Shown here: positions 1 through 64,000 of the stretch, piece after piece
Numbering within the stretch: position 1 is the stretch's first letter
Layout: each line of letters opens with the position of its first letter
DNA from: a virus
Length of the DNA stretch: 64,000 bases
Strand: one strand, 5' to 3'
Virus genome (UHGV): UHGV-1550212
Translations under genes and position numbers: made by a program
Notes under the pieces: generated by a model
The model's input: only the letters and a program-made list of their open reading frames with translations
Told to the model about the DNA's origin: nothing
The model's database searches: none

Positions 1-200
1 ACAATATGACGTTTGGCTGCATCAATTGTTGCAAATTGCTCACGAGTCTTAAATGCATCAAGCATTGTGCTTATGACATACGCATGCTCACGTTGAATTA
101 TTGTGATATTGATGCCACCAATTGTTGCAGTCCATTGCATTGGCGCAGATAACTGCACATTGACAGATGCATCAATAGACTTGCGCAATGAATCAAACAT
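1..200 (-). CDS. hypothetical protein, partial (N-terminal 66 codons; continues beyond left edge)
   Basis: ATG at 200..198 followed by 66 sense codons with no stop before position 1; absent from ORF track because truncated. Confidence 0.3.
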   Translation of the reverse strand, partial: MFDSLRKSIDASVNVQLSAPMQWTATIGGINITIIQREHAYVISTMLDAFKTREQFATIDAAKRHI

Positions 201-224
201 GGTTGCTTGGGGGTGGGGGGGTCA

Positions 225-734
225 TCATAACATTATGAGTTGTTGACGTGCTTGCATCTGCTCAATGCAATCATCACCTGTTATGCACAAATACTGAGGC
301 AACTTGTCAAGTGAAATGAGCGTGCAAATGTATGGGTCAAAGAACTTATTTGTTGATGCAAGCAAATCGTAAAATAGACATGCTTGTTCTGCATCAAGTC
401 GAGTAACAACAAGTCTATTGTAGCCAGGCGCATCGAAACCACATTTAAGCAAATGTCTACCGACGCGTATGTCATTGCCCATTGTCAATGTTGCTACAAG
501 CATGCTGTCACATTCTACTGCAGGTTCTGAGTAGTGCCAGTTAATTGATGCATACGCAGTTAACACATACATGCCAGCAGTGACGTCCCATTCAGACTCT
601 GCAATAATTGCCCATGTGCGCTTACCATTGTGCTCAATTTCAACAAAATCACCCCTTGTATATGAATCTACAAGCTTTGCAGTTATCAGATACTGCAGTT
701 GTTCTATGCTATTGTATTTGATGCAAGTTTTCAT
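225..734 (-). CDS. hypothetical protein (169 aa)
   Basis: ORF track; no recognisable motif. Confidence 0.45.
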   Translation of the reverse strand: MKTCIKYNSIEQLQYLITAKLVDSYTRGDFVEIEHNGKRTWAIIAESEWDVTAGMYVLTAYASINWHYSEPAVECDSMLVATLTMGNDIRVGRHLLKCGFDAPGYNRLVVTRLDAEQACLFYDLLASTNKFFDPYICTLISLDKLPQYLCITGDDCIEQMQARQQLIML

Positions 735-1029
735 AATCTGTCAATATAAAGCATCGTACAAGTCTTGAAACGAGTCGTCTATGACCCGTCTCAACTCGTA
801 TCATATGCTTGGTGAATAGTGGACCTGCTGCTGTAACACAATGTCTGTCAAGGGCATTTAGTACTTTGTTCATTGCAATCAATGGGTGCAAATGACTATT
901 CGGCCAGCATTCTTCTGCAATGTATGTCAAAATGCCATCGCCATATGACACGACTGCGCATTTGTCTGCAACAAGATGCTTCTTAGCAATCTCTGCAACT
1001 TTCTGTGTAGAACAACACATCACAATCAA
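709..1029 (-). CDS. hypothetical protein (106 aa)
   Basis: ORF track; short start/stop overlaps with both neighbours as in compact phage operons. Confidence 0.35.
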   Translation of the reverse strand: MIVMCCSTQKVAEIAKKHLVADKCAVVSYGDGILTYIAEECWPNSHLHPLIAMNKVLNALDRHCVTAAGPLFTKHMIRVETGHRRLVSRLVRCFILTDYENLHQIQ

Positions 1030-3020
1030 TCATCTGCAGCATCACCATCGAAGCCCATTAGTACTTTGCGTACATGCGCATTGCCGCCGAGCCATGCATT
1101 GATTGCATCCCATGAGTCTTCTTTAGCGACTACTTGTTCGAGTACTGGCGCAGACATAATGTCTTCAAACTCTGTAGAAGTCAATGATGCAAGACCCTTC
1201 TTATGATTGACTTCCCAGTCTTTGCTGCCATTGAATTTGTCTGCGACTTTATTGTAATCATCATAGAAGTAGAACTTTCGCTCTTCACCAGTTTTGCGAT
1301 TGTTGCAAATGATGATTGGCGTGACTACGTTGTACACAAGGCCCATGTCAAATAACTCAGGCCAGAACTTATAGAAGAATAACTGCAGCAATGATGAAAT
1401 GCTGTAGCCATCAACATCAGCATCAGTCAAAATGCAAATCTTGCCATAGCGTAATTTGCGTGGGTCTGCTTTTTCATTGAATCGCAAGCCAAGCGACTGC
1501 ATCAAACCAGCAATTTCAGGCTTTTCTATGAGTTTCTTTGGATTGTCATAGTAGCAATTGCCGATTGACTTACCGCGAATGCAGTAGAAGCCTTGAGTAA
1601 GTGCATTTCGATTGACTCGAATACCTTGTGATGCAGAATCACCTTCTACAATGAATAGCATGCATTCATTACGATTTGTCTTTTGTGCAGCATCTACAAG
1701 TTTATTGACGTGAAACTGCTTTGTCTTGACTTCAAGTTTCTTATTGAGCTCCTTGGCTTCTTTGGCTTTCTCTTTCTCTTCTTCAATCTGTTTCTTGATT
1801 TTGCAGTCCATCAAGATGCGGTCAAGAATTTCAGTTTTTGTCAAGTACTTCTTGAGCTTATCTGAAATGAGAATTGGAAAGCCAAACTTTTGTGTTTTTG
1901 TAGCCAATTTATCTTTGACCTGCGCATCGAATTCAGGATTGGGGATTTTCCACATCGACAAAATTGACATGTGCTTAAATACGTCTTTCTTTGCAGGTTC
2001 AAACCCATATTTGTTTTTGATGTGACTAATCAAAAAGTCTGCGCATACATTCGCGATGAAGTCCATATGCGTGCCATAGTCACATCGAATTGAATTGACT
2101 ATTGCAAAGCTTTCAAAGAAGCCTGCTCTACTTGGACCAATCTCAAAACTGTAGTTTTCGTTTTCATCACCACGAAATTCTTGAGTATGTTCCCATAAGT
2201 CTTTGTATTCCCAGAAGTGTTTGAACTTGAACTCATAGTTTTCACCAGTGACTTCATTGTGCCATTCAACTACAAGTGGATTGTTTACATCGCAGCCCAT
2301 AACTGCGACTTCAATTGCTCGTGATAGCCACTTGTCTACAGTGTCATCTGGAATGTGGTCAAGCGGAGCTGCGTTAATCCACTCCCATCTGCCAAGGTCA
2401 AGATGAGCTTCGATGTATGTAAAATGTTCAGACTTACGGCATTTGCTGACTTTTGCCTCATCATGTCGCCCCATGTTGTCATACCAGCAAATTTCAAGTT
2501 TTTTGCCATCTTTTGCTGTAATGACTTTGAATGACTTAGACATCACATTGACAAGTGACGCGCCAAGACCATTTGTGCCAGACAATGCGCCGCGGTCAGC
2601 AACAAAATTTGAACCAGACCTCAATGAGCCAAATACCATCTGCGGTATGTACTCATTGTACTCTGGATGCATCACTACAGGAATGCCACCGTTGTCCCAT
2701 ACTGCAAGCTTGCCTGTTTTTGGGTTGACTGTGACAGATATGCGATTGACTACTTCTTGTGCATGACTTTGAATGTTACGTTGACGCTCATCAAAACTAT
2801 TATTGATGCACTCATTAAACATTGTATTCAAGCCAATTGACTGATATGTGTCATAGACACGTCGAATCGGTCTTTCAGCATCTTCATATGGACGATACAA
2901 CTCACATTCTTGTTCCGCAAGAAATTCAAGCGAACCTATGTACATGCCGGGCTTCAGTAGACAATGCTCGCGCGATGAAAGTTTTTTGAATTTTTCTGTC
3001 AGAGTGTTTATGTCAGACAT
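1026..3020 (-). CDS. type II DNA topoisomerase, ATPase + Toprim subunit (GyrB / T4 gp39-gp60-like)
   Basis: Bergerat ATPase N-box GLNTMFNECINNSFDE; Toprim motifs LFIVEGDSASQG and ILTDADVDG; likely start is ATG at 3020 (MSDINTL). Confidence 0.8.
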   Translation of the reverse strand: MSDINTLTEKFKKLSSREHCLLKPGMYIGSLEFLAEQECELYRPYEDAERPIRRVYDTYQSIGLNTMFNECINNSFDERQRNIQSHAQEVVNRISVTVNPKTGKLAVWDNGGIPVVMHPEYNEYIPQMVFGSLRSGSNFVADRGALSGTNGLGASLVNVMSKSFKVITAKDGKKLEICWYDNMGRHDEAKVSKCRKSEHFTYIEAHLDLGRWEWINAAPLDHIPDDTVDKWLSRAIEVAVMGCDVNNPLVVEWHNEVTGENYEFKFKHFWEYKDLWEHTQEFRGDENENYSFEIGPSRAGFFESFAIVNSIRCDYGTHMDFIANVCADFLISHIKNKYGFEPAKKDVFKHMSILSMWKIPNPEFDAQVKDKLATKTQKFGFPILISDKLKKYLTKTEILDRILMDCKIKKQIEEEKEKAKEAKELNKKLEVKTKQFHVNKLVDAAQKTNRNECMLFIVEGDSASQGIRVNRNALTQGFYCIRGKSIGNCYYDNPKKLIEKPEIAGLMQSLGLRFNEKADPRKLRYGKICILTDADVDGYSISSLLQLFFYKFWPELFDMGLVYNVVTPIIICNNRKTGEERKFYFYDDYNKVADKFNGSKDWEVNHKKGLASLTSTEFEDIMSAPVLEQVVAKEDSWDAINAWLGGNAHVRKVLMGFDGDAADD

Positions 3021-3051
3021 GTCTGTAAATTGAGATGTTTGTATATGTATA

Positions 3052-3059
3052 TTGTACAA
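3052..3059 (-). promoter_or_regulatory. TTGTACAA palindromic promoter-associated motif about 30 nt upstream of topoisomerase start
   Basis: same palindrome followed by AT-rich tract recurs upstream of many minus-strand genes. Confidence 0.4.
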
Positions 3060-3207
3060 CAAGAATGCAAAACTTGCACTGAAAATATACACATTTTCAC
3101 ATAACAGCAAGCATAATGCCAAGCAGCACTGCAAGACATATCAAACCTATGCCAAGAACAATAAAGTCCAGCATAGAATACGTGTCATTAGACTGTTTCA
3201 TAAGTAG

Positions 3208-4134
3208 TTATCGCAATTGATTCTTTGCAATGAATGCATTGATGTGCTCTGGCTTGCATACAGCACGATAGTAGAGTTCAAATACTCGTTTAGCAGATGG
3301 CAATTTGCATGCAGTCAAATCTTTATTTTGCATTATAACACCAGTGATGTACTTAATGTCATGTCGTTCAATGTCTGAACAATTATGCTTTGCAGCAAAT
3401 TCAAATGCTTGCTTGATAATTTTTGAACATTCTGCTGTGGTGCATTGCTGAAACGCTATGCAAAACTCTGCATAAGTGCTGCAGTCATTTTGCAGATGTA
3501 ATGCAACAGATGATTTCAACATTGATTCTGTTAAGTACTTTGGCAGCTTGCACAAAATTTTGACGTACTTGCACTTGTCATCTGTCACATGCACGTAGCC
3601 AGACACTGCAAGCATTCTAACATATCGAACAAGTTCTCTATGCTGTAGTGCTGTGCGCAGTATGACATTATTTTGCAGCAAAATTTCATTGTCAACTGTG
3701 CAGTTAAGTGGCAATGTGTTGTATGCTACTTTAAGATACGATAGCTTCGTTAATTGTTGTAAGCCATCATAGCCAACAAAATCTGCTGGCACAATCAGTG
3801 GCAGACTGCAAACGACTTGTCGATTATTTCTGTCAACAATTGTGATTGCTGGGTTTTGCAAGTCAAGCACAGATTTTGAGCAAAACACTTGCATGACACC
3901 TTGAACTGTGACAAATCCGAAGTTCTTGCACAATTGCATATTGCATGTACGAGCTTCTGCTGCGCTAATTGTTGCAATGGGCAACTGTTTGTCGCTACGC
4001 ACATGCATTGGAGCTGGCCATATTGGGTCAGCTCTCAATACAAGCACATGTTTATTGCAGTCATATATTGCAGCAAAATCTGCAAGATTGCTGATGTATC
4101 TTAAAGTAGTGTTACAAATCCCATTCATATGCAT
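3208..4134 (-). CDS. hypothetical protein
   Basis: ORF track 3208..4350; in-frame ATGs at 4134 and 4128 avoid long overlap with upstream gene. Confidence 0.45.
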   Translation of the reverse strand: MHMNGICNTTLRYISNLADFAAIYDCNKHVLVLRADPIWPAPMHVRSDKQLPIATISAAEARTCNMQLCKNFGFVTVQGVMQVFCSKSVLDLQNPAITIVDRNNRQVVCSLPLIVPADFVGYDGLQQLTKLSYLKVAYNTLPLNCTVDNEILLQNNVILRTALQHRELVRYVRMLAVSGYVHVTDDKCKYVKILCKLPKYLTESMLKSSVALHLQNDCSTYAEFCIAFQQCTTAECSKIIKQAFEFAAKHNCSDIERHDIKYITGVIMQNKDLTACKLPSAKRVFELYYRAVCKPEHINAFIAKNQLR

Positions 4135-4945
4135 TGTCTTGTACAGGTCCACTAATTTGAACATCGAGGCCAAAGCGCTCAAGATAGCCATCGCAGAAAT
4201 CAAGCCCATATTTGTTGCACTGTCTGAATGCATACTGGAACTTATCCAAGATTGCCCATAGATAAGGCTTTGAGCCTTCTGTGGGATATCCGCCCTTTCT
4301 GTAATGCCACCAGCGCATGATATCATGAAACTCCCAATCTTCTGCTTCACATTCTACTGTAAAGCAGTCATGATATTTTGCCATCTGAGGCCAGAGTTCA
4401 GTATTGATGCGTTGACGAGTTGCTGCGCAGTCATCAAGCAACTCAAGAAACTCTTCAGGCGCATCAATCATGGGCAGATTTGCTTCATTGACATCTATTT
4501 CTGCATCATTCGACAGCAGCTTTGTGATACGACCATTATGCTCCGCAATGTCCTCATAGACTTTTTTGCGCGTAGCATCCATAGTCGCAGTCCACTTCGT
4601 GCCCTCTTCAATTTTCGGAAGTTGCTTGTCTTTGTTTTCATTCCATTCAGGTGACTGGTCGAATATTGCCTTGCGACGAATATCGACAAGCTCCAAAAAG
4701 AAGGGCTTCGTCAACATAACAGTGTCACCCAGAATTTCTTTTGCTTGTTCAAAGCCCTCAATTTTGATTGAGTCTGCTGCAGCACAAATCTGCTCCTGAA
4801 TTTTGTCTGCAGCTTCAAGAATGATGCGAGCTTTTGTTTTGATGTCGTAAGATGCAGAATGTAAGCCAAGCTGCTCTGCAATTTCTACGGAATTTTGAAG
4901 ACGAGCCTGCATGGCTTCTTCATTGTTCTTCTTTCCTCGTGCCAT
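4112..4945 (-). CDS. hypothetical acidic protein (277 aa)
   Basis: ORF track; no motif recognised. Confidence 0.5.
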   Translation of the reverse strand: MARGKKNNEEAMQARLQNSVEIAEQLGLHSASYDIKTKARIILEAADKIQEQICAAADSIKIEGFEQAKEILGDTVMLTKPFFLELVDIRRKAIFDQSPEWNENKDKQLPKIEEGTKWTATMDATRKKVYEDIAEHNGRITKLLSNDAEIDVNEANLPMIDAPEEFLELLDDCAATRQRINTELWPQMAKYHDCFTVECEAEDWEFHDIMRWWHYRKGGYPTEGSKPYLWAILDKFQYAFRQCNKYGLDFCDGYLERFGLDVQISGPVQDNAYEWDL

Positions 4946-4960
4946 AATGTTATTGTTTTG

Positions 4961-5209
4961 CTATATGAGACTTGTTATGACTTCAAGCACATGTTCTTTT
5001 GAATAGCACTTATCAAACTTATGCTTGAAGTCAAATAGTGACTCAAGCTTTGTTAAGTACCATTGATTGTCATACTTGAACCAGACTCGAGCATTTGCCG
5101 AACATATTGCATGCATTGCAGCATTCTGGTCTTCTTCAGGATTACGCCACTTAGACCCAAAGTGATATTGCAATGTAATGCCGCATTTATGAATTTCGTG
5201 CAATTTCAT
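4961..5209 (-). CDS. hypothetical protein (82 aa)
   Basis: ORF track. Confidence 0.35.
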   Translation of the reverse strand: MKLHEIHKCGITLQYHFGSKWRNPEEDQNAAMHAICSANARVWFKYDNQWYLTKLESLFDFKHKFDKCYSKEHVLEVITSLI

Positions 5210-5218
5210 GTGTACTTG

Positions 5219-5473
5219 CTAAAATGTTAACTGTAATGACTTGATATTGCTGCATTCGATTTTTAACATGGCCAACTTGTCATGTGCAGCCATTGCGTCA
5301 TATTTGATGTTTGCAATTTCGAGCTTTTGTGCAATTTTGTATGCAGTGGCAGCATCAGTAGATATGCAGATGCAATTGCCAATGACTATATTTGCTGCAT
5401 CTGTTATGTTAACTTTGCATGCATTATCATTGTTATCAATGACTTCGATGCATTTGATTGAGTTAAAGTCCAT
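5219..5473 (-). CDS. hypothetical protein (84 aa)
   Basis: ORF track; ATG at 5473; TATAAATA on coding strand about 33 nt upstream. Confidence 0.4.
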   Translation of the reverse strand: MDFNSIKCIEVIDNNDNACKVNITDAANIVIGNCICISTDAATAYKIAQKLEIANIKYDAMAAHDKLAMLKIECSNIKSLQLTF

Positions 5474-5505
5474 ATTGCAGAGGTTTAGTATATTTGACTC
5501 TATAT

Positions 5506-5513
5506 TATTTATA
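5506..5513 (-). promoter_or_regulatory. T4-type late-promoter-like box (TATAAATA on minus strand)
   Basis: plus strand reads tatttata; embedded in a ~40-nt block shared with the region upstream of gene 19686..20558. Confidence 0.35.
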
Positions 5514-5677
5514 GATTAATACTACACACTTGCAGATTTTGCACTTAATTGATAAATAATTTGTAAACATTTTCACAAACTTTTAACAGCTCTTTCGCTT
5601 ATGAAAACTACTCAACTCTGGTTTGAACGCCAGCAGTCAATCGCGGGGGGGCTCTTCGTGCTCCTGATTACATAGAT

Positions 5678-6370
5678 GTGCGGTTTACGCTCGTAGATGA
5701 TATGAGCATACATTGTGCATATATGCCAAACATATATGTGTTTGCTGATGGCAATGAGTATGCAATATCTCCAATAGGTTCACAATCACTTGATTATGAC
5801 GGCTCATGTATTGTACGTATTACCAAGTCAGACTGGATTGAAATGTTTGGCGCTGGTGTTACACAAGGCAGACTTAAATTTGGCTATGGTACAAATGAGC
5901 TTGAATTTTGTGAATTGATAAGCACTGCAACTGCTGAAGTCAAATTCGTTATTGGTTATGAGCAAAACCAGTCTGTCACTGCAACATTTAGTGATTTGCT
6001 GCATAATCCACTTGTCGCAACAAACAACAATTCTGCACAAGCAACAATTACATATACATTTAGTCATGCGACATTTAGAACAGCAGCATTTACGATTATC
6101 GGTAATGTGACATTTATTCCAGGCGGTGATGTAAGTAAAACAGCTATAATTCTTGCGCCTAATTATAGTATAACAATTAAGTACACTACGTCATCAACGC
6201 CAAAACTATTTGAGCATTCAATGACATTTGAGCGTAACAATGAAATGCTTGAGTATGTTGGCACTGAAGTAGACAGACATGCGTATTGTCAAATGAGACG
6301 TAGAACTACGGGCTCAACTGTATATTGTCATGTGTATATTGATGATAGCATGCTTAATATGATGGATTGA
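5678..6370 (+). CDS. hypothetical Thr/Ser-rich protein (230 aa; non-ATG start in track, first ATG near 5702)
   Basis: ORF track; plus-strand gene in a minus-strand context, preceded by a G7 run. Confidence 0.4.
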   Translation: MRFTLVDDMSIHCAYMPNIYVFADGNEYAISPIGSQSLDYDGSCIVRITKSDWIEMFGAGVTQGRLKFGYGTNELEFCELISTATAEVKFVIGYEQNQSVTATFSDLLHNPLVATNNNSAQATITYTFSHATFRTAAFTIIGNVTFIPGGDVSKTAIILAPNYSITIKYTTSSTPKLFEHSMTFERNNEMLEYVGTEVDRHAYCQMRRRTTGSTVYCHVYIDDSMLNMMD

Positions 6371-6390
6371 TAGTTGTAATATTGCGCAAA

Positions 6391-6425
6391 AAGAAAGCCG
6401 AACTGAATTTCAGTTCGGCTTTCTT
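6391..6425. terminator. bidirectional rho-independent terminator hairpin
   Basis: perfect 15-bp stem aagaaagccgaactg / cagttcggctttctt with 5-nt loop, A-run before and T-run after; between convergent genes. Confidence 0.6.
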
Positions 6426-6446
6426 TTTGCATACGCTTATGCTATG

Positions 6447-9400
6447 TTAGAACAGAGCAATGATGTTGTCGACAAACATAAAGCATGCATGCAGCAATTC
6501 AGCTGTCGGCATCATCTCATATGCTTTGCCATCATACATGAATCGCACAGTGACAATGGGTGACACTTCATCTTTGAATGCAAGCACAGGAACATCTACA
6601 CCTGCAGTCAATTGCACTTCAACATCCTTGTCAGCTGCTACATCTTTAGCAATCACTGTAATATCTCGACAACGACCAGCAGCTACTGCATATCTAACAT
6701 TTGTCAATGTAGCAGACATGTCAGCAAGAGCTTGCATGATTTGTTGCTGAGTAAATTGCTCAACTGACTTCTTTGCAGCCTTGACAGCTTCGATATCTTG
6801 TGTGTTTGCAAGAATCAATGCTACCACTGCAGGGTCAGAAGTAGTCCACCAACGACCATCAATTGCAAGCCACAGTCGATTGCCATTGACGTCAATTGCA
6901 TATGCATATTGAGTGTTTGGCGCCAATGCGACTTTTCGAGTGTTCTTTAAGAACTCTGCCGCATCAGGAGCCGCAACAATGTTCTTGACAAATGACGGCA
7001 GCATTTCAGCTTCAAATGTTTGTGTAGCTTCAAAGACACCGCCATGTGCATCGTCATCAATTCTGCCTGCAAAGCGTTTGCAGATTTGAATGATTGTAGC
7101 CATGCCTACCGTTGAAACGACTTGACGTTTCATTGCAGGCATTTGCAGAGGCATTGTATCTTGCGCAATGTACAATGATGTCGTATTAATAGTGTCAAGT
7201 ACTCGTGCAATGTCTGCAGTATCAACAATTACAAACCAGTCGCCGTCATGGCAGACAATAAGTTGCTTGCTGTCATTTGCATATGTCAGCAATACTGCAA
7301 TGTCATTTTTGATTGAGATTGCAGGAATCCATGCTTGTTGCAGAGGTAAGTCAAGATTTGGTGTGCCGCATGGATAAAGCGCAGATGGCTGCATAATTGA
7401 GCGGCAATCAAAACCTATTGAACTTACAAGCTGCAGAACTTCGCCACGAATGCAAGCATTACTTTGATTCTGTGTCATGTCATATGCAAGCCAACTGCAA
7501 ATTGCTTTGATTGATGACACTGGAAATGCTACGCCAATTGTGCTGTATGCAATCTTGCCGTCTGCTGACAATGACTCATCAACTGCAATGCCAGCATCAT
7601 TGAACAATGACATATCAATTGAACAATGGAATTCGCCACCAGGCATTGGACCTGCAGCAATGCCATAGCCAGGACCAAGTGACAGCCATTCTTTCATTGC
7701 ATCTGAATTGTATGACGAGAACTTGTACAACACGTATGACTTATGCGGGTCACTAACTGACTTGCGAATCTCCATCTTGGCGCCTGCTTTCTTTGCAATT
7801 GCTTTAATGTTATCGGCGTGCTTCTTTGCCTCAGACTTATCAAATTTGCCTTCATCAAGTTGAGCAATCTTGCCAAGCGCATAAGCAGTCCATGCAATTG
7901 ACAATTGATTCAGCGCGCCAACTTCTGACCACGACTTTTCTGCAAACCATGAGCCAAGACCAGATTTGTCAAGAGTTTCTTTGCGTTCAGCTTTTGTTGC
8001 AGCATCCCACCACTTGCCTGTTGCAGGCAACACAACGTCTTTGATTTGCTCCTTGCGAAGCTCATTGACACCGATTTTGCCCTCATGAACATGCGCATTT
8101 GCATGATATGCTCTAAGAGCAGCCAATGCAGCATCATATGAGTCATAGTCTTGCGGCCAGAATTCCCCATTCTTGCCAATGATGCCCCATACGCCCTTTG
8201 ACTTTTCTTGTATGACAGAATCTTTGTCACCGGCAGCTTCATTGACAAATGCTGTGTTAAGATACGCAATGACATGCTGAAGCTCTTTGTCATCTGCAGA
8301 CTCATTGACATTCTTAGCGTAATCACCAAGAATTGATTCAACTTTGCCACGCAAATTGCTTGGCATATCATCAAGGTCAAGATTGCCATACTTCGTGACT
8401 TCTGGTTGAGACAATCCAAGCAATTTCAACACCTTATCACGGTACTTGTTTGCGAGCTTCTTCCAAATCCAGCGGAATGTTACAGCGCCAATCAGAAATT
8501 TGATGAGGCCCTCATCAAGTACATGCTGTTCACGCAAATATGACGTAATGCATGAACGTTGACCATCAGTCAAGTCAACCCACATTTTATCAAGCAATAT
8601 TGAATCTGGGTTGCTTGCAATGCCAGCACCACTGCGGTTGTACACATTCATTCTGTCAATTGCTGGTGTTGCGTCATTGTCCCACCAAGCTTGTGCATAT
8701 GAACATCCAGCAGGATTTGAGATTGCCTCATTAATGTACATGACATTGAAGATTTCGCAAAGACGCTTGCGGCATTCATGTGACATAACTTGCCATTGTT
8801 CGGCAATTTTGTCTTCTGACCACTGCAGCAACATGTCTGCAAATTCTTTACCTGCGCATTGCTCAACTACACCATGTTTTGAACGCCAATAATTGTCAGG
8901 CTCAATCTGCGCAATTGCATGAACAAATGAAGTCAGATTGTATGACGCAGATTCGCAAATGCAATGCTGTTCAATGTAGCTACGAACAGCAAGTGCAGTG
9001 TCTTCCGGCAAGTTGCTATATGGTGACTCATAGATGTTTGCTTGCTGATTGAGCATATGTGGAGCAACTTCTGCAATGATTTGCTTGCGAACATTCAATG
9101 GCCATGCATTCCATGAAGATTCTACAGATTCATCAAGATGCATGCCAATTGCATCCATAACTGCATCAGCATCTTTGCCCAACAGTTCGTCAAACAATTT
9201 GTCTACTACTGCAGTGTCATATCGCAAATTTGGCTGAGCTTTTGCAAGAGCATTCATCATTGCTTTGCGTTCTTGTTTTGACGCATTGTTCCATGTGCCA
9301 GCATACAATTCTGCTGTCGCGCTTTCACAGACAATATCTGCAGCAGCATATGCTTGCTTCATAATGTCCATGAAGATTGACTTCATTTTTGGATGCATCA

Positions 9401-9653
9401 CATGATACTTTTCATTGTAGATGTCAAGTACGCCATAAACATCTTTCAATGGTCGAATGCTTTCTGATGAGCCGAATGATGGCTTCAAAATTGAATTGCA
9501 TACACGTTCAACGGTGCCACGCATAAACTTGACATCACTTCGCTTGTCACTGATAGACATAAATGCATCAATGACAGACTTGATGGTGTCATCTGCAGCT
9601 TCATTAACAAAGCCTACTGGTCGACCGCCAAACTTGTTTGTTTGTGTTGTCAT
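6447..9653 (-). CDS. large hypothetical protein (1068 aa), candidate virion/internal head protein
   Basis: ORF track; N-terminus MTTQTNKFGGRPVGFVNE-AADD resembles a cleavable targeting peptide; second FVNE and a YINE inside. Confidence 0.5.
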   Translation of the reverse strand: MTTQTNKFGGRPVGFVNEAADDTIKSVIDAFMSISDKRSDVKFMRGTVERVCNSILKPSFGSSESIRPLKDVYGVLDIYNEKYHVMHPKMKSIFMDIMKQAYAAADIVCESATAELYAGTWNNASKQERKAMMNALAKAQPNLRYDTAVVDKLFDELLGKDADAVMDAIGMHLDESVESSWNAWPLNVRKQIIAEVAPHMLNQQANIYESPYSNLPEDTALAVRSYIEQHCICESASYNLTSFVHAIAQIEPDNYWRSKHGVVEQCAGKEFADMLLQWSEDKIAEQWQVMSHECRKRLCEIFNVMYINEAISNPAGCSYAQAWWDNDATPAIDRMNVYNRSGAGIASNPDSILLDKMWVDLTDGQRSCITSYLREQHVLDEGLIKFLIGAVTFRWIWKKLANKYRDKVLKLLGLSQPEVTKYGNLDLDDMPSNLRGKVESILGDYAKNVNESADDKELQHVIAYLNTAFVNEAAGDKDSVIQEKSKGVWGIIGKNGEFWPQDYDSYDAALAALRAYHANAHVHEGKIGVNELRKEQIKDVVLPATGKWWDAATKAERKETLDKSGLGSWFAEKSWSEVGALNQLSIAWTAYALGKIAQLDEGKFDKSEAKKHADNIKAIAKKAGAKMEIRKSVSDPHKSYVLYKFSSYNSDAMKEWLSLGPGYGIAAGPMPGGEFHCSIDMSLFNDAGIAVDESLSADGKIAYSTIGVAFPVSSIKAICSWLAYDMTQNQSNACIRGEVLQLVSSIGFDCRSIMQPSALYPCGTPNLDLPLQQAWIPAISIKNDIAVLLTYANDSKQLIVCHDGDWFVIVDTADIARVLDTINTTSLYIAQDTMPLQMPAMKRQVVSTVGMATIIQICKRFAGRIDDDAHGGVFEATQTFEAEMLPSFVKNIVAAPDAAEFLKNTRKVALAPNTQYAYAIDVNGNRLWLAIDGRWWTTSDPAVVALILANTQDIEAVKAAKKSVEQFTQQQIMQALADMSATLTNVRYAVAAGRCRDITVIAKDVAADKDVEVQLTAGVDVPVLAFKDEVSPIVTVRFMYDGKAYEMMPTAELLHACFMFVDNIIALF

Positions 9654-9712
9654 ATATCAACTATTTTGATTGTCAATCAATTGATTTGTTTGTTATATGT
9701 ATGCAACAATGC

Positions 9713-9748
9713 AAAATGAACCTGCAAATTTCTTCGCAGGTTCATTTT
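9713..9748 (-). terminator. terminator hairpin downstream of nrdJ
   Basis: 13-bp stem aaaatgaacctgc / gcaggttcatttt with flanking T-run on the transcribed strand. Confidence 0.5.
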
Positions 9749-9766
9749 TGAGCATGTCATGCAATA

Positions 9767-12700
9767 TCAATTACATGCTGAATGTCCGCAGTTGGTGCAT
9801 CGAACACAGCCATCAAACTTGACCATGTCACCGCCGCATTCAGGACACTTTGCATACATCTTTGAGCCATCTTGAATATGCAGTTTCAATGCGCGCCCAA
9901 TTGCTTTGCAGAATGTTCCGACAGATGCAAAGCTTTTTGCAGTTTGGTCGACAATTTCGCCAAGGTCAATGCCATTGCGAAGCATCGTTGAGTACAGTCG
10001 AGTAATTGTTTGCTGCTCGTCTGAACCAAGACGTTCTGAGATATTATCATAGTGCTGCAAGAATGACAAATTATCACCAAGCTTGTAGTGCTTCTTATCA
10101 GTCTTTGTGATTGTCGTTTGTTCAATGCCTTGCAACTTGTCGAATTCATCTTTGTCAAGTTCAAATGCAAAGATTTCATAAGGTCGACCGTCATCACAGC
10201 CTACAAGAATACACCACTTGCGCTTATACACTGACACGCAATACACTGCAGCAGGCAATACTGGTTTTCGTTTTGAGCGATGACCAGATTGCAAGATGTG
10301 CGACTTGTCTTTTGACTGCTTGTCATCTTTTACGAGAACACCTGCACGTGAGCCATCTCGATAAATTGTGCAGCCTTTGCAGCCAGATTTCCATGCAGTC
10401 AGATAAATTTCACGAACAAGCTCTTTTGTTGCAGAGTTTGGAATGTTGACCGTTACAGAAATTGACGAGTCAATGTATTTTTGCAATGCACCTTGCAATT
10501 TCACCTTGCCAATCCAGTCAACATCTTCAGTAGTTGCCTTGTAGTATGGTGATTGAATAAGCAATTCATCAATGACTGCTTGCGGAGCATTTGACAACCA
10601 AGCTTTGATGCGAGACATTTCTGCTTCTGACCATTCAATGCCAGTATCTTTGACAAGAGTAAATTTGCCATCGCCAAGCTGCACTCGTTTACAAATCCAC
10701 TGCATCAACGGATAATGAACTACAGCGTATTCAATGAACTTGTCACCAGTAGTCTCATCAATGAAGTTGATGTCGGCCTCATTATCAACTGCAGTTGGCT
10801 TACGACGACGTTTATGTAGTGGCATAAATACGGGCTCAATACCAGACGTTGTCTGAGTCATCAAAGCTGTAGTGCCTGTTGGTGCAATTGTGGTCGTGTT
10901 AATGTTTCGACGGCCAAATTGCTGATAAGTTTTGATGTGCTCATCATCAATCAGTTCAGATAGCATACGCTGGATGAACTTTGATTGCACATCTGTGTCA
11001 TAGTCAAATATTGCAAATGAGCCACGAATCTTTGCCAAGTCAATTGACGCTTCATAAGTCGCCTTTACAAGCCATTGTTGCATAGTGACTGCGAAGTCAA
11101 TTGACTCCTGCGAGCCATAACGCAAGCCAAGCATCGCCATTGCATCGCCAAGCGCAAGGAAGCCCATGCCATATCGACGAGTGTTTGTCAGTTTATCATA
11201 AACTTTGTGCCACAAGTCAAGTTCAGTCTTTTTGATGTCAAAGTCTTCTTTATCTGACCGAACCTTTGCAATGATTCGTTGCACTGCTTCAATTTCAAGC
11301 TGCACAAGGTCATCCATGATGACTGCACAGTCATATGTATCTTTGTAGAATGTCTCAAAGTCAAATGATGCATCAGCAGTCCAAGGATTAAGCACATATG
11401 CAGTCAAATTGCGATGCGACAAAATGCAGCTTGCATATGCAGCGAGAGGCTGTTCACCGCAATTTAGTGTATTGACTACTTGCTTGTCATTGACAGCAAT
11501 AAAGAAATTGTGGAAGTCTTCTACTGTGCCATTGTACACATCTGCTTTGTTCATGTGACGTGTTGCAACGACTTTGACAATTGCATCACCAGTAGTGTCA
11601 ATGTCTGCATATTTGCTGCAGTCACCTAACGCTGCGCAAGCATCACAGCAATATGCTTGTTCACGATTGTCATAAGAAACTTCGAATTCTTTACCACAGC
11701 ACTCGCATTGTTTGATAACTGTGTTTCGTTCTGTTTTTACAAGCTCGTCAGTCTTCAATGCAATTGATAGCTTATCTGCGCTTGGCATATCAATTGCCCA
11801 CAATGAGTCATTTGTTGCAAGGTCAATTGCATTCTTGAAATCGCCATTAGCAAGCCTGAACTCATGATTTGCTGTGCAATTGATGACATGGCCGTCATCA
11901 AGCACAATTTGAATGATTTGCGCATTATGTGCAGTCAATCTGGGTCGACGCATTGTGCGCACAACGAGCTTGCCATTAGAGTCAAGACAATATACTGGAA
12001 TGTCTTCACCACTATCAGCAAGCTCTTTGAATGTCTTCAAACCTGAGCCATCAGCAACAAGTACTTTTGTGTCACCTGTGAAGCATGGATTTGTTGAGCG
12101 CTCTTCATACATTTTGCCATATGCTTTCGAGTTCGACTCTTCCATGATACGGTCCCAGAAGAACACGCCGGGTTCTGCAGATGCCCATACGTTATCAACA
12201 ATTTTGTCAAACAATGCTTTTGCATCTGATGTCTTATGCAGCTCTTGGCCATTAGAGCCACGCCAAACATGCTCAAACTGTTGTTCTGCAAGCACTGCAC
12301 GCATAAATGCATCAGTAAGCTTGATTGAAATGTTTGCGCCTGTGATTTTCGTCAAGTCCTTTTTTGCATCAATGAACTTATCTGCGTCAGGATGCTCAAT
12401 TGACAATGACAACATCAATGCGCCACGCCTGCCATTTTGTGCAACTTCTTTTGTTGATGTTGAAAAACGTTCCATAAATGACACTACACCAGAAGTTGTA
12501 ATAGCACTGTTATGCACTTCTACGTCTTCTGGACGAATGTGCGACAAATCATGACCAACGCCACCACGACGCTTCATCAACTGAACTTGCTCTTCATCTG
12601 TTTTGAAGATGCCGCCATATGAATCTGCGTCATTGCCAATTACATAGCAATTTGACATTGACGTGTAACCGCCAAGACCAATACCAGCCATTGGAGAACC

Positions 12701-12988
12701 ACCAAGCACAAACCGCTTAAAAGGCTCAAGTAAATATGCAAGTCGTTCTTTTGACAATACACGTTTGCCTGTCTGTTCTTCAAATTGTGATTCGATGCGG
12801 TCAAATTCATTGACCCAGCGCTCATGCATATCAGACAATGAGTGTTCATACAAATTGTCTTTGTCATGATGCAAGTATTTTGACATGCATATGTCAGCAG
12901 CCATTGAATCGCCTGTAAATTCATGCGTCAGTGTAGTGTGCACTTCAGCATATTCAGGCGACCCAATTTGAATGGGATGTTTTGTCAT
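9767..12988 (-). CDS. nrdJ: class II (adenosylcobalamin-type) ribonucleotide reductase with intein and C-terminal zinc ribbon
   Basis: active-site motif STNP/CGEQPL interrupted by intein; C-terminal CPECGG...CVRCTNCGHSAC zinc-ribbon tail; ATG at 12988 (track start 13048 is TTG). Confidence 0.75.
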   Translation of the reverse strand: MTKHPIQIGSPEYAEVHTTLTHEFTGDSMAADICMSKYLHHDKDNLYEHSLSDMHERWVNEFDRIESQFEEQTGKRVLSKERLAYLLEPFKRFVLGGSPMAGIGLGGYTSMSNCYVIGNDADSYGGIFKTDEEQVQLMKRRGGVGHDLSHIRPEDVEVHNSAITTSGVVSFMERFSTSTKEVAQNGRRGALMLSLSIEHPDADKFIDAKKDLTKITGANISIKLTDAFMRAVLAEQQFEHVWRGSNGQELHKTSDAKALFDKIVDNVWASAEPGVFFWDRIMEESNSKAYGKMYEERSTNPCFTGDTKVLVADGSGLKTFKELADSGEDIPVYCLDSNGKLVVRTMRRPRLTAHNAQIIQIVLDDGHVINCTANHEFRLANGDFKNAIDLATNDSLWAIDMPSADKLSIALKTDELVKTERNTVIKQCECCGKEFEVSYDNREQAYCCDACAALGDCSKYADIDTTGDAIVKVVATRHMNKADVYNGTVEDFHNFFIAVNDKQVVNTLNCGEQPLAAYASCILSHRNLTAYVLNPWTADASFDFETFYKDTYDCAVIMDDLVQLEIEAVQRIIAKVRSDKEDFDIKKTELDLWHKVYDKLTNTRRYGMGFLALGDAMAMLGLRYGSQESIDFAVTMQQWLVKATYEASIDLAKIRGSFAIFDYDTDVQSKFIQRMLSELIDDEHIKTYQQFGRRNINTTTIAPTGTTALMTQTTSGIEPVFMPLHKRRRKPTAVDNEADINFIDETTGDKFIEYAVVHYPLMQWICKRVQLGDGKFTLVKDTGIEWSEAEMSRIKAWLSNAPQAVIDELLIQSPYYKATTEDVDWIGKVKLQGALQKYIDSSISVTVNIPNSATKELVREIYLTAWKSGCKGCTIYRDGSRAGVLVKDDKQSKDKSHILQSGHRSKRKPVLPAAVYCVSVYKRKWCILVGCDDGRPYEIFAFELDKDEFDKLQGIEQTTITKTDKKHYKLGDNLSFLQHYDNISERLGSDEQQTITRLYSTMLRNGIDLGEIVDQTAKSFASVGTFCKAIGRALKLHIQDGSKMYAKCPECGGDMVKFDGCVRCTNCGHSACN
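11462..12085 (-). mobile_element. intein (~208 aa) inside nrdJ at the NPC|GE active-site motif
   Basis: begins CFTGDTKVLV (block A), TANHEF (block B), VYNGTVEDFHNFFIAVND (block F), ends ...NTLN followed by Cys+1; Cys-rich CECCGK...CCDAC insert instead of a LAGLIDADG domain. Confidence 0.65.
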
Positions 12989-13030
12989 TGTAACAGTGCA
13001 TTTAAGTGTTTTAACTGTTTTATGTATAAA

Positions 13031-13038
13031 TTGTACAA
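13031..13038 (-). promoter_or_regulatory. TTGTACAA promoter-associated motif upstream of nrdJ
   Basis: about 45 nt upstream of ATG 12988, followed by TTTATACAT. Confidence 0.4.
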
Positions 13039-13058
13039 CAATGGGCAAAATTTTGCAT

Positions 13059-13104
13059 CAACTCAAAACAGCCAAGCAATTCATTGCTTGGCTGTTTTGA
13101 GTTG
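13059..13104. terminator. 46-bp perfect palindrome (22-bp arms, 2-nt spacer), likely terminator
   Basis: caactcaaaacagccaagcaat tc attgcttggctgttttgagttg. Confidence 0.5.
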
Positions 13105-13115
13105 ATGCGCACCTG

Positions 13116-13274
13116 CTATTTTACTTGAACAGCTTCTGCAAGAATGAAACTGCAATCTACTACATCATCTTCTTCGCATTTAGAATTGAAGTACTGCTGA
13201 GCATCCTTGGCATTGTCAAATGCTTCATACCATCGATGGTCAATGTAGTCTACTAATACAAGATAGTGTTTCAT
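13116..13274 (-). CDS. small hypothetical protein (52 aa, MKHYLVLVDYIDHRWYEAFDN...)
   Basis: ATG at 13274, TAG at 13116..13118; below ORF-track size cutoff; fills the gap between flanking genes. Confidence 0.3.
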   Translation of the reverse strand: MKHYLVLVDYIDHRWYEAFDNAKDAQQYFNSKCEEDDVVDCSFILAEAVQVK

Positions 13275-13296
13275 AGTTAGTTGCAGTTAGTTGTAG

Positions 13297-13752
13297 TTAT
13301 TGTGCTTTACCAGTGTAATAAGTGATTGCATCAATGTAAGGCTGTTCTTTAGACATTAGCCAATCAATGCCAAATACTGTATCTTGACGAAATCTTCGTT
13401 GTGCAATCATTTGAACTTCGATTGGCATATCTACGTCCTTGCCAAATCTGATTGTATTTGCAAGTTCTGTGATTGCATATCTGAGAATTGTGTCAGTACT
13501 CATTGTTAATGTGCTTTCCGGCAATTGCCAGTAACGTTCTTGGAATGCTCGATTTGCTGAGTAAGTCCAAAGTTCAAGTCTTGCATTTCTGCAATCATAT
13601 GAAACAATCAGACTTAATCCTTTTGTCCAGCAATGTGCTATCTTAATGATAGGGTTGTTGTCATTGATTGATGACATTGCTTGCAATCTTTCGAAATCTT
13701 TAACATATCTGTTATCATTCGAAAGCTGTTCCATTATTTCACCGTAAGTCAT
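13297..13752 (-). CDS. hypothetical protein (151 aa)
   Basis: ORF track; ATG preceded by conserved leader aacctctactaca shared with genes starting at 20558 and 62168. Confidence 0.5.
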   Translation of the reverse strand: MTYGEIMEQLSNDNRYVKDFERLQAMSSINDNNPIIKIAHCWTKGLSLIVSYDCRNARLELWTYSANRAFQERYWQLPESTLTMSTDTILRYAITELANTIRFGKDVDMPIEVQMIAQRRFRQDTVFGIDWLMSKEQPYIDAITYYTGKAQ

Positions 13753-13941
13753 TGTAGTAGAGGTTAAAATATATTAATATATAATAATTATACTACAAAG
13801 TTGTCAGATTTGCACCAGAATGTATAACAAGTTTGCATAAAAGTTTTACATAAAATGCAAACAAAACAAGCAGACTGCAATTGCAGCCTGCTTGCGCCAA
13901 AACAGAAAAAGATGATAACTTACTAACCCAAAAACCTAACT

Positions 13942-15483
13942 TTATCTACTTGCAGAATCCCGCATTGAAGTCATGACTTGCTCTTGAATTGTTATAGGCA
14001 TGATGTTGAAGTCTGACAATTCAGCAATGTCATCAACGTCAAGAGCTCTCAATGTATCTGTGGTGCAACAAGTCACAATGATTGACTTGCGAACAAACTC
14101 ATCTGCGACATTCCACAATAGTTGACAAATTGCTCGATTGTCAAGACAAATTTCATTAACTGTACGAACAAGACTGTACCATGCAGTCACATTGTTGCGT
14201 TTCAGAGTTTCAAGCATATATCGTGCAAGCCCAAAACCTGCTACATATAACCCAGTCTGTTTGTTGAATGACTCGATTGCGTATGCATCAAACAATGCTT
14301 CTGTCATCAAGGGCATTGCTGCAGTCATTCTGTAGTATCGATAGTCAACGCAGACAATTAGCCAGTTAACATATGAATTGACTGCATATGCATATGCCTT
14401 GAAGCCAAGGTCATTCAAGATTTTGCAAACAGCATTGTAAGTCGATTCATCAGCATTGCCAAAGTTTGCAAGCAACTTAACTTTCAGAATGTCTTCACCA
14501 ATTGCATTTCTTGTAGCAGTGAATGATGGCATACATGCAAAGCTTCTTTTGCAGATGTCTGTGATAAGTTGCTGTGCATCATTTACAAGTTGTCTTGCAG
14601 CCTCAGCACGTTTTTCAGACTGTGCTTGATATTTTGGTCGCAACTGTGATGAGCCAGTCGCAGCACCATATCGCATAGCAGCTTGCCAGTCCTTGAGATT
14701 ATTTTGCAATTCACGAACATAGTCTGCAGCAACCATTGCAGATGGAGTTCTTTGTTGCTCGATTAGTTTGTTGATGTTTGCAAGCACATCTGATGCAAAC
14801 ATATCTTTTGGCTTGACTCTTGCAATTTCAGCAAGCACTGCCGGTACACGAGCAATACCGCGAGGTTCATTTGAAACTACTACTGCATAGTCTACAAGTG
14901 CCTCACATACAAGCTGCTCATCAACAAAGTACTCAGGATTCTGCACAGCATCTTCAACAACTGCAATCAATGTTGCTCTACGATTGTCATCAGGTTTGTT
15001 GCCAAACAGCTCAATGTACAGCATGTCTGCTTGCTGGTCTGTCATTGAACCTGCGATGTCAATTGACTTTGCAAGTTTGTTAAGCAGTTCAGCTTGCTTA
15101 CTTGACAATCTGACTTTGTATGACGACTCTACGGCTTCTTTGACTGCTTTGAGTTTTCTATCAATGTCAAGGCTGCTTTCATTGACATTCATGCCGACAA
15201 TACTTGCAGCTTCAGTGTTAAATTGCTCAACAGTTTCTGCTGCAGTTATTGGCACTGACACAATAGATTGTTTTGCATTTGCTGCAAGCTGATTGAGTCG
15301 ATTGACTGCTTCAGAATCTTGCACAACTGCAAGATATCTTACGCACAGCTCATCAATCTGTGAAAGATAACTTTGGGTCATGTTTATCGAAAAAATGTTG
15401 TTTCTTGACGAATAGCTGTTGGATGCAATTTGCGGAAACACTTCGACATTTCTAAGTTCTGATGATGACAACAATGTTTCCAT
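13942..15483 (-). CDS. hypothetical protein (513 aa), possible virion protein
   Basis: ORF track; contains GMNVNE-SS motif. Confidence 0.45.
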   Translation of the reverse strand: METLLSSSELRNVEVFPQIASNSYSSRNNIFSINMTQSYLSQIDELCVRYLAVVQDSEAVNRLNQLAANAKQSIVSVPITAAETVEQFNTEAASIVGMNVNESSLDIDRKLKAVKEAVESSYKVRLSSKQAELLNKLAKSIDIAGSMTDQQADMLYIELFGNKPDDNRRATLIAVVEDAVQNPEYFVDEQLVCEALVDYAVVVSNEPRGIARVPAVLAEIARVKPKDMFASDVLANINKLIEQQRTPSAMVAADYVRELQNNLKDWQAAMRYGAATGSSQLRPKYQAQSEKRAEAARQLVNDAQQLITDICKRSFACMPSFTATRNAIGEDILKVKLLANFGNADESTYNAVCKILNDLGFKAYAYAVNSYVNWLIVCVDYRYYRMTAAMPLMTEALFDAYAIESFNKQTGLYVAGFGLARYMLETLKRNNVTAWYSLVRTVNEICLDNRAICQLLWNVADEFVRKSIIVTCCTTDTLRALDVDDIAELSDFNIMPITIQEQVMTSMRDSASR

Positions 15484-15495
15484 GTGATATGTATT

Positions 15496-16044
15496 TTAGC
15501 CTGCAAACTCATTGATTTTTAGGTCATTTGTCGTAACTGCAAAGCAATCAATGTGCAGCCATGTGACGTCTTTTTCTATACGACAACGATGCGGCAATTC
15601 ATCTGCATGCTCTTTAATGAGCTTTCGCATTTCTGCAGCAGTCATATCTGCAGACTGACAATCAATTGCTGCGCCATTACAATGAGCACTCAAATAAAGC
15701 TTGTTTGCAAGCGTTTTGTCTTTTGGAATTTGACAAATATTGCATCGTAAGCCACGTTGACTCATTGCGCCGCCTTTAGCCCAATTATTGACACATAACG
15801 GCACTTTCAGCACAAATTTGCGTAATGCAAGCAGCAAATCAAGCAGTTCTCTGTCAAGAAACTGCCAAGAATTATCGCCAAACTTGTCATAGCAGTGTTT
15901 GCATACAAGTTCTTTTATGCTGAAATATTGCTTAAGCTCTGCAATAACAGAGTCTCTTGAAGCACTTGCAATATCTGCAATGTTAGTTATGCTGTTGTTG
16001 CTGTTGTTCATGTTGTCTGTCAAGTTCTTTGCATTTGCACTCAT
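15496..16044 (-). CDS. peptidase M15-family endolysin (L-alanyl-D-glutamate / D-Ala-D-Ala peptidase-like)
   Basis: zinc-binding signature LSAHCNGAAIDC (SxHxxGxAxD) and WLHID; likely start at in-frame ATG 16044 or 16011. Confidence 0.6.
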   Translation of the reverse strand: MSANAKNLTDNMNNSNNSITNIADIASASRDSVIAELKQYFSIKELVCKHCYDKFGDNSWQFLDRELLDLLLALRKFVLKVPLCVNNWAKGGAMSQRGLRCNICQIPKDKTLANKLYLSAHCNGAAIDCQSADMTAAEMRKLIKEHADELPHRCRIEKDVTWLHIDCFAVTTNDLKINEFAG

Positions 16045-16294
16045 TTCGTTCACCCATGACTTTTGTAATACCTGCAGTTGCAAACATGCCTGCGACTGCG
16101 CCAATTATGCCTGCAACTGCGCCAAGTTGTTCAGTTGTTTTGCCAGTTGCTACGACTTCCCATATGATTGCAAAACAAACAACGAGTAATATAAAGATGC
16201 CTATAAAAGTCACAGCTACGACAAAAAATGATTTGACTGACACACCAGTGTCATTCGTCACTAAGTTGCGCATTGTAAATTTGTTGTTATTCAT
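15983..16294 (-). CDS. holin-like small membrane protein (103 aa)
   Basis: two hydrophobic helices (FFVVAVTFIGIFILLVVCFAII; LGAVAGIIGAVAGMFATAGI) and charged C-terminus; overlaps start of the M15 peptidase gene. Confidence 0.4.
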   Translation of the reverse strand: MNNNKFTMRNLVTNDTGVSVKSFFVVAVTFIGIFILLVVCFAIIWEVVATGKTTEQLGAVAGIIGAVAGMFATAGITKVMGERNECKCKELDRQHEQQQQQHN

Positions 16295-16398
16295 AGGGAT
16301 GGCGAACTGTACACATTGTGCATATTGTACACACTATATATTGTATGTGTTTGTATATGTATTTTAACAGGCATTAGCAAACAATACAAAAACAACAA

Positions 16399-16436
16399 AT
16401 GAAAGTGGCCCAGATGTATATCTGAGCCACTTTCAT
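16399..16436 (-). terminator. terminator hairpin
   Basis: 16-bp stem with one mismatch (atgaaagtggcccaga / tctgagccactttcat), T-rich 3' flank on minus strand. Confidence 0.45.
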
Positions 16437-16455
16437 TTATCGTATAGTCTGTTTA

Positions 16456-18111
16456 TTATGCAAGTAGTGTTTGCAGCATATAGCAGCCTTTTGCATATGC
16501 AACAATTGCTTTTGCAGGATTGTTCTTGATGTATGCAGGTAACTTGAGCCAAATCAATGACACAAGTACTTTCTGTCGCAGCGTCAAATCAAGTTCATCG
16601 ATATTGTAGCCAATGACTTTTGCTCTGACATCGCCATCAACATAATCGAATTGCTGATATGCTGACTGATTGAATGCATCATAGCCAGACAAGCCATACG
16701 CAAACTTTGCAATGTCATAATCGATGTCACCTGTCATCTTAACGTCACCAAAGTAGCCTCTTGGGTCAATGAACATGCATTTTGATGAATCTGCACTGAA
16801 CATCGTATTTGACGTATTCGGGTCACCATGAATGAATGACCAATTTTCGCATGCATAGTCAATTGAATCTTCTTGCGACAAGAAGAGTCTTAACTTGCTC
16901 ATCAGTTCATCGAATGGCATCAATGCAATGCCATTGAATGATTTGATGCCTGCTACAAGTGACTTGACTTCAGCATATCTTGCAATAGTAGTCTCAATGT
17001 ACTCTTTGCGCATTGCGTCAATCATTTGTTGTCTGCTAACGGGCCAAATCTCGTCATTGTCAAGATTGCTTGCATGCAATTCATTGATTGACTGCTTGAA
17101 TGTCGTCATGCAGCCGCGCGCAATTGCAGCATATCTACGCTCAATATCAACTTTATTGAGGAACTGATGCACAGTCACTCCGTTAATTTTCGACATTTTG
17201 ATGAAGTCTTCACCAGTTTCAAATATCGATGGAATGACTGTTGATTCTGCATTCATCGCATGACGATACCACTCTTGCTCTTTCTGAATGAGTGCCAAGC
17301 CTCGAGCATTTGTAGCAGATTTTGTAACAATATCGCCATCAATGCTAATGCTATTGAAATATCGCACTTCATTGTCACGTGCAGTCTTGACTGCTTCACT
17401 GACAAATACACCACGTTCACCATATGAATGACAACCAGCAATTTCATATCTGTCTACAAATGTAACGTTGGTCATCAAATCAGCAAAATCAGCATTGCTA
17501 TCATTGTGCTGCATATCAATGACATTGTTATGAAATGCTGCAGGTACATAGTATGCACCGACAATGCCACTATGATATGTTGACTCACATATGTGGTCAA
17601 GCATATATGATTCTGCATCTGCATATGAACCTACTTTGTTGTACACTTCTGCAGGAATAAGATGAAGTCTGCAATCAATATCATTTGACGTGCAGCAAGT
17701 TATGCAGCCAGTTTTGAATTTGTCAAGTGGCAATTCAATATCGCCAAGCCACACATCAGACCAATGATAGAATACATTGCATTCACCAATGTTGTTAGCA
17801 ATAAACATTGCTACATCTGCGCATGCTTTTGCTGAGCCATCAGCTTTGTCATGCACAATAGTTGACAATTTGATATCTGGCGCAAATGCTGCAGCATGTT
17901 CATGAATCATTGCTGCATGAGTGTCATTTGCACATGCAACAATGAATTCATCAAACTGTTGAGCATAGGATGTCAAAATCTTTGCGAGCACTGTTTGTTT
18001 GCCTGCATTTACAAGCGTTTTTGGAATGTAGTTATTACCAGTCATTGTTGACATGCGAGTGCCCAAACCACATGCAATGATTGCTAACACATTTGGATAT
18101 TGATGAGACAT
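16456..18111 (-). CDS. bifunctional sugar-phosphate nucleotidyltransferase / APH-ChoK-fold kinase
   Basis: N-terminal GLGTRM nucleotidyltransferase motif (LAIIACGLGTRMSTM); C-terminal kinase motifs FIHGDPNTSN and MFIDPRG...DIDYDIAKF; ATG at 18111. Confidence 0.7.
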   Translation of the reverse strand: MSHQYPNVLAIIACGLGTRMSTMTGNNYIPKTLVNAGKQTVLAKILTSYAQQFDEFIVACANDTHAAMIHEHAAAFAPDIKLSTIVHDKADGSAKACADVAMFIANNIGECNVFYHWSDVWLGDIELPLDKFKTGCITCCTSNDIDCRLHLIPAEVYNKVGSYADAESYMLDHICESTYHSGIVGAYYVPAAFHNNVIDMQHNDSNADFADLMTNVTFVDRYEIAGCHSYGERGVFVSEAVKTARDNEVRYFNSISIDGDIVTKSATNARGLALIQKEQEWYRHAMNAESTVIPSIFETGEDFIKMSKINGVTVHQFLNKVDIERRYAAIARGCMTTFKQSINELHASNLDNDEIWPVSRQQMIDAMRKEYIETTIARYAEVKSLVAGIKSFNGIALMPFDELMSKLRLFLSQEDSIDYACENWSFIHGDPNTSNTMFSADSSKCMFIDPRGYFGDVKMTGDIDYDIAKFAYGLSGYDAFNQSAYQQFDYVDGDVRAKVIGYNIDELDLTLRQKVLVSLIWLKLPAYIKNNPAKAIVAYAKGCYMLQTLLA

Positions 18112-18137
18112 TGTGTAGTGTTGCTTATATGAAAATA

Positions 18138-18145
18138 TTGTACAA
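18138..18145 (-). promoter_or_regulatory. TTGTACAA promoter-associated motif upstream of nucleotidyltransferase-kinase gene
   Basis: lies in a ~40-nt block nearly identical to 25369..25408. Confidence 0.4.
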
Positions 18146-18182
18146 CATGCATTGCAAATTTGCAATGATACAACATGCATTG

Positions 18183-18440
18183 CTATTTTGCAAGATGACA
18201 ATGCTTACGCCATACTGCAATTTCAACATCTGTAGCAAAATCAAAGTGCAAGCCATGCAATTGTTTCATGTCATATTGACGTCTTGCAATATACTTGTTG
18301 CCAACTCGCTCAACAACAGAACCAACTTCTACTACATTTTTAGAATGTCGTGGCTCATGTAATGGCACTCTGAATATGTATCTGCCATCTAATGTTGACA
18401 TTATATCACCATTGTCAATTATGCCTGTTTGCCTGCTCAT
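18183..18440 (-). CDS. hypothetical protein (85 aa)
   Basis: ORF track. Confidence 0.4.
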   Translation of the reverse strand: MSRQTGIIDNGDIMSTLDGRYIFRVPLHEPRHSKNVVEVGSVVERVGNKYIARRQYDMKQLHGLHFDFATDVEIAVWRKHCHLAK

Positions 18441-18455
18441 TGTTAAAGCATCAAG

Positions 18456-19130
18456 TTATTTTTGAATGTCTGCAAGTTCTGCTGCAATTCTATTGTATGC
18501 TAATATGTGCTTAATTGCGTCATCAAGCAGCTTGTTAAATTCAAGATACTGCTGCAGCACTTTGTCATTCTGCAATGACTGCTCAAGCGCAGCATAATCA
18601 CCTGCAAACGGGCGATTCATTGACAGACCAAAGTTCTTCGCGCATTTAGCATAAAAAGCATTGTACTCTGCAGCATCAATCGGTGTCGCGTCATGAGCAT
18701 TAAGCGCACTTTCACTGAGCAATGGGATTGTAAGTTTTCTGCAACGAGTAAACTCATCTTTGTCGACATACAGCACAGAACAACGAACGACATGGTCTTC
18801 TGCATTCATGCCGCCAGTCAACAAATCCATGTCCCAATCGAAGCAAATGTTGTAGATGTACAGCATCACAGTTCGATGTTTTTTGTAGACAAATTTCCAG
18901 TATCGAGACTTCTTGCATATATCTTTGATATGCTGCAAGTCATGCATAAATTTGTCATACGATATCGCATCAAAGCGAGGCAATGATTTGTTGTCAATGA
19001 ATGCGTTTGCTGCATCTGCACAACGTTTGAATTCTGCTTGATGCATATTTAGCTCTTCTGTGCGCTTTGCTACAAGTGCTTCATATTCTGCTTTTGCAAG
19101 TTCAAGTCTTGCTTCATACAAACTTTGCAT
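18456..19130 (-). CDS. hypothetical protein (224 aa)
   Basis: ORF track; N-terminal coiled-coil-like segment. Confidence 0.45.
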   Translation of the reverse strand: MQSLYEARLELAKAEYEALVAKRTEELNMHQAEFKRCADAANAFIDNKSLPRFDAISYDKFMHDLQHIKDICKKSRYWKFVYKKHRTVMLYIYNICFDWDMDLLTGGMNAEDHVVRCSVLYVDKDEFTRCRKLTIPLLSESALNAHDATPIDAAEYNAFYAKCAKNFGLSMNRPFAGDYAALEQSLQNDKVLQQYLEFNKLLDDAIKHILAYNRIAAELADIQK

Positions 19131-19155
19131 ATTTGTGTACGTTTATGAGTTTCTG

Positions 19156-19611
19156 TTAAAATTTGCCATCTGCTACTTGAAAGCATCGATAGCCAAGCTC
19201 TCGCCATTTAGCAACCATAGAATCACGGTCTTCAAGTATAAACGCGATTTGTTTCAGCTCATCTTCAGACAAGGCTTCTACAAGCAATTCAGGCTTGACA
19301 AGTGTATCATGACGTTTATCACCATCTTTTCGCATAAGAATTTGCGGATTGACGATTCTGCCATCTGTATGCTGTGCAAGCCAAATTTCTGTCATTTGTC
19401 TACAGCTTTCACGACGACCTGTGCAGAATATGATTCTGTAGCCAACTTGCTGCAAATCGCAAAGCAAGTCAAGCACAGTCATAATGGGCATGTCTTCATG
19501 ACAGTGTGCATAAAACGCATCCCAATCTTTGTTTGATTGTTGAAGATATTTTAGACGGTCGCCAACTTTTGAAATTGTTCCGTCAATGTCGCATATAATG
19601 ATATTTGCCAT
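19156..19611 (-). CDS. HAD-superfamily phosphatase
   Basis: motif I IIICDIDGTI (DxDGT), downstream Thr and acidic motifs; ATG at 19611. Confidence 0.6.
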   Translation of the reverse strand: MANIIICDIDGTISKVGDRLKYLQQSNKDWDAFYAHCHEDMPIMTVLDLLCDLQQVGYRIIFCTGRRESCRQMTEIWLAQHTDGRIVNPQILMRKDGDKRHDTLVKPELLVEALSEDELKQIAFILEDRDSMVAKWRELGYRCFQVADGKF

Positions 19612-19629
19612 GATGTGTATGCTTATGAA

Positions 19630-19656
19630 AGGAAGAGCTCAATTGAGCTCTTCCTG
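19630..19656 (-). terminator. terminator hairpin (palindrome aggaagagctcaattgagctcttcct)
   Basis: perfect inverted repeat with the same caattg loop as hairpins at 22852 and 35654. Confidence 0.55.
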
Positions 19657-19685
19657 ATAGTCAACTTGATAAACCTCTACGAAAA

Positions 19686-20558
19686 TCAAGCCTGACTACT
19701 TTTGTTGATTACGAGATACTTGTATCGTTCTTTGATTGTGATGTTCTTTGATTTTGCAGCCTCGATTTCTTTGCGTTCCTTGGAGGAATAGTTGAACTTG
19801 ATATAGTCGGAGAACAATTCGGGCTTATCTGCTACTTCATTGTTCTTGACTTCTTTTACAAGAGTTTGCTGAAACTCATTGATTGTAGTGAAACCGAGGA
19901 ATGACTGGAACTTGTTAAGCGGAAACAGCTTATCTGTGTTGTCCTCGAATGTCGGGAATTCGTCAGAATACGTAATTTCAATTTGGTCTACAAAATATCT
20001 GAGTTTTTCCCAGGGTTCCTTGCCAATGAGGAGAATGTTCTGATGGTCGAGTTTTTCCTCGAACATTTCCAGGAGACATTCGTATGATTTTACGAGACGA
20101 ACTCCAGGATATGTAATTGATGCAATTGAACGAGGTTTGTGAGTCGTCTTAACTTCTTTATTGTACGTTTCCTCGTCAATGCAATAGATGTATCGCTTAA
20201 CCTTGTCGTATTCTTTAGGAAGATAGTTGTTGTCAAGGAATTGCTTGTCAACTACAATGAAACTGAAAGGATAGAGTTCATTGAATCGTTGGCGAAGCTG
20301 TTCTGTTGCAAGGAAGAAATGCGAGCCATCTTTTGCTGCAAATTCCATATTTGAATTGCATCCTGCATATGCAATGTATCTGTTTCGCTTCCATTTGAGG
20401 AATCGACTTACCAGGTTCTTTTCGAAGATGTCCTTGTATTTGAAGTTAGTGTCCCAGTACTCCTTAACAATTCCATCTTGCATTTTTCTTGACAATTTTG
20501 AATTGTCTACCGGCCTATCAGTAAAAACTGAAGGTTTGTTTGCGTTGTATAATCCCAT
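19686..20558 (-). CDS. hypothetical protein (290 aa) with atypical C-ending codon usage
   Basis: ORF track; TATAAATA late-promoter-like box and conserved leader upstream; codon usage resembles the capsid gene rather than neighbours. Confidence 0.5.
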   Translation of the reverse strand: MGLYNANKPSVFTDRPVDNSKLSRKMQDGIVKEYWDTNFKYKDIFEKNLVSRFLKWKRNRYIAYAGCNSNMEFAAKDGSHFFLATEQLRQRFNELYPFSFIVVDKQFLDNNYLPKEYDKVKRYIYCIDEETYNKEVKTTHKPRSIASITYPGVRLVKSYECLLEMFEEKLDHQNILLIGKEPWEKLRYFVDQIEITYSDEFPTFEDNTDKLFPLNKFQSFLGFTTINEFQQTLVKEVKNNEVADKPELFSDYIKFNYSSKERKEIEAAKSKNITIKERYKYLVINKSSQA

Positions 20559-20653
20559 TGTAGTAGAGGTTTGTTAATTTATTATTTATAGATATATAAT
20601 ACTACGACAATGCAAATTTTGCACTGTCGTAGCATAAAAGTTTACACATTTTT

Positions 20654-21004
20654 TTACAAATGTGAGAACAACTTATTCGTAACTCGTTCAATTGCAAATT
20701 CAACACCATATTGCAATAACTGTTCAGTGCTAAATGACCTTGCTGCACGTGCAGGTGCTACAATATGCTTTGATTGCGCATACAAAATCCAAGTATCAGT
20801 TGGCCTGTCATAAGTAACTGTCAGTCTGTATGTTTGCAACACAAACTCTTGACTAAAGTGTTCTCTTCGCCAAAACTCTGGTTCTGCAATATGCAAATCA
20901 AACCAAGCAAACTCAAACAAGATTTGTTCGAGTTGACGTTGATGCTTGCGTTCAGCACGATATGTACCGCTGAACAGATACTTGATGATGTTCATCATTT
21001 GCAA
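20654..21004 (-). CDS. hypothetical protein (116 aa)
   Basis: ORF track. Confidence 0.4.
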   Translation of the reverse strand: MQMMNIIKYLFSGTYRAERKHQRQLEQILFEFAWFDLHIAEPEFWRREHFSQEFVLQTYRLTVTYDRPTDTWILYAQSKHIVAPARAARSFSTEQLLQYGVEFAIERVTNKLFSHL

Positions 21005-21711
21005 TCATTATGCTGAGTATGAATTGCGTTGCCCTGTGAATCCAAGCGAATCGCAGTTTGCATTGCGACTTCAGATTGTATTTGTTCTGCCACATAAGAC
21101 TTTCCGATGCCCCCGCCTGGATGTACTGCCCTGAACCTATCAAAATCTGTGCCCAGCTGCTCAGCAACAGACAGCATGATATTATCACCAACGAGCTGAG
21201 ATGCCAGCAGAGAATTCGTCGGAATTCGCGGATTGCGTGAGTCCTCATCAATTGCTGGCAATGACACAAGCAAATCTGCCCAAGCATTCATATCAGTGAC
21301 CTTGCCACCAGCAAAGTTGATGCCAATGATTTGGCAATTCGGTGCAAGCAATTCACGATGTTCACGAAGATATGTCATTGCAGTTGCAAGTTCAGATGTG
21401 TTGCCAGTTTTGCTGAATGCTACAATAACATCGTTGTTTCGAATCATGCCAAAGTCACCATGCATTGCATGCACTGCATCAAAGAATGATGCGTTCAATG
21501 ACAAGCAATAACATGTTGCAGCAAGTTTTTCACAGCAATGCACATTTTTACCAATGCCAGTGAACAACACTTTGCCATCAGACTTCAATGCATTTGCAAT
21601 GATATCTGCTGCAATACCAAGAACGTCATATTGCGCATCTGAAATATTGTTGTGCCATGCTACAAGCGATTCAACTGATGCAGCAATGCCTTTGTGTACA
21701 AGTGTTTTCAT
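20995..21711 (-). CDS. SIS-domain sugar-phosphate isomerase (KdsD/KpsF arabinose-5-phosphate isomerase-like, no CBS domains)
   Basis: GKVLFTGIGKN...KLAAT...FFDAVHAMHGDFGM...DVIVAFSKTGNTSEL matches the KdsD SIS pattern; ATG at 21711. Confidence 0.6.
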   Translation of the reverse strand: MKTLVHKGIAASVESLVAWHNNISDAQYDVLGIAADIIANALKSDGKVLFTGIGKNVHCCEKLAATCYCLSLNASFFDAVHAMHGDFGMIRNNDVIVAFSKTGNTSELATAMTYLREHRELLAPNCQIIGINFAGGKVTDMNAWADLLVSLPAIDEDSRNPRIPTNSLLASQLVGDNIMLSVAEQLGTDFDRFRAVHPGGGIGKSYVAEQIQSEVAMQTAIRLDSQGNAIHTQHNDCK

Positions 21712-21730
21712 TTTTGTGATGTTTGAAGGT

Positions 21731-22411
21731 TCAAAGAAACTTGAGTTTTGACAGCATTTCAGTGTCTTGTTCAGTGTTGATGCAGAGCTCTTGCATAACA
21801 TCAAGCAATGCAGACCATAATTGCTCATATGATTTGCCGTTGTTCATAACAACAGCGTCAACAAACAGCTCATCTATGTGTTGTTCACTTGAATGACTGA
21901 TGTTTTGCTTGACATCATCATTGACAATTTTAATGAGTTTGAAACCTCTTGAACGCAATGCGGTCGCTTCGTTTGGATATCGACAATCGCCAACACAAAT
22001 AAGTGCTTCATTATGACAATTGTCAAGTCGATACAGCAAACTGTTTACAAAGAAGTCTTCACCATACAGTTTCTTGAGCGCATCTGAAACATCAAGATGC
22101 ACATTGCGAATCGATGAACCTGCAAACTCTACAAAGTGTTTCTGTTTGAATGCATTGTTATGCAAGTCTTGCAAATTGTAGCCCAGTGTACTTGCAATAA
22201 ATGCTTTCAGTGGCTTTGCAAAGCACTCATATGCAAGATTGCAGCCACATGGCCAGTATGGATTTGCTTCAATTTGCTGCAAAGTTGATGTGTAAATGCC
22301 ATCAATTACAGTGAACTTGCATTTAGTCATGACTCGAATCATCGCCCAAGCCAAATCTTTGCCTACGCCTGCATGACCAACAAGCGCAATTTTTGTTATG
22401 TCATCATTCAT
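21731..22411 (-). CDS. P-loop nucleotide kinase-like protein (dNMP kinase-like)
   Basis: Walker A-like KIALVGHAGVGKD near N-terminus. Confidence 0.45.
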   Translation of the reverse strand: MNDDITKIALVGHAGVGKDLAWAMIRVMTKCKFTVIDGIYTSTLQQIEANPYWPCGCNLAYECFAKPLKAFIASTLGYNLQDLHNNAFKQKHFVEFAGSSIRNVHLDVSDALKKLYGEDFFVNSLLYRLDNCHNEALICVGDCRYPNEATALRSRGFKLIKIVNDDVKQNISHSSEQHIDELFVDAVVMNNGKSYEQLWSALLDVMQELCINTEQDTEMLSKLKFL

Positions 22412-22793
22412 TGCACCACTGTTTAAGAGTCACAAAATTGTTGAAGTCTGCATAAAAGTCATCACCACCGTTAAGCATTGCGACATTCTCAAGTTCATTG
22501 AGAATGATTTGCTTATCAATGACTATTGCAAGAGCGTCAAAGTCTTCTTTTGATTGCAAGTTAAGTAGCACAGGATGACCTTTGAGTCTTGTAGTTAATG
22601 TTGCTGGCAGTCTATGCACAGACTTCTTTTTCTTTGACTGCGTAGGATGTTTTGAGCGCTTTCTTGTAGCAGTCAGCTGAATATCATAATCAATTTCAAG
22701 CAAACCTGCATCTTGCATTACAAAATTGAGATTAACATGCACAGGATACTTTTGCTGAATGTCTATGAATTCTTGTAATTTGTCGTTTATCAT
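22404..22793 (-). CDS. hypothetical protein
   Basis: ORF track 22404..22886; probable start at in-frame ATG 22793 just downstream of a TTGTACCA motif and hairpin. Confidence 0.4.
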   Translation of the reverse strand: MINDKLQEFIDIQQKYPVHVNLNFVMQDAGLLEIDYDIQLTATRKRSKHPTQSKKKKSVHRLPATLTTRLKGHPVLLNLQSKEDFDALAIVIDKQIILNELENVAMLNGGDDFYADFNNFVTLKQWCNE

Positions 22794-22851
22794 TTGAAAT
22801 GCATTTGTATATGATAATTGTACCACGTATGCATCAACTTTGCACACAAAA

Positions 22852-22879
22852 CAAGACCAGCTCAATTGAGCTGGTCTTG
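22852..22879 (-). terminator. terminator hairpin (caagaccagctcaattgagctggtcttg)
   Basis: perfect palindrome; identical core to 35654..35681. Confidence 0.55.
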
Positions 22880-22897
22880 CGGTCATATGTAGACTTC

Positions 22898-23470
22898 TTA
22901 AAATTTGGATAGACTCGTAGTATCAAGCGATGCAATTGAATCAATGCGCAAAGAATCTGCTATAGGTGCGCAATCATCAATTGGGTGACTTGCAGGCTTA
23001 ACTTTGAGCATATACATTCTGCAGTTGCCAATATCTATAAGGGAACCAGAACGTGTCATATAATCACAGCCCAAAATGCCAACGACTTCATGACCAAGTG
23101 CTTTGCTAAGCTGAACTAAAATAGGCGAAATGTCATCAATAAACATGTCCAGCTCTACAGAGCCATTTGCGATAGTAATGTCTGCATCTATTGCATGAGA
23201 TACTTGAAGAGCCCCTGTGACATATGATAGTCGCTTAACTGAACGCTCTTTGCCAACCATGTCATGAGTAGCAACAAATGTGCTATCAATCAATGACAAT
23301 GACGCGCCAGTATCAAGCAAAAGCCATGCATCGACACCATTGACATTTGCATGTACAAATGGCAGGCTCTTCAAAACAATCGGTGACTGTGATTGCTGCA
23401 ATGCTTCATTGCACATTGTCAGCGTCATAATCGCAAGTAGCGATATAAGAAACAATTTGAATGCTTTCAT
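22898..23470 (-). CDS. secreted retropepsin-like aspartic protease
   Basis: N-terminal signal-peptide-like MKAFKLFLISLLAIMTLTMC; catalytic motif LLLDTGASLSLI. Confidence 0.55.
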   Translation of the reverse strand: MKAFKLFLISLLAIMTLTMCNEALQQSQSPIVLKSLPFVHANVNGVDAWLLLDTGASLSLIDSTFVATHDMVGKERSVKRLSYVTGALQVSHAIDADITIANGSVELDMFIDDISPILVQLSKALGHEVVGILGCDYMTRSGSLIDIGNCRMYMLKVKPASHPIDDCAPIADSLRIDSIASLDTTSLSKF

Positions 23471-23474
23471 AAGG

Positions 23475-25232
23475 CTACTCTGCTTTTGTTGCTTGCATCA
23501 GTTCAGCAAAGCTTACAGTGTAAGCATCTTCACCAACAGTCACATATGCAGCATCAACATTTGAGTCATTGCCTGTGTATGCAACCAAGGTGCCTGCTGG
23601 AATTTCTACACCGTCAATTGTTAGCATCGAATTGACAAGCTTGTATGTCTTGTTATCTTCGAAGTTCTCATTGACATATGCAGCAGCAATCATTGTTGAA
23701 CGTTTACGAGATTCATTGACAAAGCTTGCGCCAACAAGTTCTGACAGCTTCTTCTTTGTTGCTGCAGAGCATTTGTCATATGCAATGTCAATTGCGAGGT
23801 CTACATCACCAAGTTCCTTTGCAATGAGTTCATCAATCTGAGACAGCTTCTTGTCATCTTTGACAGCGACAAAATTCATTGCAAACTTGCGAGCGTTGTC
23901 TGACAATGATTCATCAATGTTCCACTGTTTCATCAATGTCTGCTTCAACACCTTGTCAAGTTCTGACCAGTCCTTATCTGCAAGAGTAGTTGCATCAAAG
24001 TCTTCATTGCTGAACTGCTTCAGCACTTTGACTTTGTCATCATGTGACAATGCTGACCACTTGTTTGCAGCGTCTTCAGCAGATTCAAGCAGAGGCTTGA
24101 TTGCATCTTTGAGTTCTTGCGGCCAAGTTTCAGGCGCTTTGAGCAGCATCTCAGATGAGTTGTACTCAAGCATGTCTGTCATGATTGCAAGCTTGACATT
24201 GTTAGCTTTCTCTTCAGGTGACAGAGCTTTGAATTTTTCAGCCCAGTCTTCAGATTCAGTCACGATTGATGCAGGCTTTGCAAAACCAGCAACAAAAACG
24301 AGCTTGTACATGATGTTCGTCATGAATGAGCAAGCTGCATCGATATCTGACTGAGTTGCTGCAGATTGAGCATCACGAATGTTGAGCAATGCCTGACGAA
24401 GAGACATAATGCCTACAACAGGGTCAGACCATGTCAATACAACTGAACTATCGATTGTGATGCCCTTGTCAAATCGCATATTTTCTGCAATGCGGTCAGC
24501 AAGTTCAGGCAGTTCAGTGTAGTACTGCTCAAGCGCTGCATGTGCAGCAGGAATTGAAACTTTTGCAGCATCAAATGCGTTGTTGATGTGCATAACATGC
24601 GCAGTTTGAATTGACTGCATCAACATCGACACTACTGCAGATTCTGTTGCAACATCATCTGTTGCAGCTTCATTAACAAATGACGCCATTGCATTTTGCA
24701 GCATGTATTGATGGTCTCGTACTGGCAACTCAACAATTTCAAAGCCTTCAAGAGACTTTGGCGAATCAGTTGCTGAACCTGCTTCAAGACACTTCTTTGA
24801 TGCATTGTCAATGACAAACCACATCTTTTGTGCTTTGAGTGCAATGTAAGTCTTGTCTTTTGATTGCTGAACAGTCATGTTGTCAAGAGCCAACGCACTG
24901 ATTGGCAAATTCTTGACTGCTGACTTGTCAAGTGCTTCATTGACTGCTACATTGTCATCACTCATTAACTGAGTATTTGCAGCAAATGTTGCAGAATCAA
25001 TGCTAAGCTCTTTGCCATCAGGCATAGAGAACTTAACTGCATCTGCAACATCAAGCACTTGCACCATGGCGCCTGCTTCGACTTTGTCATCACCAACAGC
25101 GAACTCAGTTACAACCTGATATGCCTTGTTAGCTTCAACAGTTTCAACAGACTCCATAATGAACTTTGCTGTACTGCAAGAGATTTTGTGCTTTTTCATG
25201 TTCATGTATGAATTTGAGTGTTTGTTGTTCAT
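23475..25232 (-). CDS. hypothetical acidic protein (585 aa), candidate head/internal protein
   Basis: ORF track; motifs SFVNE-A, SFVNE-S, YVNE-N, AVNE-A. Confidence 0.5.
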   Translation of the reverse strand: MNNKHSNSYMNMKKHKISCSTAKFIMESVETVEANKAYQVVTEFAVGDDKVEAGAMVQVLDVADAVKFSMPDGKELSIDSATFAANTQLMSDDNVAVNEALDKSAVKNLPISALALDNMTVQQSKDKTYIALKAQKMWFVIDNASKKCLEAGSATDSPKSLEGFEIVELPVRDHQYMLQNAMASFVNEAATDDVATESAVVSMLMQSIQTAHVMHINNAFDAAKVSIPAAHAALEQYYTELPELADRIAENMRFDKGITIDSSVVLTWSDPVVGIMSLRQALLNIRDAQSAATQSDIDAACSFMTNIMYKLVFVAGFAKPASIVTESEDWAEKFKALSPEEKANNVKLAIMTDMLEYNSSEMLLKAPETWPQELKDAIKPLLESAEDAANKWSALSHDDKVKVLKQFSNEDFDATTLADKDWSELDKVLKQTLMKQWNIDESLSDNARKFAMNFVAVKDDKKLSQIDELIAKELGDVDLAIDIAYDKCSAATKKKLSELVGASFVNESRKRSTMIAAAYVNENFEDNKTYKLVNSMLTIDGVEIPAGTLVAYTGNDSNVDAAYVTVGEDAYTVSFAELMQATKAE

Positions 25233-25368
25233 ATGATATGATATATATCAAGTGCAGCAATTGAACAGATTGCAAAAACAATGCTCAGACTGTAAAGTCT
25301 GAGCATTGAACGACTAAATTGTACATCTTCCACAATGATATAGAATCATTGTTAATATTGTATTGATA

Positions 25369-25453
25369 TTGTACAACATGCATTGCATATTTGCAATGAT
25401 ACAACATGCAAAATGCACTTGCACTTTGATGCAAAGTACTGCGTACACAACAT
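25369..25453 (-). promoter_or_regulatory. intergenic regulatory cassette: TTGTACAA motif plus 29-nt element duplicated at 26556..26584
   Basis: 25425..25453 tttgatgcaaagtactgcgtacacaacat is identical to 26556..26584; 25369..25408 nearly identical to 18138..18178. Confidence 0.45.
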
Positions 25454-25482
25454 GCATCGCGTATTTGCATTTTGACGCAATG

Positions 25483-26505
25483 TCATTGTTGTTTATGCCA
25501 GCCATATGATGCCTGACCAGCATCATACACTTCTACGAAGCCATGGTCGTACATAAAATCTTCATTACGAGTGCCCTTGCCCCCATTAGTGCCAAGAATA
25601 CGGTCTGCGCCATGCATAAGCAGCATATTATTTGTGACATGTTGCTTTGTCAGCATATTGAACCAGTGTTTGCTATATGACAAGCCAAGACCATCAAAGC
25701 CCAGCTTTGTGTACACACCACCGTCAAACTTGCTTAAATCACAATATGATAACACAGATTCAGGGTCATATGTCTTGATAAAGTGCTTAAAGATTCGTTC
25801 AGCACCACCAACAACTTTGGTTGCTGCACAAAGACGTAGCAATTCATATTGATAGCGCTTATTGTATCGTGGACGACCAAATGTCATAAGTTGATGAATG
25901 ACATAACCACCAAGCAACTCAAGTGGATGACCTTCAATCAACGCAAGATTGATAAAATTGCCTGAGCACTTGCCTTGCAAATGATGTTCAATCAAAAATT
26001 GATTTGCAGTATACTTGTCAATTTCAACAACTTTAAGCTTGCGAGCATATACAATCTTTGATTTGTCTACGATTTGATGCTTGATGTGATTGATAACTTT
26101 CTTGGCGTCATCCCAGTCCCACACATGAATGCAATGAAAGCCTGCTGATTTGGCGATGTCTGTTTTCTTTGCATGAATATCACAAGGCAAATGCGAATCT
26201 TTTGCATCATGCATAAACAGATGTTCAAATGAATGTGTGCTGTTATGTGAAAATGCAGGATTGATGTTAATGACAATATTGTCATGTCGAAAATCGAAGA
26301 CTTCATCGCCAATGACAAAGTTGCGCTCAAAATTTATACCGACATGTTTGAGTAACACTTGATGCCACACATCTTTATAGGCTGATTCAAGCTTGCTTAG
26401 CTCATCACAGTTTGCAATGTTTTTGTAACGTTGAATAGCAGCATCAAAGTCAAGATTGACTTCAGCGTAGTCTGCATTTTTATCGTAGTGAAATTTTGAG
26501 CTCAT
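25483..26505 (-). CDS. Vsr/DUF559-like nuclease-domain protein (paralog family; N-terminal nuclease module, extra C-terminal domain)
   Basis: NIVININPAFSHNS and GFHCIHVWDWDD match the family module; C-terminal GFVEVYDAGQ tail; ATG at 26505. Confidence 0.5.
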   Translation of the reverse strand: MSSKFHYDKNADYAEVNLDFDAAIQRYKNIANCDELSKLESAYKDVWHQVLLKHVGINFERNFVIGDEVFDFRHDNIVININPAFSHNSTHSFEHLFMHDAKDSHLPCDIHAKKTDIAKSAGFHCIHVWDWDDAKKVINHIKHQIVDKSKIVYARKLKVVEIDKYTANQFLIEHHLQGKCSGNFINLALIEGHPLELLGGYVIHQLMTFGRPRYNKRYQYELLRLCAATKVVGGAERIFKHFIKTYDPESVLSYCDLSKFDGGVYTKLGFDGLGLSYSKHWFNMLTKQHVTNNMLLMHGADRILGTNGGKGTRNEDFMYDHGFVEVYDAGQASYGWHKQQ

Positions 26506-26528
26506 GTGTATAATTTTGTATGAGATTA

Positions 26529-26536
26529 TTGTACAA
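26529..26536 (-). promoter_or_regulatory. TTGTACAA promoter-associated motif
   Basis: about 20 nt upstream of ATG 26505. Confidence 0.4.
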
Positions 26537-26612
26537 CATGCAAATGCATGTTGCATTTGATGCAAAGTACTGCGTACACAACATAAAGTACAAGTTTGTC
26601 TTTTGATAGACT

Positions 26613-27674
26613 TTACTTTGTATTGCTACGCGTCATTGTTAAATGACCGCAATCATACACATCAACTTCTGTTTTGCCAAGCATGCATGTATGACAATTT
26701 ATTTTGAAATCTGCTGCAGCGTAATCAGGATAGTTTAGTGGAGATTCTTTTGACAAATCAATTTCAATTGTGTCAGTAGTTTTAAGCTGTTCAGTACCTG
26801 CAATGATATCTGCAATAAGATTGATAACTTCTTCTTGTGAATCCCAATCAAACACAGTTATGCAACGATAGCCTACATCAAGTGCAAGTTTTGTTTTATT
26901 GTAATGGTATTGCGCACCAATAACATTGTTGTCTTTTGCTCGACCAGTTAAATATGCAAAACTAACAGTGCAGTTGTGCGTAACTGTTGGACAAATTTCT
27001 ATAAGTAACTTTGCAGGCTCATACTGCAAATCATATGTTTGATTATTGATGTTAAACTCGTACTGTGTATCAATTGCCAACTGTCGTAATAACGCATCAT
27101 GCCACATCATATTACATTTAGAAATTGTTTTGGATGACAATCTGCATTGAGGCAATTGACATGGCCAATCTACGCCGTACATTTGTTGTGTTGTTTGACG
27201 CATTTTGTTAACATCACCAAAATGATTGCCATATCGATGCTCTTTGGTTTTAAGCGACTGCTCAATATTGACATTGCCTACACAACCATAACGTTCAAGT
27301 TTTGTTGCAGCAGTTTTGCTAACATCACCATGTCCATTACCAAATTTGGCGACTTTAGTTGCAAGTATTTTATGACTTGGGCCAAATGCATTGCCATACA
27401 ATTCTTGTTTAGTCGCAAGCATTTTGTCGATATTACAACCAGCGCCATAAGTGTTATGCATAGTTTGCATACGCTGTCGAATAAATTTTGGCACAGATAA
27501 AGGACTTTCTACACCATATTTGCGTAAGCAACTGATTTTGCATGCGTACTTTTGCTTGATGACAGAATGTGCATTTCGACGTCCTATGTAAGTATTTTCT
27601 GATGTAGCAGCAAGCTCTGCATCTCTAAGAACTTCAAGTGCAGCAATTCGTGCTTCAATTTCTTCAGATGTCAT
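26613..27674 (-). CDS. RYG-repeat / Vsr-DUF559-like nuclease (putative free-standing homing endonuclease)
   Basis: seven ~21-aa tandem repeats each with R/K-Y-G (KYG, TYG, LYG, KFG, RYG, RYG, MYG); C-terminal LLIEICPTVTHNCT...GYRCITVFDWDS...VDVYDCGH. Confidence 0.55.
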   Translation of the reverse strand: MTSEEIEARIAALEVLRDAELAATSENTYIGRRNAHSVIKQKYACKISCLRKYGVESPLSVPKFIRQRMQTMHNTYGAGCNIDKMLATKQELYGNAFGPSHKILATKVAKFGNGHGDVSKTAATKLERYGCVGNVNIEQSLKTKEHRYGNHFGDVNKMRQTTQQMYGVDWPCQLPQCRLSSKTISKCNMMWHDALLRQLAIDTQYEFNINNQTYDLQYEPAKLLIEICPTVTHNCTVSFAYLTGRAKDNNVIGAQYHYNKTKLALDVGYRCITVFDWDSQEEVINLIADIIAGTEQLKTTDTIEIDLSKESPLNYPDYAAADFKINCHTCMLGKTEVDVYDCGHLTMTRSNTK

Positions 27675-27695
27675 TTTTTAATAGCATATTGATAA

Positions 27696-27703
27696 TTGTA
27701 CAA
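27696..27703 (-). promoter_or_regulatory. TTGTACAA promoter-associated motif
   Basis: 22 nt upstream of ATG 27674. Confidence 0.4.
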
Positions 27704-27760
27704 CATACAAATGCGTTTTGCATTTTTGATGTAGCAATTGCTTGCACAGTTTGCAAAAAA

Positions 27761-27791
27761 GAACCGCTTGCAATCTAATTGCAAGCGGTTC
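27761..27791 (-). terminator. rho-independent terminator downstream of the major capsid gene region
   Basis: 13-bp stem gaaccgcttgcaa / ttgcaagcggttc, 5-nt loop, followed by T6 on the minus strand. Confidence 0.6.
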
Positions 27792-27840
27792 AATGAATAC
27801 GTTTGTCAGAAACTGTCAATGTGTGCAATCGCTTGAAGAG

Positions 27841-27963
27841 TTAGCTGAACAGCTTGTTGATGCGATTGCTGCATTGGTGACTACCAAGCAGCCCATTGAA
27901 CATTGGATTCGACATCAACGTCTTTGTGGTTGTTGTTGAACTCACCAAGCCAGCAAGTATCAT
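27841..27963 (-). CDS. possible small ORF (40 aa) in capsid-gene 3' region
   Basis: ATG at 27963, TAA at 27841..27843; GC-rich codon usage like the capsid gene; weak. Confidence 0.2.
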   Translation of the reverse strand: MILAGLVSSTTTTKTLMSNPMFNGLLGSHQCSNRINKLFS

Positions 27964-28021
27964 TTAGCAAGTTTCCAAACTTAACGTACTTGTCGTTCCC
28001 CGGCTTGGGTGGCGCAGGTTG

Positions 28022-29737
28022 TCAAATCCAGCCGTAGTCGCTGTGGATAGCGAAGGTGAGATAAGCCAACTCGGGATACATACCCGTCTCCGCGAGAGCG
28101 TAATCCGACTCAATCAGCAACTTAGGTGCTGCTGTACCCTCAGCGGTTAATTCCACACTTGATGCAAGGTCATATGGCATGAATACACATCCCTGGTTGA
28201 CATTCTCTACGTCAACGCCGTCAGCAGTCTTGTTCGTACGAAGAACGAGAACAGTGTTATCGTTCAGCGGCTGCTTAGGATTGCAATAGATTTTAATGCC
28301 AGCCAAGTCACCTGCATAATACAGGTTCTTGTTGTCCTGTACCAGCGTATTGTCAAGAGCTGCAACAAAGTTCTTCTGAGCCTTAATTGCAACCAAGGCA
28401 ATCGTATTGACCACAGCAGCATCACCAGCACCGAAACGCGACAGGTTGCCAATGATTGTCGAAGCAGCCAGGATACGAGTTGCGATACGAGCCTGACGGG
28501 TAATCTGGTTCTCAGCCGAGCTGTTCGATTCAGCGTTAGGAACCATGCCGAACTCAGCCGTGCGGTCTACACCCATCTTGTCAACGAATGCAGGAGCCTG
28601 GAATTCCGAGAATGCCTTGGCAGTCGAACCAGCGTAGCCAATGTACAAGTTCAGGTTGTAGCCCTGAGCAGCCAACAGCTGAGCATGTGTCGTAACACCA
28701 AGTGCACGCATGCGCTTCAGACCATTGTCGTTGATTGACTGCGTGATTTCATTCTGCATTGCATTCTTGATGATTGCAACTGCATCCAAACCGCGAGCAC
28801 GGAGGTCCTTAACCTGGCGACGAGTCAGAGCACCCCAAGTCTGGTACGTCTTAACTTCGATAGCCTTTGAGAAGGTGCGGAGCTCCAGCATGTTCGGGTT
28901 GCCAGCCTCAGCCTCAGAACGAGACATTGGATTGCCGTCAAGGTCATCCATTGCAGCGAAGCCGTGGATGTGTTCGTCACCAGCCGAAACCAGGTCGAAC
29001 ATAACCTCAGTCATGCCAGTCAGCATGTCAGTTACAGCACCTGTAGCGTCAACCGAGTAGATTTTCGATGCAGCCATTGCAACATCAGCCAACGACTTGT
29101 CAGGAGCAACAGTCATTGCGCCACCAGCGCCAACGGTATATACGCCTTCATTGCGAACTACGAGGTAGCCTGCAACACGCGATACCTGTACGAACGTTAC
29201 CTTGGCAGCAAGCTCACCAGCAGCTGAACCGCCGATGTACAGAACTTGACCCTTCTTGAGGCCATGAACCATTGTCTGCGAAGCAACATTGTACAACTCC
29301 TTCCACTTGATGAGGAAGTAGCGAGGACCCTTGGCTGCGTTCAACTTGCCACCACCATACACGTAGTCTACATAGTCCAGCTGAACCAGCGGGCTGTATA
29401 CAGGAATGGCCGGGAGCAGGTCGAACAGAATCGTGTTGGCTGCGATGTTCATGTTCAGAGCCAGAACATTGGCAGCTACATCGATTGAACCACGCTTACG
29501 CGACGGGTCATGGAACTGTGCTTGCGTACCTGGGTCAGCAGGGAAAGCGACCGGACCTACGCCATTGAGATTCTGCGAATACGTCGACTCAAACGACTCG
29601 TTCATATACTGAACGTTCTGAGCGATTGATGCGAGCAGATACTTCTTAGCGGGCGAAAGCTTGGAGTCAAACGACTCATCAAGAACAGGGCCCCACTTTT
29701 TCAGCAATGCATCAATCTGTGTACGTTTTGCGTTCAT
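28022..29737 (-). CDS. major capsid protein (T4 gp23-like)
   Basis: N-terminus MNAKRTQIDALLKKWGPVLDE parallels the gp23 N-terminal pattern; 571 aa; markedly GC-rich C-ending codon usage; followed by a strong terminator. Confidence 0.7.
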   Translation of the reverse strand: MNAKRTQIDALLKKWGPVLDESFDSKLSPAKKYLLASIAQNVQYMNESFESTYSQNLNGVGPVAFPADPGTQAQFHDPSRKRGSIDVAANVLALNMNIAANTILFDLLPAIPVYSPLVQLDYVDYVYGGGKLNAAKGPRYFLIKWKELYNVASQTMVHGLKKGQVLYIGGSAAGELAAKVTFVQVSRVAGYLVVRNEGVYTVGAGGAMTVAPDKSLADVAMAASKIYSVDATGAVTDMLTGMTEVMFDLVSAGDEHIHGFAAMDDLDGNPMSRSEAEAGNPNMLELRTFSKAIEVKTYQTWGALTRRQVKDLRARGLDAVAIIKNAMQNEITQSINDNGLKRMRALGVTTHAQLLAAQGYNLNLYIGYAGSTAKAFSEFQAPAFVDKMGVDRTAEFGMVPNAESNSSAENQITRQARIATRILAASTIIGNLSRFGAGDAAVVNTIALVAIKAQKNFVAALDNTLVQDNKNLYYAGDLAGIKIYCNPKQPLNDNTVLVLRTNKTADGVDVENVNQGCVFMPYDLASSVELTAEGTAAPKLLIESDYALAETGMYPELAYLTFAIHSDYGWI

Positions 29738-29825
29738 GATTGAATTTGTTTGTTATTGAAAGTGAAACATATATTTCTGTATAATATGTATAGAACTACT
29801 GACATTGATTGAATTGTGAAAATGG

Positions 29826-31217
29826 TCATTTTTCAATCTTTTTGAGCAATGCATGACCACAATCATAGACTTCGACGAAGCCTGACGCAATCATTTGTTG
29901 CCTATCAAACCCATTGTCAAGTAGATGTTCCCATGTCTTTGTATTGTGCCAATGCAATTGAATTGATGATTTATCTGTACTAAGCTGCGGATTTTTTGAA
30001 AAGTCTGCACAGTCAATTTTGTCACCGTTAAGATGCTTACGAATGCATTCAATGACAGTGTCGTGGTCATCCCAGTCCCATATTGTTATGCATACATAGC
30101 CATGTTGTAATGCAATTTGTGTCTTGTCAAAATGACTATCATGTCTCTTTGGCCTATTACGCTTTGTGCGCTTAGTAATATATGCATATGAGTATGTTGA
30201 GTTATGCGAAAATGTTGGATTCACTTCAATCAACAATTTGCAATGTTCATTTTCATAATGCAAGTCATATGAAAAGCCAAGTAGCTTAACATCGTCATAA
30301 CTGCAATCAATGTTAAGCTCTTGTTGCAACTTATCATGCCAAAATTGATTTGGCTTAGATATTATGTTGCCTTGACTGTTTATGCAGTTAGAAGTCATAC
30401 ATGACCATGGCACGCCATAACGCTCAATGTTTGTTTTGTTTGCACTTGCTTGAATTTTTGACAATGGGCCCCATGGATGACCATACTTTGCACGCTTGAC
30501 ATCTGCACCACGTTTAGCAACTTCACGATAATCGCCATAACGCTCTTTTCTTGTAGCAAGCATTTTTGCAATATTGCCCGCGCCACGAGAGCCATATCTA
30601 AGCTCTTTAGTCTTTTGAGCTTTGGCGTAATCACCACAAAATGCATTGCCATATCGAGCAATTTTTGTTGCTTTCATTTTTTCAATGTTGCCTGCACCAG
30701 CATTGCCATAACGTTCAAGTTTTGTTTGCTTGGACAATTCAACATTGCCAAATTTGTTGCCATAACGCACTAATTTTGTTTCTTGTGAACGTTGACGTAT
30801 TTCTTGCACTTGTGCACAGTATTCTACGCCATAGCGTTTTAACATTGTTATTCGTTGATTATATGCACGTTTAATAGGTGCATGCGATGTTCGTTTTGGC
30901 CCATATTTAACAAACTCAGTAGATGCAAGTAATTCATCACGCTCACGTTCAAGTTCTGCAATTCGTTGTTGTATATGGACATCATACACAGGCTGCTCAG
31001 AAATGTCATCAATAGCTGTCGTTTCTAATTTAGCAAGTTTGCGTTTAAGAGCTTTTGTTGTTTGCGTGCAGCTCATTTTTATCAATGCATGTGCATGTCT
31101 GCCACAGTCAAGTACAATGTTAGGCTCATTTGCAAGGCGTTCATCACGTTTACATTCTGCAGCATGTATTGCATCAATAAGTTGTCGTCTCTTTACATTA
31201 TATTCGTCTTGTGTCAT
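29826..31217 (-). CDS. RYG-repeat / Vsr-DUF559-like nuclease (putative homing endonuclease)
   Basis: tandem repeats (KRYG, VRYG, ERYG, ARYG, LRYG, ERYG, AKYG, ERYG); C-terminal FSYDLHY...LLIEVNPTFSHNS...GYVCITIWDWDD...FVEVYDCGH. Confidence 0.55.
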   Translation of the reverse strand: MTQDEYNVKRRQLIDAIHAAECKRDERLANEPNIVLDCGRHAHALIKMSCTQTTKALKRKLAKLETTAIDDISEQPVYDVHIQQRIAELERERDELLASTEFVKYGPKRTSHAPIKRAYNQRITMLKRYGVEYCAQVQEIRQRSQETKLVRYGNKFGNVELSKQTKLERYGNAGAGNIEKMKATKIARYGNAFCGDYAKAQKTKELRYGSRGAGNIAKMLATRKERYGDYREVAKRGADVKRAKYGHPWGPLSKIQASANKTNIERYGVPWSCMTSNCINSQGNIISKPNQFWHDKLQQELNIDCSYDDVKLLGFSYDLHYENEHCKLLIEVNPTFSHNSTYSYAYITKRTKRNRPKRHDSHFDKTQIALQHGYVCITIWDWDDHDTVIECIRKHLNGDKIDCADFSKNPQLSTDKSSIQLHWHNTKTWEHLLDNGFDRQQMIASGFVEVYDCGHALLKKIEK

Positions 31218-31333
31218 AATTATCTGTGTTTAATTTATGTATACTATTGTATTGTAGCATTGACTACTTTGCGCATAACAAAAAAGAAGCCAAGTCATTT
31301 GACTTGGCTTTGAAATGTGTACTTGCAGTTGTA

Positions 31334-31909
31334 TTAGAACTGAGAACCGACAACTCGTGGCACTGCAAGTTCGCTCGTAAGAGTAACTTGGCAAGTGTAA
31401 ATGTCGTCACTATTCTTGTCATGTGAATCAACTGCGCTGATAGGACCCTTAGGGAATCCATTCTTGTACGACGTTACTCTCCAGGCTGTTCCAACCTGAT
31501 TATTTTCAACGAGAATCCAAGAACCTACATAGTTCTTCTTGAGACCCATGGCTCCCGTGAGAGGATTCCTGCGTTTAGCATTCCAACTTTGGAAAGCATT
31601 GTAAATCACAGGGTCATTGGTGTCTGGTCCATGCAAGTTCAGATTCATTGTGATAGTCAGGTTATGAATGTTGCTGACTGTCAATGCTGAGAACTGACGA
31701 GACTGATTTTGTGCAACTTTTTGTGAAACCACATCAGGCGCATTGTCAAGTGTGCCCAAACCTGAAATTGACTGAATTTGCTCATCAATTGTATCTGGAA
31801 TCACAACGCCTGTAGGTGGCATAAGTGTGAGCTCGAACAATGAACTGAACACGGGTTCAGCATATTCGGCAGTCACTTCGCTGTTTTTGATATGCGGTAA
31901 CTTCGGCAT
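31334..31909 (-). CDS. tail tube protein (gp19-like)
   Basis: 191 aa downstream of sheath gene; N-terminal LFELTLMPPTG and C-terminal IYTCQVTLTSELAV parallel gp19 patterns. Confidence 0.5.
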   Translation of the reverse strand: MPKLPHIKNSEVTAEYAEPVFSSLFELTLMPPTGVVIPDTIDEQIQSISGLGTLDNAPDVVSQKVAQNQSRQFSALTVSNIHNLTITMNLNLHGPDTNDPVIYNAFQSWNAKRRNPLTGAMGLKKNYVGSWILVENNQVGTAWRVTSYKNGFPKGPISAVDSHDKNSDDIYTCQVTLTSELAVPRVVGSQF

Positions 31910-31950
31910 GATTGTAATGTGTTATTAAATTGTTCTTGTTTTGTTATGCG

Positions 31951-32646
31951 TCATCGTACAGTGAATGAATTATCGTCATCTTCTGTAGTAGTTGGGTCAT
32001 CAATTACATCGTGGCCAATACCTGACATGGGCTCTGGCTCAGGTTCCGGTTCAGGTTCCGGTTCAGGTTCCGGTTCAGGCTCCGGTTCAGGTTCCGGTTC
32101 AGGTTCCGGTTCAGGTTCCGGTTCCGGTTCCGGTTCAGGTTCCGGTTCAGGTTCCGGCTTGGGCTTTGATGAATAGTTAAACATCTTGTGAATCCATTTG
32201 CACCACCATTTGTGACATGCATGTGCGCCATCATGATAATACGCTTGCAGCTCCATTGGAATTGCATGATATGCTTTGTCATGTGACATACCTTTGAATA
32301 TTCGCAAGTACACATAGCACAAGCAATATGCAATGTAGTACATAAGCGGTGATGCAAGCAGCCACCACCAGCTAAGCACATTGCATGCTGCAAGCACAAT
32401 AAGTACAAGCAACGTCGCAAGTGTTACAAAGATGAATTGCTTTGCATGCACAGCTTCATGCTTCAAGGTCTCAGAGTATCTGCTAAGTGTGTCATCATAT
32501 GACTTATCACTTCTTATGAAGCACATTGCACACAACGACATTGCATAATAATGTGAAAATGGAATGCATGGCTGGTCGATGACAAGCATTGGTCCAGCAA
32601 ACCACAGTCGCCACTGAGATTTATTTGGCAGTGTTGCAGTTTTCAT
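31951..32646 (-). CDS. membrane protein with HExxH motif and long (Pro-Glu)n repeat
   Basis: HEAVH motif next to two hydrophobic helices, then about 25 PE dipeptides and an acidic tail. Confidence 0.5.
32029..32160 (-). repeat. hexanucleotide tandem repeat (ggttcc/ggttca)n encoding (Pro-Glu)n
   Basis: about 22 near-perfect 6-bp units with a 12-bp super-period. Confidence 0.9.
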
Positions 32647-32709
32647 AAATGATGTTTATTGTTTGATGATGAAGACTGAAGAGCCGAAGCTCTTCAGTCT
32701 GTCAATTTG

Positions 32710-35547
32710 CTACTCAGCAGATGCACCTTGCAGTGACAATGTTGTACGATGTACGCCAATTCGAATGCCTTGAGCATTGATGATTTCAGTGTCAAGTACA
32801 ATGAATCCGCGAGCAATCGTTTCATCATCATTGTTGCTGCTATCGCAGACATTCGTGTACGAAACTGCGCCACCGGCTGCAACGATGCCATCCATGAAGT
32901 TGTCTGCTTTTGTTTTGACCTGCAAACGAACATTTGCAGTGTTTCGTTTGTACTGAGCAGACTTCAGATATGGCTCAATGTTGTCAGCGACATAGATGAG
33001 CAACTCAAGATTTTCAATGTAGCTGAATGCGCTGGTGTAAGCTACTTGTGCAGAACGAGATGTCAGCATTGTGATGACGCCTTGGTCTGAACGAGCGAGC
33101 ATGTTCCAACCTGCAGGTTCAAGGTCATCCATATCAGACCCTTCACCTTGCGAGACAATCATGTCAATGTCGGTTACACCAACACCAGACAGTGGCCACT
33201 CATCACCAGCAACGACGTCAAAGACATGCTTGCCTGCTTCTGTATGCTTTCTCATGAAGACATTCGACAAGATACCTGTTGCAGGAATCGTCATATCATC
33301 AATGCCATCATTGTAGCGAACATTGGCTACATATGTGATGAACGGTGCGCCATCAGTTTGACCTGCGAAGCTGAACAACTTGCTGTATGGTTTATCGGTG
33401 TTACCACCTGCAGCACAGTACTTAGACTCAATTGGGTCACCTGCATTGTCCTTAAAGTACGGGTCAGTTGAGCGGAACAAGTCATACTTGGTTGGCAGAG
33501 CAGAGAATGCGATTGCACGTTTTGAATCATTGCAAATCTTTGCAAACTCGTACTTTTGATTTGCTGCAATGTATGTCTTGAATGGGTCAACTACATAACG
33601 CCATTGACATTGATTGTGGTCCATCAAGCTACGATAAACGCCGCCTGAAATGAGAGCTTGCAGTACTTCTGTCTGACGTGCAGATGTGCCATCAACAAAT
33701 TGAGTTGCACGAAGAGCTACACCATGTAGATATGCGCCCTTGAAGAACTTAACTTGGTCAACAAGCTTCGTCAATGACCAAACAGACGCCTGCGAGGCGT
33801 ACTTCATCATTGAGCCATCTGCAAGTTCAAATTCGCCTTCAGCACCTGCAGCTTTGTATGCCAATGCACCAGTGAATTGATATTCAATCAGCACTTTGTT
33901 TTCTGCAAATGCGTCGTAGACATTCTTCTTCTCAAGCGGCGACAAATCAGCTTCAGTGATTGTGATTGGCATACCGCCATACTTGAGTGGCTTGTCTAAT
34001 GGCAGGCCATTTGAATCATATTCAACAAGGTCACCGCCATATGAAATTGTCTCACCTGCAGCTCTTGCTTTACGAGCTTTCGTTGATGAAGTTTCTGCAT
34101 CTGCAGACTCTTCGCCGCCAATTATGACTGTTGAGCCTTGTGGATAGATGAAGTTGCCCTTTGCATCCTGAGGGAATGCTACCTTTGCACCTGATTCGTT
34201 AGTGTACATTGGAATGCCGCCTTCCTTGCCAATGACAGGAACTGCGCGATATTCAGCTACAACTGCGCGACTTGTACAACGTACTGGCGAGCCATCTGCA
34301 CCAATAAAGATGTCGCCAAGCGAAATTGGCAACACTGGTGCAACAAATGAAGTCTTTGAAGCTTCACCTGGCTGCACAAATGGAACCATCACATTAACAA
34401 ACTCAGATGACACGAAGTCCTTGAGCTGTTCTTTTGTGATTGCGACATCTGTTGCTGTTGGCGTGCAGTCAATCTTTTCAGGATTGATGTCAGTTGACGG
34501 ACGAGCCATGCCAAGATATTGATGCGTAGCATCATCAGCAAACAGTGGACCTGCAGCGTCATCTACAGAAATGTAGTTCGAACCAAAGATGTCCACTGCA
34601 CGTTGGAAACGAGCATCTTCGATATCATTCGAATTGTAGAACTCGTCAACCTTGTCAGGGTCAATCTTACACATGATACCCGTCGTGTCTGACACTGCAT
34701 TCACAGCAGTTTCCAATGACAACTTGTTACCATTGATATCAAGCAAGTCAGGAATCAATGAGCCAGATACACGACCCATGTAGCCAGATGCAGCAAGCTT
34801 TGACAATGCCTCAGGACCATACATGCCATCAACTTGTGCACGGATACCATCCTTTGTGAAGTACTTGCCATATACAGTCGAACCTGCAAGTGACTCATAG
34901 TTCGTCAGCTTTTCAGAGAAGAACCAAACGTCAACCATATAGTCTGACACAAGGTCATTGCAATTCACGCCAGGCACATACATTGATGGGAAGCGGTCTT
35001 GAACTGACTTGATATCATAATCATAGCCAGTCAATGTCGTCGGCGTAATGAAGATTGTTGCAGACTTGTTTGTAAGTGTTGAGAAGTTGAGCAGTTGTAC
35101 AGGGTCAGTGCCAACTGCATTGAGCAGATTCAATGGCTCAGCTTTCCAGAAGTTTGATGTATCATAGACATCCTTAAATGGAACGTCTACAGGCGAGCCA
35201 TCTTCTCCTGAGCTGTTTGCAGCAAAAGTCACTCGTGACAACACATCGCTATCATTGAATGAGCGCAAGTTCAACACAAGAATTGGGCTTGTTGCAAGCA
35301 TTTGCTCTGCAATGAGACCAGCGAAACAGCCGGCACGCTCCAAACGCTTGTCACGTTGACCGAAAATTTCATGCAGCTGGTCTGCATCTTCAACAAGCGC
35401 GGCGCGATTGACCGGACCGTTCTTCCACTGGCCAGGCAGCAATCGAAGTGTTTGAGCGGGCAGTGAGTCAAGGCGACTTGCGTCAATGAACAGACGATAT
35501 GTCCCGACTGACTTGAACCGTTCAAATAAAGAAGTGTTATTTGCCAT
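32710..35547 (-). CDS. contractile tail sheath protein (gp18-like)
   Basis: N-terminal pattern PGQWKNGPVNRAALVEDADQLHEIFGQR parallels the gp18 W-GP...FG motif; large protein immediately upstream of tube gene; ATG at 35547. Confidence 0.65.
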   Translation of the reverse strand: MANNTSLFERFKSVGTYRLFIDASRLDSLPAQTLRLLPGQWKNGPVNRAALVEDADQLHEIFGQRDKRLERAGCFAGLIAEQMLATSPILVLNLRSFNDSDVLSRVTFAANSSGEDGSPVDVPFKDVYDTSNFWKAEPLNLLNAVGTDPVQLLNFSTLTNKSATIFITPTTLTGYDYDIKSVQDRFPSMYVPGVNCNDLVSDYMVDVWFFSEKLTNYESLAGSTVYGKYFTKDGIRAQVDGMYGPEALSKLAASGYMGRVSGSLIPDLLDINGNKLSLETAVNAVSDTTGIMCKIDPDKVDEFYNSNDIEDARFQRAVDIFGSNYISVDDAAGPLFADDATHQYLGMARPSTDINPEKIDCTPTATDVAITKEQLKDFVSSEFVNVMVPFVQPGEASKTSFVAPVLPISLGDIFIGADGSPVRCTSRAVVAEYRAVPVIGKEGGIPMYTNESGAKVAFPQDAKGNFIYPQGSTVIIGGEESADAETSSTKARKARAAGETISYGGDLVEYDSNGLPLDKPLKYGGMPITITEADLSPLEKKNVYDAFAENKVLIEYQFTGALAYKAAGAEGEFELADGSMMKYASQASVWSLTKLVDQVKFFKGAYLHGVALRATQFVDGTSARQTEVLQALISGGVYRSLMDHNQCQWRYVVDPFKTYIAANQKYEFAKICNDSKRAIAFSALPTKYDLFRSTDPYFKDNAGDPIESKYCAAGGNTDKPYSKLFSFAGQTDGAPFITYVANVRYNDGIDDMTIPATGILSNVFMRKHTEAGKHVFDVVAGDEWPLSGVGVTDIDMIVSQGEGSDMDDLEPAGWNMLARSDQGVITMLTSRSAQVAYTSAFSYIENLELLIYVADNIEPYLKSAQYKRNTANVRLQVKTKADNFMDGIVAAGGAVSYTNVCDSSNNDDETIARGFIVLDTEIINAQGIRIGVHRTTLSLQGASAE

Positions 35548-35653
35548 GTTCGTTATCGTATTTGTTGTAAATTGTGAAATGTTGCTTTGTTTGATTATAA
35601 CTTGATATATGTATGTATATGATGACATCAAACATGTTGTTGACCAAAATCAA

Positions 35654-35681
35654 AAAGACCAGCTCAATTGAGCTGGTCTTT
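35654..35681 (-). terminator. terminator hairpin (aaagaccagctcaattgagctggtcttt)
   Basis: perfect palindrome identical in core to 22852..22879. Confidence 0.55.
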
Positions 35682-35704
35682 CAAATGCTGTTTAACTGTC
35701 ATCA

Positions 35705-38700
35705 TTAGCCACGAATCAAGTCAACCAAGCGTTGCTGTTCAGGAGTCAATGAAGACTTTCCGCTGCCATCAATGTTTTCGTTAACGAAACCGACTGGCTG
35801 CTTAGTCGAATATGACTTGATTGCAGCCCAGTTACGTGAACGATAGAATGCTGCGACATCTGACTCATTTACGAAAGTGCGAACTGCTGCCTGAGTAGCA
35901 ATCAATGACTTCTGTTCAGGAGTCAAGCTTTCATAAATGTACTTGTATGCTGTTGGCATATGCTTCAGATACAATGGTGTATGGTCAATTGGCTGCAGGT
36001 TCTCATCCAAGACTGCTACACCAGCAGCATCATAGCGAGTTGCAAGCTGCTTTGTTTGACGACGCAATGCAGCAATTTCATGCTTGATGCTTGTCAAGCA
36101 TTCATCAGTTGCTTGTGCGCCAAGATATGTGCGAAGCATATCAGACAGCATCTTCTGATTTGCATCGGTCAAATCACCTGCAACTTCAATGCCAGTCAGC
36201 TGGCCATCTTTGCTGATGACTACAGAAATTGTAGAACCGTCGCGTTCAACTGTGCGGAAGTCAAAGTCATCGTATGACTTATCCTTAAGGACAGCTTCAC
36301 GAATATTGTCATCTACGCCTTCATTGACCATGCTCATGCATTCCTCAACATCTACGTCAAGTCCAAGCTCTTCTGCAGTTTCAGCAATCTTTTCTGCAAG
36401 CTGAGCTTTATTCTCAACTTTGTCAAGGTCTGCTGCATCTGATACAGCATCGACAAGTTCATCTGCCTGTGCACGAGTAATCGTTGAAGCATCAACAAGG
36501 CCATCAATGATTTGCTCTACATCTGCAGGTGTCGGCTTGTTGTCTTCTGCTGCTTCATTGATAAACTTGGCAGTCTTTGGCTTGTAGCTAAGCTTGCCCT
36601 CATTGACCATCTCATCCTGCAATTGTGCAGCGATGTATGCAATTAGCAATGACTTGTTGGCTTCAAGTTCATCGACTGCTTCAGCAGACTTTTGAGCTTT
36701 GATGAGTTCATCGTAAGCTGCTGCAACTTTGTCATCCATCGTAGACTTGTCAGGGTCAATGTTTTTGATGCATGTCTTGACAATATCATCCTGATAGAAC
36801 TTGTCAATGATTGATTTGTCTGTGTCAGAGTATGTTGCATATAACTTGTCTGCGACAATTGATTCATTGACAATCTTGCCTGGCTCAGATGCAGGAACAA
36901 GAGTCCACTTACCATCAACTTCTGCAACAATGCCTGAAGTCGATTCGCCATAAGTGACTGTTAGACGAGTGCCTGCTTCATTGTTGTCAATTGTGTTGAC
37001 GACTGCTTCGAATTCATTACCATCAGCGTCATAGATTTTGATGCTGTCACCGACAGCAGCTTCATCTACTGGTGCTTCGAAGAACTCTTTGACAAAGTTC
37101 TGAACATCAACGGGCAGACTGTCATATGGCTGTGATGCATAGTACTCTGAGTCAGCATCAAGGTAATTCTTTGAAAGCAGCCAAGCTTTTCGAGTAGCAA
37201 CATCTGCAGCATTCCAAGCATCGACTGACTCATCGCAGTCATCGACAAGTGCAAGATACTCATGGTCTTTCTTGTCATCAAAACGAAGAGTAATCTTTTG
37301 TTCGGGCTTGCCAGCAGGCCAAACTTCGACTTCAATTTCTGTAGTGCCTGCAACATTTTTGACTGTGCCTACAACAATCTTGTCGCCTTTGTTGATGCCA
37401 TTAGACATGTCGTATGGTGCTTCAATAGATTCATCTGTCGACTGAGCTCGAATTGCTGCAGCAATAGCATTACGAGATTCATTGTCGAACATCTCCCATG
37501 TAGCATTCGCAGCATCTTCTACACCAATCTTGTCTTTGCCAACCTGCTCAATCAACTGATTGCGGTCAGCTACTGAAGCATTGTACCACCAGTCTGCAGC
37601 AGTGTCAGATGCTTCATTGACAAATGCATTGAGCAATGCAGTCTGAACGTTATCAGGCAACTTGTCAAAGTCAACAAGCTCTACGTCATCTGCAATATTT
37701 GCTTGCTTTGCTGTTGCTTTACGGCCATCTGCATCAGACTTATTCCAGTCATCAATGAATGCCTGTTCAGCAGCAGATTCATCAAGCGCTTTGACAGTTT
37801 CATATCGACCGTCATACAGCATGTACTTATCGCCTTCTTTGATGGCTACAGACTCCTTGCCATTGTACTTGAATGACACTTTGTCACCATTGAAGCCGGT
37901 CAATTCAGCTGTGATTTTATCGCCATTCTTGTCATACACTTCAACTGTCTGCTCTTCATCAATGTTCAAGTGCTTCTTGAGTGCATCTACAAGTTCTTTG
38001 CCAAGAGCGTCTTCATTGTCATGGGCTTGCTGGAAGCAATCTTCATCTGACTTGTCAGGCTGAACAGCTTTCAATGCTGTTGCCCGATTAAGCATTGACA
38101 TCGTGCCCCAGATTGACATGAAGCTTTTGCCCTCATTGTCTTGTGCTTCGGCTTCGTCAATTGCATCAATGTCTTTCTCAAGCATTGCATGATGAGCAAT
38201 GTCGATGCCAGACCATTTCGTCTTTGCATTATATGGCAAACCAATATGCTTCGACAAAATTGACTGACGTTGGTCATCTGTGAATGAATCCCAAGCTTCG
38301 CCAAGTGTTGCATGCTTTGCTTCATCAGCAGCAAATTCTGTTTCAATCTTAAGTTTGTGGTCCTTGTCAATCAGTTGCCACTTGGCATTTGGACGATAGA
38401 ACTCAGACAATGACAGCTTGTCAAGAATGACTTTGCGTTCGTCATCTGACAATTCGTCCCACTTGTTGTCAGCAGATTCATCGATGTTGACGAGTTCTTT
38501 CTCAATGAGATTCTTGTCAAGCATTGCATCAATGATTGGCTGCTGGGCTTCTGCTGGAATGTCTTTGAACGACTTAATTGCAATGACAGCGTCTTTGTCA
38601 TCAACTTTAGCAGCTTCAACAATTTCTGTCTTCACTTCATCAGTCAAAGCGCCCCAAGCAGCATCGAGATAATCAAAGTTGAGAGCTTCATCACATTCAA

Positions 38701-39820
38701 CAATGCCATACTGCTTTGCAATGTCATTGTGCTTGTCAAGATTGCTGTTGAGTTCAGCTTCAATTGCTGCTTTGATGTCATCAATTGACTTATCTTCAAC
38801 TTCAAGCTCAAGAGCTTTTGCAAGTTCAGTCAATGCTGCATCATCAAGCTTGCTAATGTCATAAGGCTTAGCATCTTCATTTGTGAAGTCAATGCCAAGC
38901 AAAGACATTGCTTGCTTCTTGTTTTCTTCTGAGAGTGCATCGAATGCAGTTGCAAGACCGACATCGGTGTAGTCGCACCCAACTTCGTCAAGTAATGCTT
39001 CGACTTTCTGGATGTTTTCTACGCCAACTTCGTTAGCATCAGCATTGTTGTATGCCTCAACAAAACGTGATTGGTTTGTCATGGTAGTGAAATCTTCTAT
39101 TGATTCGTTTATGAGTTGCTGTTTGAGTGCATCCAATGATGCTGAGCCAATCAATGCATCAGGGAATAGCTTCTGCAACATACCTGTACGTGCAAGCTCA
39201 ATCAATTGGAGCATCAATGAGTTTGGCGAGTCTTCGTCATCTACAGATTCACAAATGAGAGTGTCTTTTGATTCATTAACTGAACCGACAAGATTGAACT
39301 CTGCATTCGAAAAGCCTGGCTGTGCAACCAAATCAAATGTCACGATTTTGAGAAGCTGAACTCTGCCAGTAGTTGGATTGACTACGCCAAGGGCGCGACT
39401 TGAAATGAACAATGGCGAACCTGCTGTAACAATTGCCCATGCAATGCGACCTGCAGGCGTATCAAGAATTGTAATGTAGCCTTCAAAACGTCGTTTTTCA
39501 GGATTCCATTCAATACTGTCCAATCTGTGGCTTACGTTTCCATAACGTACAGTACGTCGCTTAACATGTTCAAGTTCGCCAAGAAGTCGCTTTGCTTTAA
39601 TTGCAGGTTGCAATGCCTGTACTTGAGCAAAGTAATTCTCAAAGTCATACGTGCGCCCATTTTCGTTTTTCTGGTCCATGTATGCATACACGCCAAAAAG
39701 ACGACCAAGTGCGCCGCTTGGCACATGAGAATCTTCTGCTTCAACTACAAACTGACAATCTGCGCGGCTTTCAAGCATAAGTGAGGCTTCCCTGCCTTTG
39801 TACTTATATGACTTTGCCAT
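35705..39820 (-). CDS. prohead protease-like N-terminal domain fused to ~1200-aa acidic scaffold-like region
   Basis: N-terminal ~190 aa with GELEHVKRR and LFISSRALGVV (gp21-like His/Ser context); remainder highly acidic with nine aliphatic-N-E motifs; ATG at 39820. Confidence 0.5.
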   Translation of the reverse strand: MAKSYKYKGREASLMLESRADCQFVVEAEDSHVPSGALGRLFGVYAYMDQKNENGRTYDFENYFAQVQALQPAIKAKRLLGELEHVKRRTVRYGNVSHRLDSIEWNPEKRRFEGYITILDTPAGRIAWAIVTAGSPLFISSRALGVVNPTTGRVQLLKIVTFDLVAQPGFSNAEFNLVGSVNESKDTLICESVDDEDSPNSLMLQLIELARTGMLQKLFPDALIGSASLDALKQQLINESIEDFTTMTNQSRFVEAYNNADANEVGVENIQKVEALLDEVGCDYTDVGLATAFDALSEENKKQAMSLLGIDFTNEDAKPYDISKLDDAALTELAKALELEVEDKSIDDIKAAIEAELNSNLDKHNDIAKQYGIVECDEALNFDYLDAAWGALTDEVKTEIVEAAKVDDKDAVIAIKSFKDIPAEAQQPIIDAMLDKNLIEKELVNIDESADNKWDELSDDERKVILDKLSLSEFYRPNAKWQLIDKDHKLKIETEFAADEAKHATLGEAWDSFTDDQRQSILSKHIGLPYNAKTKWSGIDIAHHAMLEKDIDAIDEAEAQDNEGKSFMSIWGTMSMLNRATALKAVQPDKSDEDCFQQAHDNEDALGKELVDALKKHLNIDEEQTVEVYDKNGDKITAELTGFNGDKVSFKYNGKESVAIKEGDKYMLYDGRYETVKALDESAAEQAFIDDWNKSDADGRKATAKQANIADDVELVDFDKLPDNVQTALLNAFVNEASDTAADWWYNASVADRNQLIEQVGKDKIGVEDAANATWEMFDNESRNAIAAAIRAQSTDESIEAPYDMSNGINKGDKIVVGTVKNVAGTTEIEVEVWPAGKPEQKITLRFDDKKDHEYLALVDDCDESVDAWNAADVATRKAWLLSKNYLDADSEYYASQPYDSLPVDVQNFVKEFFEAPVDEAAVGDSIKIYDADGNEFEAVVNTIDNNEAGTRLTVTYGESTSGIVAEVDGKWTLVPASEPGKIVNESIVADKLYATYSDTDKSIIDKFYQDDIVKTCIKNIDPDKSTMDDKVAAAYDELIKAQKSAEAVDELEANKSLLIAYIAAQLQDEMVNEGKLSYKPKTAKFINEAAEDNKPTPADVEQIIDGLVDASTITRAQADELVDAVSDAADLDKVENKAQLAEKIAETAEELGLDVDVEECMSMVNEGVDDNIREAVLKDKSYDDFDFRTVERDGSTISVVISKDGQLTGIEVAGDLTDANQKMLSDMLRTYLGAQATDECLTSIKHEIAALRRQTKQLATRYDAAGVAVLDENLQPIDHTPLYLKHMPTAYKYIYESLTPEQKSLIATQAAVRTFVNESDVAAFYRSRNWAAIKSYSTKQPVGFVNENIDGSGKSSLTPEQQRLVDLIRG

Positions 39821-39953
39821 ATTTGAATTGTGTTTGAAAGTTTGCAAATTTTTGTTGTTATTGATTATATATGCAAGGCAGACTTGTGTGTTGAAAAATT
39901 GCAAAATTTCAGTTATGTGTACATAACAAAACCATCCAAATCAATTCAATTAT

Positions 39954-40622
39954 ATGTCAACAAACAATCATGGCAAGCTCAGATTGCTTGAGCTCAAAGA
40001 AGCACAGCCATATGACACGCTCAAAATTGGCATTGACGTATCAGTAGATGCTACTGGCATGTGCATGATATTTGGCAAAACTGTTGCGCTGTTCAAATTT
40101 ACGCCGCACTTGCCACCAGAAGATGACAGTTCAGATGATGTGAATTTTGTGCAGTTCAACAAAATCTATCTGCAAACATCATCTTCTGCAAGAGAACGCT
40201 CAAAAATGCATACTCGACACACACTTGCAAACAAGATTGTTGACGCGATTGATATGTTCATGCAGGAAATTTGGCCGAATAGCCCAGCAAACATTCAAAT
40301 TGTTACAGAAGGGTCTGCATATGGCTATGCCGCACACAACTCTAACAGCTTGGTAGAACTTGCTGAATTTAGAAGCGTGATTTTAGAAAGAGTCTATCAT
40401 CGTTGGCCACTCGGCACGCATCTAAGTCTTGACGTTATTGCGCCAAAATCATTGAAGAAACATGCAACCGGTGACGGCAAAGCAGACAAACTAAAGATGA
40501 TTGAAGCTGCAATTGCTAAGTTGACACACATTCATTGGGCAGGCAAAATTGACGATGAATGCGATGCATTGCATCTTTGTCTGTATGAGCCATTAAGCAA
40601 TCCTGAACCACGACTTTGGTGA
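39954..40622 (+). CDS. RuvC-like Holliday junction resolvase
   Basis: KIGIDVSVDATG (catalytic Asp region), IVTEGSAYG, KSLKKHATGDGKADKLKM and DECDALHLCLY parallel RuvC motifs. Confidence 0.55.
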   Translation: MSTNNHGKLRLLELKEAQPYDTLKIGIDVSVDATGMCMIFGKTVALFKFTPHLPPEDDSSDDVNFVQFNKIYLQTSSSARERSKMHTRHTLANKIVDAIDMFMQEIWPNSPANIQIVTEGSAYGYAAHNSNSLVELAEFRSVILERVYHRWPLGTHLSLDVIAPKSLKKHATGDGKADKLKMIEAAIAKLTHIHWAGKIDDECDALHLCLYEPLSNPEPRLW

Positions 40623-40788
40623 CATTACATCGTACAACATAAGTTTCATTTCAAAAACTCAATTCATATGCAAATCCCTCGTAACTGGGGGTGGGGCACA
40701 ACAAGCCCTCCAAGTCAAAGACGGCGCATTTGACATCACTGTGCGCTTTACATGTGAAAGCTCTACAGCTGCACAATATAAGTACATC

Positions 40789-41049
40789 ATGGTGCACATT
40801 GATGGCTTACATGCAGCAGGTCAATATGCATATCTTGGCGTATCATTGTCACAGACAGGCGTCATATACCATGCAAAGTGGACATCTGGTTCTGGTACAG
40901 GACCTCAAGGCCCATTTAAGCCAGGCACAATTATCAGATTTGGCTTGCACAATTCAGTGTCATCAACTACAACGCCTCGTGCAATGCAAGCAATAGAAGT
41001 TGACGCAAAGCAATTTGGGCAAAATTATGCTATATTGTTTCAGCTGTAG
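40789..41049 (+). CDS. hypothetical small protein (track ORF 40741..41049 with GTG start; first ATG at 40789)
   Basis: ORF track; preceded by GGGGGTGGGG run. Confidence 0.3.
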   Translation: MVHIDGLHAAGQYAYLGVSLSQTGVIYHAKWTSGSGTGPQGPFKPGTIIRFGLHNSVSSTTTPRAMQAIEVDAKQFGQNYAILFQL

Positions 41050-41092
41050 TATTGATTGCAATGGTATGCACTCGTTAACATAAGCATCAAAA

Positions 41093-41121
41093 AACTCCGA
41101 CAGAATTGTTCTGTCGGAGTT
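41093..41121. terminator. bidirectional terminator hairpin
   Basis: 13-bp stem aactccgacagaa / ttctgtcggagtt with A-run before and T-rich after; between convergent genes. Confidence 0.5.
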
Positions 41122-41167
41122 TGCTGTTGTAAACAGCTGTCTTAATGTTTTGCAATCTATAGCAAAT

Positions 41168-42961
41168 TCAATTTTGTGTTGCAACGTCATCAGTCTTGTT
41201 ATCAACTGGCTCATCGTCGACATGTGTATCAACATCAATGCCAGAAGCTGCAGCAAGTGAAACATCATTAGCGACGCCTTGTTGTTCAAGTTGTTGTTGA
41301 GCTTGCTTTGTTTGAATTGCGACAAGTCTTGCAGCTTCCATTGCAAGCTTAAGATTCTCTTGAAGTTCGATATCAAGCTGTTCAGCATTAGCTTGCATGT
41401 CTTCTTTGCTTAAGCCAAGATACTTGTTGATAAGCCAATTGCTTGAGAAGAATGGGCGTTCAGTATCAGACATGTTAAGTGAACGAACAAGTGAACTGCG
41501 AATGTCTTCGATTGTATGAATACGCTTCTGAAGCAATGTGAGCTCCATTTGCGTCTGGAAATGATTGTATCTATTGAATTTGAGTTTTAGCGCATTCAAA
41601 ACTTCATTGTCGCCAATGTAGTTATTGTTTTTGATGCACATCAAAACATACACAGGCTTCAATATGATTGCAATGCCAAATCTACGCATCAAAGCTGAAA
41701 TAAAGATTGCAAAACGACGCTCATCACGCTGAATTGACTCTTCAGAAACATTCCACATGCCACCGCCATCATCGAATCTGCTTAGAGGCAGCTTTGACAG
41801 ACGTTGTAAGTTATTGCGGAAATATGTGACTGCTGAAGTATCAGATAAGTCAGGCATGCCTGTGCCAATTGTTTGAATGTTGGGTTTGCCTGCATTAGTG
41901 TCAGCCATCCAAAATTCGCTATTGAAAGGCACAGATGCTTCGCCATTAACTTGGAGTTCGCCGGTTTGATTGTCGAATTCAATTTTTTCGTGGTACTTAT
42001 TCATTGCTTTACGCAATGTTTCCTGTGCAGCAGCTTTCAGTTTACCGCCAGTAGGAATTGTGATAAGTGAACGAAAACGAGAAGCTGTCGTAGCATATGC
42101 AATGCGACTTCGCTCCAAAATCCTGAGCAAGTTGAATGCACGAACAAGACGCTCAAAATATGACATAGACCCAACCATGTCATCGTTCCACTGCAAATAT
42201 GCTACTTGCGAATCAAGCAAGTTGATTTTTTCTGAGTTGTTAGACACAAATGCTGGTGCTTTGACATCAAACATTGTATGTGTCTTGAACATATCTTGTT
42301 GAGACTTATCATACTGCCAGAAGAACATTTCACCCTTCTTCATAGGCGTCAATGCAAATGCATTCAACTTTTTGATGCCAACAATATCAGTCGGCTCATC
42401 TGCATTATCAAACACAATCTCATAGCCAAGTCTGCCTCGTACAAGATATTCACGCAACAATGCTCTAACATCTTGTTTGCGAGGTTCAGAGTTCAACCCA
42501 TTGAATGCATACATCAAATAGACTTGCTTGAATGCATCCATAAAGTCATCTTTGATTGTCTGCTTTGCTGTGTCGTCTATCTCAAGTTTATCGATGTCAC
42601 AAAAATCAGGCTCGCAAAAGAAATTACTATCGGAATTGAACACGATGCACTCATCAATCATGCGGTCAAGAATGTCGTCGAGTTCCGGTTCTGCACTTAA
42701 GATGTCATATTTTTTGGCTCGAAGATAACTTGTCAATCCAAAAAGATTCTTTTTAGGTGACTCTTTCTGATTGAACACGTCATCAGTAGACAACACAACA
42801 ACTTCTTGGTCATTGATGTTATGCTCACCTGTATATGCTGCTTTCTCCAAATCTGCATCAGACCCAGACTTGTGCACATTCAATTGCTGCAATGGACTGT
42901 CTTTCGGAATTGAGCGTAATGCATCAGTTCCCAGATATGTTCGTTTGGTCTTTTTAGCCAT
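41168..42961 (-). CDS. portal protein (gp20-like), putative
   Basis: 597 aa, basic N-terminus and acidic C-terminal tail; segment KDDFMDAFKQVY...RALLREYLVRGRLGYEIV fits the portal pattern; located upstream of protease/scaffold. Confidence 0.5.
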   Translation of the reverse strand: MAKKTKRTYLGTDALRSIPKDSPLQQLNVHKSGSDADLEKAAYTGEHNINDQEVVVLSTDDVFNQKESPKKNLFGLTSYLRAKKYDILSAEPELDDILDRMIDECIVFNSDSNFFCEPDFCDIDKLEIDDTAKQTIKDDFMDAFKQVYLMYAFNGLNSEPRKQDVRALLREYLVRGRLGYEIVFDNADEPTDIVGIKKLNAFALTPMKKGEMFFWQYDKSQQDMFKTHTMFDVKAPAFVSNNSEKINLLDSQVAYLQWNDDMVGSMSYFERLVRAFNLLRILERSRIAYATTASRFRSLITIPTGGKLKAAAQETLRKAMNKYHEKIEFDNQTGELQVNGEASVPFNSEFWMADTNAGKPNIQTIGTGMPDLSDTSAVTYFRNNLQRLSKLPLSRFDDGGGMWNVSEESIQRDERRFAIFISALMRRFGIAIILKPVYVLMCIKNNNYIGDNEVLNALKLKFNRYNHFQTQMELTLLQKRIHTIEDIRSSLVRSLNMSDTERPFFSSNWLINKYLGLSKEDMQANAEQLDIELQENLKLAMEAARLVAIQTKQAQQQLEQQGVANDVSLAAASGIDVDTHVDDEPVDNKTDDVATQN

Positions 42962-42981
42962 TTTTGTATTGCTTTGAATAT

Positions 42982-44220
42982 CTATACACGTCTTGTCAAT
43001 TTGACATGACCGCAGTCATCTGCAAGCAGTTTAACATGACCGCAGTCATCTGCAAGCAGTTTAACATGACCGCAGTCATAAACTTTGACGAAGCCTGCAT
43101 CAATCATAGTTTGCTCATCATGATTGCAGTCAAGCACATGTGTATGAGTTTTCATATTGTACCAATGCAAGCCGATGTAAAAGTCAGTCTTGTGATATGC
43201 GTCAGTATATAATCGTGGGTCATCTATAGACAAATCAAGTTCGACGCAGTCAGCAGTCTGCAGTTGTTCTGTGTCAGTTAGCAATGATTTGACAAGCTTG
43301 ACTACAGCATCAAATGACATCCAATCAAATACAGTGATGCATCTATAGCCATGTTGCATAGCTGTGCAACATTTGTCAAAATGCGTAGTTGATGCAATTG
43401 GCTTGTTGACTGTAGAACGACCAGTAGCAAAATCAAATGCAAATGTGCTGTTATGCGTAAATGACGGATTGACATCAATTAGCAAATTGTCATATCGCAA
43501 ATCAAATGCGTAGCAATCTACGTCATGTTCATATTCAAAATCAACACCAGTATGCTCAAGTAGCATATCATGTAACAAGACGTTTGGCTTTGTAATGATT
43601 TTGCCATTTGCAAGTCTGCACTTCTGAGTTAAACAATGCCAAGGCACGCCATATCGTTCAAGTGTAGTGTTGCTAATCTTCTGCAAATTGCCAAAACCGC
43701 TGCCATAGCGTAATTGCTTTGTGACTGTTTGCTGTGCAACATTACCATTAGCATGACCAAACTTGTTGATGTTTGTTTGCTTGCGCTTAGCATTTGCAGT
43801 TGCAATATCAACAGATTCAAGTGACTCAAGAAATTTTGACATGTCGCCAAGCCCATTGCCATATAGTTGACGTTTAGTGTCAACAACTTTTGTCATGTTC
43901 CAGTGCTTGTAGCCATATCGAGCTTCTTTTGTCGCAAATGCTTTGTCATAGTTGCCAAAGCCTGCATGACCATATCGTTCAACTTTTGTTGCAGCAATTT
44001 TGTCTGAGACTTCTTTAAGCTGATGTTTGTATTCAACGCCAAACTTGCGCAAATTTGATATGCGAATGTTGAACACTCGTTTGACTTTTGTATGCGTAGA
44101 GCCTTTGTCAAGCTTTGCATATGGAATTTGTGCAAGTGCAGCGTCTCTTTCATCTTCAAGCTCTCTTATTCGAGCTTCAAGTGCATCACCAGCCAAAACT
44201 TCTATGCGTATAGTCTGCAT
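42982..44220 (-). CDS. RYG-repeat / Vsr-DUF559-like nuclease with C-terminal tandem decapeptide repeat
   Basis: N-terminal ALEARIRELEDERD coiled coil, RYG repeats, LLIDVNPSFTHNS...GYRCITVFDW...FVKVYDCGH; C-terminus DCGHVKLLAD repeated three times. Confidence 0.55.
   Translation of the reverse strand: MQTIRIEVLAGDALEARIRELEDERDAALAQIPYAKLDKGSTHTKVKRVFNIRISNLRKFGVEYKHQLKEVSDKIAATKVERYGHAGFGNYDKAFATKEARYGYKHWNMTKVVDTKRQLYGNGLGDMSKFLESLESVDIATANAKRKQTNINKFGHANGNVAQQTVTKQLRYGSGFGNLQKISNTTLERYGVPWHCLTQKCRLANGKIITKPNVLLHDMLLEHTGVDFEYEHDVDCYAFDLRYDNLLIDVNPSFTHNSTFAFDFATGRSTVNKPIASTTHFDKCCTAMQHGYRCITVFDWMSFDAVVKLVKSLLTDTEQLQTADCVELDLSIDDPRLYTDAYHKTDFYIGLHWYNMKTHTHVLDCNHDEQTMIDAGFVKVYDCGHVKLLADDCGHVKLLADDCGHVKLTRRV
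43001..43080 (-). repeat. 30-bp tandem direct repeat (about 2.7 copies) at the 3' end of the nuclease gene
   Basis: ttaacatgaccgcagtcatctgcaagcagt repeated. Confidence 0.85.
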
Positions 44221-44279
44221 TGCAATTTGTTGTCAAATCGCGAACTTCATATGTTGTCATTGACTCATTCATAGTCGCA

Positions 44280-45041
44280 TCAAATCATTCTGTTATCACT
44301 AACTGCAAAGTTGATATTGTTGTCTTTCAGATATTGCATGTATCGCTGAAAAATCTGGTCAGCTGTCAGTTTTTCATAATGATTCGATGGAATGAAGATT
44401 GCTTTAGACCAATCTTCATATTTGAACTCAATCAAGCCTGTCATTCGTGGTGGCAAATATGAACGAAATGCGAATGCTGCGCCATACTTTGTGACAAGTG
44501 AGCCAACTTGCTGCCATGTCATATGCACTGCAGTTTGTTCAGAACGATACATCTCGCCTTTGTATTTAGACGCAAATGCTTTGAAGACAGTCTCAATGAC
44601 AAGAAAACGAACTTCAAGAGGCAAGTGGTGCAAGTTTACACCCATGCTGACTACTGAGCCGTCCTTTGCAATATAATACGACAATGACAAAATTAACGGC
44701 GCGCAGTCGTACCAATCAAGTACATCTGCATGCTTTGGATTGTCATACACAAACATGTACAATTTCCCAGGTTCCATGTACTTTCTGCGAATCTGCACAT
44801 CAGGATTCGTAGCATATGATTTGAACCATGCAGCAGCTTCTCTACCACCGTTTGGCATTTTGTACCATGGATTGCTTCGAATTTCTTTGCCAAGGTCATA
44901 TTGACCGGACTTTACCAAACGATTGAATAATCGTTGTGCTGCAGTCAATATTGAACGTCCTACTGACTTCGCTTTGTCAATAAAAGACGTTTTTGCTTGT
45001 GTATCTAATGAATTAAACTTGGGCATATCTTTATGCAGCAA
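44280..45041 (-). CDS. hypothetical protein (253 aa)
   Basis: ORF track. Confidence 0.45.
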   Translation of the reverse strand: MLHKDMPKFNSLDTQAKTSFIDKAKSVGRSILTAAQRLFNRLVKSGQYDLGKEIRSNPWYKMPNGGREAAAWFKSYATNPDVQIRRKYMEPGKLYMFVYDNPKHADVLDWYDCAPLILSLSYYIAKDGSVVSMGVNLHHLPLEVRFLVIETVFKAFASKYKGEMYRSEQTAVHMTWQQVGSLVTKYGAAFAFRSYLPPRMTGLIEFKYEDWSKAIFIPSNHYEKLTADQIFQRYMQYLKDNNINFAVSDNRMI

Positions 45042-45187
45042 TTATTATCGTTTCGGCTTTGTGACTACATGCCAAGCATTGCATTCTTGACACCACACAG
45101 CTCTCTTTGCTTGTTTAGCGTTTAGCACTGCTTGCTTAGCTACTTCTGCATTTGCAGCAATCTTGTCATAGCATTTCTTTGAGCAAC

Positions 45188-45637
45188 TCATTTGAAGAAT
45201 CGTTCTGTAATGATTTTGAACTTGATATTTTGTTGTTTGCAGTATGCAATGGTGGCATTCCACTTCGCAACATTTTTGCGATATGTTTCTTTCGCATAAT
45301 TTGATGCTGACCGACTTGGACATTGTGTTTCATGCCACGGTTTCACTTCAACGATATATGTAGAATCTGCAGTTTTGAACAAAAAGTCAGGCCAATATGT
45401 ATGAGTTACGCCATCAAGCTCATATACAATTGGCAGAGTCTCAGATGACCAAGCAAGCACTTTTGAACTCATGTCACAAAGCTTGCAAAATCTGAATTCA
45501 AGTGAACTGCGGTATATGATTGTCTTGTCTGTCGCATCTTTGCCTTTGTACTTATCTGGGTTCATACATCTGTAGTAGCCTTGCTTATACGGTCCAGATT
45601 TGTTTGGCTTAAGTTGCTTAATGTTCATTGCAGTCAC
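45188..45637 (-). CDS. hypothetical protein with PD-(D/E)XK-like motif
   Basis: WPDFLF...YIVEVKP suggests a D...E-x-K nuclease core; weak. Confidence 0.35.
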   Translation of the reverse strand: MTAMNIKQLKPNKSGPYKQGYYRCMNPDKYKGKDATDKTIIYRSSLEFRFCKLCDMSSKVLAWSSETLPIVYELDGVTHTYWPDFLFKTADSTYIVEVKPWHETQCPSRSASNYAKETYRKNVAKWNATIAYCKQQNIKFKIITERFFK

Positions 45638-45879
45638 TCATTGTCAGGTTTGACGTCTTTGCAGCCAAACTTATGAACAGCATATTCAAGACCAAGTCGT
45701 TGCAATTCTGCAAATGTCTTGTCTTGTATGTATTCCTTTGGAAATCTGCCATGCCATTTGCCTATTGTAGGCGCACATTCTGAACACATTCGAGGCTTAT
45801 TTTGTAAACGTGCAGACCAATAATAGCCAAGCGCAGTATTTTCAATTGCGCCACACTTTTCACATACAAATAAAGGCAT
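45634..45879 (-). CDS. zinc-ribbon protein (81 aa)
   Basis: CEKCG...CSECAP (CxxC...CxxC). Confidence 0.4.
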   Translation of the reverse strand: MPLFVCEKCGAIENTALGYYWSARLQNKPRMCSECAPTIGKWHGRFPKEYIQDKTFAELQRLGLEYAVHKFGCKDVKPDNE

Positions 45880-45883
45880 GATG

Positions 45884-47263
45884 TCAACTGTTTACTTCCC
45901 ACATGTTATCAATATCAAGTACAGGCCACATTCTACGTTGAAGCTCAACTGTTTGTGACAGTTTGCCTGACTTTGTGTAGTTCCATTTCAATGCAGTGCT
46001 TATGTATTTGCCGCTCAATCGCAAGTTCTTTGCATTCTGAGATACGCTTGGCTGTCGCTTTGGCGAATCTGTTGCTTTCTCATCAGGTTTTGTTGGCTCT
46101 TCAAGCTTGTTCTTGATTGACCATATCTCAACGTTGAGTGTTTTGAATGCATATAGCTGGTTCAGTGTTCGTTGTAATGTGCACGACAAAATTACTCTAT
46201 CAAGCATGCCTTGAGACCAATCATACATTGCAGCAGCTTCATAAAAGTGCTCATGCACATTTGAGTGGTCTGGGTCTCGTTTAGCAAGTTGAATTGCAGT
46301 CTGCTCTGTGTAATCTGCAAAAGTGTCCCAAATCTTATCTGTAGATTCTTGTTTGATGACAGGCTGTGATGTTTGCGCGTATATGCTTTGTTCACCTAAA
46401 TTGTGCTGCATTGACACAACATTAACCGCTGATGGTCTGCGCATAGATGTTGAATTGTATGTCATGCCATATTTTGTGAATCTTGACATCCAATTTTCAC
46501 CATTGACATTGTTATTCAAGATGAGCTTTTGCGGCTTTGGTAATTCTTTGCCGTCAATGTTATCAATTGTTATTGTGTCATCAAGCGGAGTCTCTTCCAT
46601 TTCTGCAAACACATCAACAATCGTCAAACGATACCAAGGGTCAATGAATGCTTTGACAACTTTGTTTTTACCAAGCCACATATGTCGTAATACATGACGT
46701 TTAATGAAGCTTAGATATGTTTCATTGCATTGCAGCCATGTCATTTTGTCATCTGTGCCATCAATGTTTGTGACAAGTCCAAGACCTGTATCTTCGCAAA
46801 TCTTCTTTATGACATCAATGCTTGTCATGTCATCAAATGATTGAACCATTGTTTGCTTCAATGCATCATCGACAAACAAATGTGCAGAAATTCGAATGTT
46901 GCCATTGTCTTGTTCTGCATTATCAATCAAAAAGTCGGCTTTGATGACCTTAAATTCTGTGTCAGCAGTGTTGCCAATGTAAAGCGTTGCGATGTCATGC
47001 ACAAGCGGAAAGTCATTGAACATAAAGTTCGCATTGTCATTAAATGACAACTCAAACTGCGGCAAAAAATCTTTGCCATATGACAGCTCAAAGTACTGAA
47101 TTGACCCAAAGGGCACATTCGTGTTGCACACATACACAAGTGGCACAAGTTTACCTGCAGACTTCAGCACAGATTTTGTCGAGTCTTCATTGACAGGGTC
47201 ATAGTTGACCATTATGTCTCGCACTTCATCAATCAAAGTGCCCTTCAAAACTTCTTTGAGCAT
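45884..47263 (-). CDS. hypothetical protein (459 aa), possibly structural
   Basis: ORF track. Confidence 0.45.
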   Translation of the reverse strand: MLKEVLKGTLIDEVRDIMVNYDPVNEDSTKSVLKSAGKLVPLVYVCNTNVPFGSIQYFELSYGKDFLPQFELSFNDNANFMFNDFPLVHDIATLYIGNTADTEFKVIKADFLIDNAEQDNGNIRISAHLFVDDALKQTMVQSFDDMTSIDVIKKICEDTGLGLVTNIDGTDDKMTWLQCNETYLSFIKRHVLRHMWLGKNKVVKAFIDPWYRLTIVDVFAEMEETPLDDTITIDNIDGKELPKPQKLILNNNVNGENWMSRFTKYGMTYNSTSMRRPSAVNVVSMQHNLGEQSIYAQTSQPVIKQESTDKIWDTFADYTEQTAIQLAKRDPDHSNVHEHFYEAAAMYDWSQGMLDRVILSCTLQRTLNQLYAFKTLNVEIWSIKNKLEEPTKPDEKATDSPKRQPSVSQNAKNLRLSGKYISTALKWNYTKSGKLSQTVELQRRMWPVLDIDNMWEVNS

Positions 47264-47264
47264 G

Positions 47265-47729
47265 TCAGAAGATGATTTTGCCTGCTTGCTGATTGATAAT
47301 TACATGTGATGTGCTTCGCCTGTTTGCGACAATTGATGCATTAGATGCTTGTGCTTCAACTTTGTCTGTTGTAGTTTTATTGACTGTCTGTGGAACTGTT
47401 TTTGCATCTGCATTCTGCTTGTATGTCAGCACTGTTATGGCATCATATACAGAAGTCTCAGGCACAAGCAAGATGTCATTAGGCTCAAAATCAAATGGGG
47501 ACTTGCGATTGTTGAATGTCATCAATTGCTCAATGCCGCGTTTATGCGCGTATACGTACTCAGATAAGCCAATAGGATTTGCTGCATACACAGGATGCAC
47601 AAGAGCAACACCGCCGACACCGACAGTGTCAAATTGTCTTGATTGCGTAGCTGTTATGGGTTCATCTGAGTGCAATGTAACATTGTCAAGCAATGGCATT
47701 GCAACATCATCATAATTATCTGTGACCAT
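47265..47729 (-). CDS. hypothetical protein (154 aa)
   Basis: ORF track. Confidence 0.45.
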   Translation of the reverse strand: MVTDNYDDVAMPLLDNVTLHSDEPITATQSRQFDTVGVGGVALVHPVYAANPIGLSEYVYAHKRGIEQLMTFNNRKSPFDFEPNDILLVPETSVYDAITVLTYKQNADAKTVPQTVNKTTTDKVEAQASNASIVANRRSTSHVIINQQAGKIIF

Positions 47730-47781
47730 GGTAGATGTGGTTTATGCTTATGAGATTGAGACATGAAATTGAACATCAATG

Positions 47782-48405
47782 TTATGCATTGGCAATTTCA
47801 GATGGCATTCTGAACTTGATGTCATTATACACAAATGTCAATGTGAATGTCATCACGTTCTGGTCTACACGAGTTTTGTCATATGTGAGTTCTGAAATTG
47901 CAGAAAACACGACATCAATGAAGTCGATGCCAAACAATGGTTTCTTTGCACCGCCATATGTCGCTACAAATCTGCAGGGCTGAAAGTAGATAGTTTCGCG
48001 TTTATCGTTAGCGTATCTGAACAAACTCTCTAAGCAACAAAAATAGCTTAAACCACCATTCGTCAATCTGCATGTCACCTGGATTCGCTTATCAAGTGCT
48101 TGATGAATTGTCTTGCTGCCCTTATGAAACTGTGTAATTGACTTCTTCATGCCACTGTCATCAAGAACTTTATTGACATTCTGAGTAACAATTGGCATCG
48201 ATATGCCCATCAATGACACAGACTGAATTGAATCATGCAACAAGTCATTGATGTCATAAATGATTTGTGTTGGTTGTTGCACAAACACTTTATTGTAAGT
48301 ATCAGCAATATCTTGCGGAATCAAATCAATTGGCAAGTCAAAGCGAAACTGGTCTGACCGTGTATCGAGAATGAGCATATTTTTGATAATTTGTTTATGT
48401 ACCAT
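47782..48405 (-). CDS. hypothetical protein (207 aa)
   Basis: ORF track. Confidence 0.45.
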   Translation of the reverse strand: MVHKQIIKNMLILDTRSDQFRFDLPIDLIPQDIADTYNKVFVQQPTQIIYDINDLLHDSIQSVSLMGISMPIVTQNVNKVLDDSGMKKSITQFHKGSKTIHQALDKRIQVTCRLTNGGLSYFCCLESLFRYANDKRETIYFQPCRFVATYGGAKKPLFGIDFIDVVFSAISELTYDKTRVDQNVMTFTLTFVYNDIKFRMPSEIANA

Positions 48406-49604
48406 TAACTGTCATACGACCAGTGACCACAGTCATACACTGGCACAAATCCAGTGTCAAGCATTTCTTGCTCAATAAAGCCATCATCAAGCAAATGTTC
48501 ACCTGACTTCGTATTGACCCAATGCTTCTTAATTGTGCATTCATCAACCACAAAGGGATTAAGTGCATTGTCAGTGCAATCAATGAACACATTATTCAAA
48601 TGCGCGTCAATGACATGCAGCACAATTTCTGGGTTGTGCCAATCAAATATCATAAGTGGCGTGTAGCCACATACAATTGCAAGTTGTTGCTTCCACCAAT
48701 GATAGTTTGGCTGTTTTGCTTCTGCGGCATTTCGTTTAAAGCCATACACGCTATTATGAGTATGCGTCGGGTTAACGTCAATTAGCAGATTGCCATAATA
48801 CAGGTCATATGATGTTATGCCAACATCATGTTCAAACTCAAAATGCACACCAAGATGTTCTTCAATGTATGATTGCCACCATCTGTTTGGCGCAGATATG
48901 ATTTGCCCATTTGCTTGCATACATTTATTTGTCATGCAAAACCATGGCACACCGTAACGTTCCATACAGGTTTTTGAAATTGCAGCAAGCCATTCATCTT
49001 TGTCTCTATGCGGCCATGCATAACCATAACGCAGACGACATGTTTGTTGAGCTTTAGCAACGATTGGCGCTAAACGTTCACCGTATATTTCACGTTTAGT
49101 TGCGATGGCTTTGCGTGGATTAGTCCATCCAGCATCACCCCATCGCTCAAGCTTCGTTTGCTGAGATTTTTCAACAATCAGTTCAAGATTCTCACCATAT
49201 TTTTGACGACGAGTTTGCATTGCTGCAACATAATCTGTAATGCATCTATGGCCATACAAACGTTCTTTTGTCGCACTATGTGCTTTATCGCCATATGAAC
49301 TGCCGTAGCGTGCAACTTTAGTGGCAATTGTTTGCTTGATGTTGCCTGCTTTAGAACCATAACGAGCTTCTTTAGTTGCTACGCATTTTTGTTTGACTTC
49401 TGCTCTGTTCCAATTATGCTCAACGCCATGTTTACGAAGATGGCCAATTTTCATGTTGTACACGTTTTTGATATGACCATGAGATGTCTTACGTGGTGCA
49501 TATCGTACAAATGGTGTTTCTGCAAGCAACTTATCTCGTTCAGCTTCAAGCTCTTTAATTCGAGCTTCAAGAGCTTCACCAGTCAAATGCTCTACATGTT
49601 TCAT
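48405..49604 (-). CDS. RYG-repeat / Vsr-DUF559-like nuclease (putative homing endonuclease)
   Basis: N-terminal ALEARIKELEAERD, tandem RYG repeats, LLIDVNPTHTHNS...GYTPLMIFDWHN...FVPVYDCGH. Confidence 0.55.
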   Translation of the reverse strand: MKHVEHLTGEALEARIKELEAERDKLLAETPFVRYAPRKTSHGHIKNVYNMKIGHLRKHGVEHNWNRAEVKQKCVATKEARYGSKAGNIKQTIATKVARYGSSYGDKAHSATKERLYGHRCITDYVAAMQTRRQKYGENLELIVEKSQQTKLERWGDAGWTNPRKAIATKREIYGERLAPIVAKAQQTCRLRYGYAWPHRDKDEWLAAISKTCMERYGVPWFCMTNKCMQANGQIISAPNRWWQSYIEEHLGVHFEFEHDVGITSYDLYYGNLLIDVNPTHTHNSVYGFKRNAAEAKQPNYHWWKQQLAIVCGYTPLMIFDWHNPEIVLHVIDAHLNNVFIDCTDNALNPFVVDECTIKKHWVNTKSGEHLLDDGFIEQEMLDTGFVPVYDCGHWSYDS

Positions 49605-50089
49605 TCGTGTTTGCCAGTTTGAAATAACGAATCAATTGGGATGTGAATACCAGGTTTGGATTGAATGTTCCATCCGCGCGCCAAACCATTAAGTACGCAG
49701 CTCGTAAGGTAAGAAAACGCGTTTTGAGTTACTGTTGGGTCAAACATTTGCCACTTTGACGCCAAAATTAACATGGCTTCTGCTGCGACATCTGCTTGTA
49801 AGTCTTTGTCCCTGTAGTATAAACGTCTCTGCACATGTTTGATAAGCAACTCAAACATGTGTATAAGTTTATTTGACAGCTGTCCAGATACTTTGCATGC
49901 GCATATTTCTGCACAAAGTTCTTTGCTGTTGATGTAATAGTTTGATGGCTGACCTCGCTTCTTTGTGTTTGCAGCTTCTTCACGAAGTTGGTCTTCAAGT
50001 TGTGTCAACATGTCATCATCTGACACGTATTGAATATGCTTGTCTTCTGGTAGTTTAGATTCTATTGGTTGTAAGTTTTGCAGTGGCAT
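49601..50089 (-). CDS. late transcription sigma factor (T4 gp55-like), putative
   Basis: YYINSKELCAEI...AMLILASKWQ...NAFSYLTSCVLNGLARGW parallels gp55 conserved regions; ATG at 50089 downstream of TTGTACAA motif at 50119. Confidence 0.5.
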   Translation of the reverse strand: MPLQNLQPIESKLPEDKHIQYVSDDDMLTQLEDQLREEAANTKKRGQPSNYYINSKELCAEICACKVSGQLSNKLIHMFELLIKHVQRRLYYRDKDLQADVAAEAMLILASKWQMFDPTVTQNAFSYLTSCVLNGLARGWNIQSKPGIHIPIDSLFQTGKHE

Positions 50090-50153
50090 AGCAGTGAGCA
50101 TTAAAATTCCTATATAAATTGTACAACGCTTTGTGCACATTTGCAATCATAAA

Positions 50154-50181
50154 AAAGCTCAGCCAATTACGGCTGAGCTTT
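50154..50181 (-). terminator. terminator hairpin
   Basis: 11-bp stem aaagctcagcc / ggctgagcttt with A-run/T-run flanks. Confidence 0.5.
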
Positions 50182-50205
50182 CATTGAGATGCGTCTTGTC
50201 TGCCA

Positions 50206-51495
50206 CTATTCTTTTGGCAGAAGTTCAGCAATGCGTGACTGCAATTGCTCTTTCTGCTTCAAGTAGCTATCAAGAATTTGCTGATGAGCTGCATAGCCCT
50301 CTGATGTCGGGTCCATGCTCTGCATTGTTACTTGAACTGCAGCAATGTCTGATTCAACATTATTGAGCACTGTTTGATATGCATCAACTTGTGCAGATGC
50401 ACGAATTGCAGCTTTCATTGCAGTATCATAATGTTCACGCCACATTGACTTGATGCATTCGATTTCTGGTGTGCTTACAGAAATTGACTGCAATGCTGCA
50501 ATGAGTGCAACAATGCCGCCATACACTGTAATGATGCCAGACTGAGTATCAAGCATATTGAAGTGATTGCCATCAACTGCATATACAATGATAGGCGCAG
50601 ATTGCAGCTTAACTGAATTGTCGAGAACTGCAAGCTTTGTGAACTGCTGTGCTACTGCAATGACTGCATTGCAAATTGCCTCTGCAGTCTCAAATTCGCC
50701 AGCAACTTGCATGCTAACTTGATTGAGTTGCATATAAGTCTTGACTTTCTCAGCGAATTCAAGTGCAGTCATAACTTGTGAATCAAGCTCAACTGCATCT
50801 TGGCCAACAATGCGAACATGGCCGACAATTGTGTCAGCAAAGAATGCTTCAGTCTTTGGACAATACTGAACAAGTGATATTGCATTCATCAATGCGATAG
50901 ATTCTGCTGATGGCTCAGATGTTGTAGCATACAGCAAATTGCCATCAGACACAGTGAACCACTTGCCAACTACAGGCAGACCCATGATGTCACCTGCAAT
51001 AATTGCAAGCACATGCTGGCAATCACCTGTAGCAATGATGTGTTCGGGATTTGCTGCGTAGTAGATGTCTTTTGCCTGCTTAATGAGCGACTTCACCTCA
51101 GGGTACATGTCATAATTGTCAAGCACGCCATCAACTGCAATTGCTCGAATGATTGGCTCATCAGTTGATGCAACATCTACTGCATCTTCGATTGCTGACG
51201 CAGCCCTTTGCATATTTGCAGAGCCATCACTCATCAAATCCTCCATGACAAGTGATGCTTTGAAGCCAAAGCCATCTGCACCAATTGCTGTTTTCTGTGA
51301 TTTTGCAAATGCGCGTACAGCAGCATCTTTGCTATTTGCGGCGCTTTCCAAAATCAATGCAGCTTTTCGAAGAGTCAGACCAGACTTTTTGATTTGTGCA
51401 AGTGACTCATTGACAAAGTTTGCACCGCCAAAAGTCAATGCTTTGATGCCTTTGATACCTTGAACAAATGCATCAACGTTTACAGTATGTTTCAT
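50206..51495 (-). CDS. hypothetical head-associated protein (429 aa) with N-terminal propeptide-like segment
   Basis: N-terminus ...TFGGANFVNE-S carries the recurrent FVNE motif at residues 27-30. Confidence 0.45.
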   Translation of the reverse strand: MKHTVNVDAFVQGIKGIKALTFGGANFVNESLAQIKKSGLTLRKAALILESAANSKDAAVRAFAKSQKTAIGADGFGFKASLVMEDLMSDGSANMQRAASAIEDAVDVASTDEPIIRAIAVDGVLDNYDMYPEVKSLIKQAKDIYYAANPEHIIATGDCQHVLAIIAGDIMGLPVVGKWFTVSDGNLLYATTSEPSAESIALMNAISLVQYCPKTEAFFADTIVGHVRIVGQDAVELDSQVMTALEFAEKVKTYMQLNQVSMQVAGEFETAEAICNAVIAVAQQFTKLAVLDNSVKLQSAPIIVYAVDGNHFNMLDTQSGIITVYGGIVALIAALQSISVSTPEIECIKSMWREHYDTAMKAAIRASAQVDAYQTVLNNVESDIAAVQVTMQSMDPTSEGYAAHQQILDSYLKQKEQLQSRIAELLPKE

Positions 51496-51502
51496 AGTCT
51501 AC

Positions 51503-52993
51503 TTATGCCTTTTTAGATTTGCGCTTTGCGGCAACTACGACTTCTGCTACGATAGCTTCTACAGTAGCTTCAGTTACAACAGACTTGTCTGCAACTTTTA
51601 CAAGAGCTGCATGCAACTTGTAGTTGCCGACTTTGCTGAAAGTGCACTTGAATTCTGTTGTTGCGTTGTATTCTGCAGGTACTGCAAAACCACTGTCAGG
51701 ACCCCATACACCAGTGTCTTCAAATGTCCAAGACTGTCCTTGTGAATCTGTTGCAGCGAATGTCACATGACCATCTTCAGGTGCTTCTACAATTTCATAT
51801 TGCAGCTGAACGCCATCAACACCTGCTTTACCAACGACTTCAGTTGCAAGTGTTGCATTGATTGCAACTTCTGTTGTAGGCTGAATACTTGCAGGGACAT
51901 CTACAGAAATCTTGTATTCTGACACTTCAGGCTGAACTGGCTCAGCAACAACTACTGTAGACTCTGCTTCAACAACTACACTGTCATCAGCAACCTTGGC
52001 AAGAACTGCATGCAACTTGTATGCGCCTGCCTTGCTAAAGATTACAGTGAACTTTGTAGTTGCATTGTATTCTGCTGGAATGTCAAAGCCTACTGCAGGA
52101 CCCCAAGTTCCATTATCGACGAATGTGTATTCATTGCCAGTTGTGTCAGTAGCCTTGAATGTCACATGACCATCTTCAGGTGCTACGTCCACGCCATAAC
52201 GGAACTGAACTTTGTCAACGCCGACGTCGCCAACAGTCTTCGTTTTGAATGTTGCATCAAGCTCAACTTCAGTGTTTTCGATTATTGTTTCAGGTGCAGA
52301 CATTTCGAACTCGTACTCAGACACTGTTTGTGCAGCTTGTTCAAGTTTGATGTTCTTTGTCTTGTTTGAACTCATAGTCTCACGACCAGCATGGCTAATG
52401 TAGCCCTCTTTAGACACTTCCCATACAATTTCTTCGCCTGACAAAACAGTCAACGAATTGCGAACTTCGCCATTCATCTTGATAACTGCATCTGCAGGTT
52501 CTACATTAATTGTCAGTGTAGCTTTGCTAAGCTTAACAAGCTCCACTACTTGAATGACATCATGATTTGTGAGCGTGATTGTGCCCTCCTGAGATTCATA
52601 GCCCTCTTTCGACACTTCCCACTTAATTGGAATGCCTGCGGGCACATTCTCAAGCATCTTTGTAGCCTCACCATTGATTTCTACATGAGCATCTTCAGGC
52701 ACTGGCTGAATTGTGATGCTGAACTTGTCTTTACCAGGTTCAGGGTCTGGTCCGGGTCCTGGGTCATCACCAGTAATTGCAGGGATGATAGTGTTTTCGA
52801 TGACTTTCTGAGCTTCTGCAGTTGTGCCATAGAATTTGAGAGTTTTCTTGGCTTCTTCTACAGACATCTTCTCAAGATTATCTGCAAGATATGTCAGACC
52901 AGTGACTGCAGCAATTTTCTGCCGCATTTCTGGGCTAATGACTACACCAGTAGATTTGACTACTGGAGCAGCTTGTTTTTGTTTCTTTGCCAT
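51503..52993 (-). CDS. surface/decoration-type protein with PEGA-like and Ig-like domain duplications
   Basis: two ~60-aa PEGA-like repeats (...NGE...WEVSKEGY) and two ~100-aa repeats (APEDGHVTF.ATD...WGP..GF..PAEYNATT.F...SK.G.YKLHA); GPGPDPEPG linker; Lys-rich C-terminus; ATG at 52993. Confidence 0.5.
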   Translation of the reverse strand: MAKKQKQAAPVVKSTGVVISPEMRQKIAAVTGLTYLADNLEKMSVEEAKKTLKFYGTTAEAQKVIENTIIPAITGDDPGPGPDPEPGKDKFSITIQPVPEDAHVEINGEATKMLENVPAGIPIKWEVSKEGYESQEGTITLTNHDVIQVVELVKLSKATLTINVEPADAVIKMNGEVRNSLTVLSGEEIVWEVSKEGYISHAGRETMSSNKTKNIKLEQAAQTVSEYEFEMSAPETIIENTEVELDATFKTKTVGDVGVDKVQFRYGVDVAPEDGHVTFKATDTTGNEYTFVDNGTWGPAVGFDIPAEYNATTKFTVIFSKAGAYKLHAVLAKVADDSVVVEAESTVVVAEPVQPEVSEYKISVDVPASIQPTTEVAINATLATEVVGKAGVDGVQLQYEIVEAPEDGHVTFAATDSQGQSWTFEDTGVWGPDSGFAVPAEYNATTEFKCTFSKVGNYKLHAALVKVADKSVVTEATVEAIVAEVVVAAKRKSKKA

Positions 52994-53137
52994 AAGATAT
53001 TGTGAATTTGGTTGTTTATTCTTAACAAAATATGTACATACAGATGCAACAGATGATATGTCAGATACACAAAGCTGCATAAAATGACCAGACTTGCAAA
53101 TAAATTTAAGCAAGTCTGGTCATCAGTTTTGATTGCA

Positions 53138-54430
53138 CTACAACAATGACGGCACTCGTTGAGTTTCAAGTGGGTCGCTGACATTGATGCCTGTGTATGC
53201 AACAAGTCGTTGTATTGGGCCAAGTACGAGTTTTTCGAACATGAGTCGTTTGTTCATTGGCGGCACATCTGGCATATACTTCGGTGTCGGCATTTCGCCT
53301 GGTGCAAAGCCAAATGCATCGCAATATTGACGAGAGCCAATTGGTATATTTGACAAATCTGACTTTGCTCTGTCAACAAAGTAGTAGAACACTCGACCGC
53401 CTTCAATCAATGGGTATCGTGTTTCCAATCCATGTGCTTTGACAAGACAGTTATGCCAACAACATGCTCTATATTGAGGCAGTACACCTTTTGCTAACTG
53501 CCATTCACCATCATAGCTTAGCACATAGTCATGATACTTGTTTGCATTGACATATGCACAAAGTTTCTCCAAGTCTTGCTCGGCTTCAAAGCGTTTCCAT
53601 AATTTCTGTATGAGCTTTGGATATGTCGCAGAAGTTAATTCGCCTCTGAACATTTTCTTGAATGCATAATCAAGCATTTGTCTAACAAGCATTGACGAGC
53701 CTGTTTGAATAAGTTCGATGCCTTTGCCTTGAATGTGCTCAGTAGGGTCTTCGAATACTCGACCATCTACATATATTTGAGCCTTTAAGTACTTTTTCTT
53801 TTGGGCAAATAATGCAGTGTCAGAAATCGTTTCGAGGTCAAATAGCAAAATTGAATTGCCGTGGCGTTTTGCGAGGTCTGCTGCATATGCACCATTGAAT
53901 AACTCTTCCATACGATATTTGAATATCGCAAGAATCAAGTCATACCAATTTTTGCCTATGTAGCCAATTGATTTGACAGTTGGCTCAAAGTGAATGTACA
54001 AAGAGTCTGTATCAATGTACAACACTTTGTCTTCATAAGGCTCTTGCTTTGGCGACACAGACAAATCAAAATTGCCCTTCAATTGTGGGTCATTACGCAG
54101 CTTTTCATGCAATTCATAATCACACCACCACTTATTGTTGAGATAGTCATTTGCTACTCGTTCACCAAAGTGAATGAAGTTGCGGCCTTCAGCAGTAATT
54201 GATTCTGCAACTGCCATATTAAAGAAGTGATAGAAACGATTGCTTGTAGCGCCATATATTGAGTTTCGACAACATTTTGCTGAGACTTGCAGTCCTGCAT
54301 GCTTTAGTGATTCTTGCATTGCAAAATCTCTCAATTCAAATAGACGTTCAGTAGACAACTGGCTTAAATCACCAGTCAAATCTACTCCATCTATTTCAAT
54401 TTTTGACATATCTATCTGAGCTTCTGCCAT
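53138..54430 (-). CDS. family-B DNA polymerase, C-terminal (polymerase motifs B and C) fragment
   Basis: motif B KCCRNSIYGATS (KxxxNSxYG), motif C YIDTDSLYI (YxDTDS). Confidence 0.8.
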   Translation of the reverse strand: MAEAQIDMSKIEIDGVDLTGDLSQLSTERLFELRDFAMQESLKHAGLQVSAKCCRNSIYGATSNRFYHFFNMAVAESITAEGRNFIHFGERVANDYLNNKWWCDYELHEKLRNDPQLKGNFDLSVSPKQEPYEDKVLYIDTDSLYIHFEPTVKSIGYIGKNWYDLILAIFKYRMEELFNGAYAADLAKRHGNSILLFDLETISDTALFAQKKKYLKAQIYVDGRVFEDPTEHIQGKGIELIQTGSSMLVRQMLDYAFKKMFRGELTSATYPKLIQKLWKRFEAEQDLEKLCAYVNANKYHDYVLSYDGEWQLAKGVLPQYRACCWHNCLVKAHGLETRYPLIEGGRVFYYFVDRAKSDLSNIPIGSRQYCDAFGFAPGEMPTPKYMPDVPPMNKRLMFEKLVLGPIQRLVAYTGINVSDPLETQRVPSLL

Positions 54431-54571
54431 AAGTTGTTTATTTTTGATTAAATTGTACTACACATGTTGCAATTTTTGCAATACACATGTTAAACCAAAA
54501 TGCAGCAGCAGATGTTCTGCTGCTGCATCGGCAGGTATCTTCACAATTGTTTGAGTTGATTGCAATGCGAT

Positions 54572-55399
54572 TTAGAATGGCAGGTCGCCATCATCACCTA
54601 CAGCATCAAAATCAGCAGCAATGTCATATACCAACGTCATTGCGATTCGCAAATCACGTTTCTTAGATTTCAGACGCATGATGTCATGACCTGAATTGTT
54701 TGTGATGACTGAGCATTCAAACTCTTCATTGCCGTCGATGAATGACAGCATTGATTTGTGAATTGTGATTGGCGACAAATCTGACGGATATGACGAATCA
54801 ATCACATATTCAAAGTTGTTGTTCTTGGCAATTAGGCCTCGTTCAGTTGTGCGAATCTCAATGCCGGGCAGTTCCTTGTCACCTGTATTCAATGAGCCAT
54901 ACGATGACATGATGCCAAAGTGATTTGACGTCAAATCGAGCTTTCTCAGATTTGTTGTGCTATCAAACAGCATTGACATATCATTGTCAGACAGCTCAAA
55001 GTAGCCAAGTGATGGCATTGAACAAACCTGATTGATTTTGAGCTGATTGTTTGAGATTACAATGAGCTCTGCAATTGTATCTGTACCAATTTGTTTGACA
55101 TAGATTTCAATCATTGCATATGAGCCAAATGCAGCAAGTACTCGATTGTTGAATTGCGTGCCATTGTAAATAAGCGCCTTGACTGTGACATCTTTGAGTG
55201 TAGACTCATAATGTTCGCAAATGTCAAGCACATTAAGTGTCTGCGACTTTACAAAGCTACTATTGCCAGCATCAGTTCTGATTCGCTGGTCATTGAGTGA
55301 AAAGCTAAGCTTGCCATCGCATTTTAATGATGATGCAAACAATGCTCGCAGCATATCAATGTTTGCATTGCGTAACGTAATTTTGTTCAGATTTTCCAT
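54572..55399 (-). CDS. hypothetical protein with SSB-like acidic C-terminal tip
   Basis: C-terminus DFDAVGDDGDLPF resembles the bacterial SSB DDDIPF tip; no clear OB-fold recognised. Confidence 0.35.
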   Translation of the reverse strand: MENLNKITLRNANIDMLRALFASSLKCDGKLSFSLNDQRIRTDAGNSSFVKSQTLNVLDICEHYESTLKDVTVKALIYNGTQFNNRVLAAFGSYAMIEIYVKQIGTDTIAELIVISNNQLKINQVCSMPSLGYFELSDNDMSMLFDSTTNLRKLDLTSNHFGIMSSYGSLNTGDKELPGIEIRTTERGLIAKNNNFEYVIDSSYPSDLSPITIHKSMLSFIDGNEEFECSVITNNSGHDIMRLKSKKRDLRIAMTLVYDIAADFDAVGDDGDLPF

Positions 55400-55467
55400 C
55401 TTGTATCTATGTTGTTGATTTTCAATTTAATATATTGAACAACATTTGTTGACATTTTGCAACATTG

Positions 55468-55842
55468 TCATCGATTGTCGCCTGACCCATGCAATACACC
55501 TCGCAATTTTCGAGACTGCAGTTTCTGAATGTTAAGCTGACAAATGTCAGTTAAGCTGTAGCCCAAATCATGTGCAAGAGTTGCAGCATACCACATGACA
55601 TCGCTGAGCTCTTTTGCGATTTCCTTGCGAATGTCTTCATTATCAAAATCACCATTCTTGTCTCGAATGACTTTTTTGACTTTGTCTGCAACTTCGCCTG
55701 CTTCACCCGTTAAGCCAAGTGTTGGATAGATAATTGCAGCTGATTTAGGATATACTGCGCTATCAAGCGCAGCAGTCTGATATTCATCAATAGTTGAAAT
55801 CCAAGTGTGGTCGATTACGCCGTGTTCATCTCGTTTAAGCAT
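55468..55842 (-). CDS. MazG-like nucleoside triphosphate pyrophosphohydrolase
   Basis: LTGEAGEVADKVKK and ELSDVMWYAATLAHDLG all-alpha NTP-PPase motifs. Confidence 0.6.
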   Translation of the reverse strand: MLKRDEHGVIDHTWISTIDEYQTAALDSAVYPKSAAIIYPTLGLTGEAGEVADKVKKVIRDKNGDFDNEDIRKEIAKELSDVMWYAATLAHDLGYSLTDICQLNIQKLQSRKLRGVLHGSGDNR

Positions 55843-55843
55843 A

Positions 55844-56335
55844 TCATTTACGTTTTTGTTTGACTCTTAATCGTTTTTGCATAAATGCTCTTGTAGCTTC
55901 ACCAAAAGCCATCTCGTCTCGTTCGCCACCACAAAGCTTTGCAAGCTTATTGAATGTGTCTTGGTCAATCATTGTGTACGTTGAGTTGTTGACCACATGC
56001 AATGCAAACTGAATCAGCGGTGCGCCTGGCTGCAAGCAGAATGGCTCTTTACCTGCATTGTACACTGCAAGATGAATCTCGCCATGATAGTCTGAATCTA
56101 CAAACTCACTTGTTTTGATGATAAGATGATTTCGTGAAATGCCCGACTTATTGTAGGCAATCAATGCATGACCGGCAGGCACAAGTGCTTTGATGCCAGA
56201 TGGAATTGCAATGCCCTCACCAGGTTGCAGCATTGTTTGCACAAAATCATTGGGTATGCAAAAGTCCCATGCGCCAGATTCTGCTGTTGACTTAAAAGGA
56301 CTTTCTACATTTCTGCATTTTGCAAAGAATAACAT
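55844..56335 (-). CDS. dUTPase-like protein
   Basis: SGAWDF, YNKSGISRNH, FVDSDYHGEIHLAVYN parallel dUTPase motifs 1-3. Confidence 0.5.
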   Translation of the reverse strand: MLFFAKCRNVESPFKSTAESGAWDFCIPNDFVQTMLQPGEGIAIPSGIKALVPAGHALIAYNKSGISRNHLIIKTSEFVDSDYHGEIHLAVYNAGKEPFCLQPGAPLIQFALHVVNNSTYTMIDQDTFNKLAKLCGGERDEMAFGEATRAFMQKRLRVKQKRK

Positions 56336-56358
56336 ATTAAGTATGTGTTTGTATGTTG

Positions 56359-56709
56359 TTAGTACATTTCTCGTTTAACAAGAGCTTTGCGTTTTGAGCG
56401 TAGCCCTGCCCTATTACGTAATTCTACTGACCAATCACGAATCATTTGCCATGCAATCCCACCACGTTGAATACCACCGTGCTTGAACATTTCATTGCAA
56501 ATACCTTGAATAAACACCGCATCAGACTTTGTCAATGCGTCAACAATTTGACCATGGTTGTCTTCTGTCTTGACATCATTGCAAAGCTTAAGCTCATCTA
56601 CTGAAAGTTCGCCAAGCAGCTCATAGTAGTATATGAGAGCTTTGCGTGCGGCAATTGCTTTTCTTGAATTGCCAGAATAAGACAAAGTCACATGTTTGCT
56701 CATATTCAA
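56359..56709 (-). CDS. hypothetical protein (116 aa)
   Basis: ORF track. Confidence 0.4.
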   Translation of the reverse strand: MNMSKHVTLSYSGNSRKAIAARKALIYYYELLGELSVDELKLCNDVKTEDNHGQIVDALTKSDAVFIQGICNEMFKHGGIQRGGIAWQMIRDWSVELRNRAGLRSKRKALVKREMY

Positions 56710-56723
56710 TTATTGTTATGGTG

Positions 56724-58229
56724 TTACAATTTGATTGCGCCTCTACGAGCAAGCTCTTCTTCAATCAATCGAACATGATTGTTAGCATACCAAAATTGCA
56801 ATTTTTTGTGATAATTGCGAACGTTGCCAAGCTGTTCTTGAGTTTCTTTATACATTGAAGGCTCTCTGTTGTCATACAGACAATTGTTGACTGACACAAA
56901 GTAATTTGGGTCTGCTTTGTAATGCTCAATTTCATCAGGATTTGTTAAACGTCTAATAAAGTTGTCTGGTGAAATATTCGCCGAGCGCATACTTGACGGA
57001 TACAATGAGTTTGCGTCAACACAGACAACCATACGAGCCCAATGGTTAAATGGTTGCTTAACAAAGCCGCCCTCAAATGAATGTACTACATTCTCTGGGC
57101 CACCTTGAGCACATACAACTTTGCCGCCATATTTGTTGTATAAGTATGTCATCATGACGCCCTCAGATTGCTTAACTGGTCCTTGGCAGTGATTCATGTC
57201 AATATTTGTCATATTTGACAATGACATCACATTTGATATCAAGTCAGTTTTTGCAGCAATCATTGCATTGACCATAGTATCGACAGCATTGTATGCAATG
57301 AATGTGCATGGATGATACAAATACAGCTCTTTAAGTGTGCAATCATAGGGCAACTTACCTACGCCGAACATACGATGTGCAATGTAGTCAAGTCGCAATG
57401 ATTCCTTTTGCCACACTGAATAGTCGTATGTGTCCATGAGCTGCATGTAGTCATCAATGTACTTGTGATATGGCATACCATTGCCCCAGACAGTTCTGCC
57501 AACTGGAGATGCCAATGCTAAATCAATATTGTGCATTGCGCATCGATTTTTGACATAGATGTTATCGAAGTCATTGATGTTCCAGCCTGTCAATGCAGGA
57601 ATGTTTTTGAAGAGCTTAGTCACCCAAAAATGCAACAATTCATGCTCATTTGCATGTTGAAAAATTTTGACAGTTGGATGTTCTTTCAAATACGCAGCAA
57701 AGCAATGTTGACCCATATACTCTTGAATGATGCCATTGACAAACTCAAATGCATCATCCAATGTTGGGTTTTGTTTGCCGCAGCTTTTGCGCAAATCATC
57801 ATCATTCAACAAGTCAACAGTAGTCTGAATGACACAATTGCATTGTTCATCGCATGTACTTATTGCATTAATGGGCATTTCAGCTTTGTCAGGCTTTGGA
57901 AAGCCATTGCCAATTTCAGTCTCAATATCGTAAAAGTACAACTTTGGTCTACGATAAGCAAACAATTCAGCTTTGTCAGCTTCAGGCAATTCAAATAAGA
58001 ATTGCAGCAAGTCAAATTGATTGAATCGTTTTGCTGTGACTCGAGTCACTGGCAATTTACGCCAATCTTGAATATCTGCATATTGAGGCTCTACGTGGTC
58101 TGATATTTGCCACACTGGAAATTGATATGGCTGTTCACAGACTGGGTATGTTTTGATGTCAATGCCACCTTGCTCATTAACATATGAGACTTCAATGCCA
58201 TGTGACAAATATGCTACGTCAACAATCAT
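56724..58229 (-). CDS. family-B DNA polymerase, N-terminal (3'-5' exonuclease + motif A) fragment
   Basis: Exo I YFYDIETEIG, Exo II LTGWNINDFDNIY, polymerase motif A VDANSLYPSSM; ends with stop after motif A. Confidence 0.8.
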   Translation of the reverse strand: MIVDVAYLSHGIEVSYVNEQGGIDIKTYPVCEQPYQFPVWQISDHVEPQYADIQDWRKLPVTRVTAKRFNQFDLLQFLFELPEADKAELFAYRRPKLYFYDIETEIGNGFPKPDKAEMPINAISTCDEQCNCVIQTTVDLLNDDDLRKSCGKQNPTLDDAFEFVNGIIQEYMGQHCFAAYLKEHPTVKIFQHANEHELLHFWVTKLFKNIPALTGWNINDFDNIYVKNRCAMHNIDLALASPVGRTVWGNGMPYHKYIDDYMQLMDTYDYSVWQKESLRLDYIAHRMFGVGKLPYDCTLKELYLYHPCTFIAYNAVDTMVNAMIAAKTDLISNVMSLSNMTNIDMNHCQGPVKQSEGVMMTYLYNKYGGKVVCAQGGPENVVHSFEGGFVKQPFNHWARMVVCVDANSLYPSSMRSANISPDNFIRRLTNPDEIEHYKADPNYFVSVNNCLYDNREPSMYKETQEQLGNVRNYHKKLQFWYANNHVRLIEEELARRGAIKL

Positions 58230-58244
58230 ATATCATTATCTTTT

Positions 58245-58655
58245 TTAGAATAGAGATATTGTACAACAATTTGATTCAGGTTGCCATTCTACAATATGCG
58301 CATCAAAGTGTTTGTTAAGCCAATGTGCAAGTATGTGTCTATGACAAAATGCAGATAGTCTGCACCAACATAACAATACAATGTCTCGTTCGCCTGCAAG
58401 AATCTTTATGCGATGCAGCATCAAACTTATCTGTGACAATGCAGCGTCAAGTTTTGCTGCATATTGCTCTGCATATTGTGCATTGTCAAGCAAGCCTGCT
58501 TTATGCAAACGAACAAGTGACATGTAATCAGGCATGACGTCAGTCCATGTAAAATCTGCTATGAAGCCCTTAGGCTTTGTTGCAGACACTTGAACAAGAA
58601 ATGCGTTATCAGGCAGATGCCTGCATGCATAATATGAAGTTAAGATTCTTGTCAT
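58245..58655 (-). CDS. hypothetical protein (136 aa)
   Basis: ORF track. Confidence 0.4.
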   Translation of the reverse strand: MTRILTSYYACRHLPDNAFLVQVSATKPKGFIADFTWTDVMPDYMSLVRLHKAGLLDNAQYAEQYAAKLDAALSQISLMLHRIKILAGERDIVLLCWCRLSAFCHRHILAHWLNKHFDAHIVEWQPESNCCTISLF

Positions 58656-59575
58656 TCTACAATAATTGTTGCAAGTTTGTTAATTGGCTGTATGAACACA
58701 TCAAAACCCTTAACAGTGCCGAACGCGTTTCGTTTGACTGCATATAACATTGCAGTGTTCACATCATGCTTTGCATAACGAGTTTCAATGACTTGACTGA
58801 TGTAGCCTTTTGAGTCTCGAATGTATTCTATGCTTGTAGCAATTTTGTTTGCTTTGATAGAATTTACTGTTATCAATGCATCATTCTGACCATACGCATA
58901 TTGCATTGTTGCTGTAGATGGCTTTGCAGCATTTACACTTAACTGCTGAATGACTTGCATTTTGCGACCATGCGAATCATAGTAATATGTGAATGTGCAT
59001 GGAAACTTGCCAACCAAACTGTTCAAATGATGCAACTGCTCATAATGATAGCTGAACTGCACTACACTGCTATTAGATTCGCAAATGCTGCTTGGTCTAT
59101 AGTAGCCATTGAAGTACCCATACTGAATTGAGTATGTTTCAAAACGACCTCTACGATACAAACTCAACAAACTAAGCATATTCGTCGCTTCATCAATATG
59201 CAAGAACTTGATGTCTGCGCATGCATTGCTCTTGGCATAATCAGCTGCATTCCACTTATCAACGACTTTCCAAGAGTAGCATTTGATGCTTTGATTGCGC
59301 TCATTGACAAAGTGTATACCATTTGACTGCACCTTTACAATGTCATAGCAATTCAAATGCCCATTACTGTCAATGAATTTTTGCAGCCAATTTAAAGCCA
59401 TGATGTTTGTTGCAAATGTCTGTGCAAATGCAATTTGGCCATCTGCAAATGCTGCAGTGTATGTCTTGTTCTTATCGTAGATTGGCAATGTCGCATCTGC
59501 ATATGATGCTGCTACAAATGCATAGCCAATCACATTATTCTCAGAACTCAAATTAGAGTGTCTTAACTGTTCCAT
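58652..59575 (-). CDS. hypothetical protein (307 aa)
   Basis: ORF track. Confidence 0.45.
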   Translation of the reverse strand: MEQLRHSNLSSENNVIGYAFVAASYADATLPIYDKNKTYTAAFADGQIAFAQTFATNIMALNWLQKFIDSNGHLNCYDIVKVQSNGIHFVNERNQSIKCYSWKVVDKWNAADYAKSNACADIKFLHIDEATNMLSLLSLYRRGRFETYSIQYGYFNGYYRPSSICESNSSVVQFSYHYEQLHHLNSLVGKFPCTFTYYYDSHGRKMQVIQQLSVNAAKPSTATMQYAYGQNDALITVNSIKANKIATSIEYIRDSKGYISQVIETRYAKHDVNTAMLYAVKRNAFGTVKGFDVFIQPINKLATIIVE

Positions 59576-59772
59576 GTGCCATTACGCTTACGACGTTCAA
59601 TTTCTGCTTCAACGTCATCAATGTCGTGATTTATTTGAGCAAGACGAATGTCATTGTCGTACTCTTTAAGCAATTGTTCAAACAAATCTTCTTTGAACTG
59701 CTTCAAACGTTCATTTGAAAATGCTCTTACATTCATATCAAAGTCTACAGTCTTTTTCAAGTTTCTTGTCAT
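59563..59772 (-). CDS. hypothetical small protein (69 aa)
   Basis: ORF track; charged, helical-looking. Confidence 0.3.
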   Translation of the reverse strand: MTRNLKKTVDFDMNVRAFSNERLKQFKEDLFEQLLKEYDNDIRLAQINHDIDDVEAEIERRKRNGTWNS

Positions 59773-60307
59773 TTATGACTGCATTCAACAAATAATTGAC
59801 ATGCTTACATGAATGACGATACATAAAGCCTGGGCAATCACAATATGCTTGCATTGATTCAGGATATAACACAAGTACATGTGAATTGCCTCGTGAGCCA
59901 AAGACCTTGTACTTGACTGGCGCTGTTGGCATGCCAATCAAATTGTTAATGTCTTGTGAATGCCTGATATTATGCAGTTGTTTAAGTGAAACCCAGTGTT
60001 CTGCGGCTTCAGTAGCAGACATCAAATCAATGCCAAATGCTTGTTTGTATTGTTGTTTGCAAAACAATTGCCATTTGTGTGCATATACAGAGTTCTTTTG
60101 CAGCATCTCTTTATGCAACAAATACTCTTCAATGTATCTTGGCTGCCAACGAGTTGACCATGACACAAATTCAGGCACAAACTGAATGTCTTCAAGAGTT
60201 GTGCCTGCTGGTACAGAATGCCAAGCATCACCTGTGCATGCATAAGTACCGGTCGTTGTTACAATTATTGCCGGATTACATTTGCCAATGATTTGAATCT
60301 TGTCCAT
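59738..60307 (-). CDS. SWIM zinc-finger protein
   Basis: CDCPGFMYRHSCKH matches CxCxnCxH; TTGTACAA motif 45 nt upstream. Confidence 0.45.
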   Translation of the reverse strand: MDKIQIIGKCNPAIIVTTTGTYACTGDAWHSVPAGTTLEDIQFVPEFVSWSTRWQPRYIEEYLLHKEMLQKNSVYAHKWQLFCKQQYKQAFGIDLMSATEAAEHWVSLKQLHNIRHSQDINNLIGMPTAPVKYKVFGSRGNSHVLVLYPESMQAYCDCPGFMYRHSCKHVNYLLNAVINDKKLEKDCRL

Positions 60308-60519
60308 CTTATTTATGATTTGATGTCTTGTTATATTATTATATGTTGATATTGTACAACGCTAAGTGTCATTTTGCACTATCGCCGCCAATTTTTATTG
60401 ATGGCGTTGCAAACAATGCAAGCAAACACCAGCCACTTTTAGTAACTGCACAAGCAACTGCTATTGCAGCAAAGAAGCTTGCATAAATGATTGCTGCAGC
60501 AAGCCAACTTGTTTTATCG

Positions 60520-60810
60520 CTACATTTGTTGTTCGATGAGTTCTCCATTGATAATGTCTTTTCTGATGTAAACGCCCTTTAATGTTGGATGCTGCTGTAC
60601 AAATGTCATGTGACCAATAACATGCACTTTGTGATTTTTGGGCAGTACAATGCCATACTCGAATATGGCATGAGTATCTGTAAATCGTAACAGTTTTACT
60701 GGAGATGTAACACAATTGACGAAGTATAGCTTGCCAACTTGCGCATCTGCTGCTTTGATTTTGTCTTTCATTGTTATGCAATTTGAGTGCTGGCGTATTT
60801 TACTAGCCAA
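60520..60810 (-). CDS. hypothetical protein (96 aa)
   Basis: ORF track; preferred over the overlapping alternative frame 60461..60781. Confidence 0.3.
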   Translation of the reverse strand: MASKIRQHSNCITMKDKIKAADAQVGKLYFVNCVTSPVKLLRFTDTHAIFEYGIVLPKNHKVHVIGHMTFVQQHPTLKGVYIRKDIINGELIEQQM

Positions 60811-61052
60811 GCGTACACGTCATAATGAAAAATCTTCACATAATGTGGCATGCTAAAGCATTCACCGCAGCTACAATGAGCGTCAATATTACCTGTAATG
60901 ACATTGTACGTCAGCCGAACAATTTCATATGACTCAGAACCCATTTGACAATGCTGCTTAATGTCAATTGTTCTGCCAAATCGCTTACGAAACCATATTA
61001 CAAGCTGAGCATACAACTCATCAACGTTTGATGTCATTGAGCAATCTTTCAT
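60774..61052 (-). CDS. hypothetical protein (92 aa)
   Basis: ORF track. Confidence 0.3.
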   Translation of the reverse strand: MKDCSMTSNVDELYAQLVIWFRKRFGRTIDIKQHCQMGSESYEIVRLTYNVITGNIDAHCSCGECFSMPHYVKIFHYDVYAWLVKYASTQIA

Positions 61053-61524
61053 ATGCGCAAGGATATTCAGGATTTGTCAGTATATGTTTGATGAACTGTT
61101 TAAGCTGCATTTTGCTGTCGAATGCTTGAACTGCAGGCTTGCCAACAAATTTGAGATATTTAATTGCTTCTTTAGCAAATTTGCCTGCAGAATTGCTGTC
61201 AAGCATTATGTATGATGTCAGAGTATCAATCATAAAAATGCTTCGCCAACTTGGTGCGCCGCAAATGACTTCTACTGCATTTCTGTTAGGAATGCGTCGT
61301 ACACGCACATTAAGAATAGTCATCAAGTCATTCCAAGATGCATCTCTGCATGTACATGGCTGCAAGTTCCGCTGACGTGTCATATGACACCAATACAAAA
61401 TTGTGTTTGCAGGCAATTCTGCTCGTTCAGCTTTGCTAAGCTTATGGCCATCTGCTGCATAGACTGCTTGTCTGCTAATTTGAACAGAGCTAAGCTTGCC
61501 TCGTTTGTGCGTAACTGCTACCAT
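61021..61524 (-). CDS. hypothetical protein (167 aa)
   Basis: ORF track. Confidence 0.4.
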   Translation of the reverse strand: MVAVTHKRGKLSSVQISRQAVYAADGHKLSKAERAELPANTILYWCHMTRQRNLQPCTCRDASWNDLMTILNVRVRRIPNRNAVEVICGAPSWRSIFMIDTLTSYIMLDSNSAGKFAKEAIKYLKFVGKPAVQAFDSKMQLKQFIKHILTNPEYPCAYERLLNDIKR

Positions 61525-61916
61525 GTCTTTGCGTAGTTAATGAGCTGCTTAATATCACAGAATACAGGATTGTCGTACGCAGACTTGTTGTAATCGAAGA
61601 TGACACAAATGTTGTTGCCAAGCAATCTGCAGTTGCCATAGATTTTTGCAATCTTTGTGTTACGTTTATTGTCAACGCAAATATTGATTGCTCGTACTTT
61701 CATGACATCAAGCCACTGACCAGTACATTCATTCTGAACTGCAGATGGTTCACAAGTTGGCAATGCAAGCACATATGTCTTACCACTGTCAAGTCGTTCA
61801 ATGACTTCACCATGATATTGAGGTTCAAGAATGTTGATGCCATTGACATCAGGATTTGCTGTTCGTAATGCAACTTTCAATTCTTCTGTAGTTGCGTTGT
61901 AATTTATTCTGTACAT
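61518..61916 (-). CDS. hypothetical protein (132 aa)
   Basis: ORF track. Confidence 0.4.
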   Translation of the reverse strand: MYRINYNATTEELKVALRTANPDVNGINILEPQYHGEVIERLDSGKTYVLALPTCEPSAVQNECTGQWLDVMKVRAINICVDNKRNTKIAKIYGNCRLLGNNICVIFDYNKSAYDNPVFCDIKQLINYAKTW

Positions 61917-61931
61917 ATCTATTGATATTTG

Positions 61932-62168
61932 TTATTCGAAATCCGTGTCATCTGCATTTTCATTAGGGTCATAGATAAGCCATACAAATGCTGCACAGCC
62001 AAGTATGAATAAGCCTCCGCCAATGATTGTCGTAAAAACCGAACCAATCCAATGCTTCATAATATCACCGAGCGGATTCAATGTTTCATAGCCAATCATA
62101 AATGCGACAAATACAACTATTATTGCTGCTATTGCTTTGTTTGTGGTATTTCGTTTTATTGTTGCCAT
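61932..62168 (-). CDS. small membrane protein (78 aa, two predicted TM helices)
   Basis: ATG at 62168 preceded by conserved leader aacctctactaca; hydrophobic segments AIAAIIVVFVAFMIGY and VFTTIIGGGLFILGCAAFVWLI. Confidence 0.4.
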   Translation of the reverse strand: MATIKRNTTNKAIAAIIVVFVAFMIGYETLNPLGDIMKHWIGSVFTTIIGGGLFILGCAAFVWLIYDPNENADDTDFE

Positions 62169-62291
62169 TGTAGTAGAGGTTTGTTGTGTTCTGTATATTA
62201 TGTTCGAATATATGAGGACATATATTATATATAGATATATTACAACACGCAAATCATTTTTGCACACTTTTATAAACCAAATTTCACAAAA

Positions 62292-62597
62292 ATGCAAACA
62301 CAAGAAGTTTTAGATGCAATTGACATGTCGCAGTCAGCTCGCAATTATGCGCTTGGCACTGTATGCGATGCAGAAGAGCATGAAGATGCTGTTGAAGCAG
62401 TTATCGAAGATTACATGCAAGGCGCAAGAGAAATGTACGTCAAGCTGACTACATTTGTCAATGTTAATGATGCAGTGCCTGCAAACAACTACCCAGTCAT
62501 TGCAAAGCTTGCAAATGACTCATATGCAGTTGCAACGTTTGAAAATGACATGTGGTCTGTCGACAACGTAGTTGCATGGCGCAAGTTGCACATTTAA
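62292..62597 (+). CDS. hypothetical acidic protein (101 aa)
   Basis: ORF track; plus strand, divergent from 62168 gene. Confidence 0.4.
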   Translation: MQTQEVLDAIDMSQSARNYALGTVCDAEEHEDAVEAVIEDYMQGAREMYVKLTTFVNVNDAVPANNYPVIAKLANDSYAVATFENDMWSVDNVVAWRKLHI

Positions 62598-62609
62598 GCC
62601 CTACAGCAC

Positions 62610-62642
62610 AAAAAAAGTCCGAGCATTGCTCGGACTTTTTTT
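62610..62642. terminator. bidirectional terminator hairpin
   Basis: stem aaaaaaagtccgagca / gctcggacttttttt between convergent genes. Confidence 0.55.
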
Positions 62643-62659
62643 GTTGTGCATTGATTGGC

Positions 62660-64000
62660 CTATCGAACAATCGATGTAATTGATGCTACTGGTATCGTAC
62701 CAATGATTGATGTAGTTGAGCGGAAGTCTGCATAGACTTTAATGTCAAATGTGAACTCCTTGCCACCAATGTAGCATATGAAATTCATTGTTTTTGTGTA
62801 TGACAGCTTATTTTGCTGAGCATTGCTATCAATATCAGATGAACCAACTGCATCAGTCATACGAGCTTGGAACAGCAATGGTATCAACAATGCATTATTT
62901 TCGCCAGGCTTAACTACATAAGCTGCAGAATCAGTGCTATTCGAAACTTGCATTTGATTGACTGCAGTTGGATTCAACAACAAGAATGCACCACGACTAT
63001 TTGCACCAACTGCATAGACATCATTGTCTGTGAATGCACATTTAGGTGCGTTTTCTGCAGTAAGTTCAAGTGGCAGAATCTGCTGATACTTTGATTTGAT
63101 GACAGAATTGAACTTAGCAAGCTCTGCAAATGCTGCAGTCAATGTTGCTTTTGTTTGTTCATTCTTATTTGCTGAGTATGCAATCCATGCTGGATGCTGA
63201 ACAGACATCAGATTGTATGCATCTGGTGATACTGTCGACTTCAATGCGATTGCTTCATAATCATCGCCATTCTTATGAACGAACTTGCGATTTGCTGCTT
63301 GTGCAGAAGTATCAATGTTTTGTGTTTCTACAGTAGACGATGATGGTGTTTCTGCAGCAACGTACAGCTTTTCTGTGCCTGCTACGTTTTTCAAGCCAGC
63401 ATACAATGTTTGACCCATGTATTGACGAGTGCCATACGGTGCTAAGATGTCATTGCTGTCATATGCATCGCTGTTAAGTACAACAGGTACGTCATAGACA
63501 TCTGCGAAATCTTGCAGCTTGTCTGTAATATGCTGTGACAAGTCGCCATGATATCGTGGGTACAATGAGATGTTTTCTGCACCAATGTTGTAGAACTTCA
63601 ACCAATATTGTCGAGTAAGCACTTTGCCATAGTTGTCTGCTGAAGTGATGTCAAACTTATCTGCATAAGTGCCTGCAAACAAAACATTGCTTGACCCATT
63701 CAGAATTTCTGTTTGATTGCCCTCATCATCTACAATTGCGACTCGAAGCATTGAGCCTTGATTCAAAATGATGTCTTTGAGCTGCGCAACTTCATTGCTA
63801 AGCGACAGTAGTTTTTCATATGTAGTCACTTTTGCAAGCTCTGATGTGAAGAAGCCTGATGCAATGTTTTGAGCATTGTGGGCGTAGTAGATGTTGTTTT
63901 CTGAGAATGCATCTGCAATATGCTTGATAAGTCCTTTGTTCTCAAGCATATTTTCAAGAGCCACATTTTGCTTATCAATTGCAAGTTCATCTTTAAGCGT
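62660..64000 (-). CDS. hypothetical protein, partial (5' end beyond right edge)
   Basis: track start at 63964 is GTG; reading frame stays open to position 64000, so the true start is outside the window. Confidence 0.5.
   Translation of the reverse strand, partial: TLKDELAIDKQNVALENMLENKGLIKHIADAFSENNIYYAHNAQNIASGFFTSELAKVTTYEKLLSLSNEVAQLKDIILNQGSMLRVAIVDDEGNQTEILNGSSNVLFAGTYADKFDITSADNYGKVLTRQYWLKFYNIGAENISLYPRYHGDLSQHITDKLQDFADVYDVPVVLNSDAYDSNDILAPYGTRQYMGQTLYAGLKNVAGTEKLYVAAETPSSSTVETQNIDTSAQAANRKFVHKNGDDYEAIALKSTVSPDAYNLMSVQHPAWIAYSANKNEQTKATLTAAFAELAKFNSVIKSKYQQILPLELTAENAPKCAFTDNDVYAVGANSRGAFLLLNPTAVNQMQVSNSTDSAAYVVKPGENNALLIPLLFQARMTDAVGSSDIDSNAQQNKLSYTKTMNFICYIGGKEFTFDIKVYADFRSTTSIIGTIPVASITSIVR

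Follow-up and report, generated by a model that had tools for sequence, protein, structure and literature searches.

A short motif of the form hydrophobic (V>I>L)-[N>D>C]-E↓[S>A>G>N], where the arrow marks the predicted cut between P1 and P1′, recurs at 37 sites in six proteins encoded by the 64,000-nucleotide stretch of DNA analysed here (the window), which is part of an uncultivated jumbo myophage. By analogy with T4, and with a probability that we put at roughly 0.8, we propose that the motif is the recognition site of a gp21-like protease encoded in the same window, which would cut after the glutamate during head maturation on the T4 plan. It would therefore be a lineage-specific version of a well-known mechanism. 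The enrichment of the motif, the positions and conservation of its copies, and the homology of the protease and the capsid protein were each established computationally.

An earlier note on this DNA had described the narrower FVNE-type motif, and within-protein shuffles (n = 2,000; 75 ORFs of the window, 20,559 aa) placed it far above composition-matched expectation. FVNE was observed 9 times against 0.14–0.17 expected, [FYWM][VIM]NE 18 times against 1.15 and [FYWM][VIM]NE[ASGNQ] 15 times against 0.33; for each pattern, 0 of 2,000 shuffles reached the observed count. In an unbiased ranking of all tetrapeptides, FVNE took rank 3, with only the PEPE/EPEP low-complexity repeat above it. Every site listed in the note is present in the DNA, and, because P2 accepts Asn, then Asp, then Cys, the candidate sites number about twice those that it had given; the gene at 6447..9653 is only one of the six that bear the motif.

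The fuller consensus of the sites reads [F/Y/x]-[V>I>L]-[N>D>C]-E↓[S>A>G>N]-x-[D/E]-[D], with P3 being Val in 20, Ile in 8, Leu in 6, Ala in 2 and Met in 1 of the 37. When occurrences of [VILM]-x-E-[SAGN] in the six proteins were counted by their P2 residue, Asn was found 20 times against 1.04 expected (z = 18), and two residues that had not been chosen beforehand were also enriched, Asp (11 against 1.7, z = 7) and Cys (4 against 0.2, z = 8). The remaining 16 kaa of the window yielded Asn at P2 0 times against 2.7 expected. At positions that were not used to define the sites, Phe was 5.9-fold enriched at P4 and Asp or Glu was preferred at P3′/P4′. Non-head genes (ribonucleotide reductase, portal, sheath) gave no good motif matches. 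Several lookalikes were set aside: SWVNE↓M in the 202-aa ORF of an endolysin-like protein is probably an artefact, because it lies upstream of the ortholog-matched region and of the likely true Met start, and RWVNE↓F (ribonucleotide reductase), SYVNE↓Q (DNA polymerase) and HFVNE↓R (a 307-aa ORF) are probably chance or artefact, because they have no small P1′ residue.

Sixteen of the sites (1.96 expected, p < 2e-4) lie in a protease–scaffold fusion of 1,372 aa on the minus strand (35705..39823). The ORF as listed runs over 35705..39904 from a TTG at 39904; alignment with the orthologs in the related loci L001 and L002 puts the start at MAK, that is, at the likely ATG at 39823 (MAKSYKYKG...). 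Nine sites had been reported for this protein, and nine [VIM]NE[ASGN] are found, of which only six fit a stricter [FYM] at P4. ORF residues 28–211 (184 aa; 39272..39823, minus strand) form the gp21-like serine protease domain, which ends at GSVNE↓SKD, with LICE↓S 8 aa beyond; the post-domain site is kept as INE↓S in L002 and in Chryseobacterium phage MA9V-2. The tail (aa 212–1399) is acidic (pI 4.3, 20.6% D+E), scaffold-like and dense in sites.

Sequence comparison identifies the protease as belonging to the T4 gp21 type of serine proteases (PF03420 / MEROPS S77, herpesvirus-assemblin fold). The fusion matched phrog_207, head maturation protease (4e-32), and a clade profile of five sequences matched T4 gp21 (PDB 5JBL) with E = 1e-6. 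The two positions of 5JBL at which alanine replaces a catalytic residue of wild-type T4 gp21 aligned with the His of GELEH and the first Ser of ISSR; H86, S141 and D164 are invariant in the five-sequence protease alignment. The domain alone scored 22.5 bits, below the Pfam S77 gathering cut-off of 27, and its family membership therefore rests on the PHROG match and the clade profile; homologs in the loci L009 and L010 have a precomputed PF03420 (Peptidase_S77) match. A single-sequence PDB search with the domain returned nothing useful. The fusion sits among head genes: the portal gene (gp20-like; 41168..42961; Pfam Portal_T4 4e-59) lies immediately upstream, and downstream come the sheath and capsid genes.

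The major capsid protein is of the gp23 type (28022..29737, minus strand; 571 aa; Pfam Gp23 41.2 bits against a cut-off of 24.4) and carries two sites, a count not significant by itself: VLDE21↓S and the previously listed YMNE at residues 44–47 (Y44-M45-N46-E47↓S). Its AF2 model (pLDDT 76) had T4 gp23* as best Foldseek match (E = 4e-16); a single-sequence PDB search gave nothing useful, and a five-sequence profile reached only E ~0.5, to T4 gp24. In the model, helices 2–23 and 29–44 are followed by a disordered stretch (44–88), and the sites flank the helices ahead of the gp23-like fold. Both sites hold their position across 34 homologs of 32–76% identity. Site 1 has Glu in 33 of the 34 and I/L/V at P3 in all of them, and site 2 is hydrophobic-x-E↓small in 34/34, usually exactly 11 residues ahead of an invariant GxG. 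Within the capsid-protein family P3, P1 and P1′ are conserved and P2 varies (N, H, K, L, others). By analogy with T4, residues 1–47 (29597..29737, minus strand) are predicted to be a propeptide that is removed at E21 and E47.

Ten sites (E18, 110, 175, 234, 309, 381, 451, 472, 601 and 693; 0.89 expected, p < 2e-4) occur in a 1068-aa protein (6447..9653, minus strand), a modular, polyprotein-like candidate for an internal head protein. GFVNE↓A at E18, YINE↓A at E309 and AFVNE↓A at E472 had been listed before, and NVNE↓S at E451 had been missed. The 18-aa N-terminal propeptide, MTTQTNKFGGRPVGFVNE↓A (9600..9653, minus strand), could, on the model of the T4 CTS (PMC5694885), be a capsid-targeting sequence; MxxN[KR]FGG[TR]P followed by hydrophobic-x-E↓[SA] is kept in six homologs (P0083 and P0085 to P0089). 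The C-terminal 375-aa domain (aa 694–1068; 6450..7574, minus strand) is free of motif sites and, with SLSADGK... as its start, would be the mature product. The motif lies immediately ahead of this domain in 5/5 homologs (AVDE↓SLSADGK, AIDE↓ALSEDGK, HVNE↓SLSEDGS, YINE↓ALSTDGK, YINE↓AMSLNGK), and in two of the five, P0090 and MA9V-2 gp237, the domain is a stand-alone gene with a 7–8-aa leader. Several internal sites are not conserved in P0083 (4/10) and may sit inside folded domains, where they would stay uncut. A word-indexed search for homologs gave only a 97%-identical copy, and the modular relatives were reached by exhaustive phmmer. AF2 on the C-terminal domain with a five-row alignment gave pLDDT 48, and megablast of the gene against a phage collection gave no match.

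The 585-aa protein (23475..25232, minus strand) has five sites (0.77 expected, p = 8e-4), comprising the four already described (AVNE↓A E99, FVNE↓A E188, FVNE↓S E507, YVNE↓N E522) and a fifth, E441, under the wider motif; the P1 Glu is kept at 4/5 of them in the L002 ortholog (34% identical). Its 253-aa fragment E188–E441 contains a DUF5856 / phrog_858 match (aa 197–311), and a single-sequence PDB search with the core gave nothing useful. The 429-aa protein (50206..51495, minus strand) has a single site, ANFVNE↓SLAQ at E30, a count not significant alone and the very FVNE that had been placed at residues 27–30 (F27-V28-N29-E30↓S). It ends a predicted 30-aa propeptide (51406..51495, minus strand), and the N-terminus GIKAxTxxGxNFVNE↓[SA] is kept in MA9V-2 gp197 (35% identical). 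The 1068-aa protein (18-aa leader, FVNE↓A) and the 429-aa protein (30-aa leader, FVNE↓S) are alike in having a short N-terminal leader that ends at the motif and is kept in homologs. The weakest of the set is the 513-aa protein (13942..15483, minus strand), with three candidate sites against 0.56 expected (p = 0.018), namely the known NVNE102↓S, LVCE194↓A and NADE346↓S, no homologs in related loci and no family matches. The suggestion that the motif marks head components is statistically solid for the 1068-aa protein, the 585-aa protein, the fusion and the capsid protein and weak for the 513-aa protein; for the 429-aa protein, its only basis is the N-terminal position of the single site and the conservation in gp197. 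tblastn of the 1068-aa C-terminal domain and the 429-aa protein against phage records gave no informative annotation, and the homologs of the head-protein candidates in isolates are annotated 'hypothetical protein'.

Among isolates, the nearest are phages of Bacteroidota: MA9V-1/-2 of Chryseobacterium, PAU of 'Sphingomonas' and PTm1/pT24 of Tenacibaculum. Asn at P2 is enriched in MA9V-2 (48 against 5.5 expected), PTm1 (13 against 2.8) and PAU (14 against 4.8); in L002, Asp is found 15 times against 3.3 and Asn 10 times against 2.5. Hydrophobic-N-E↓S/A is equally dense in MA9V-2 gp209, PTm1 ORF300 and PAU genes, at a sequence identity of only 30–37%. MA9V-2 gp209 (1,207 aa, 'prohead core protein serine protease'; 24 xxNE sites) and PTm1 ORF300 (564 aa, 'prohead core scaffolding protein and protease'; 12 xxNE sites) are like the fusion in architecture; in PAU, unlike in the window, protease (gp151) and scaffold (gp152) are separate genes. 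The PAU 'internal capsid protein' genes gp142/153/154 have KLNE↓A leaders, starting MKT..LYEAKLNE↓A, and PAU also uses LYE↓A; small proteins of L009 start MKTLINFINE↓A. These PAU and L009 starts resemble the CTS of T4 internal proteins, MKTYQEFIAE↓. We found neither a description of the motif nor virion proteomics in the accessible literature on PAU, PTm1 and MA9V-type phages; the MA9V-1 paper shows an SDS–PAGE gel only.

Between orthologs, P2 swaps among N/D/C/T, and sites are kept while their flanks diverge. The distant lineages L009 and L010 show a looser hydrophobic-x-E↓small grammar in which Asn is frequent, with no clean P2 covariation between capsid (IHE↓S in L009, LRE↓A in L010) and scaffold. 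Residues other than N/D/C also occur at P2 in more distant homologs of the capsid protein and in their scaffolds, and Asn may therefore be a local structural preference, such as helix capping, rather than a matter of the S2 pocket. The specificity for Asn at P2 that had been put forward stands as a preference of this lineage, in which Asp and Cys are also accepted; the capsid-protein family as a whole does not share it.

Prohead cleavage motifs are (L/I)-x-E in T4 and A/S/G-x-E in phiKZ and SPN3US. The proposed analogy with T4 gp21 is supported by the protease and capsid homology, the placement and conservation of the sites and the related isolates, and the 37 sites do not follow the S80-type rule of A/S/G at P3. 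In herpesviruses (assemblin–scaffold, UL26 type) and in lambda (the nested genes C/Nu3), a protease of the same fold stands in frame with the scaffold and releases itself, an arrangement like that of the fusion; herpesvirus sites are Ala↓Ser, unlike the motif, and sequence similarity does not extend beyond the fold. With T4 gp21 (MEROPS S77) the window shares the homologous protease domain with aligned catalytic His and Ser, the gp23-type capsid protein and the gp20-type portal, the predicted cut after Glu with an aliphatic P3, a capsid propeptide with more than one site, cargo with short N-terminal leaders and, as predicted here, a scaffold degraded to peptides (PMC5694885). It differs in that P3 is mostly Val rather than Leu/Ile, that P2, unconstrained in T4, is limited to Asn, then Asp, then Cys, and that there are extra preferences at P4 (Phe) and P3′/P4′ (acidic). 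Moreover, genes 21 and 22 are separate in T4, whereas here the protease is fused to a scaffold-like tail of ~1,190 aa, and the small internal proteins of T4 contrast with the long, multi-site, polyprotein-like cargo. The T4 gp21 and phiKZ/SPN3US proteases all cut after Glu and remove N-terminal propeptides, often at several sites, and the SPN3US protease prefers Ser at P1′ (PMC5694885, PMC10052503). phiKZ gp175 and SPN3US gp245 (MEROPS S80), whose motifs lie in head and ejection proteins, resemble the system predicted for the window in being from giant phages, cutting after Glu with Ser favoured at P1′, acting on many head proteins with long multi-site propeptides and including a protease that removes its own C-terminus (PMC10052503, PMC5694885). 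They differ in having a small P3 (A/S/G) where it is aliphatic here, a capsid protein and protease of another, more diverged lineage, and no reported fused scaffold.

By analogy with T4, the cutting itself, the choice of sites and the order of events could be as follows. The fusion, the propeptide-bearing cargo (the 1068-aa, 585-aa and 429-aa proteins and possibly the 513-aa protein) and the capsid protein would co-assemble into a prohead, in which the protease would release itself by a cut at GSVNE↓S, just past its own domain. The scaffold tail would then be cut into ~16 pieces of 8 to 209 aa, which would leave the shell. The capsid protein would lose its N-terminal propeptide, with the two helices, through cuts by the protease at E21 and E47, and the targeting peptides and internal linkers of the cargo would be trimmed, so that mature domains, such as residues 694–1068 of the 1068-aa protein, would stay in the head.

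The motif might instead be an uncut signal for docking or targeting, one that binds the scaffold or the shell while the prohead assembles, or be cut in its N-terminal copies only. These copies do stand in conserved, targeting-like leaders (NKFGGxP...FVNE, GIKAxT..NFVNE), and the heptapeptide PVGFVNE is common to the N-terminus of the 1068-aa protein and the C-terminal end of the fusion. We consider such a signal unlikely, given that most copies are internal and multiple, that they follow the grammar of Glu-specific prohead proteases (aliphatic P3, Glu at P1, small P1′) and that copies fall exactly where a domain begins and where, in other phages, a gene begins; it would also leave unexplained the 16 copies in the protease's own tail and the copy right after the protease domain. 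Nor does it seem at all likely that the sites are cut by another enzyme, whether from the host or from a phage gene outside the window that encodes a second protease: no protease homolog other than the gp21-like one was detected among the head genes, its own polypeptide carries the sites at their densest, and the motif tracks phage lineage across Chryseobacterium, Tenacibaculum and Sphingobacterium hosts. Such an enzyme would have a precedent in the diverged protease paralog of SPN3US-type phages (PMC5694885), the contig, at 175 kb or more, extends beyond the 64 kb examined, and the specificity of the gp21-like domain is a prediction.

The modularity of the 1068-aa family, whose homologs share its modules in differing combinations, and the L001 fusion, from which exactly one inter-site segment is missing (the 55-aa unit E709–E764), would suit a functionless linker module that was inherited and spread by duplication or recombination among fast-evolving paralogous head genes. 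This is highly improbable, considering that the flanks of the 37 sites are unalignable beyond P4 to P4′, that proteins whose folds are unrelated (capsid protein, protease tail, cargo) all carry the motif and that synonymous codons differ among copies. Furthermore, while the flanks diverge, conservation is about twice as frequent for the P1 Glu as for other Glu (22/33 against 72/205 in the same ortholog pairs; Fisher p = 9e-4). There is almost no chance that the motif is a compositional or random artefact, or that it mirrors, in translation, a signal at the DNA level (for example, GTCAATGAA). GTC is over-represented as the Val codon of the sites (12/20), but 39/58 VN dipeptides elsewhere use it as well, a codon-pair bias that holds throughout the genome ahead of codons starting with A, and the excess was rejected as a DNA-level signal on these grounds. 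At all other site positions synonymous codons are mixed, which argues that selection acts on the protein, and the shuffles never reached the observed counts. Recognition by the gp21-like protease remains our preferred reading.

That reading leaves the accepted picture of head maturation unchanged: the principle is textbook, and the motif variant is one for which we found no earlier description. Few phage groups (T4 and phiKZ/201phi2-1/SPN3US) have prohead-protease motifs that were defined by experiment, and the signature, which is sharp and easily scored, belongs to a clade of poorly studied Bacteroidota jumbo phages and their uncultivated relatives. It predicts ORFans that would be packaged in the head, their mature N-termini and the dismantling of the fused protease–scaffold, and could serve as a targeting-and-release tag for loading foreign proteins into these capsids. 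More tentatively, and with the odds against it, the 1068-aa and 585-aa ORFs and MA9V-2 gp236 (23 sites) might be true polyproteins, chains of independent modules that would each come free in the prohead as a small protein or peptide. Phages would gain, lose and exchange these modules as units bounded by cleavage sites, like the E709–E764 unit missing from the L001 fusion. A possible example of such a module is a 59-aa mini-domain ('KKPNGKWGI...AYH') that lies between E472 and E531 of the 1068-aa protein and also occurs in unrelated phage proteins. If so, the strict N/D/C-at-P2 grammar would show from sequence which proteins are packaged and ejected by uncultivated jumbo phages of Bacteroidota, possibly including Lak-type megaphages.

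A recurring FVNE-type motif, read in the earlier note as a candidate cleavage signature of a maturation protease, was found at every residue where it had been reported, and its recurrence in the window is confirmed as real. Over 2000 within-protein shuffles of 75 non-overlapping ORFs (20,559 aa), FVNE was observed 9 times with 0.14 expected, [FYWM][VIM]NE 18 times with 1.15 expected and [FYWM][VIM]NE[ASGNQ] 15 times with 0.33 expected, and none of these counts was reached in any shuffle (0/2000). As a safeguard against post hoc choice of the pattern, all tetrapeptides were ranked, which placed FVNE third, behind only PEPE and EPEP from a low-complexity repeat. That (PE)n repeat, about 20 PEPE units long and the most over-represented peptide of the window, lies in a 231-aa protein (31951-32646, minus strand) whose gene is placed between the sheath gene and tail/head genes.

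A scan of [VILM]-x-E-[SAGN] for every residue x at P2 (P1 being the Glu before the predicted cut, marked ↓) covered six candidate proteins: a 1068-aa protein (6447-9653), the protease fusion, proteins of 585, 513 (13942-15483) and 429 aa (50206-51495), and the capsid protein. It returned Asn 20 times (expected 1.04, z 18; partly circular, because the six were picked on Asn) and, for residues unused in picking, Asp 11 times (expected 1.7, z 7) and Cys 4 times (expected 0.2, z 8). Throughout the rest of the window (16,000 aa), Asn at P2 was observed 0 times with 2.7 expected. Aligned ortholog sites interchange N, D, C and T at P2, as in FVNEA and LLDEA, LICES and FVNES, or MVNEG and MICEH. The FVNE-type motif is thus present but was drawn too narrowly, since P2 accepts N > D > C. 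Among positions unused in defining the sites, P4 is enriched 5.9-fold for Phe, P3' is Asp or Glu at 15/37 sites and P4' is Asp at 13/37, giving a working consensus of [F/Y/x]-[V>I>L]-[N>D>C]-E↓[S>A>G>N]-x-[D/E]-D for 37 sites in the six proteins. By shuffling, sites are in excess in the 1068-aa protein (10, expected 0.9, p < 2e-4), the protease fusion (16, expected 2.0, p < 2e-4), the 585-aa protein (5, expected 0.8, p = 8e-4) and the 513-aa protein (3, expected 0.56, p = 0.018), with p = 0.057 for the capsid protein (2, expected 0.39) and no significance for the 429-aa protein (1, expected 0.36). As members of the proposed set of head components, the 429-aa and 513-aa proteins are therefore weak.

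A signal at the DNA level might produce such recurrence, and GTC is indeed in excess among the Val codons of the sites; yet this reflects a genome-wide preference before codons starting with A, GTC also encoding Val in 39/58 VN dipeptides outside the motif, and the site codons vary synonymously (GTT/GTC/GTA, AAT/AAC, GAA/GAG and four different Ser codons), so we rejected this explanation. Before other A-starting neighbours in minus-strand genes of the window, GTC accounts for 125/268 Val codons, compared with only 23% of Val codons overall. Inherited repeats were likewise rejected, because the flanks of the sites cannot be aligned past about P4 to P4'. In four ortholog pairs, P1 Glu is conserved at 22/33 motif sites versus 72/205 other Glu residues (Fisher p = 9e-4).

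The window (41% G+C, almost every gene on the minus strand) encodes a gp23-type major capsid protein of 571 aa (28022..29737; Pfam Gp23 41 bits, cut-off 24.4; phrog_28442 2e-117), a T4-type portal (41168..42961) and a tail sheath (32710..35631). By tblastn, the isolates closest to its capsid protein are the Chryseobacterium phages MA9V-2/-1 (37% identity), 'Sphingomonas' phage PAU (35%) and the Tenacibaculum phages PTm1/pT24 (34%), with the Lak megaphages as more remote relatives; a paper cited in PMC10537231 indicates by its title that the host of PAU is actually Sphingobacterium. The cultivable relatives MA9V-1/-2 grow on Chryseobacterium indologenes and PTm1 on Tenacibaculum maritimum. Two IMG/VR loci are closer: L001, a strain-level relative on a 175.6-kb contig (capsid 99% identical, protease fusion only 91%), and L002, a moderately diverged one (capsid 74%, fusion 35%). 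A lineage with 75% capsid identity, represented by P0013 and P0014, is found on contigs of 156-179 kb. From these head and tail genes and relatives, the window is therefore a piece of an uncultivated jumbo myophage with a head on the T4 plan. Head fibres of the kind described for Tenacibaculum phages PTm1 and PTm5 are suggested by a 536-aa head-fibre protein (51503..53113, minus strand), whose domains include PEGA and Head_fiber_dimeric (6e-21).

The protease fusion (ORF 35705..39904, minus strand) probably starts at the ATG at 39823 (MAKSYKYKG...), as in its orthologs, which gives 1372 aa. The N-terminal part gives a match to phrog_207 'head maturation protease' (4e-32) and a weak one to Pfam Peptidase_S77, and a profile from five clade members matches T4 gp21 (PDB 5JBL) with E = 1e-6. 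Two residues, the GELEH His and the first ISSR Ser, align with the positions at which 5JBL, compared with wild-type T4 gp21, has Ala substitutions of the catalytic residues, and H, S and D do not vary among the five aligned sequences. The site immediately C-terminal of the protease domain is GSVNE↓SKD, with INE↓S as its conserved counterpart in both L002 and MA9V-2; a cut there would release a protease of 184 aa, close in size to mature T4 gp21. The other 1188 aa form an acidic tail (pI 4.3, 20.6% D+E) with 15 further sites. Cuts at these would leave fragments of 8 to 209 aa, the predicted series from the protease onwards starting with 184, 8, 48, 209, 52, 56, 125 and 55 aa, and this tail fits a predicted scaffold or core protein that needs clearance from the prohead. 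An assembly artefact was rejected as the origin of the fusion, which is found in MA9V-2 (1207 aa), MA9V-1, PTm1 (564 aa), L001, L002 and two further related loci, L009 and L010; in PAU, protease and scaffold are separate genes. The L001 fusion is without exactly the 55-aa segment from E709 (ALDE↓S) to E764 (FVNE↓A) (window 37613-37777, minus strand) and reads ALDE↓ASD at this point, so that the indel is one whole inter-site unit.

Both capsid sites, VLDE21↓S and YMNE47↓S, lie within the first 47 residues. Among 34 representative homologs (32-76% identity), the first has Glu in 33 and I/L/V at P3 in all 34; the second is hydrophobic-x-E↓small in all 34, usually exactly 11 residues before an invariant GxG, with P2 varying by lineage (N 14, H 8, others K, R, M, V, L, Y or F). 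An AlphaFold2 model (pLDDT 76) places helices at 2-23 and 29-44, followed by disorder at 44-88, and the best Foldseek match of the remainder is mature T4 gp23* (E = 4e-16). The model fits a two-helix propeptide that would be removed at, or trimmed to, E47; T4 gp23 likewise sheds its N-terminal 65 residues, by a cut after ...LTE↓A.

The 1068-aa protein is a near-orphan in a word-indexed search (one copy, 97% identical), and exhaustive phmmer found 15 relatives with parts in common in varying combinations. Six relatives keep its N-terminus, MxxN[KR]FGG[TR]P and then hydrophobic-x-E↓[SA], with N, M or D at P2. The C-terminal 375-aa domain (AlphaFold2 pLDDT only 48) has no motif sites and starts directly after one in all five homologs (AVDE↓SLSADGK, AIDE↓ALSEDGK, HVNE↓SLSEDGS, YINE↓ALSTDGK and YINE↓AMSLNGK); it is a gene of its own in the homolog P0090 and in MA9V-2 gp237, with a leader of merely 7-8 residues, MS(K)NYINE↓A. 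The motif thus delimits an evolutionarily mobile domain, as expected of a processing site. MA9V-2 gp236 (1044 aa), upstream of gp237, has 23 xxNE sites, and the 1068-aa protein therefore looks as if a site-rich, gp236-like region had been fused to a gp237-like domain. Motif sites also flank a mini-domain of about 50 aa (VIQ.K..G.WGI.GK.G.FW..DYD....A..AL.AYH; aa 476-526, window 8076-8228, minus strand), which is absent from Pfam and recurs in phage proteins with no other relationship to it (P0091-P0096), one of them a stand-alone protein of 80 aa.

Elsewhere, the leader of the 429-aa protein, GIKAxTxxGxNFVNE↓[SA], is kept in MA9V-2 gp197 at an overall identity of only 35%, and 4/5 P1 Glu residues of the 585-aa protein (23475-25232, minus strand) are kept in its L002 ortholog (34% identical). 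Within the E188-E441 inter-site fragment of the 585-aa protein sits a DUF5856/phrog_858 region (aa 197-311, 'starvation-inducible transcriptional regulator'), possibly Dps-like, which would be a packaged protein; a PDB sequence search with it found nothing. A 224-aa ORF (18456-19130, minus strand) begins MQSLYE↓ARLELAKAEYE↓ALV, much like the leaders with LYE↓A on head proteins of PAU, and may be a further head protein that is processed without Asn at P2. Among the replication genes, a 307-aa ORFan (58652-59575, minus strand) has broad-motif sites HIDE↓A and SICE↓S (p = 0.01) and HFVNE↓R, which may be chance or may mark an additional substrate.

With the P2 scan repeated on head-region loci of relatives, Asn was at or near the top: MA9V-2 (48 observed, 5.5 expected, z 18), PTm1 (13, 2.8, z 6.5), PAU (14, 4.8, z 4.3, beside Tyr in LYE↓A with 15, 3.2, z 6.8) and L002 (10, 2.5, z 4.7, beside Asp with 15, 3.3, z 7.1). 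Predicted mature N-termini in these relatives are Ser63 of the MA9V-2 capsid protein (after GGFLNE), Ala8 of MA9V-2 gp237 (after MSNYINE), Ala32 of gp197 (after NFVNE) and Ser55 of the PTm1 capsid protein (after GIINE). PAU gp142, gp153 and gp154 start MKT..LYEAKLNE↓A, and GenBank annotates two of them as 'internal capsid protein'. In L009, small proteins adjoining the protease start MKTLINFINE↓A and MKSLSSFIME↓N. These PAU and L009 leaders closely resemble the T4 internal-protein targeting sequence, MKTYQEFIAE↓. Because P2 is looser in distant lineages such as L009, we read the restriction of P2 to N/D/C, together with Val at P3 and Phe at P4, as a sharpening specific to the lineages of the window and MA9V.

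The consensus of T4 gp21 is (L/I)-x-E. The window shares with the T4 type its enzyme, capsid and portal families, the aliphatic P3, the P1 Glu and the small P1', but differs in a P2 that is restricted and in preferences that extend to P4 and the P' side, in the fused protease-scaffold, and in long, multi-site cargo proteins in the style of phiKZ and SPN3US. T4 gp21 cleaves scaffold and core proteins to short fragments (PMC5694885); in phiKZ and SPN3US, cleavage follows S/A/G-x-E or A-x-E with a preference for Ser at P1', a single propeptide is often cut more than once, and the protease processes its own C-terminus (PMC5694885, PMC10052503). Unlike in the phiKZ type, P3 is not small at the window's sites. 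Enrichment, protease homology, site placement and conservation support the earlier proposal of a T4 gp21-like signature on head proteins, and we put the probability that the motif is a head-maturation-protease cleavage signature at roughly 80%. We found no description of the motif in accessible papers about PAU, PTm1 or MA9V phages; the predicted signature is a textbook mechanism in a lineage-specific form, unsurprising to a specialist, and could serve to recognise the head proteome of this uncultivated clade from sequence alone.

Next to the 1068-aa gene lies that of a ribonucleotide reductase large subunit (9767-13048, minus strand; Pfam Ribonuc_red_lgC 5e-74), in which we found no good protease-motif site and into which an intein seems to be inserted (Intein_splicing match at aa 338-517, below the Pfam cut-off). 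Five paralogous homing-endonuclease-like ORFs (350-460 aa; DUF7487, phrog_3339), with RYG and YDCGH motifs in common, are dispersed among the head genes (25483-26565, 26613-27674, 29826-31217, 42982-44220 and 48405-49604, minus strand). L001 has a different endonuclease complement around its capsid gene, and in PTm1 and MA9V-2 an endonuclease-like gene adjoins the capsid gene. A family-B DNA polymerase is split over two genes about 2.3 kb apart (53138-54430 and 56724-58229, minus strand), one with the exonuclease domain and the polymerase start and the other with the polymerase core, with MazG-like, dUTPase-like and other ORFs between them; in MA9V-2, a short 'DNA polymerase family B' gene adjoins TnpB.

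Follow-up and report, generated by a model that had tools for sequence, protein, structure and literature searches.

The window, by which we mean the whole 64,000-nucleotide stretch of viral DNA that was analysed, carries an nrdJ gene whose reading frame is split by an intein. The parts of this gene are as follows.

9767..12988, minus strand: nrdJ precursor gene, an open reading frame of 1073 codons plus stop, with its ATG at 12986-12988
12086..12988, minus strand: N-extein, 301 codons ending in ...ERSTNP, aligning with Thermotoga maritima NrdJ as far as STNP
11462..12085, minus strand: class-1 mini-intein of 208 aa, from Cys1 to Leu207-Asn208, with the translation CFTGDTKVLVADG...VYNGTVEDFHNFFIAVNDKQVVNTLN
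12047..12085, minus strand: block A (CFTGDTKVLVADG), which holds the Cys1 nucleophile
11864..11875, minus strand: block B, T71-A-N-H74, whose Thr and His would assist the N-S acyl shift
11636..11707, minus strand: putative zinc finger, an FCS/YacG-like treble clef with the pattern C127-x2-C130-x15-C146-x3-C150 (CECCGKEFEVSYDNREQAYCCDAC)
11462..11539, minus strand: blocks F and G (VYNGTVEDFHNFFIA...VVNTLN), ending in Leu-Asn208
11459..11461, minus strand: Cys+1, the presumed nucleophile for trans-thioesterification, aligning with T. maritima Cys322 in STNPCGE
9767..11461, minus strand: C-extein, 564 codons plus stop, beginning CGEQPL
9770-9847, minus strand: Cys-rich tail of the C-extein (CPECGGDMVKFDGCVRCTNCGHSACN)

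Directly before the insert the protein reads ...ERSTNP and directly after it CGEQPLAAYASC, and the junction region of the intein-less nrdJ reads ...TCAACTAATCCA|TGTGGTGAACAG... Profile searches place the product among the class II, adenosylcobalamin-dependent ribonucleotide reductases (RNRs), with TIGR02504 (NrdJ_Z) scoring 448 bits against a cut-off of 400 and PF02867 matching at 5e-74, and on these matches the gene is an RNR of this class carrying one intein. The same 1073-aa product was predicted by public gene callers on metagenome contigs. When the exteins were aligned with T. maritima NrdJ (1xje), the catalytic register was preserved: N-P-C-G-E, an N-terminal Cys (msnC) and ayasC fall on C134, N320, C322, E324, and C333. 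The roles of the catalytic Asn, Cys, and Glu and of the redox Cys pair in class II RNRs are well established, and the equivalent of Cys322, here Cys+1, is presumably the thiyl-radical cysteine once the protein is spliced. The 64-kb window holds no second intein and no tRNAs. Megablast of the nrdJ gene against GenBank phages returned no match, and the virus is a jumbo phage without a close sequenced relative. Its capsid is ∼35% identical to those of the jumbo phages Sphingomonas PAU, Chryseobacterium MA9V, and Tenacibaculum PTm1.

A preliminary description of this DNA had proposed an intein of about 208 residues in nrdJ, and several independent lines of analysis bore this out. The intein profile search it had called for gave a score of 45 bits with TIGR01445 (intein N-terminal region, NCBIfam), above the cut-off of 24.5, and PF14890 matched at 1.3e-8, a signal much too strong to arise by chance. 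The top PDB sequence matches of the 208-aa insert are the DnaE and NrdJ-1 inteins. An AlphaFold2 model of the insert (pLDDT 85.9, pTM 0.83) was predicted to adopt the HINT fold; when it was searched with Foldseek, the first 27 PDB matches were all inteins, with E values as low as 6e-9, and DnaB, DnaE, and RecA mini-inteins superposed with TM scores of 0.7-0.8 on the target. Profiles and predicted fold thus confirm the 208-aa insert as a class-1 mini-intein with a HINT fold. The motifs that had been quoted for it (CFTGDTKV of block A, TANH of block B, block F, the Leu-Asn end, Cys+1, and a Cys-rich insert) were all found.

To place the junctions, we aligned the protein with intein-free NrdJ, as the preliminary description had suggested. 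With the insert present, the alignment to T. maritima NrdJ breaks into two separate pieces; with the 208 residues removed in silico it becomes a single continuous alignment of STNPCGEQPLAAYASC with STNPCGEIGLSDYEAC, which upholds both junctions. Likewise, when the extein spliced in silico is aligned with intein-free NrdJ proteins of Alistipes and Rikenellaceae (∼850 aa), the alignments span 97-100% of it, with 44-45% identity. The earlier text had correctly treated Cys as residue +1, whereas its title set the break at NPC|GE; the splice point is NP|CGE, and the Cys is the first residue of the C-extein. These alignments also bear on the notion that the 208 residues are an ordinary, lineage-specific domain of NrdJ. 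The insert is in frame, and nothing else speaks for this reading, which we regard as scarcely credible. T. maritima NrdJ lacks the insert, as do hundreds of 850-aa orthologues, intein profiles match it above their cut-offs, its predicted fold is HINT, and three different inserts occupy the exact same peptide bond in near-identical host genes. We rejected an ordinary NrdJ domain on this basis, the alignments to intein-free orthologues having already refuted it.

The residues expected to carry out splicing are largely in place. The alignment of relatives shows no variation at C1 or H74 and a conservation of at least 90% at T71. At the C terminus, Asn208 is followed by Cys+1 (...NTLN | CGEQPL), as class-1 inteins require. 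The penultimate His, frequent in inteins though no defining feature of them, is absent, its place being taken by Leu207, and an Asn replaces the usual Asp of block F when aligned to the VYD...HNF of DnaE. In some studied inteins, Pro at −1, the lack of a penultimate His, and Asn for the block-F Asp are each unfavorable singly. Inteins that splice without a penultimate His have been documented (PMC4031507), and the Chilo iridescent virus RNR intein and others lacking this His splice efficiently with atypical C-terminal residues such as Gln (PMC4031507). The Chilo iridescent virus intein sits in a class I RNR, unlike the class II host here, and serves as precedent only. Family-wide conservation, together with this literature on other inteins (PMC4031507), suggests that the noncanonical residues are tolerated. 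The precursor probably undergoes protein splicing.

We then turned to the family to which the intein belongs. A word-indexed protein search with the intein alone as query gave a single match, so an exhaustive search of representatives was needed; with HMMER this yielded 2799 matches, 881 of them proteins at E ≤ 1e-10. E values to family members range from 1e-25 to 1e-42, and the family N-HINT profile matches this ORF at 2e-39. Among the best 150 relatives, a list skewed toward query-like sequences, 124 are inserted at NP|CxE and 107 match the zinc-finger pattern. Most of the same-site inteins are around 480 aa and combine an HNH nuclease with the C-x2-C-x15-C-x3-C finger. Of these 124 same-site relatives, 70 are 440-520 aa long, and 73 (59%) end in Gln and 51 in Asn; 51 have Leu at the penultimate position, and a single one has His there. 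Since only one in 124 has the penultimate His and 73 end in Gln, a Leu-Asn end is normal for the NP|CxE family. The Leu in place of His that the preliminary description had singled out is indeed there, but it is no oddity. Classes within the family were assigned by regular expressions and nearest-neighbor identities rather than by phylogeny.

The same site recurs across domains of life. The cellular genomes examined, 78 in number, come from Acidobacteriota, cable bacteria, Asgard archaea, CPR, and Deinococcus frigens; nearly all have inteins of 450-500 aa with an HNH pattern at NP|CGE, and most of these inteins also match the finger pattern, although that of Deinococcus does not. All but one of the 76 resolved cellular loci lie at the x-N-P | C-(G/S/A)-E site, as do 79 of 80 IMG/VR viral loci, which give the same picture of architecture. 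HNH_3 (PF13392) scored above cut-off in four of the seven family inteins scanned (312-500 aa), all four being at least 415 aa long, and the block F motif VY(N/D)GTV..H is shared with the NrdJ inteins that carry HNH and an FCS-type finger. The insertion site is presumably the 'rir1-b' allele of the InBase nomenclature. This nomenclature has been employed for intein alleles (PMC4071816), and the position directly N-terminal to the thiyl-radical cysteine is the most frequent intein site in RNRs (PMC2677866). The intein is therefore a further member of a large known RNR family at a known site, and the site itself is not novel. The only notable point is that the homing nuclease has been lost and a small zinc finger kept.

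Because three of its residues are noncanonical (Pro-1, Leu for the penultimate His, and Asn for the block-F Asp), one could suppose that the intein no longer splices and that nrdJ is decaying or nonfunctional. Variation in the phage population makes this very improbable. In a cluster of 35 members, each of the 15 variants listed (contigs of up to 177 kb) has an unbroken frame of 1073 aa, with no change in the ligand cysteines or the catalytic residues. In the comparison with L009, the exteins show a strong excess of synonymous over nonsynonymous codon changes (97:12), and the intein shows an excess as well (17:7). Moreover, the nucleophiles, the Thr and His of block B, and the catalytic residues of the exteins are all conserved, and hundreds of relatives, some of them in essential cellular nrdJ genes, have as their consensus the very residues that look noncanonical.

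To characterize the loss of the nuclease, we compared the intein with that of a sister phage (P0153/L005), which is inserted at the same site, is 463 aa long with HNH and finger, and is ∼45% identical in the HINT parts. Relative to it, ∼200 residues are missing ahead of the finger and ∼40 after it. A Pfam search of the intein found no HNH, LAGLIDADG, or other nuclease family, and no HNH even at E ≤ 1. With the HNH region deleted and no HNH match, we filed the intein as a nuclease-less derivative and not as a complete family member. The preliminary description had taken the Cys-rich segment to replace a LAGLIDADG endonuclease, a claim that fell: there is no LAGLIDADG signal, and full-length relatives at the same site carry HNH_3 followed by the same finger. 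This order of domains implies that the finger is a remnant, or a retained accessory, of an HNH homing endonuclease. By its resemblance to these relatives, then, the finger is an accessory module that has survived from an ancestral homing endonuclease of the HNH type and not a LAGLIDADG substitute.

The family finger has the pattern C-x2-C-x15/16-C-x3-C, and its profile matches residues 127-150 at 1.3e-14. Besides the four putative ligands, this segment and its surroundings hold the conserved E128 and R141-E142 as well as the additional cysteines C129, C147, and C156. Across 80 sequences that are only ∼30% identical, the four Cys and the Arg are invariant, and two Glu and a Ser are at least 90% conserved. 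The finger can be likened to YacG, FCS (MYM-type), and TRASH-L24e treble clefs and to the accessory zinc ribbons of phage HNH endonucleases (PMC3592412). No profile reaches its curated cut-off, and the FCS/MYM-type zinc finger PF06467 gave no match above the gathering score, so the finger is no demonstrated member of any Pfam family. Sequence searches against solved structures returned weak, nonsignificant matches only: E was 0.002 for the N-terminal finger of archaeal AlaRS and above 0.5 for the fingers of polyhomeotic, L3MBTL2, and L24e. The finger occurs only once in the 64-kb window. In the open-access literature we found no direct description of a zinc finger within an intein or of HNH NrdJ inteins built in this way. 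The finger probably binds zinc, and its likely origin is a DNA-binding module.

Among relatives shorter than 270 aa, the finger is kept in 21 and absent in five, and the nearest neighbors of these short forms are mostly full-length forms, which suggests repeated, independent loss of the nuclease with the finger preserved. A 'vestige' reading fits poorly with such recurrent retention, and sparing the finger takes two separate deletions. It is possible, if somewhat unlikely, that the nuclease-less intein needs its finger. The finger could act as a structural clamp required for the family's atypical C-terminal chemistry, as a sensor of zinc or redox state on which splicing, and through it the supply of dNTPs in infection, would depend, or as a DNA binder that still recognizes the nrdJ target. 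Consistent with such selection, the deletions on both sides spare the finger, short relatives with a finger outnumber those without by 21 to 5 and mostly have full-length HNH-and-finger forms as nearest neighbors, and the four Cys and the Arg withstand divergence to ∼30% identity. In the phage population, too, the ligand cysteines are invariant while non-ligand cysteines mutate, and papers cited by PMC4031507 and PMC7765530 document zinc and redox control of splicing in other inteins. Against it, not every intein at this position needs the finger: relatives of 140, 178, and ∼209 aa inserted there have none at all. In the AlphaFold2 model the linkers from the finger to the HINT core are of low confidence (pLDDT 58-66) with no sign of tight packing, and the fingers of free-standing relatives are partly degraded.

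A broader proposal is that the finger is adaptive in nuclease-less RNR-site inteins, coupling splicing and RNR activation to zinc or redox state or binding nrdJ DNA. We consider this quite unlikely. It would explain why, in independent lineages, the HNH nuclease and the helical domain that flank the finger have both been deleted while the 24 residues between them were spared, and a finger that binds nrdJ DNA could, for example, shield the target from related HNH inteins or guide their action.

Comparison with the sister phage also showed how the intein behaves between closely related genomes. The exteins are 94-95% identical in DNA sequence, and most of the differences are synonymous. DNA similarity ends exactly at window position 11461, the C-terminal junction, the C-extein being 96% identical, and within the intein it persists only in block A (12047..12085, 39 nt). 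Metagenomes that include both alleles are ERZ27260843, ERZ28666419, and related runs. A third relative, whose extein is 80% identical, carries an unrelated mini-intein ending in VHN at the same site. Alleles at this site are thus exchanged faster than the host gene diverges, and there is allele turnover at the RNR insertion site between near-identical phages.

One might take this turnover to mean that the mini-intein is still mobile, either through HNH supplied in trans by a co-infecting phage with a full-length allele or through homologous recombination via the exteins. The different inteins that the sister phage and the third relative carry in near-identical and 80% identical exteins would fit, but we think continued mobility unlikely. 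No intein-free allele of this lineage's nrdJ appears among the matches listed, and no co-conversion tract is evident near the junctions relative to the sister phage, the density of mismatches there being like that elsewhere. Furthermore, an occupied site has no intact recognition sequence, so classical homing cannot swap one intein for another.

Among the closest counterparts of this intein are the full-length NrdJ inteins of ∼450-500 aa with HNH_3 and an FCS-type finger, found in the sister phage, in huge-phage and IMG/VR contigs, and in Pyrinomonadaceae, Ca. Electronema, and Promethearchaeota. They share with it the site, HINT halves of 35-55% identity, the finger with its Glu and Arg-Glu, the VYNGTV..HNF motif, and the lack of a penultimate His. 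The window intein differs in having no HNH, in the absence of ∼240 residues of helical linker and flanks, and in ending in Asn where 59% of the family end in Gln. The 481-aa intein of Deinococcus frigens DSM 12807 is an HNH form in which the finger pattern is unmatched. More generally, contiguous RNR inteins just N-terminal to the thiyl-radical Cys interrupt the catalytic finger loop at the same NP|C-x-E bond with Cys1 and Cys+1 as nucleophiles; those described mostly have a homing endonuclease, whereas the window intein has only the zinc finger. A tentative comparison is with the natural mini-intein Mth RIR1 of Methanothermobacter (∼134 aa), which likewise lacks a nuclease and has Pro at −1 in a class II-type RNR; unlike the window intein, its C terminus is canonical, and a zinc finger is missing. 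In phage class II RNRs, the inteins of Thermus phage G20c / P23-45 (KX987127) and huge phage LR756501 occupy the NP|C site with N-HINT parts 34-43% identical to ours. As read from the translated sequences, the G20c intein has an apparent LAGLIDADG-type insert and ends SGN|CAE, and that of LR756501 has an HNH motif without an FCS finger and ends VKN|CGE. The phage-derived NrdJ-1 intein from GOS metagenomes (PDB 8UBS; PMC2677866) resembles ours in sequence and fold, but it is naturally split, has a free-standing endonuclease gene, and lacks a zinc finger. As an analogy only, HO also combines a HINT-derived protein with a zinc-finger module; unlike the window intein, HO does not undergo splicing, still has a LAGLIDADG nuclease, and bears its fingers at the C terminus.

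Taken together, we consider it very probable that this is a nuclease-less class-1 mini-intein beside the thiyl-radical Cys, that its splicing restores NrdJ, and that it derives from the HNH-and-finger family. In the precursor as translated, 208 residues would interrupt the NPCGE finger loop, and the protein should for that reason be catalytically dead. Splicing would begin with an N-S acyl shift at Cys1, aided by Thr71 and His74 of block B, after which Cys+1 would attack the thioester. Cyclization of Asn208 would then free the intein without a penultimate His, as is usual in the family, and an S-N shift would remake the STNP-CGEQPL peptide bond and restore the active site. Its likely ancestors are the cross-domain family of ∼480-aa inteins at the same site with an HNH homing endonuclease and an FCS-type finger, from which the HNH domain and the helical regions flanking the finger would have been lost and the finger retained. 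Having lost HNH, the intein could not home by itself; it would persist because precise loss is rare and because an occupied site blocks cleavage by related HNH inteins.

For annotation, the locus is best treated as a single nrdJ with an intein and not as an unusually long RNR. As a compact natural intein with Cys+1 and no penultimate His that tolerates Pro at −1, it may be useful in protein engineering. The thiyl-cysteine site is the best-populated intein site in RNRs, and the window intein adds another phage example to a cross-domain family that is graded from ∼500 aa down to 140 aa, frequently ends in Gln, and has a finger that outlives its nuclease. Lastly, nrdJ exteins that are ∼95% identical and carry divergent alleles at one site offer a natural comparison, and the family and this allele comparison together are well suited to studies of the homing cycle and of how inteins are replaced within phage populations.

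On the minus strand, the segment at 11462-12085 is open over 208 codons (CFTGDTKVLVADG ... VYNGTVEDFHNFFIAVNDKQVVNTLN in translation), and translation of the plus strand over the same interval meets many stops. The segment lies within a long ORF (9767-13048) whose start codon is likely the ATG at 12986-12988, and public gene callers on metagenome contigs predict the same 1073-aa product. Its flanks read ...YEERSTNP before the intein and CGEQPLAAYASC after it; the true junction is NP|CGE, and not NPC|GE as the heading of a preliminary description of this DNA had it. The motifs that the description listed were all found when checked by coordinate:

12047-12085, minus strand: block A
11864-11875, minus strand: block B, T-A-N-H
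11636-11707, minus strand: Cys-rich segment, CECCGKEFEVSYDNREQAYCCDAC
11462-11539, minus strand: blocks F and G, with Leu-Asn as last residues
11459-11461, minus strand: Cys+1

The host protein scored 448 bits on TIGR02504 (NrdJ_Z; cut-off 400) and matched the RNR barrel domain at 5e-74. The precursor aligned to Thermotoga maritima NrdJ (PDB 1xje) in separate pieces with a break at STNPC; upon deletion of the 208 residues in silico, the alignment was unbroken (STNPCGEQPLAAYASC in the phage and STNPCGEIGLSDYEAC in T. maritima). Because of this unbroken alignment, Cys+1 is the counterpart of T. maritima Cys322, the thiyl-radical cysteine of class II RNR, which lies between Asn320 and Glu324, with Cys333 as one of the redox pair. 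Hundreds of intein-free NrdJ proteins of ∼850 aa from Alistipes and Rikenellaceae share 44-45% identity with the spliced extein over 97-100% of its length, and the insert is absent from both these proteins and T. maritima NrdJ, the comparison that had been proposed as a check. The phage NrdJ also ends in a Cys-rich tail (CPECGGDMVKFDGCVRCTNCGHSACN; 9770-9847, minus strand); before this tail it weakly matches the TSCPD domain (PF12637; 19.8 bits, cut-off 22.8), and a similar tail is found in NrdJ of the huge phage LR756501. The tail is similar to the C-terminal zinc-finger/redox tail that many class II RNRs are reported to have.

An intein profile search, likewise proposed beforehand, gave the insert 45 bits on TIGR01445 (intein N-terminal splicing region; cut-off 24.5) and 35.2 bits on PF14890, slightly below the cut-off of 35.8. 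Its best sequence matches in the PDB were DnaE inteins and the NrdJ-1 intein. AlphaFold2, with a 15-sequence alignment as input, returned a confident model (pLDDT 85.9, pTM 0.83), and the top 27 Foldseek matches in the PDB were all inteins, led by DnaB, DnaE, and RecA mini-inteins. The predicted fold of the window intein is HINT. Junctions, profiles, predicted fold, and intein-free orthologues all agree with the main reading of the preliminary description, an intein directly before the catalytic Cys of a class II RNR. The site itself was already known; the element is a further intein at the best-known RNR intein site.

Following the established class-1 mechanism (PMC4031507), Cys1 would undergo an N-S acyl shift helped by Thr71 and His74, Cys+1 would then act in trans-thioesterification, Asn208 would cyclise without a penultimate His, and an S-N shift would restore STNP-CGEQPL. 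Inteins that splice without a penultimate His, as well as an RNR intein preferring C-terminal Gln, have been documented (PMC4031507). Since the intein interrupts the NrdJ finger loop, the unspliced precursor is predicted to be inactive. The block-F Asp of DnaE inteins is Asn in the family of the window intein (VYDIGV vs VYNGTV), and the Pro at -1 belongs to the conserved NrdJ host motif. The Mth RIR1 mini-intein also has Pro at -1.

A word-indexed protein search with the intein yielded one relative, and an exhaustive search yielded 2799 proteins at E ≤ 1e-3, 881 of them at E ≤ 1e-10. Among inteins extracted from the best 150 of the 2799 proteins, 124 are inserted at x-N-P | C-x-E (CGE in 119/124). 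These same-site inteins measure 440-520 aa in 70 cases, with shorter members grading down to 140 aa, and 107 carry a C-x2-C...C-x2/3-C pattern at the same place, with degenerate versions in several others. They end in Gln (73) or Asn (51); Leu is penultimate in 51, Arg in 21, Lys in 16, and His in just one. The penultimate Leu, described earlier as standing in for the usual His, is indeed present, but it is no oddity, and the Leu-Asn end is typical of the family. Gln commoner than Asn at the C-terminus, a penultimate His almost never present, and Asn for the block-F Asp together make up a coherent non-canonical catalytic set that is shared by phages through to Asgard archaea and may reflect distinct catalysis of the cyclisation step.

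We classified family members by regular expressions and nearest-neighbour identities rather than by a tree. Nearly all of 78 loci in cellular genomes are 450-500-aa inteins at NP|CGE that match the HNH motif pattern, and the finger pattern described below is present in most as well; among the carriers are Pyrinomonadaceae and other Acidobacteriota, cable bacteria, Chloroflexota, Saccharibacteria, Eremiobacterota, and Asgard archaea. Loci of the Deinococcales, Deinococcus frigens DSM 12807 among them, match the HNH pattern and not that of the finger. The 80 viral loci from IMG/VR include 41 long HNH and finger inteins, 11 mid-length finger-only inteins, and six short finger-only inteins. The same bond is occupied by other inteins in Thermus phage G20c (LNP|C...N|CAE, with a LAGLIDADG-type-looking insert) and in LR756501 (TNP|C...N|CGE, with an HNH motif), both as read from translation. 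The widely distributed 'rir1-b' allele of Soucy et al. (PMC4071816) is probably at the same site.

No nuclease domain was found in the 208 residues with Pfam. The Cys-rich insert had been described as replacing a LAGLIDADG domain; judged by its relatives, the lineage is HNH instead, as full-length members carry HNH_3 upstream of the finger. When seven family inteins of 312-500 aa were scanned against Pfam, HNH_3 (PF13392) exceeded its cut-off in four, all of at least 415 aa and with the domain upstream of the finger, and HNH was lost in those of 410, 352, and 312 aa. The 463-aa intein of a sister phage (contig L005, NrdJ protein P0153) has an N-terminal HINT half ending at ∼95, an HNH motif at ∼151-190, the finger at 330-353, and a C-terminal HINT half that starts at ∼414. 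Since the window intein is shorter than this intein both before the finger (31 vs 234 residues) and after it (18 vs 60), deletions on both sides left the finger intact.

Across an alignment of 80 sequences, the finger reads x-V-x-K-x-C-E-x-C-G-x-x-F-x-V-...-R-E-x-x-(F/Y)-C-S-x-x-C. Its four Cys and one Arg are invariant; conservation is at least 90% for the Glu after the first Cys, the Glu after Arg, and the Ser after the third Cys. The putative ligands in the window are C127, C130, C146, and C150, with C129, C147, and C156 as extra Cys; C129Y and C156Y variants occur in the population and the ligand positions are unchanged. The finger weakly matches zf-FCS and the DUF4379 'treble clef' in Pfam and the accessory region of three HNH-endonuclease PHROGs (best E = 3.7e-4), all below curated cut-offs, and has no convincing match among PDB sequences. 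Because additional zinc-ribbon domains are common in phage HNH endonucleases (PMC3592412), we read the finger as a putative accessory module, FCS-like and probably DNA-binding, that belonged to the ancestral HNH homing endonuclease, and not as a substitute for a LAGLIDADG domain.

Family members below 270 aa comprise 21 with the finger only and five without it, with HNH remnants in a few. The closest HINT sequence of most short finger-only inteins is that of a full-length HNH and finger intein, not of another short one, which, on these nearest-neighbour identities and regular expressions, suggests that the nuclease was lost repeatedly and independently with the finger retained. Purely neutral decay does not predict this pattern, and finger retention is the basis for a less likely reading in which the finger is adaptive. 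A strict requirement for it is argued against by same-site inteins of 140, 178, and ∼209 aa that lack it and by the low confidence of the modeled linkers between finger and HINT core.

With the mini-intein alignment as a profile, the search also retrieved many stand-alone ORFs, 219-233 aa in length. Each opens with Met and four to six residues ending in LNP or VNA, continues with a family intein whose finger is partly degraded, and closes with CGE, up to five further residues, and a stop; because clusters reach 261 members, this arrangement is conserved and no one-off fragment. One such ORF (L010 5001-5693; ENA ERZ27297671 k141_699877, 145.7 kb) has stops at both bounds, with guanylate kinase on one side and a split nrdD/nrdG cluster on the other, and shows no similarity to NrdJ exteins in its 5-kb flanks; others are on L011 and L012, and proteins of this kind are P0127 and P0286-P0301. 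These ORFs look like inteins with vestigial NrdJ splice-site stubs and could be domesticated or stranded.

The DNA of the window is that of a phage, and almost all of its genes lie on one strand. Products matched in PHROG include topoisomerase II and the following:

28022-29737: major head protein
32710-35631: tail sheath, unusually long at 973 aa
35705-39904, minus strand: 1399-aa ORF adjoining the tail sheath gene; its first ∼350 residues match the head maturation protease profile and the remaining ∼1000 lie outside the match

The capsid protein shares ∼35% identity with its counterparts in the ∼220-kb jumbo phages Sphingomonas PAU, Chryseobacterium MA9V, and Tenacibaculum PTm1, and GenBank phages include no relative at the nucleotide level. 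The same phage is represented by a 175.6-kb IMG/VR contig (L013, intein 96% identical) and by ENA/Logan contigs of up to 177 kb. Near nrdJ, PHROG gave no match at E ≤ 1e-5 for the large minus-strand ORFs at 6447-9653 (1068 aa), 13942-15483 (513 aa), and 3208-4350 (380 aa); the 1068-aa ORF, downstream of nrdJ, is kept in all related contigs. The gene directly upstream varies, being a 52-aa ORF in the window (13116-13274, minus strand) and an unrelated 101-aa ORF in the sister phage (L005 5570-5875) between flanks that are 94-96% identical, and is a second variable cassette beside the intein-bearing nrdJ. Between this ORF and the nrdJ start lies a perfect 54-nt inverted repeat (13055-13108; GCATCAACTCAAAACAGCCAAGCAATGAATTGCTTGGCTGTTTTGAGTTGATGC on the coding strand, then AAAATTTT), kept in the sister phage and likely a terminator or regulatory hairpin.

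The window NrdJ belongs to a 35-member cluster at 90% identity, in which all 15 members listed are 1073 aa. Against one variant (L009), the intein differs at 17 synonymous and seven non-synonymous codons and the exteins at 97 and 12, so the intein is under purifying selection, weaker than that on the enzyme, as expected if splicing must be maintained. In the sister phage (nrdJ at L005 6001-9987; ENA ERZ27260843 k119_20060, 181 kb), the N- and C-exteins are 95.1% and 93.8% identical to those of the window in DNA, 132 of the codon changes are synonymous and 13 non-synonymous, and the same site holds the 463-aa HNH and finger intein, which ends in ...NNRQ with a C-terminal Gln. BLASTN similarity stops at the first base of the C-extein (11461) and 39 nt inside the intein N-terminus (12047), and no co-conversion tract was seen in the exteins of this pair. 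A third relative (P0154; nrdJ at L008 706-3921, Logan SRR14089581, a stored locus whose translation is not an exact match to P0154) has an extein 80% identical to that of the window and, at the same NP|CGE bond, an unrelated mini-intein of ∼200 aa with a canonical VYD block F and VHN C-terminus. No intein-free allele of the window phage lineage was found among the homologues listed. One site thus holds three different inteins within one phage group, and because near-identical and 80% identical exteins carry different inteins, allele turnover at this bond outpaces the divergence of the host gene.

Some added interest comes from the finger-retaining mini-intein, the clear turnover of alleles among phages that are nearly identical, and the free-standing intein genes. 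The nrdJ genes of the window and sister phage offer a natural pair for the study of intein allele replacement.

Follow-up and report, generated by a model that had tools for sequence, protein, structure and literature searches.

A minus-strand gene cluster at positions 16456-22411 of the 64-kb stretch analysed here (the window; positions 64001-128000 of contig IMGVR_UViG_3300045988_152288, from an uncultivated phage with a genome of about 175 kb) appears to supply the sugar donor in a system of two loci with which the phage would hypermodify its own DNA. We give this reading a probability of roughly 0.55, based on domain identities, homologies, folds, active-site residues and synteny. Judged from its sequence, the phage would combine a known arabinose-type donor gene set with a T4-style hydroxymethylcytosine enzyme. 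The predicted base is 5-hydroxymethylcytosine with a pentosyl (arabinosyl) group, and possibly with further sugars. Such a base would be one without earlier description, and it would shield the phage DNA against host nucleases.

The preliminary description of this DNA had recognised a nucleotidyltransferase-kinase fusion, a HAD phosphatase, a SIS isomerase and a deoxynucleoside monophosphate (dNMP) kinase in the cluster, and we recovered all four on the minus strand and above Pfam cut-offs. The fusion, a 551-aa homologue of AfhE and RB69 gp52:53 (16456..18111; its ORF spans 16456-18201, with the start probably at 18111), joins an N-terminal sugar-1-phosphate nucleotidyltransferase to a C-terminal APH-like sugar kinase. 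It matched Pfam NTP_transferase (24.4 bits against a cut-off of 21.2) and phrog_4098 (9.5e-76) and contains the motifs ACGLGTRM, FIHGDPNTSN, IDPRGYFG and GDIDYD; alignment showed that the catalytic motifs of both domains are conserved. Searches with phmmer returned RB69 gp52 (1.7e-29) and gp53 (1.5e-6), PTm1 ORF165 (2.3e-56) and MA9V-1 gp178 (1.4e-58), and the protein aligns end to end with RB69 gp52:53, ORF165 and gp178. By tblastn, 372 phage records contained relatives, which were full length in 303; one divergent relative (L060) has precomputed matches to NTP_transf_3 and APH, both weak. HY126 AfhE has been reported to act both as an Ara5P kinase and as a UDP-arabinose pyrophosphorylase, and the fusion family has been characterised solely in phages with arabosylated DNA (PMC13326640). 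Identity to these characterised members is just 28-30%, so that sugar and nucleotide specificity could differ.

The single-domain SIS sugar-phosphate isomerase (238 aa, 20995..21711, minus strand) is predicted to convert ribulose 5-phosphate (Ru5P) to D-arabinose 5-phosphate (Ara5P). Gene callers place its start at 21711, and the longer ORF of the preliminary description extends to 21828. The protein matched Pfam SIS (5.7e-8), phrog_5670 'arabinose 5-phosphate isomerase' (1.2e-28) and the NCBIfam KpsF/GutQ subfamily (9.7e-21, under that model's cut-off), and it fell far under the KdsD/GutQ equivalog cut-offs. Its PDB matches were arabinose-5-phosphate isomerases (5uqi at 2.2e-15, also 3etn and 2xhz), with which it shares the intact motifs GIGKN, HGDFGM, SKTGNTSE and HPGGG. 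By phmmer it matched MA9V-1 gp175 (1.1e-35) and RB69 gp55 (1.4e-16), the latter an arabinose-5-phosphate isomerase (PMC13326640). These homologies of the fusion and the isomerase to RB69 and HY126 proteins indicate that the kind of pathway is already known (PMC13326640). The same two genes are found near each other in RB69 and Chryseobacterium phage MA9V-1 as well, which argues that the grouping is not due to chance.

In the published pathway the isomerase comes first, followed by a C1 kinase that uses Ara5P, a 5-phosphatase and finally a nucleotidyltransferase (PMC13326640), and the earlier proposal that the phosphatase precedes the kinase is not borne out. In that order, the SIS enzyme would turn host ribulose 5-phosphate into Ara5P, and the C-terminal kinase of the fusion would phosphorylate C1 to give arabinose 1,5-bisphosphate (Ara-1,5-P2). 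A phosphatase would then remove the 5-phosphate, leaving arabinose 1-phosphate to be joined with UTP into UDP-arabinose by the N-terminal nucleotidyltransferase. The HAD phosphatase of the window (151 aa, 19156..19611, minus strand, motif DIDGT) is a stand-alone protein of the PNKP phosphatase-domain type (Pfam HAD_PNKP, 2e-30), matching Pnkp1 (4xrp, 5.9e-15) and T4 Pnk (1ltq, 2.5e-8) in the PDB and giving no phmmer match to RB69 gp51. In five other viral contigs (L048-L052), where sugar genes are missing from the vicinity, its homologues adjoin genes for a thymidylate synthase (TS) homologue and a dUTPase. The protein may thus be an Ara-1,5-P2 5-phosphatase or a nucleotide or 3'-phosphate phosphatase: a HAD phosphatase is indeed present, but its type, its neighbours elsewhere and the lack of a detectable relation to AfhF or gp51 leave the sugar role first ascribed to it uncertain. 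A phosphatase nevertheless recurs beside the fusion in three lineages in three unrelated folds (the HAD gp51 in RB69, a histidine phosphatase in PTm1 and the PNKP-type HAD here), suggesting that the pathway needs one. The 5-phosphatase step could fall to this protein or to a KdsC-like HAD encoded beside the synthase gene described below.

The kinase of the cluster is a T4 gp1-type dNMP kinase (226 aa, 21731..22411, minus strand; Pfam DNMK 29.1 bits against a cut-off of 27.1, phrog_139 4.9e-28, and a weak match of 0.076 to PDB 1dek), and in the divergent relative L062 the gene immediately upstream of the fusion encodes a homologue. The kinase most likely serves the modified nucleotide rather than the sugar, its predicted substrate being modified dCMP. 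Two further minus-strand genes of the window encode a MazG-family NTP pyrophosphohydrolase (124 aa, 55468..55842; Pfam MazG 8.2e-9, PDB matches all weak), a candidate dCTPase of the nucleotide branch, and a dUTPase/dCTP-deaminase-like protein (163 aa, 55844..56335; Pfam dUTPase 7.1e-11, DCD 3.4e-7).

Pfam and phmmer scans of the checked window ORFs confirmed that neither a glycosyltransferase nor a hydroxymethylase is among them. Reading along the contig beyond the window, as the preliminary description had advised, located a hydroxymethylase-type synthase and glycosyltransferases on the same contig, 16-31 kb past the window end. The TS homologue there (Pfam, 9.3e-24), a Tmk-like kinase, a dCMP deaminase and the KdsC-like HAD are all on the strand of the cluster. 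Carrying C146, N177D, D169, W80, G173 and Y209, the TS homologue agrees with T4 gp42, the hydroxymethylcytosine type, at 13/13 diagnostic positions, and residue comparison found no D169N signature of 5-hydroxycytosine (5hoC) synthases. This pattern points to a cytosine-specific enzyme that would make 5-hydroxymethyl-dCMP. The two GT-B glycosyltransferases are paralogues with GT47/exostosin-type Pfam matches, and their best structural neighbour is the T4 DNA beta-glucosyltransferase (BGT). They neighbour the deaminase, the Tmk-like kinase, an SbcCD-like nuclease and the TS homologue, and the grouping of glycosyltransferase, nuclease and TS homologue recurs in divergent metagenomic relatives. 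In the proposed nucleotide branch, dCMP from the MazG-type pyrophosphatase would be converted to 5-hydroxymethyl-dCMP by the TS homologue, phosphorylated by the gp1-type and/or Tmk-like kinase and built into DNA by the phage polymerase; the glycosyltransferases would put the sugar on the hydroxymethyl group in DNA. T4-type glycosyltransferases draw on host UDP-glucose, so those of this phage need not use a phage-made donor. Cumulatively, the suggestion of an NDP-sugar pathway for hydroxymethylcytosine-type DNA glycosylation is supported by the homologies of the fusion, the isomerase, the TS homologue and the GT-B enzymes, but not in its order of steps or in the roles given to the HAD and the kinase.

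The UDP-arabinose pathway is known from arabinosyl-5-hydroxycytosine phages (RB69 gp55, gp52:53 and gp51; DLP3 gp83, gp82 and gp81; HY126 AfhE and AfhF; PMC13326640). Like them, this phage has a single-domain isomerase, a homologous fusion, a small phosphatase and a nucleotide kinase in one cluster, and a genome with a cytosine-specific TS homologue, GT-B transferases, a Tmk-like kinase and a MazG-type pyrophosphatase. By contrast, its synthase keeps D169, its phosphatase is unrelated to gp51/AfhF, its genes occupy two loci about 60 kb apart, and it lies outside the Straboviridae. Its GT47/BGT-like glycosyltransferases belong to a different GT-B family from RB69 gp46:47, with no sequence match, and it has a DHFR-fold partner but no homologue of RB69 gp50. 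To our knowledge, arabinosylated phage DNAs described to date all carry 5-hydroxycytosine made by D169N synthases; with that signature absent here, the predicted product is without precedent. Resemblance to the glucosyl-hydroxymethylcytosine system of T4 (gp42, gp1, gp56 and the alpha- and beta-glucosyltransferases) extends from the gp42-pattern synthase, the gp1-family kinase and the BGT-like fold to a dCMP deaminase, a canonical ThyA and a canonical DHFR. However, T4 takes UDP-glucose from its host and has no sugar-nucleotide enzymes, whereas the phage here encodes an arabinose-type donor pathway; in sequence its glycosyltransferases resemble neither BGT nor AGT, and only a MazG-family protein, not a gp56 homologue, was identified.

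Strictly speaking, this is no T4-like phage; its relatives are large Bacteroidota myoviruses, of which MA9V-1, MA9V-2 and PTm1 are cultured. MA9V-1 encodes together the fusion (gp178), the isomerase (gp175), a DHFR-fold homologue (gp172) and a canonical DHFR (gp174). The KdsC-like phosphatase, Tmk-like kinase, TS homologue and helicase of the second locus recur in both Chryseobacterium phages, the locus being shown in MA9V-2 and listed for MA9V-1 in a paper that does not mention DNA modification (PMC10537231). In Tenacibaculum phage PTm1 the fusion adjoins a phosphatase and a TS homologue. Identities to these phages are just 28-44%; gp172, at 427 aa, has extra terminal domains, and PTm1 differs in a synthase of the D169N (5hoC) pattern and a phosphatase of the histidine-phosphatase family.

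The published arabinose pathway has no place for one conserved neighbour of the fusion (PMC13326640), a divergent DHFR-fold protein (290 aa, 19686..20558, minus strand) that adjoins it in four lineages. In sequence, its similarity to the DHFR/RibD C-terminal reductase fold is marginal (hhalign E 0.0088, probability 4.6%), and its family is tiny, with 16 relatives among 1.84 billion representatives. This protein had been overlooked in the preliminary description. It might add a step, such as reduction or tailoring of a sugar phosphate or heterocycle, if the same architecture and DNA target went with a diverged fusion and isomerase and with a different pentose, pentitol or hexose donor. We consider such a donor possible but unlikely. 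The low identity of the fusion and the sub-threshold equivalog scores of the isomerase would fit it, as would two divergent relatives (L060 and L062) with neither a phage isomerase nor a HAD within 10 kb of the fusion. Nevertheless, the best matches of the isomerase are arabinose-5-phosphate isomerases with the common motifs intact, and the DHFR-fold family conserves neither the canonical NADPH motifs GRxT and GGG nor the catalytic acid, making a reductase role doubtful. Gram-negative hosts can provide Ara5P through their own KdsD, so the missing isomerase in relatives is no argument against arabinose.

We think it rather improbable that only the isomerase and the fusion have a sugar role, the HAD, the dNMP kinase and the DHFR-fold protein being nucleotide-metabolism genes of an early region. 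The HAD most resembles the 3'-phosphatase domains found in T4 Pnk and Pnkp1 and has the homologues beside TS and dUTPase genes, the kinase is of the gp1 family, ribonucleotide reductase and topoisomerase genes flank the region, and the HAD and isomerase genes are dispensable as neighbours in L060 and L062. Yet this largely overlaps the two-locus reading, in which the kinase already belongs to the nucleotide branch; the recurrence of fusion-adjacent phosphatases speaks for a pathway need, and since the genome encodes a canonical DHFR elsewhere, the 290-aa protein cannot be taken simply for the DHFR of the phage. A non-DNA target, be it virion proteins or host LPS or capsule, with the isomerase and the KdsC-like phosphatase as Kdo-pathway auxiliaries, seems very improbable. 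KdsD-like and KdsC-like proteins are both Kdo-pathway enzymes, the GT47/exostosin family is known for polysaccharide synthesis, and the acceptor is not readable from a GT-B fold alone. Against it, KdsA and KdsB homologues were not seen in the genome parts inspected outside any dedicated search (all but about 35 kb), and the glycosyltransferases sit in a recurring group with nucleotide genes and a cytosine-specific TS homologue. Their structural neighbour in T4 and the DNA-modifying phages of the fusion family argue likewise.

Three further minus-strand ORFs of the cluster gave no Pfam or PHROG match. Those of 85 aa (18183..18440), kept in all close relatives, and 114 aa (20654..20998) are called genes in L004-L009; between the HAD and the fusion lies a 224-aa ORFan (18456..19130), for which a set of 5.8 billion clusters contained just 3 homologues, none less than 91% identical. 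The cluster genes are tightly spaced, with one 4-nt overlap, between the 114-aa ORF and the isomerase stop. A terminator-like hairpin (16394..16441, minus strand), a pattern match from a consensus scan with a 20-bp stem followed by a T-run, lies 15 nt past the fusion stop and probably marks the end of the transcription unit.

The window corresponds to positions 64001-128000 of IMGVR_UViG_3300045988_152288, a contig of 174,628 bp, which was walked outward from there to give coverage of contig positions 25,293-165,014. The same metagenome contains a sister contig of 175,564 bp (IMGVR_UViG_3300045988_149023) with shifted coordinates. The two contigs, ~175 kb each, are 97-100% identical at an offset of ~33-35 kb, which fits a complete genome that is either circularly permuted or terminally redundant. 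The phage is a large myovirus, and the window codes for a gp23-like capsid protein, tail sheath, portal and prohead protease as well as a topoisomerase II large subunit, a split family-B DNA polymerase and a ribonucleotide reductase whose large subunit (9767-13048; 1093 aa; weak Intein_splicing match) probably carries an intein. No nucleotide-level relative of the gene cluster was found by megablast among 50,697 phage records; by protein, the closest relatives are Chryseobacterium phages MA9V-1 and MA9V-2 and Tenacibaculum phage PTm1.

Every gene of the cluster at 16456-22411 lies on the minus strand. Neighbouring genes are at most 95 nt apart and in the tightest case overlap by 4 nt, and a hairpin (20-bp stem, T-run) lies 15 nt past the stop codon of the fused nucleotidyltransferase-kinase gene (the fusion). 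A scan for sigma-70 promoters scored the real sequence no better than shuffled sequence. The motifs on which the preliminary description had relied (GLGTRM, HGDPNTSN, IDPRG, DIDYD, DIDGT and a P-loop) are present in the sequence; four further genes within the interval, coding for 85, 224, 290 and 114 aa, had been overlooked, and the 224-aa ORF is an ORFan. On identical metagenomic contigs, gene callers give the fusion 551 aa (start 18111) and the SIS isomerase 238 aa (start 21711), and longer ORF versions exist for both (581 aa at 16456-18201 and 20995-21828, respectively). Just upstream of the cluster lies a gene for a retropepsin-like aspartyl protease with a hydrophobic N-terminus (22898-23470; Pfam Asp_protease_2, 1.6e-6), and its position is kept in every relative checked (viral loci L004-L009, L060 and L062).

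The fusion (16456-18111) had been described as an N-terminal GxGTRM nucleotidyltransferase joined to a C-terminal APH/ChoK-fold kinase. The former domain was recovered by Pfam NTP_transferase at residues 41-151 (24.4 bits; cut-off 21.2), and its ACGLGTRM segment aligns with the corresponding motif in MA9V-1, PTm1 and RB69 gp53. The kinase assignment stood by homology to RB69 gp52 (phmmer, 1.7e-29) and by conservation of the motifs IHGDxNxxN, IDPRGxFG and GDxxYDxAK in an alignment with MA9V-1, PTm1 and RB69, but Pfam returned no APH match for it; a relative of the fusion in L060 has a weak precomputed one. A PHROG family, phrog_4098, spans the whole fusion (9.5e-76), and RB69 gp53 is also matched (phmmer, 1.5e-6), gp52 and gp53 being a single gene split through a sequencing error. 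A tblastn search with the fusion reached 372 phage records, in 303 of which the match covers at least 80% of the query, all at 28-30% identity; the phages grouped with JS98, Klebsiella phage Marfa and Yersinia phage TG1 are among them. A phmmer search against PDB sequences gave no match. Identity to the characterised family is only 28-30%, and from its sequence the fusion is a putative AfhE-type arabinose-5-phosphate (Ara5P) 1-kinase/UDP-arabinose pyrophosphorylase.

A similar picture emerged for the SIS protein (20995-21711), for which a KdsD/KpsF-like isomerase had been proposed. The SIS domain (Pfam SIS, 33.1 bits; cut-off 25) and the isomerase motifs held, with GIGKN, HGDFGM, SKTGNTSE and HPGGG present in an alignment with 5uqi (2.2e-15), the segments common to the solved isomerases 5uqi, 3etn and 2xhz kept, and a PHROG match to 'arabinose 5-phosphate isomerase' (1.2e-28). 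A place in KdsD/GutQ proper did not hold, as the protein scores 66.6-74.5 bits, over its SIS part only, against NCBIfam equivalog cut-offs of 203.7-505. It has no CBS pair and resembles the CBS-less 3etn, 5uqi and RB69 gp55 rather than KdsD/GutQ; the low score and the missing CBS pair are as expected for an enzyme of the RB69 gp55 type. Direct comparison gave 1.4e-16 with RB69 gp55 and 1.1e-35 with MA9V-1 gp175. In the published pathway, RB69 gp55 and DLP3 gp83 are the arabinose-5-phosphate isomerases, the kinase domain of the fusion adds a phosphate to Ara5P at C1, the 5-phosphate is then taken off by a HAD enzyme (gp51/AfhF), and UDP-arabinose is made by the nucleotidyltransferase domain (PMC13326640); according to the same paper, AfhE and AfhF of HY126 have been demonstrated to have the assigned activities. 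The sugar arm is thus of a kind already known and is not categorically new.

As had been stated, neither a glycosyltransferase nor a hydroxymethylase was detected among the window ORFs checked by Pfam, phmmer and tblastn. A TS homologue sought in the window with RB69 gp48 and PTm1 ORF167 (phmmer/tblastn) was not found, and Pfam on 20 further window ORFs gave no glycosyltransferase. The search of the genome beyond the window that the preliminary description had proposed did uncover a TS homologue with a gp42-type residue pattern and glycosyltransferase candidates on the same contig, in a second locus 16-31 kb past the window end and on the same strand as the cluster. In window-equivalent coordinates, this locus codes for a canonical ThyA (75787-76839; aligned with the E. 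coli enzyme in sequence and active site), the TS homologue (80069-81088; Pfam Thymidylat_synt, 9.3e-24), a 370-aa protein with a KdsC-like HAD N-domain (80976-82067; PDB 2p9j, 1e-4; KdsC 3ij5, 1.8e-3) and an SbcCD-like nuclease (82435-86361; assigned from sequence, with a Metallophos match in relatives). Further along are the glycosyltransferase candidate GT415 (86783-88009), a Tmk-like kinase (90445-91014; weak Thymidylate_kin and dNK matches; MA9V-2 'thymidylate kinase', 1.7e-24), the GT415 paralogue GT518 (91060-92616; phmmer, 1.3e-44) and a dCMP deaminase (93751-94476; Pfam, 6.1e-21). Sequence and profile searches of the glycosyltransferase candidates against PDB gave no match; their identity came from predicted structure, by which GT415 and GT518 are putative BGT-like glycosyltransferases. 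The presence of several glycosyltransferases would suggest that a base may bear more than a single sugar.

Other features of the second locus were noted. The stretch at window-equivalent 86783-95863 contains duplicated gene pairs, u388 with GT518 and u395 with GT415, in which u388 and u395 are unassigned paralogues of 388 and 395 aa; between the two pairs lie the genes for the Tmk-like kinase and for a membrane-like protein of 246 aa. The modification island also encodes a protein of 460 aa with a motif resembling the C-terminal segment of GT-B enzymes. A glycosyltransferase, an SbcCD-like nuclease and a TS homologue occur together in two divergent metagenomic phages, one of which adds a dCMP deaminase and a kinase. 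Neither the window nor the second locus showed a counterpart of RB69 gp51, gp50, or gp46 and gp47, the last two representing, with DLP3 gp79, the GT-B DNA arabinosyltransferase of the arabinosyl-5-hydroxycytosine system. From the second locus, the genes for the KdsC-like phosphatase, the kinase, the TS homologue and the helicase recur in MA9V-2, and they are also listed for MA9V-1 (PMC10537231).

The nature of the base was addressed by reading 13 diagnostic positions from an alignment of the TS family, in which D169N (E. coli ThyA numbering) is the signature of 5-hydroxy-dCMP synthases (PMC13326640). RB69 gp48 and PTm1 ORF167 have N169 together with V80, V173, F209 and E143. The TS homologue of this phage has W80, D143, C146, T147, M165, R166, S167, N168, D169, G173, D177, H207 and Y209, identical at 13/13 positions to gp42 from AR1, a T4-like phage. 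The D169N signature is therefore absent from the genome's cytosine-specific TS homologue, and the features of a dCMP hydroxymethylase are present, namely the catalytic Cys, N177D, an acidic residue at 143 and a kept D169. The same pattern was found in MA9V-2 gp146 and in most of 24 distinct IMG/VR relatives, three of which differ at positions 80 and 168. This gp42-type pattern argues for a predicted dCMP hydroxymethylase rather than a hydroxylase, and thus for 5-hydroxymethylcytosine (hmC) rather than 5-hydroxycytosine (5hoC). To our knowledge, every arabosylated phage DNA described to date is 5hoC-based, and the literature searched offered no precedent for an hmC-type synthase paired with a donor pathway of the AfhE type. 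In PTm1 (AP019524.1, 120913-123851), the fusion gene stands in a row with genes for a phosphatase of the histidine family and for a TS homologue that has the full D169N/V80/V173/F209 pattern. For this phage of marine Bacteroidota, the arrangement would predict arabinosyl-5-hydroxycytosine in the DNA; Tenacibaculum goes unmentioned in PMC13326640.

Which enzyme removes the 5-phosphate has more than one possible answer. The HAD phosphatase (DxDGT) proposed at 19156-19611 was borne out by Pfam HAD_PNKP (2e-30), and its closest matches are the phosphatase domains found in Pnkp1 and T4 Pnk. RB69 gp51 has no Pfam match and found none among the window ORFs (phmmer --max), so that the window HAD may be at most a functional analogue of AfhF/gp51. 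In five IMG/VR viral contigs (L048-L052), homologues of the window HAD abut or overlap a TS homologue of the gp42 pattern, followed by a dUTPase, and no sugar genes were found within 10 kb of them; this arrangement points to a nucleotide-level role for the family. On the other side, a phosphatase adjoins the fusion in three lineages as three unrelated enzymes, and this recurrence favours a pathway role for the window HAD. An equally good 5-phosphatase candidate is the KdsC-like HAD encoded next to the synthase gene; this HAD gave no match to the RB69 locus (phmmer --max). A small HAD protein (Pfam HAD_SAK_2; 11379-11876 in L010/L011, contig about 62.9-63.4 kb) is encoded ~0.7 kb before the window start, bringing the stand-alone HAD phosphatases of the genome to at least three.

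For the nucleotide branch, the proposed P-loop dNMP-kinase-like protein (21731-22411) was matched by Pfam DNMK (29.1 bits; cut-off 27.1) and by phrog_139 'dNMP kinase' (4.9e-28), and it supplies the gp1-type dNMP kinase of a T4-type hmC pathway. A MazG-family pyrophosphohydrolase (8.2e-9), with weak PDB matches and at most a candidate for a gp56-type dCTPase, the enzyme that keeps dCTP out of DNA, lies beside a dUTPase/DCD-like protein. The kinase and this pair (55468-56335) fit the nucleotide branch.

The element least accounted for by the published pathway is the 290-aa protein (19686-20558), which has a DHFR fold. In a low-confidence profile alignment, the NADPH-binding DHFR motifs GRxT and GGG are replaced by DKQF and GKE, and the catalytic Asp/Glu of helix B is absent, L88 standing opposite D27. 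These positions vary within its family, in which R91, E94, D104, F107 and Y188 are invariant. The family has 16 detectable members among 1.84 billion representatives, and hhalign against DHFR gave a collinear but weak alignment. A role as the missing glycosyltransferase or hydroxymethylase is ruled out by the DHFR fold, and one as the phage's plain DHFR by a canonical DHFR elsewhere in the genome and in MA9V-1. In the window, L060, L062 and MA9V-1 alike, no more than ~5 kb separates the DHFR-fold gene from the fusion, and this proximity persists in loci that lack the SIS and HAD genes. We consider this tiny, highly divergent family a candidate new pathway component.

The gene cluster is real, and the earlier idea of an NDP-sugar made for DNA modification was largely right; the kind of pathway was already known. 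What is new is the lineage, the hmC-type partner enzyme, the BGT-like glycosyltransferases, and the non-orthologous phosphatase and DHFR-fold partner. We infer the pathway chemistry throughout, and tentatively (probability about 0.35) propose that these ~175 kb uncultivated myoviruses and MA9V-1/-2 replace cytosine with an undescribed arabinose-O-glycosylated hmC by combining a T4-type hydroxymethylase with an AfhE-type UDP-arabinose pathway, and that a repurposed DHFR-fold protein performs or scaffolds a step that the Straboviridae pathway lacks. The sugars may be chained, given the two glycosyltransferase paralogues and further candidates.

Hypermodified phage DNA decides which restriction, CRISPR and type IV defences can act, and is a source of new enzymes. 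As far as we know, the arabinose donor pathway was worked out in 2025-2026 only in T4-like phages, always with a 5-hydroxycytosine synthase. Its pairing with a T4-type hydroxymethylase predicts a new modified base, which, if the proposal is true, would be the 'arabinosyl-hmC' that was reportedly once proposed for RB69 and since revised. The sugar and base modules of phage DNA hypermodification would then recombine independently. The separate evolution of arabosylation and base hydroxylation, an idea put forward in PMC13326640, gains support from the occurrence of this pairing in a distant lineage. Since MA9V-1 and MA9V-2 are in culture and carry the same gene set, the prediction can be tested directly.

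Elsewhere in the window, the family-B polymerase is split, with its exonuclease and polymerase parts in separate genes (56724-58229 and 53138-54430, respectively) and four genes between them that include those for MazG (55468-55842) and the dUTPase/DCD-like protein (55844-56335). The exonuclease gene adjoins a gene for a 136-aa protein (58245-58655; Pfam PF22751 'Active DUF488-N3 subclade', 3.4e-9), a homologue of which (1e-7) is also encoded in L060, a divergent relative, where it lies upstream of the DHFR-fold gene and fusion at a distance of two genes. Around the capsid and portal genes, homing/HNH endonuclease-like ORFs and three DUF7487 paralogues (25483-31217, 42982-44220 and 48405-49604) have the appearance of mobile elements inserted into the structural module.
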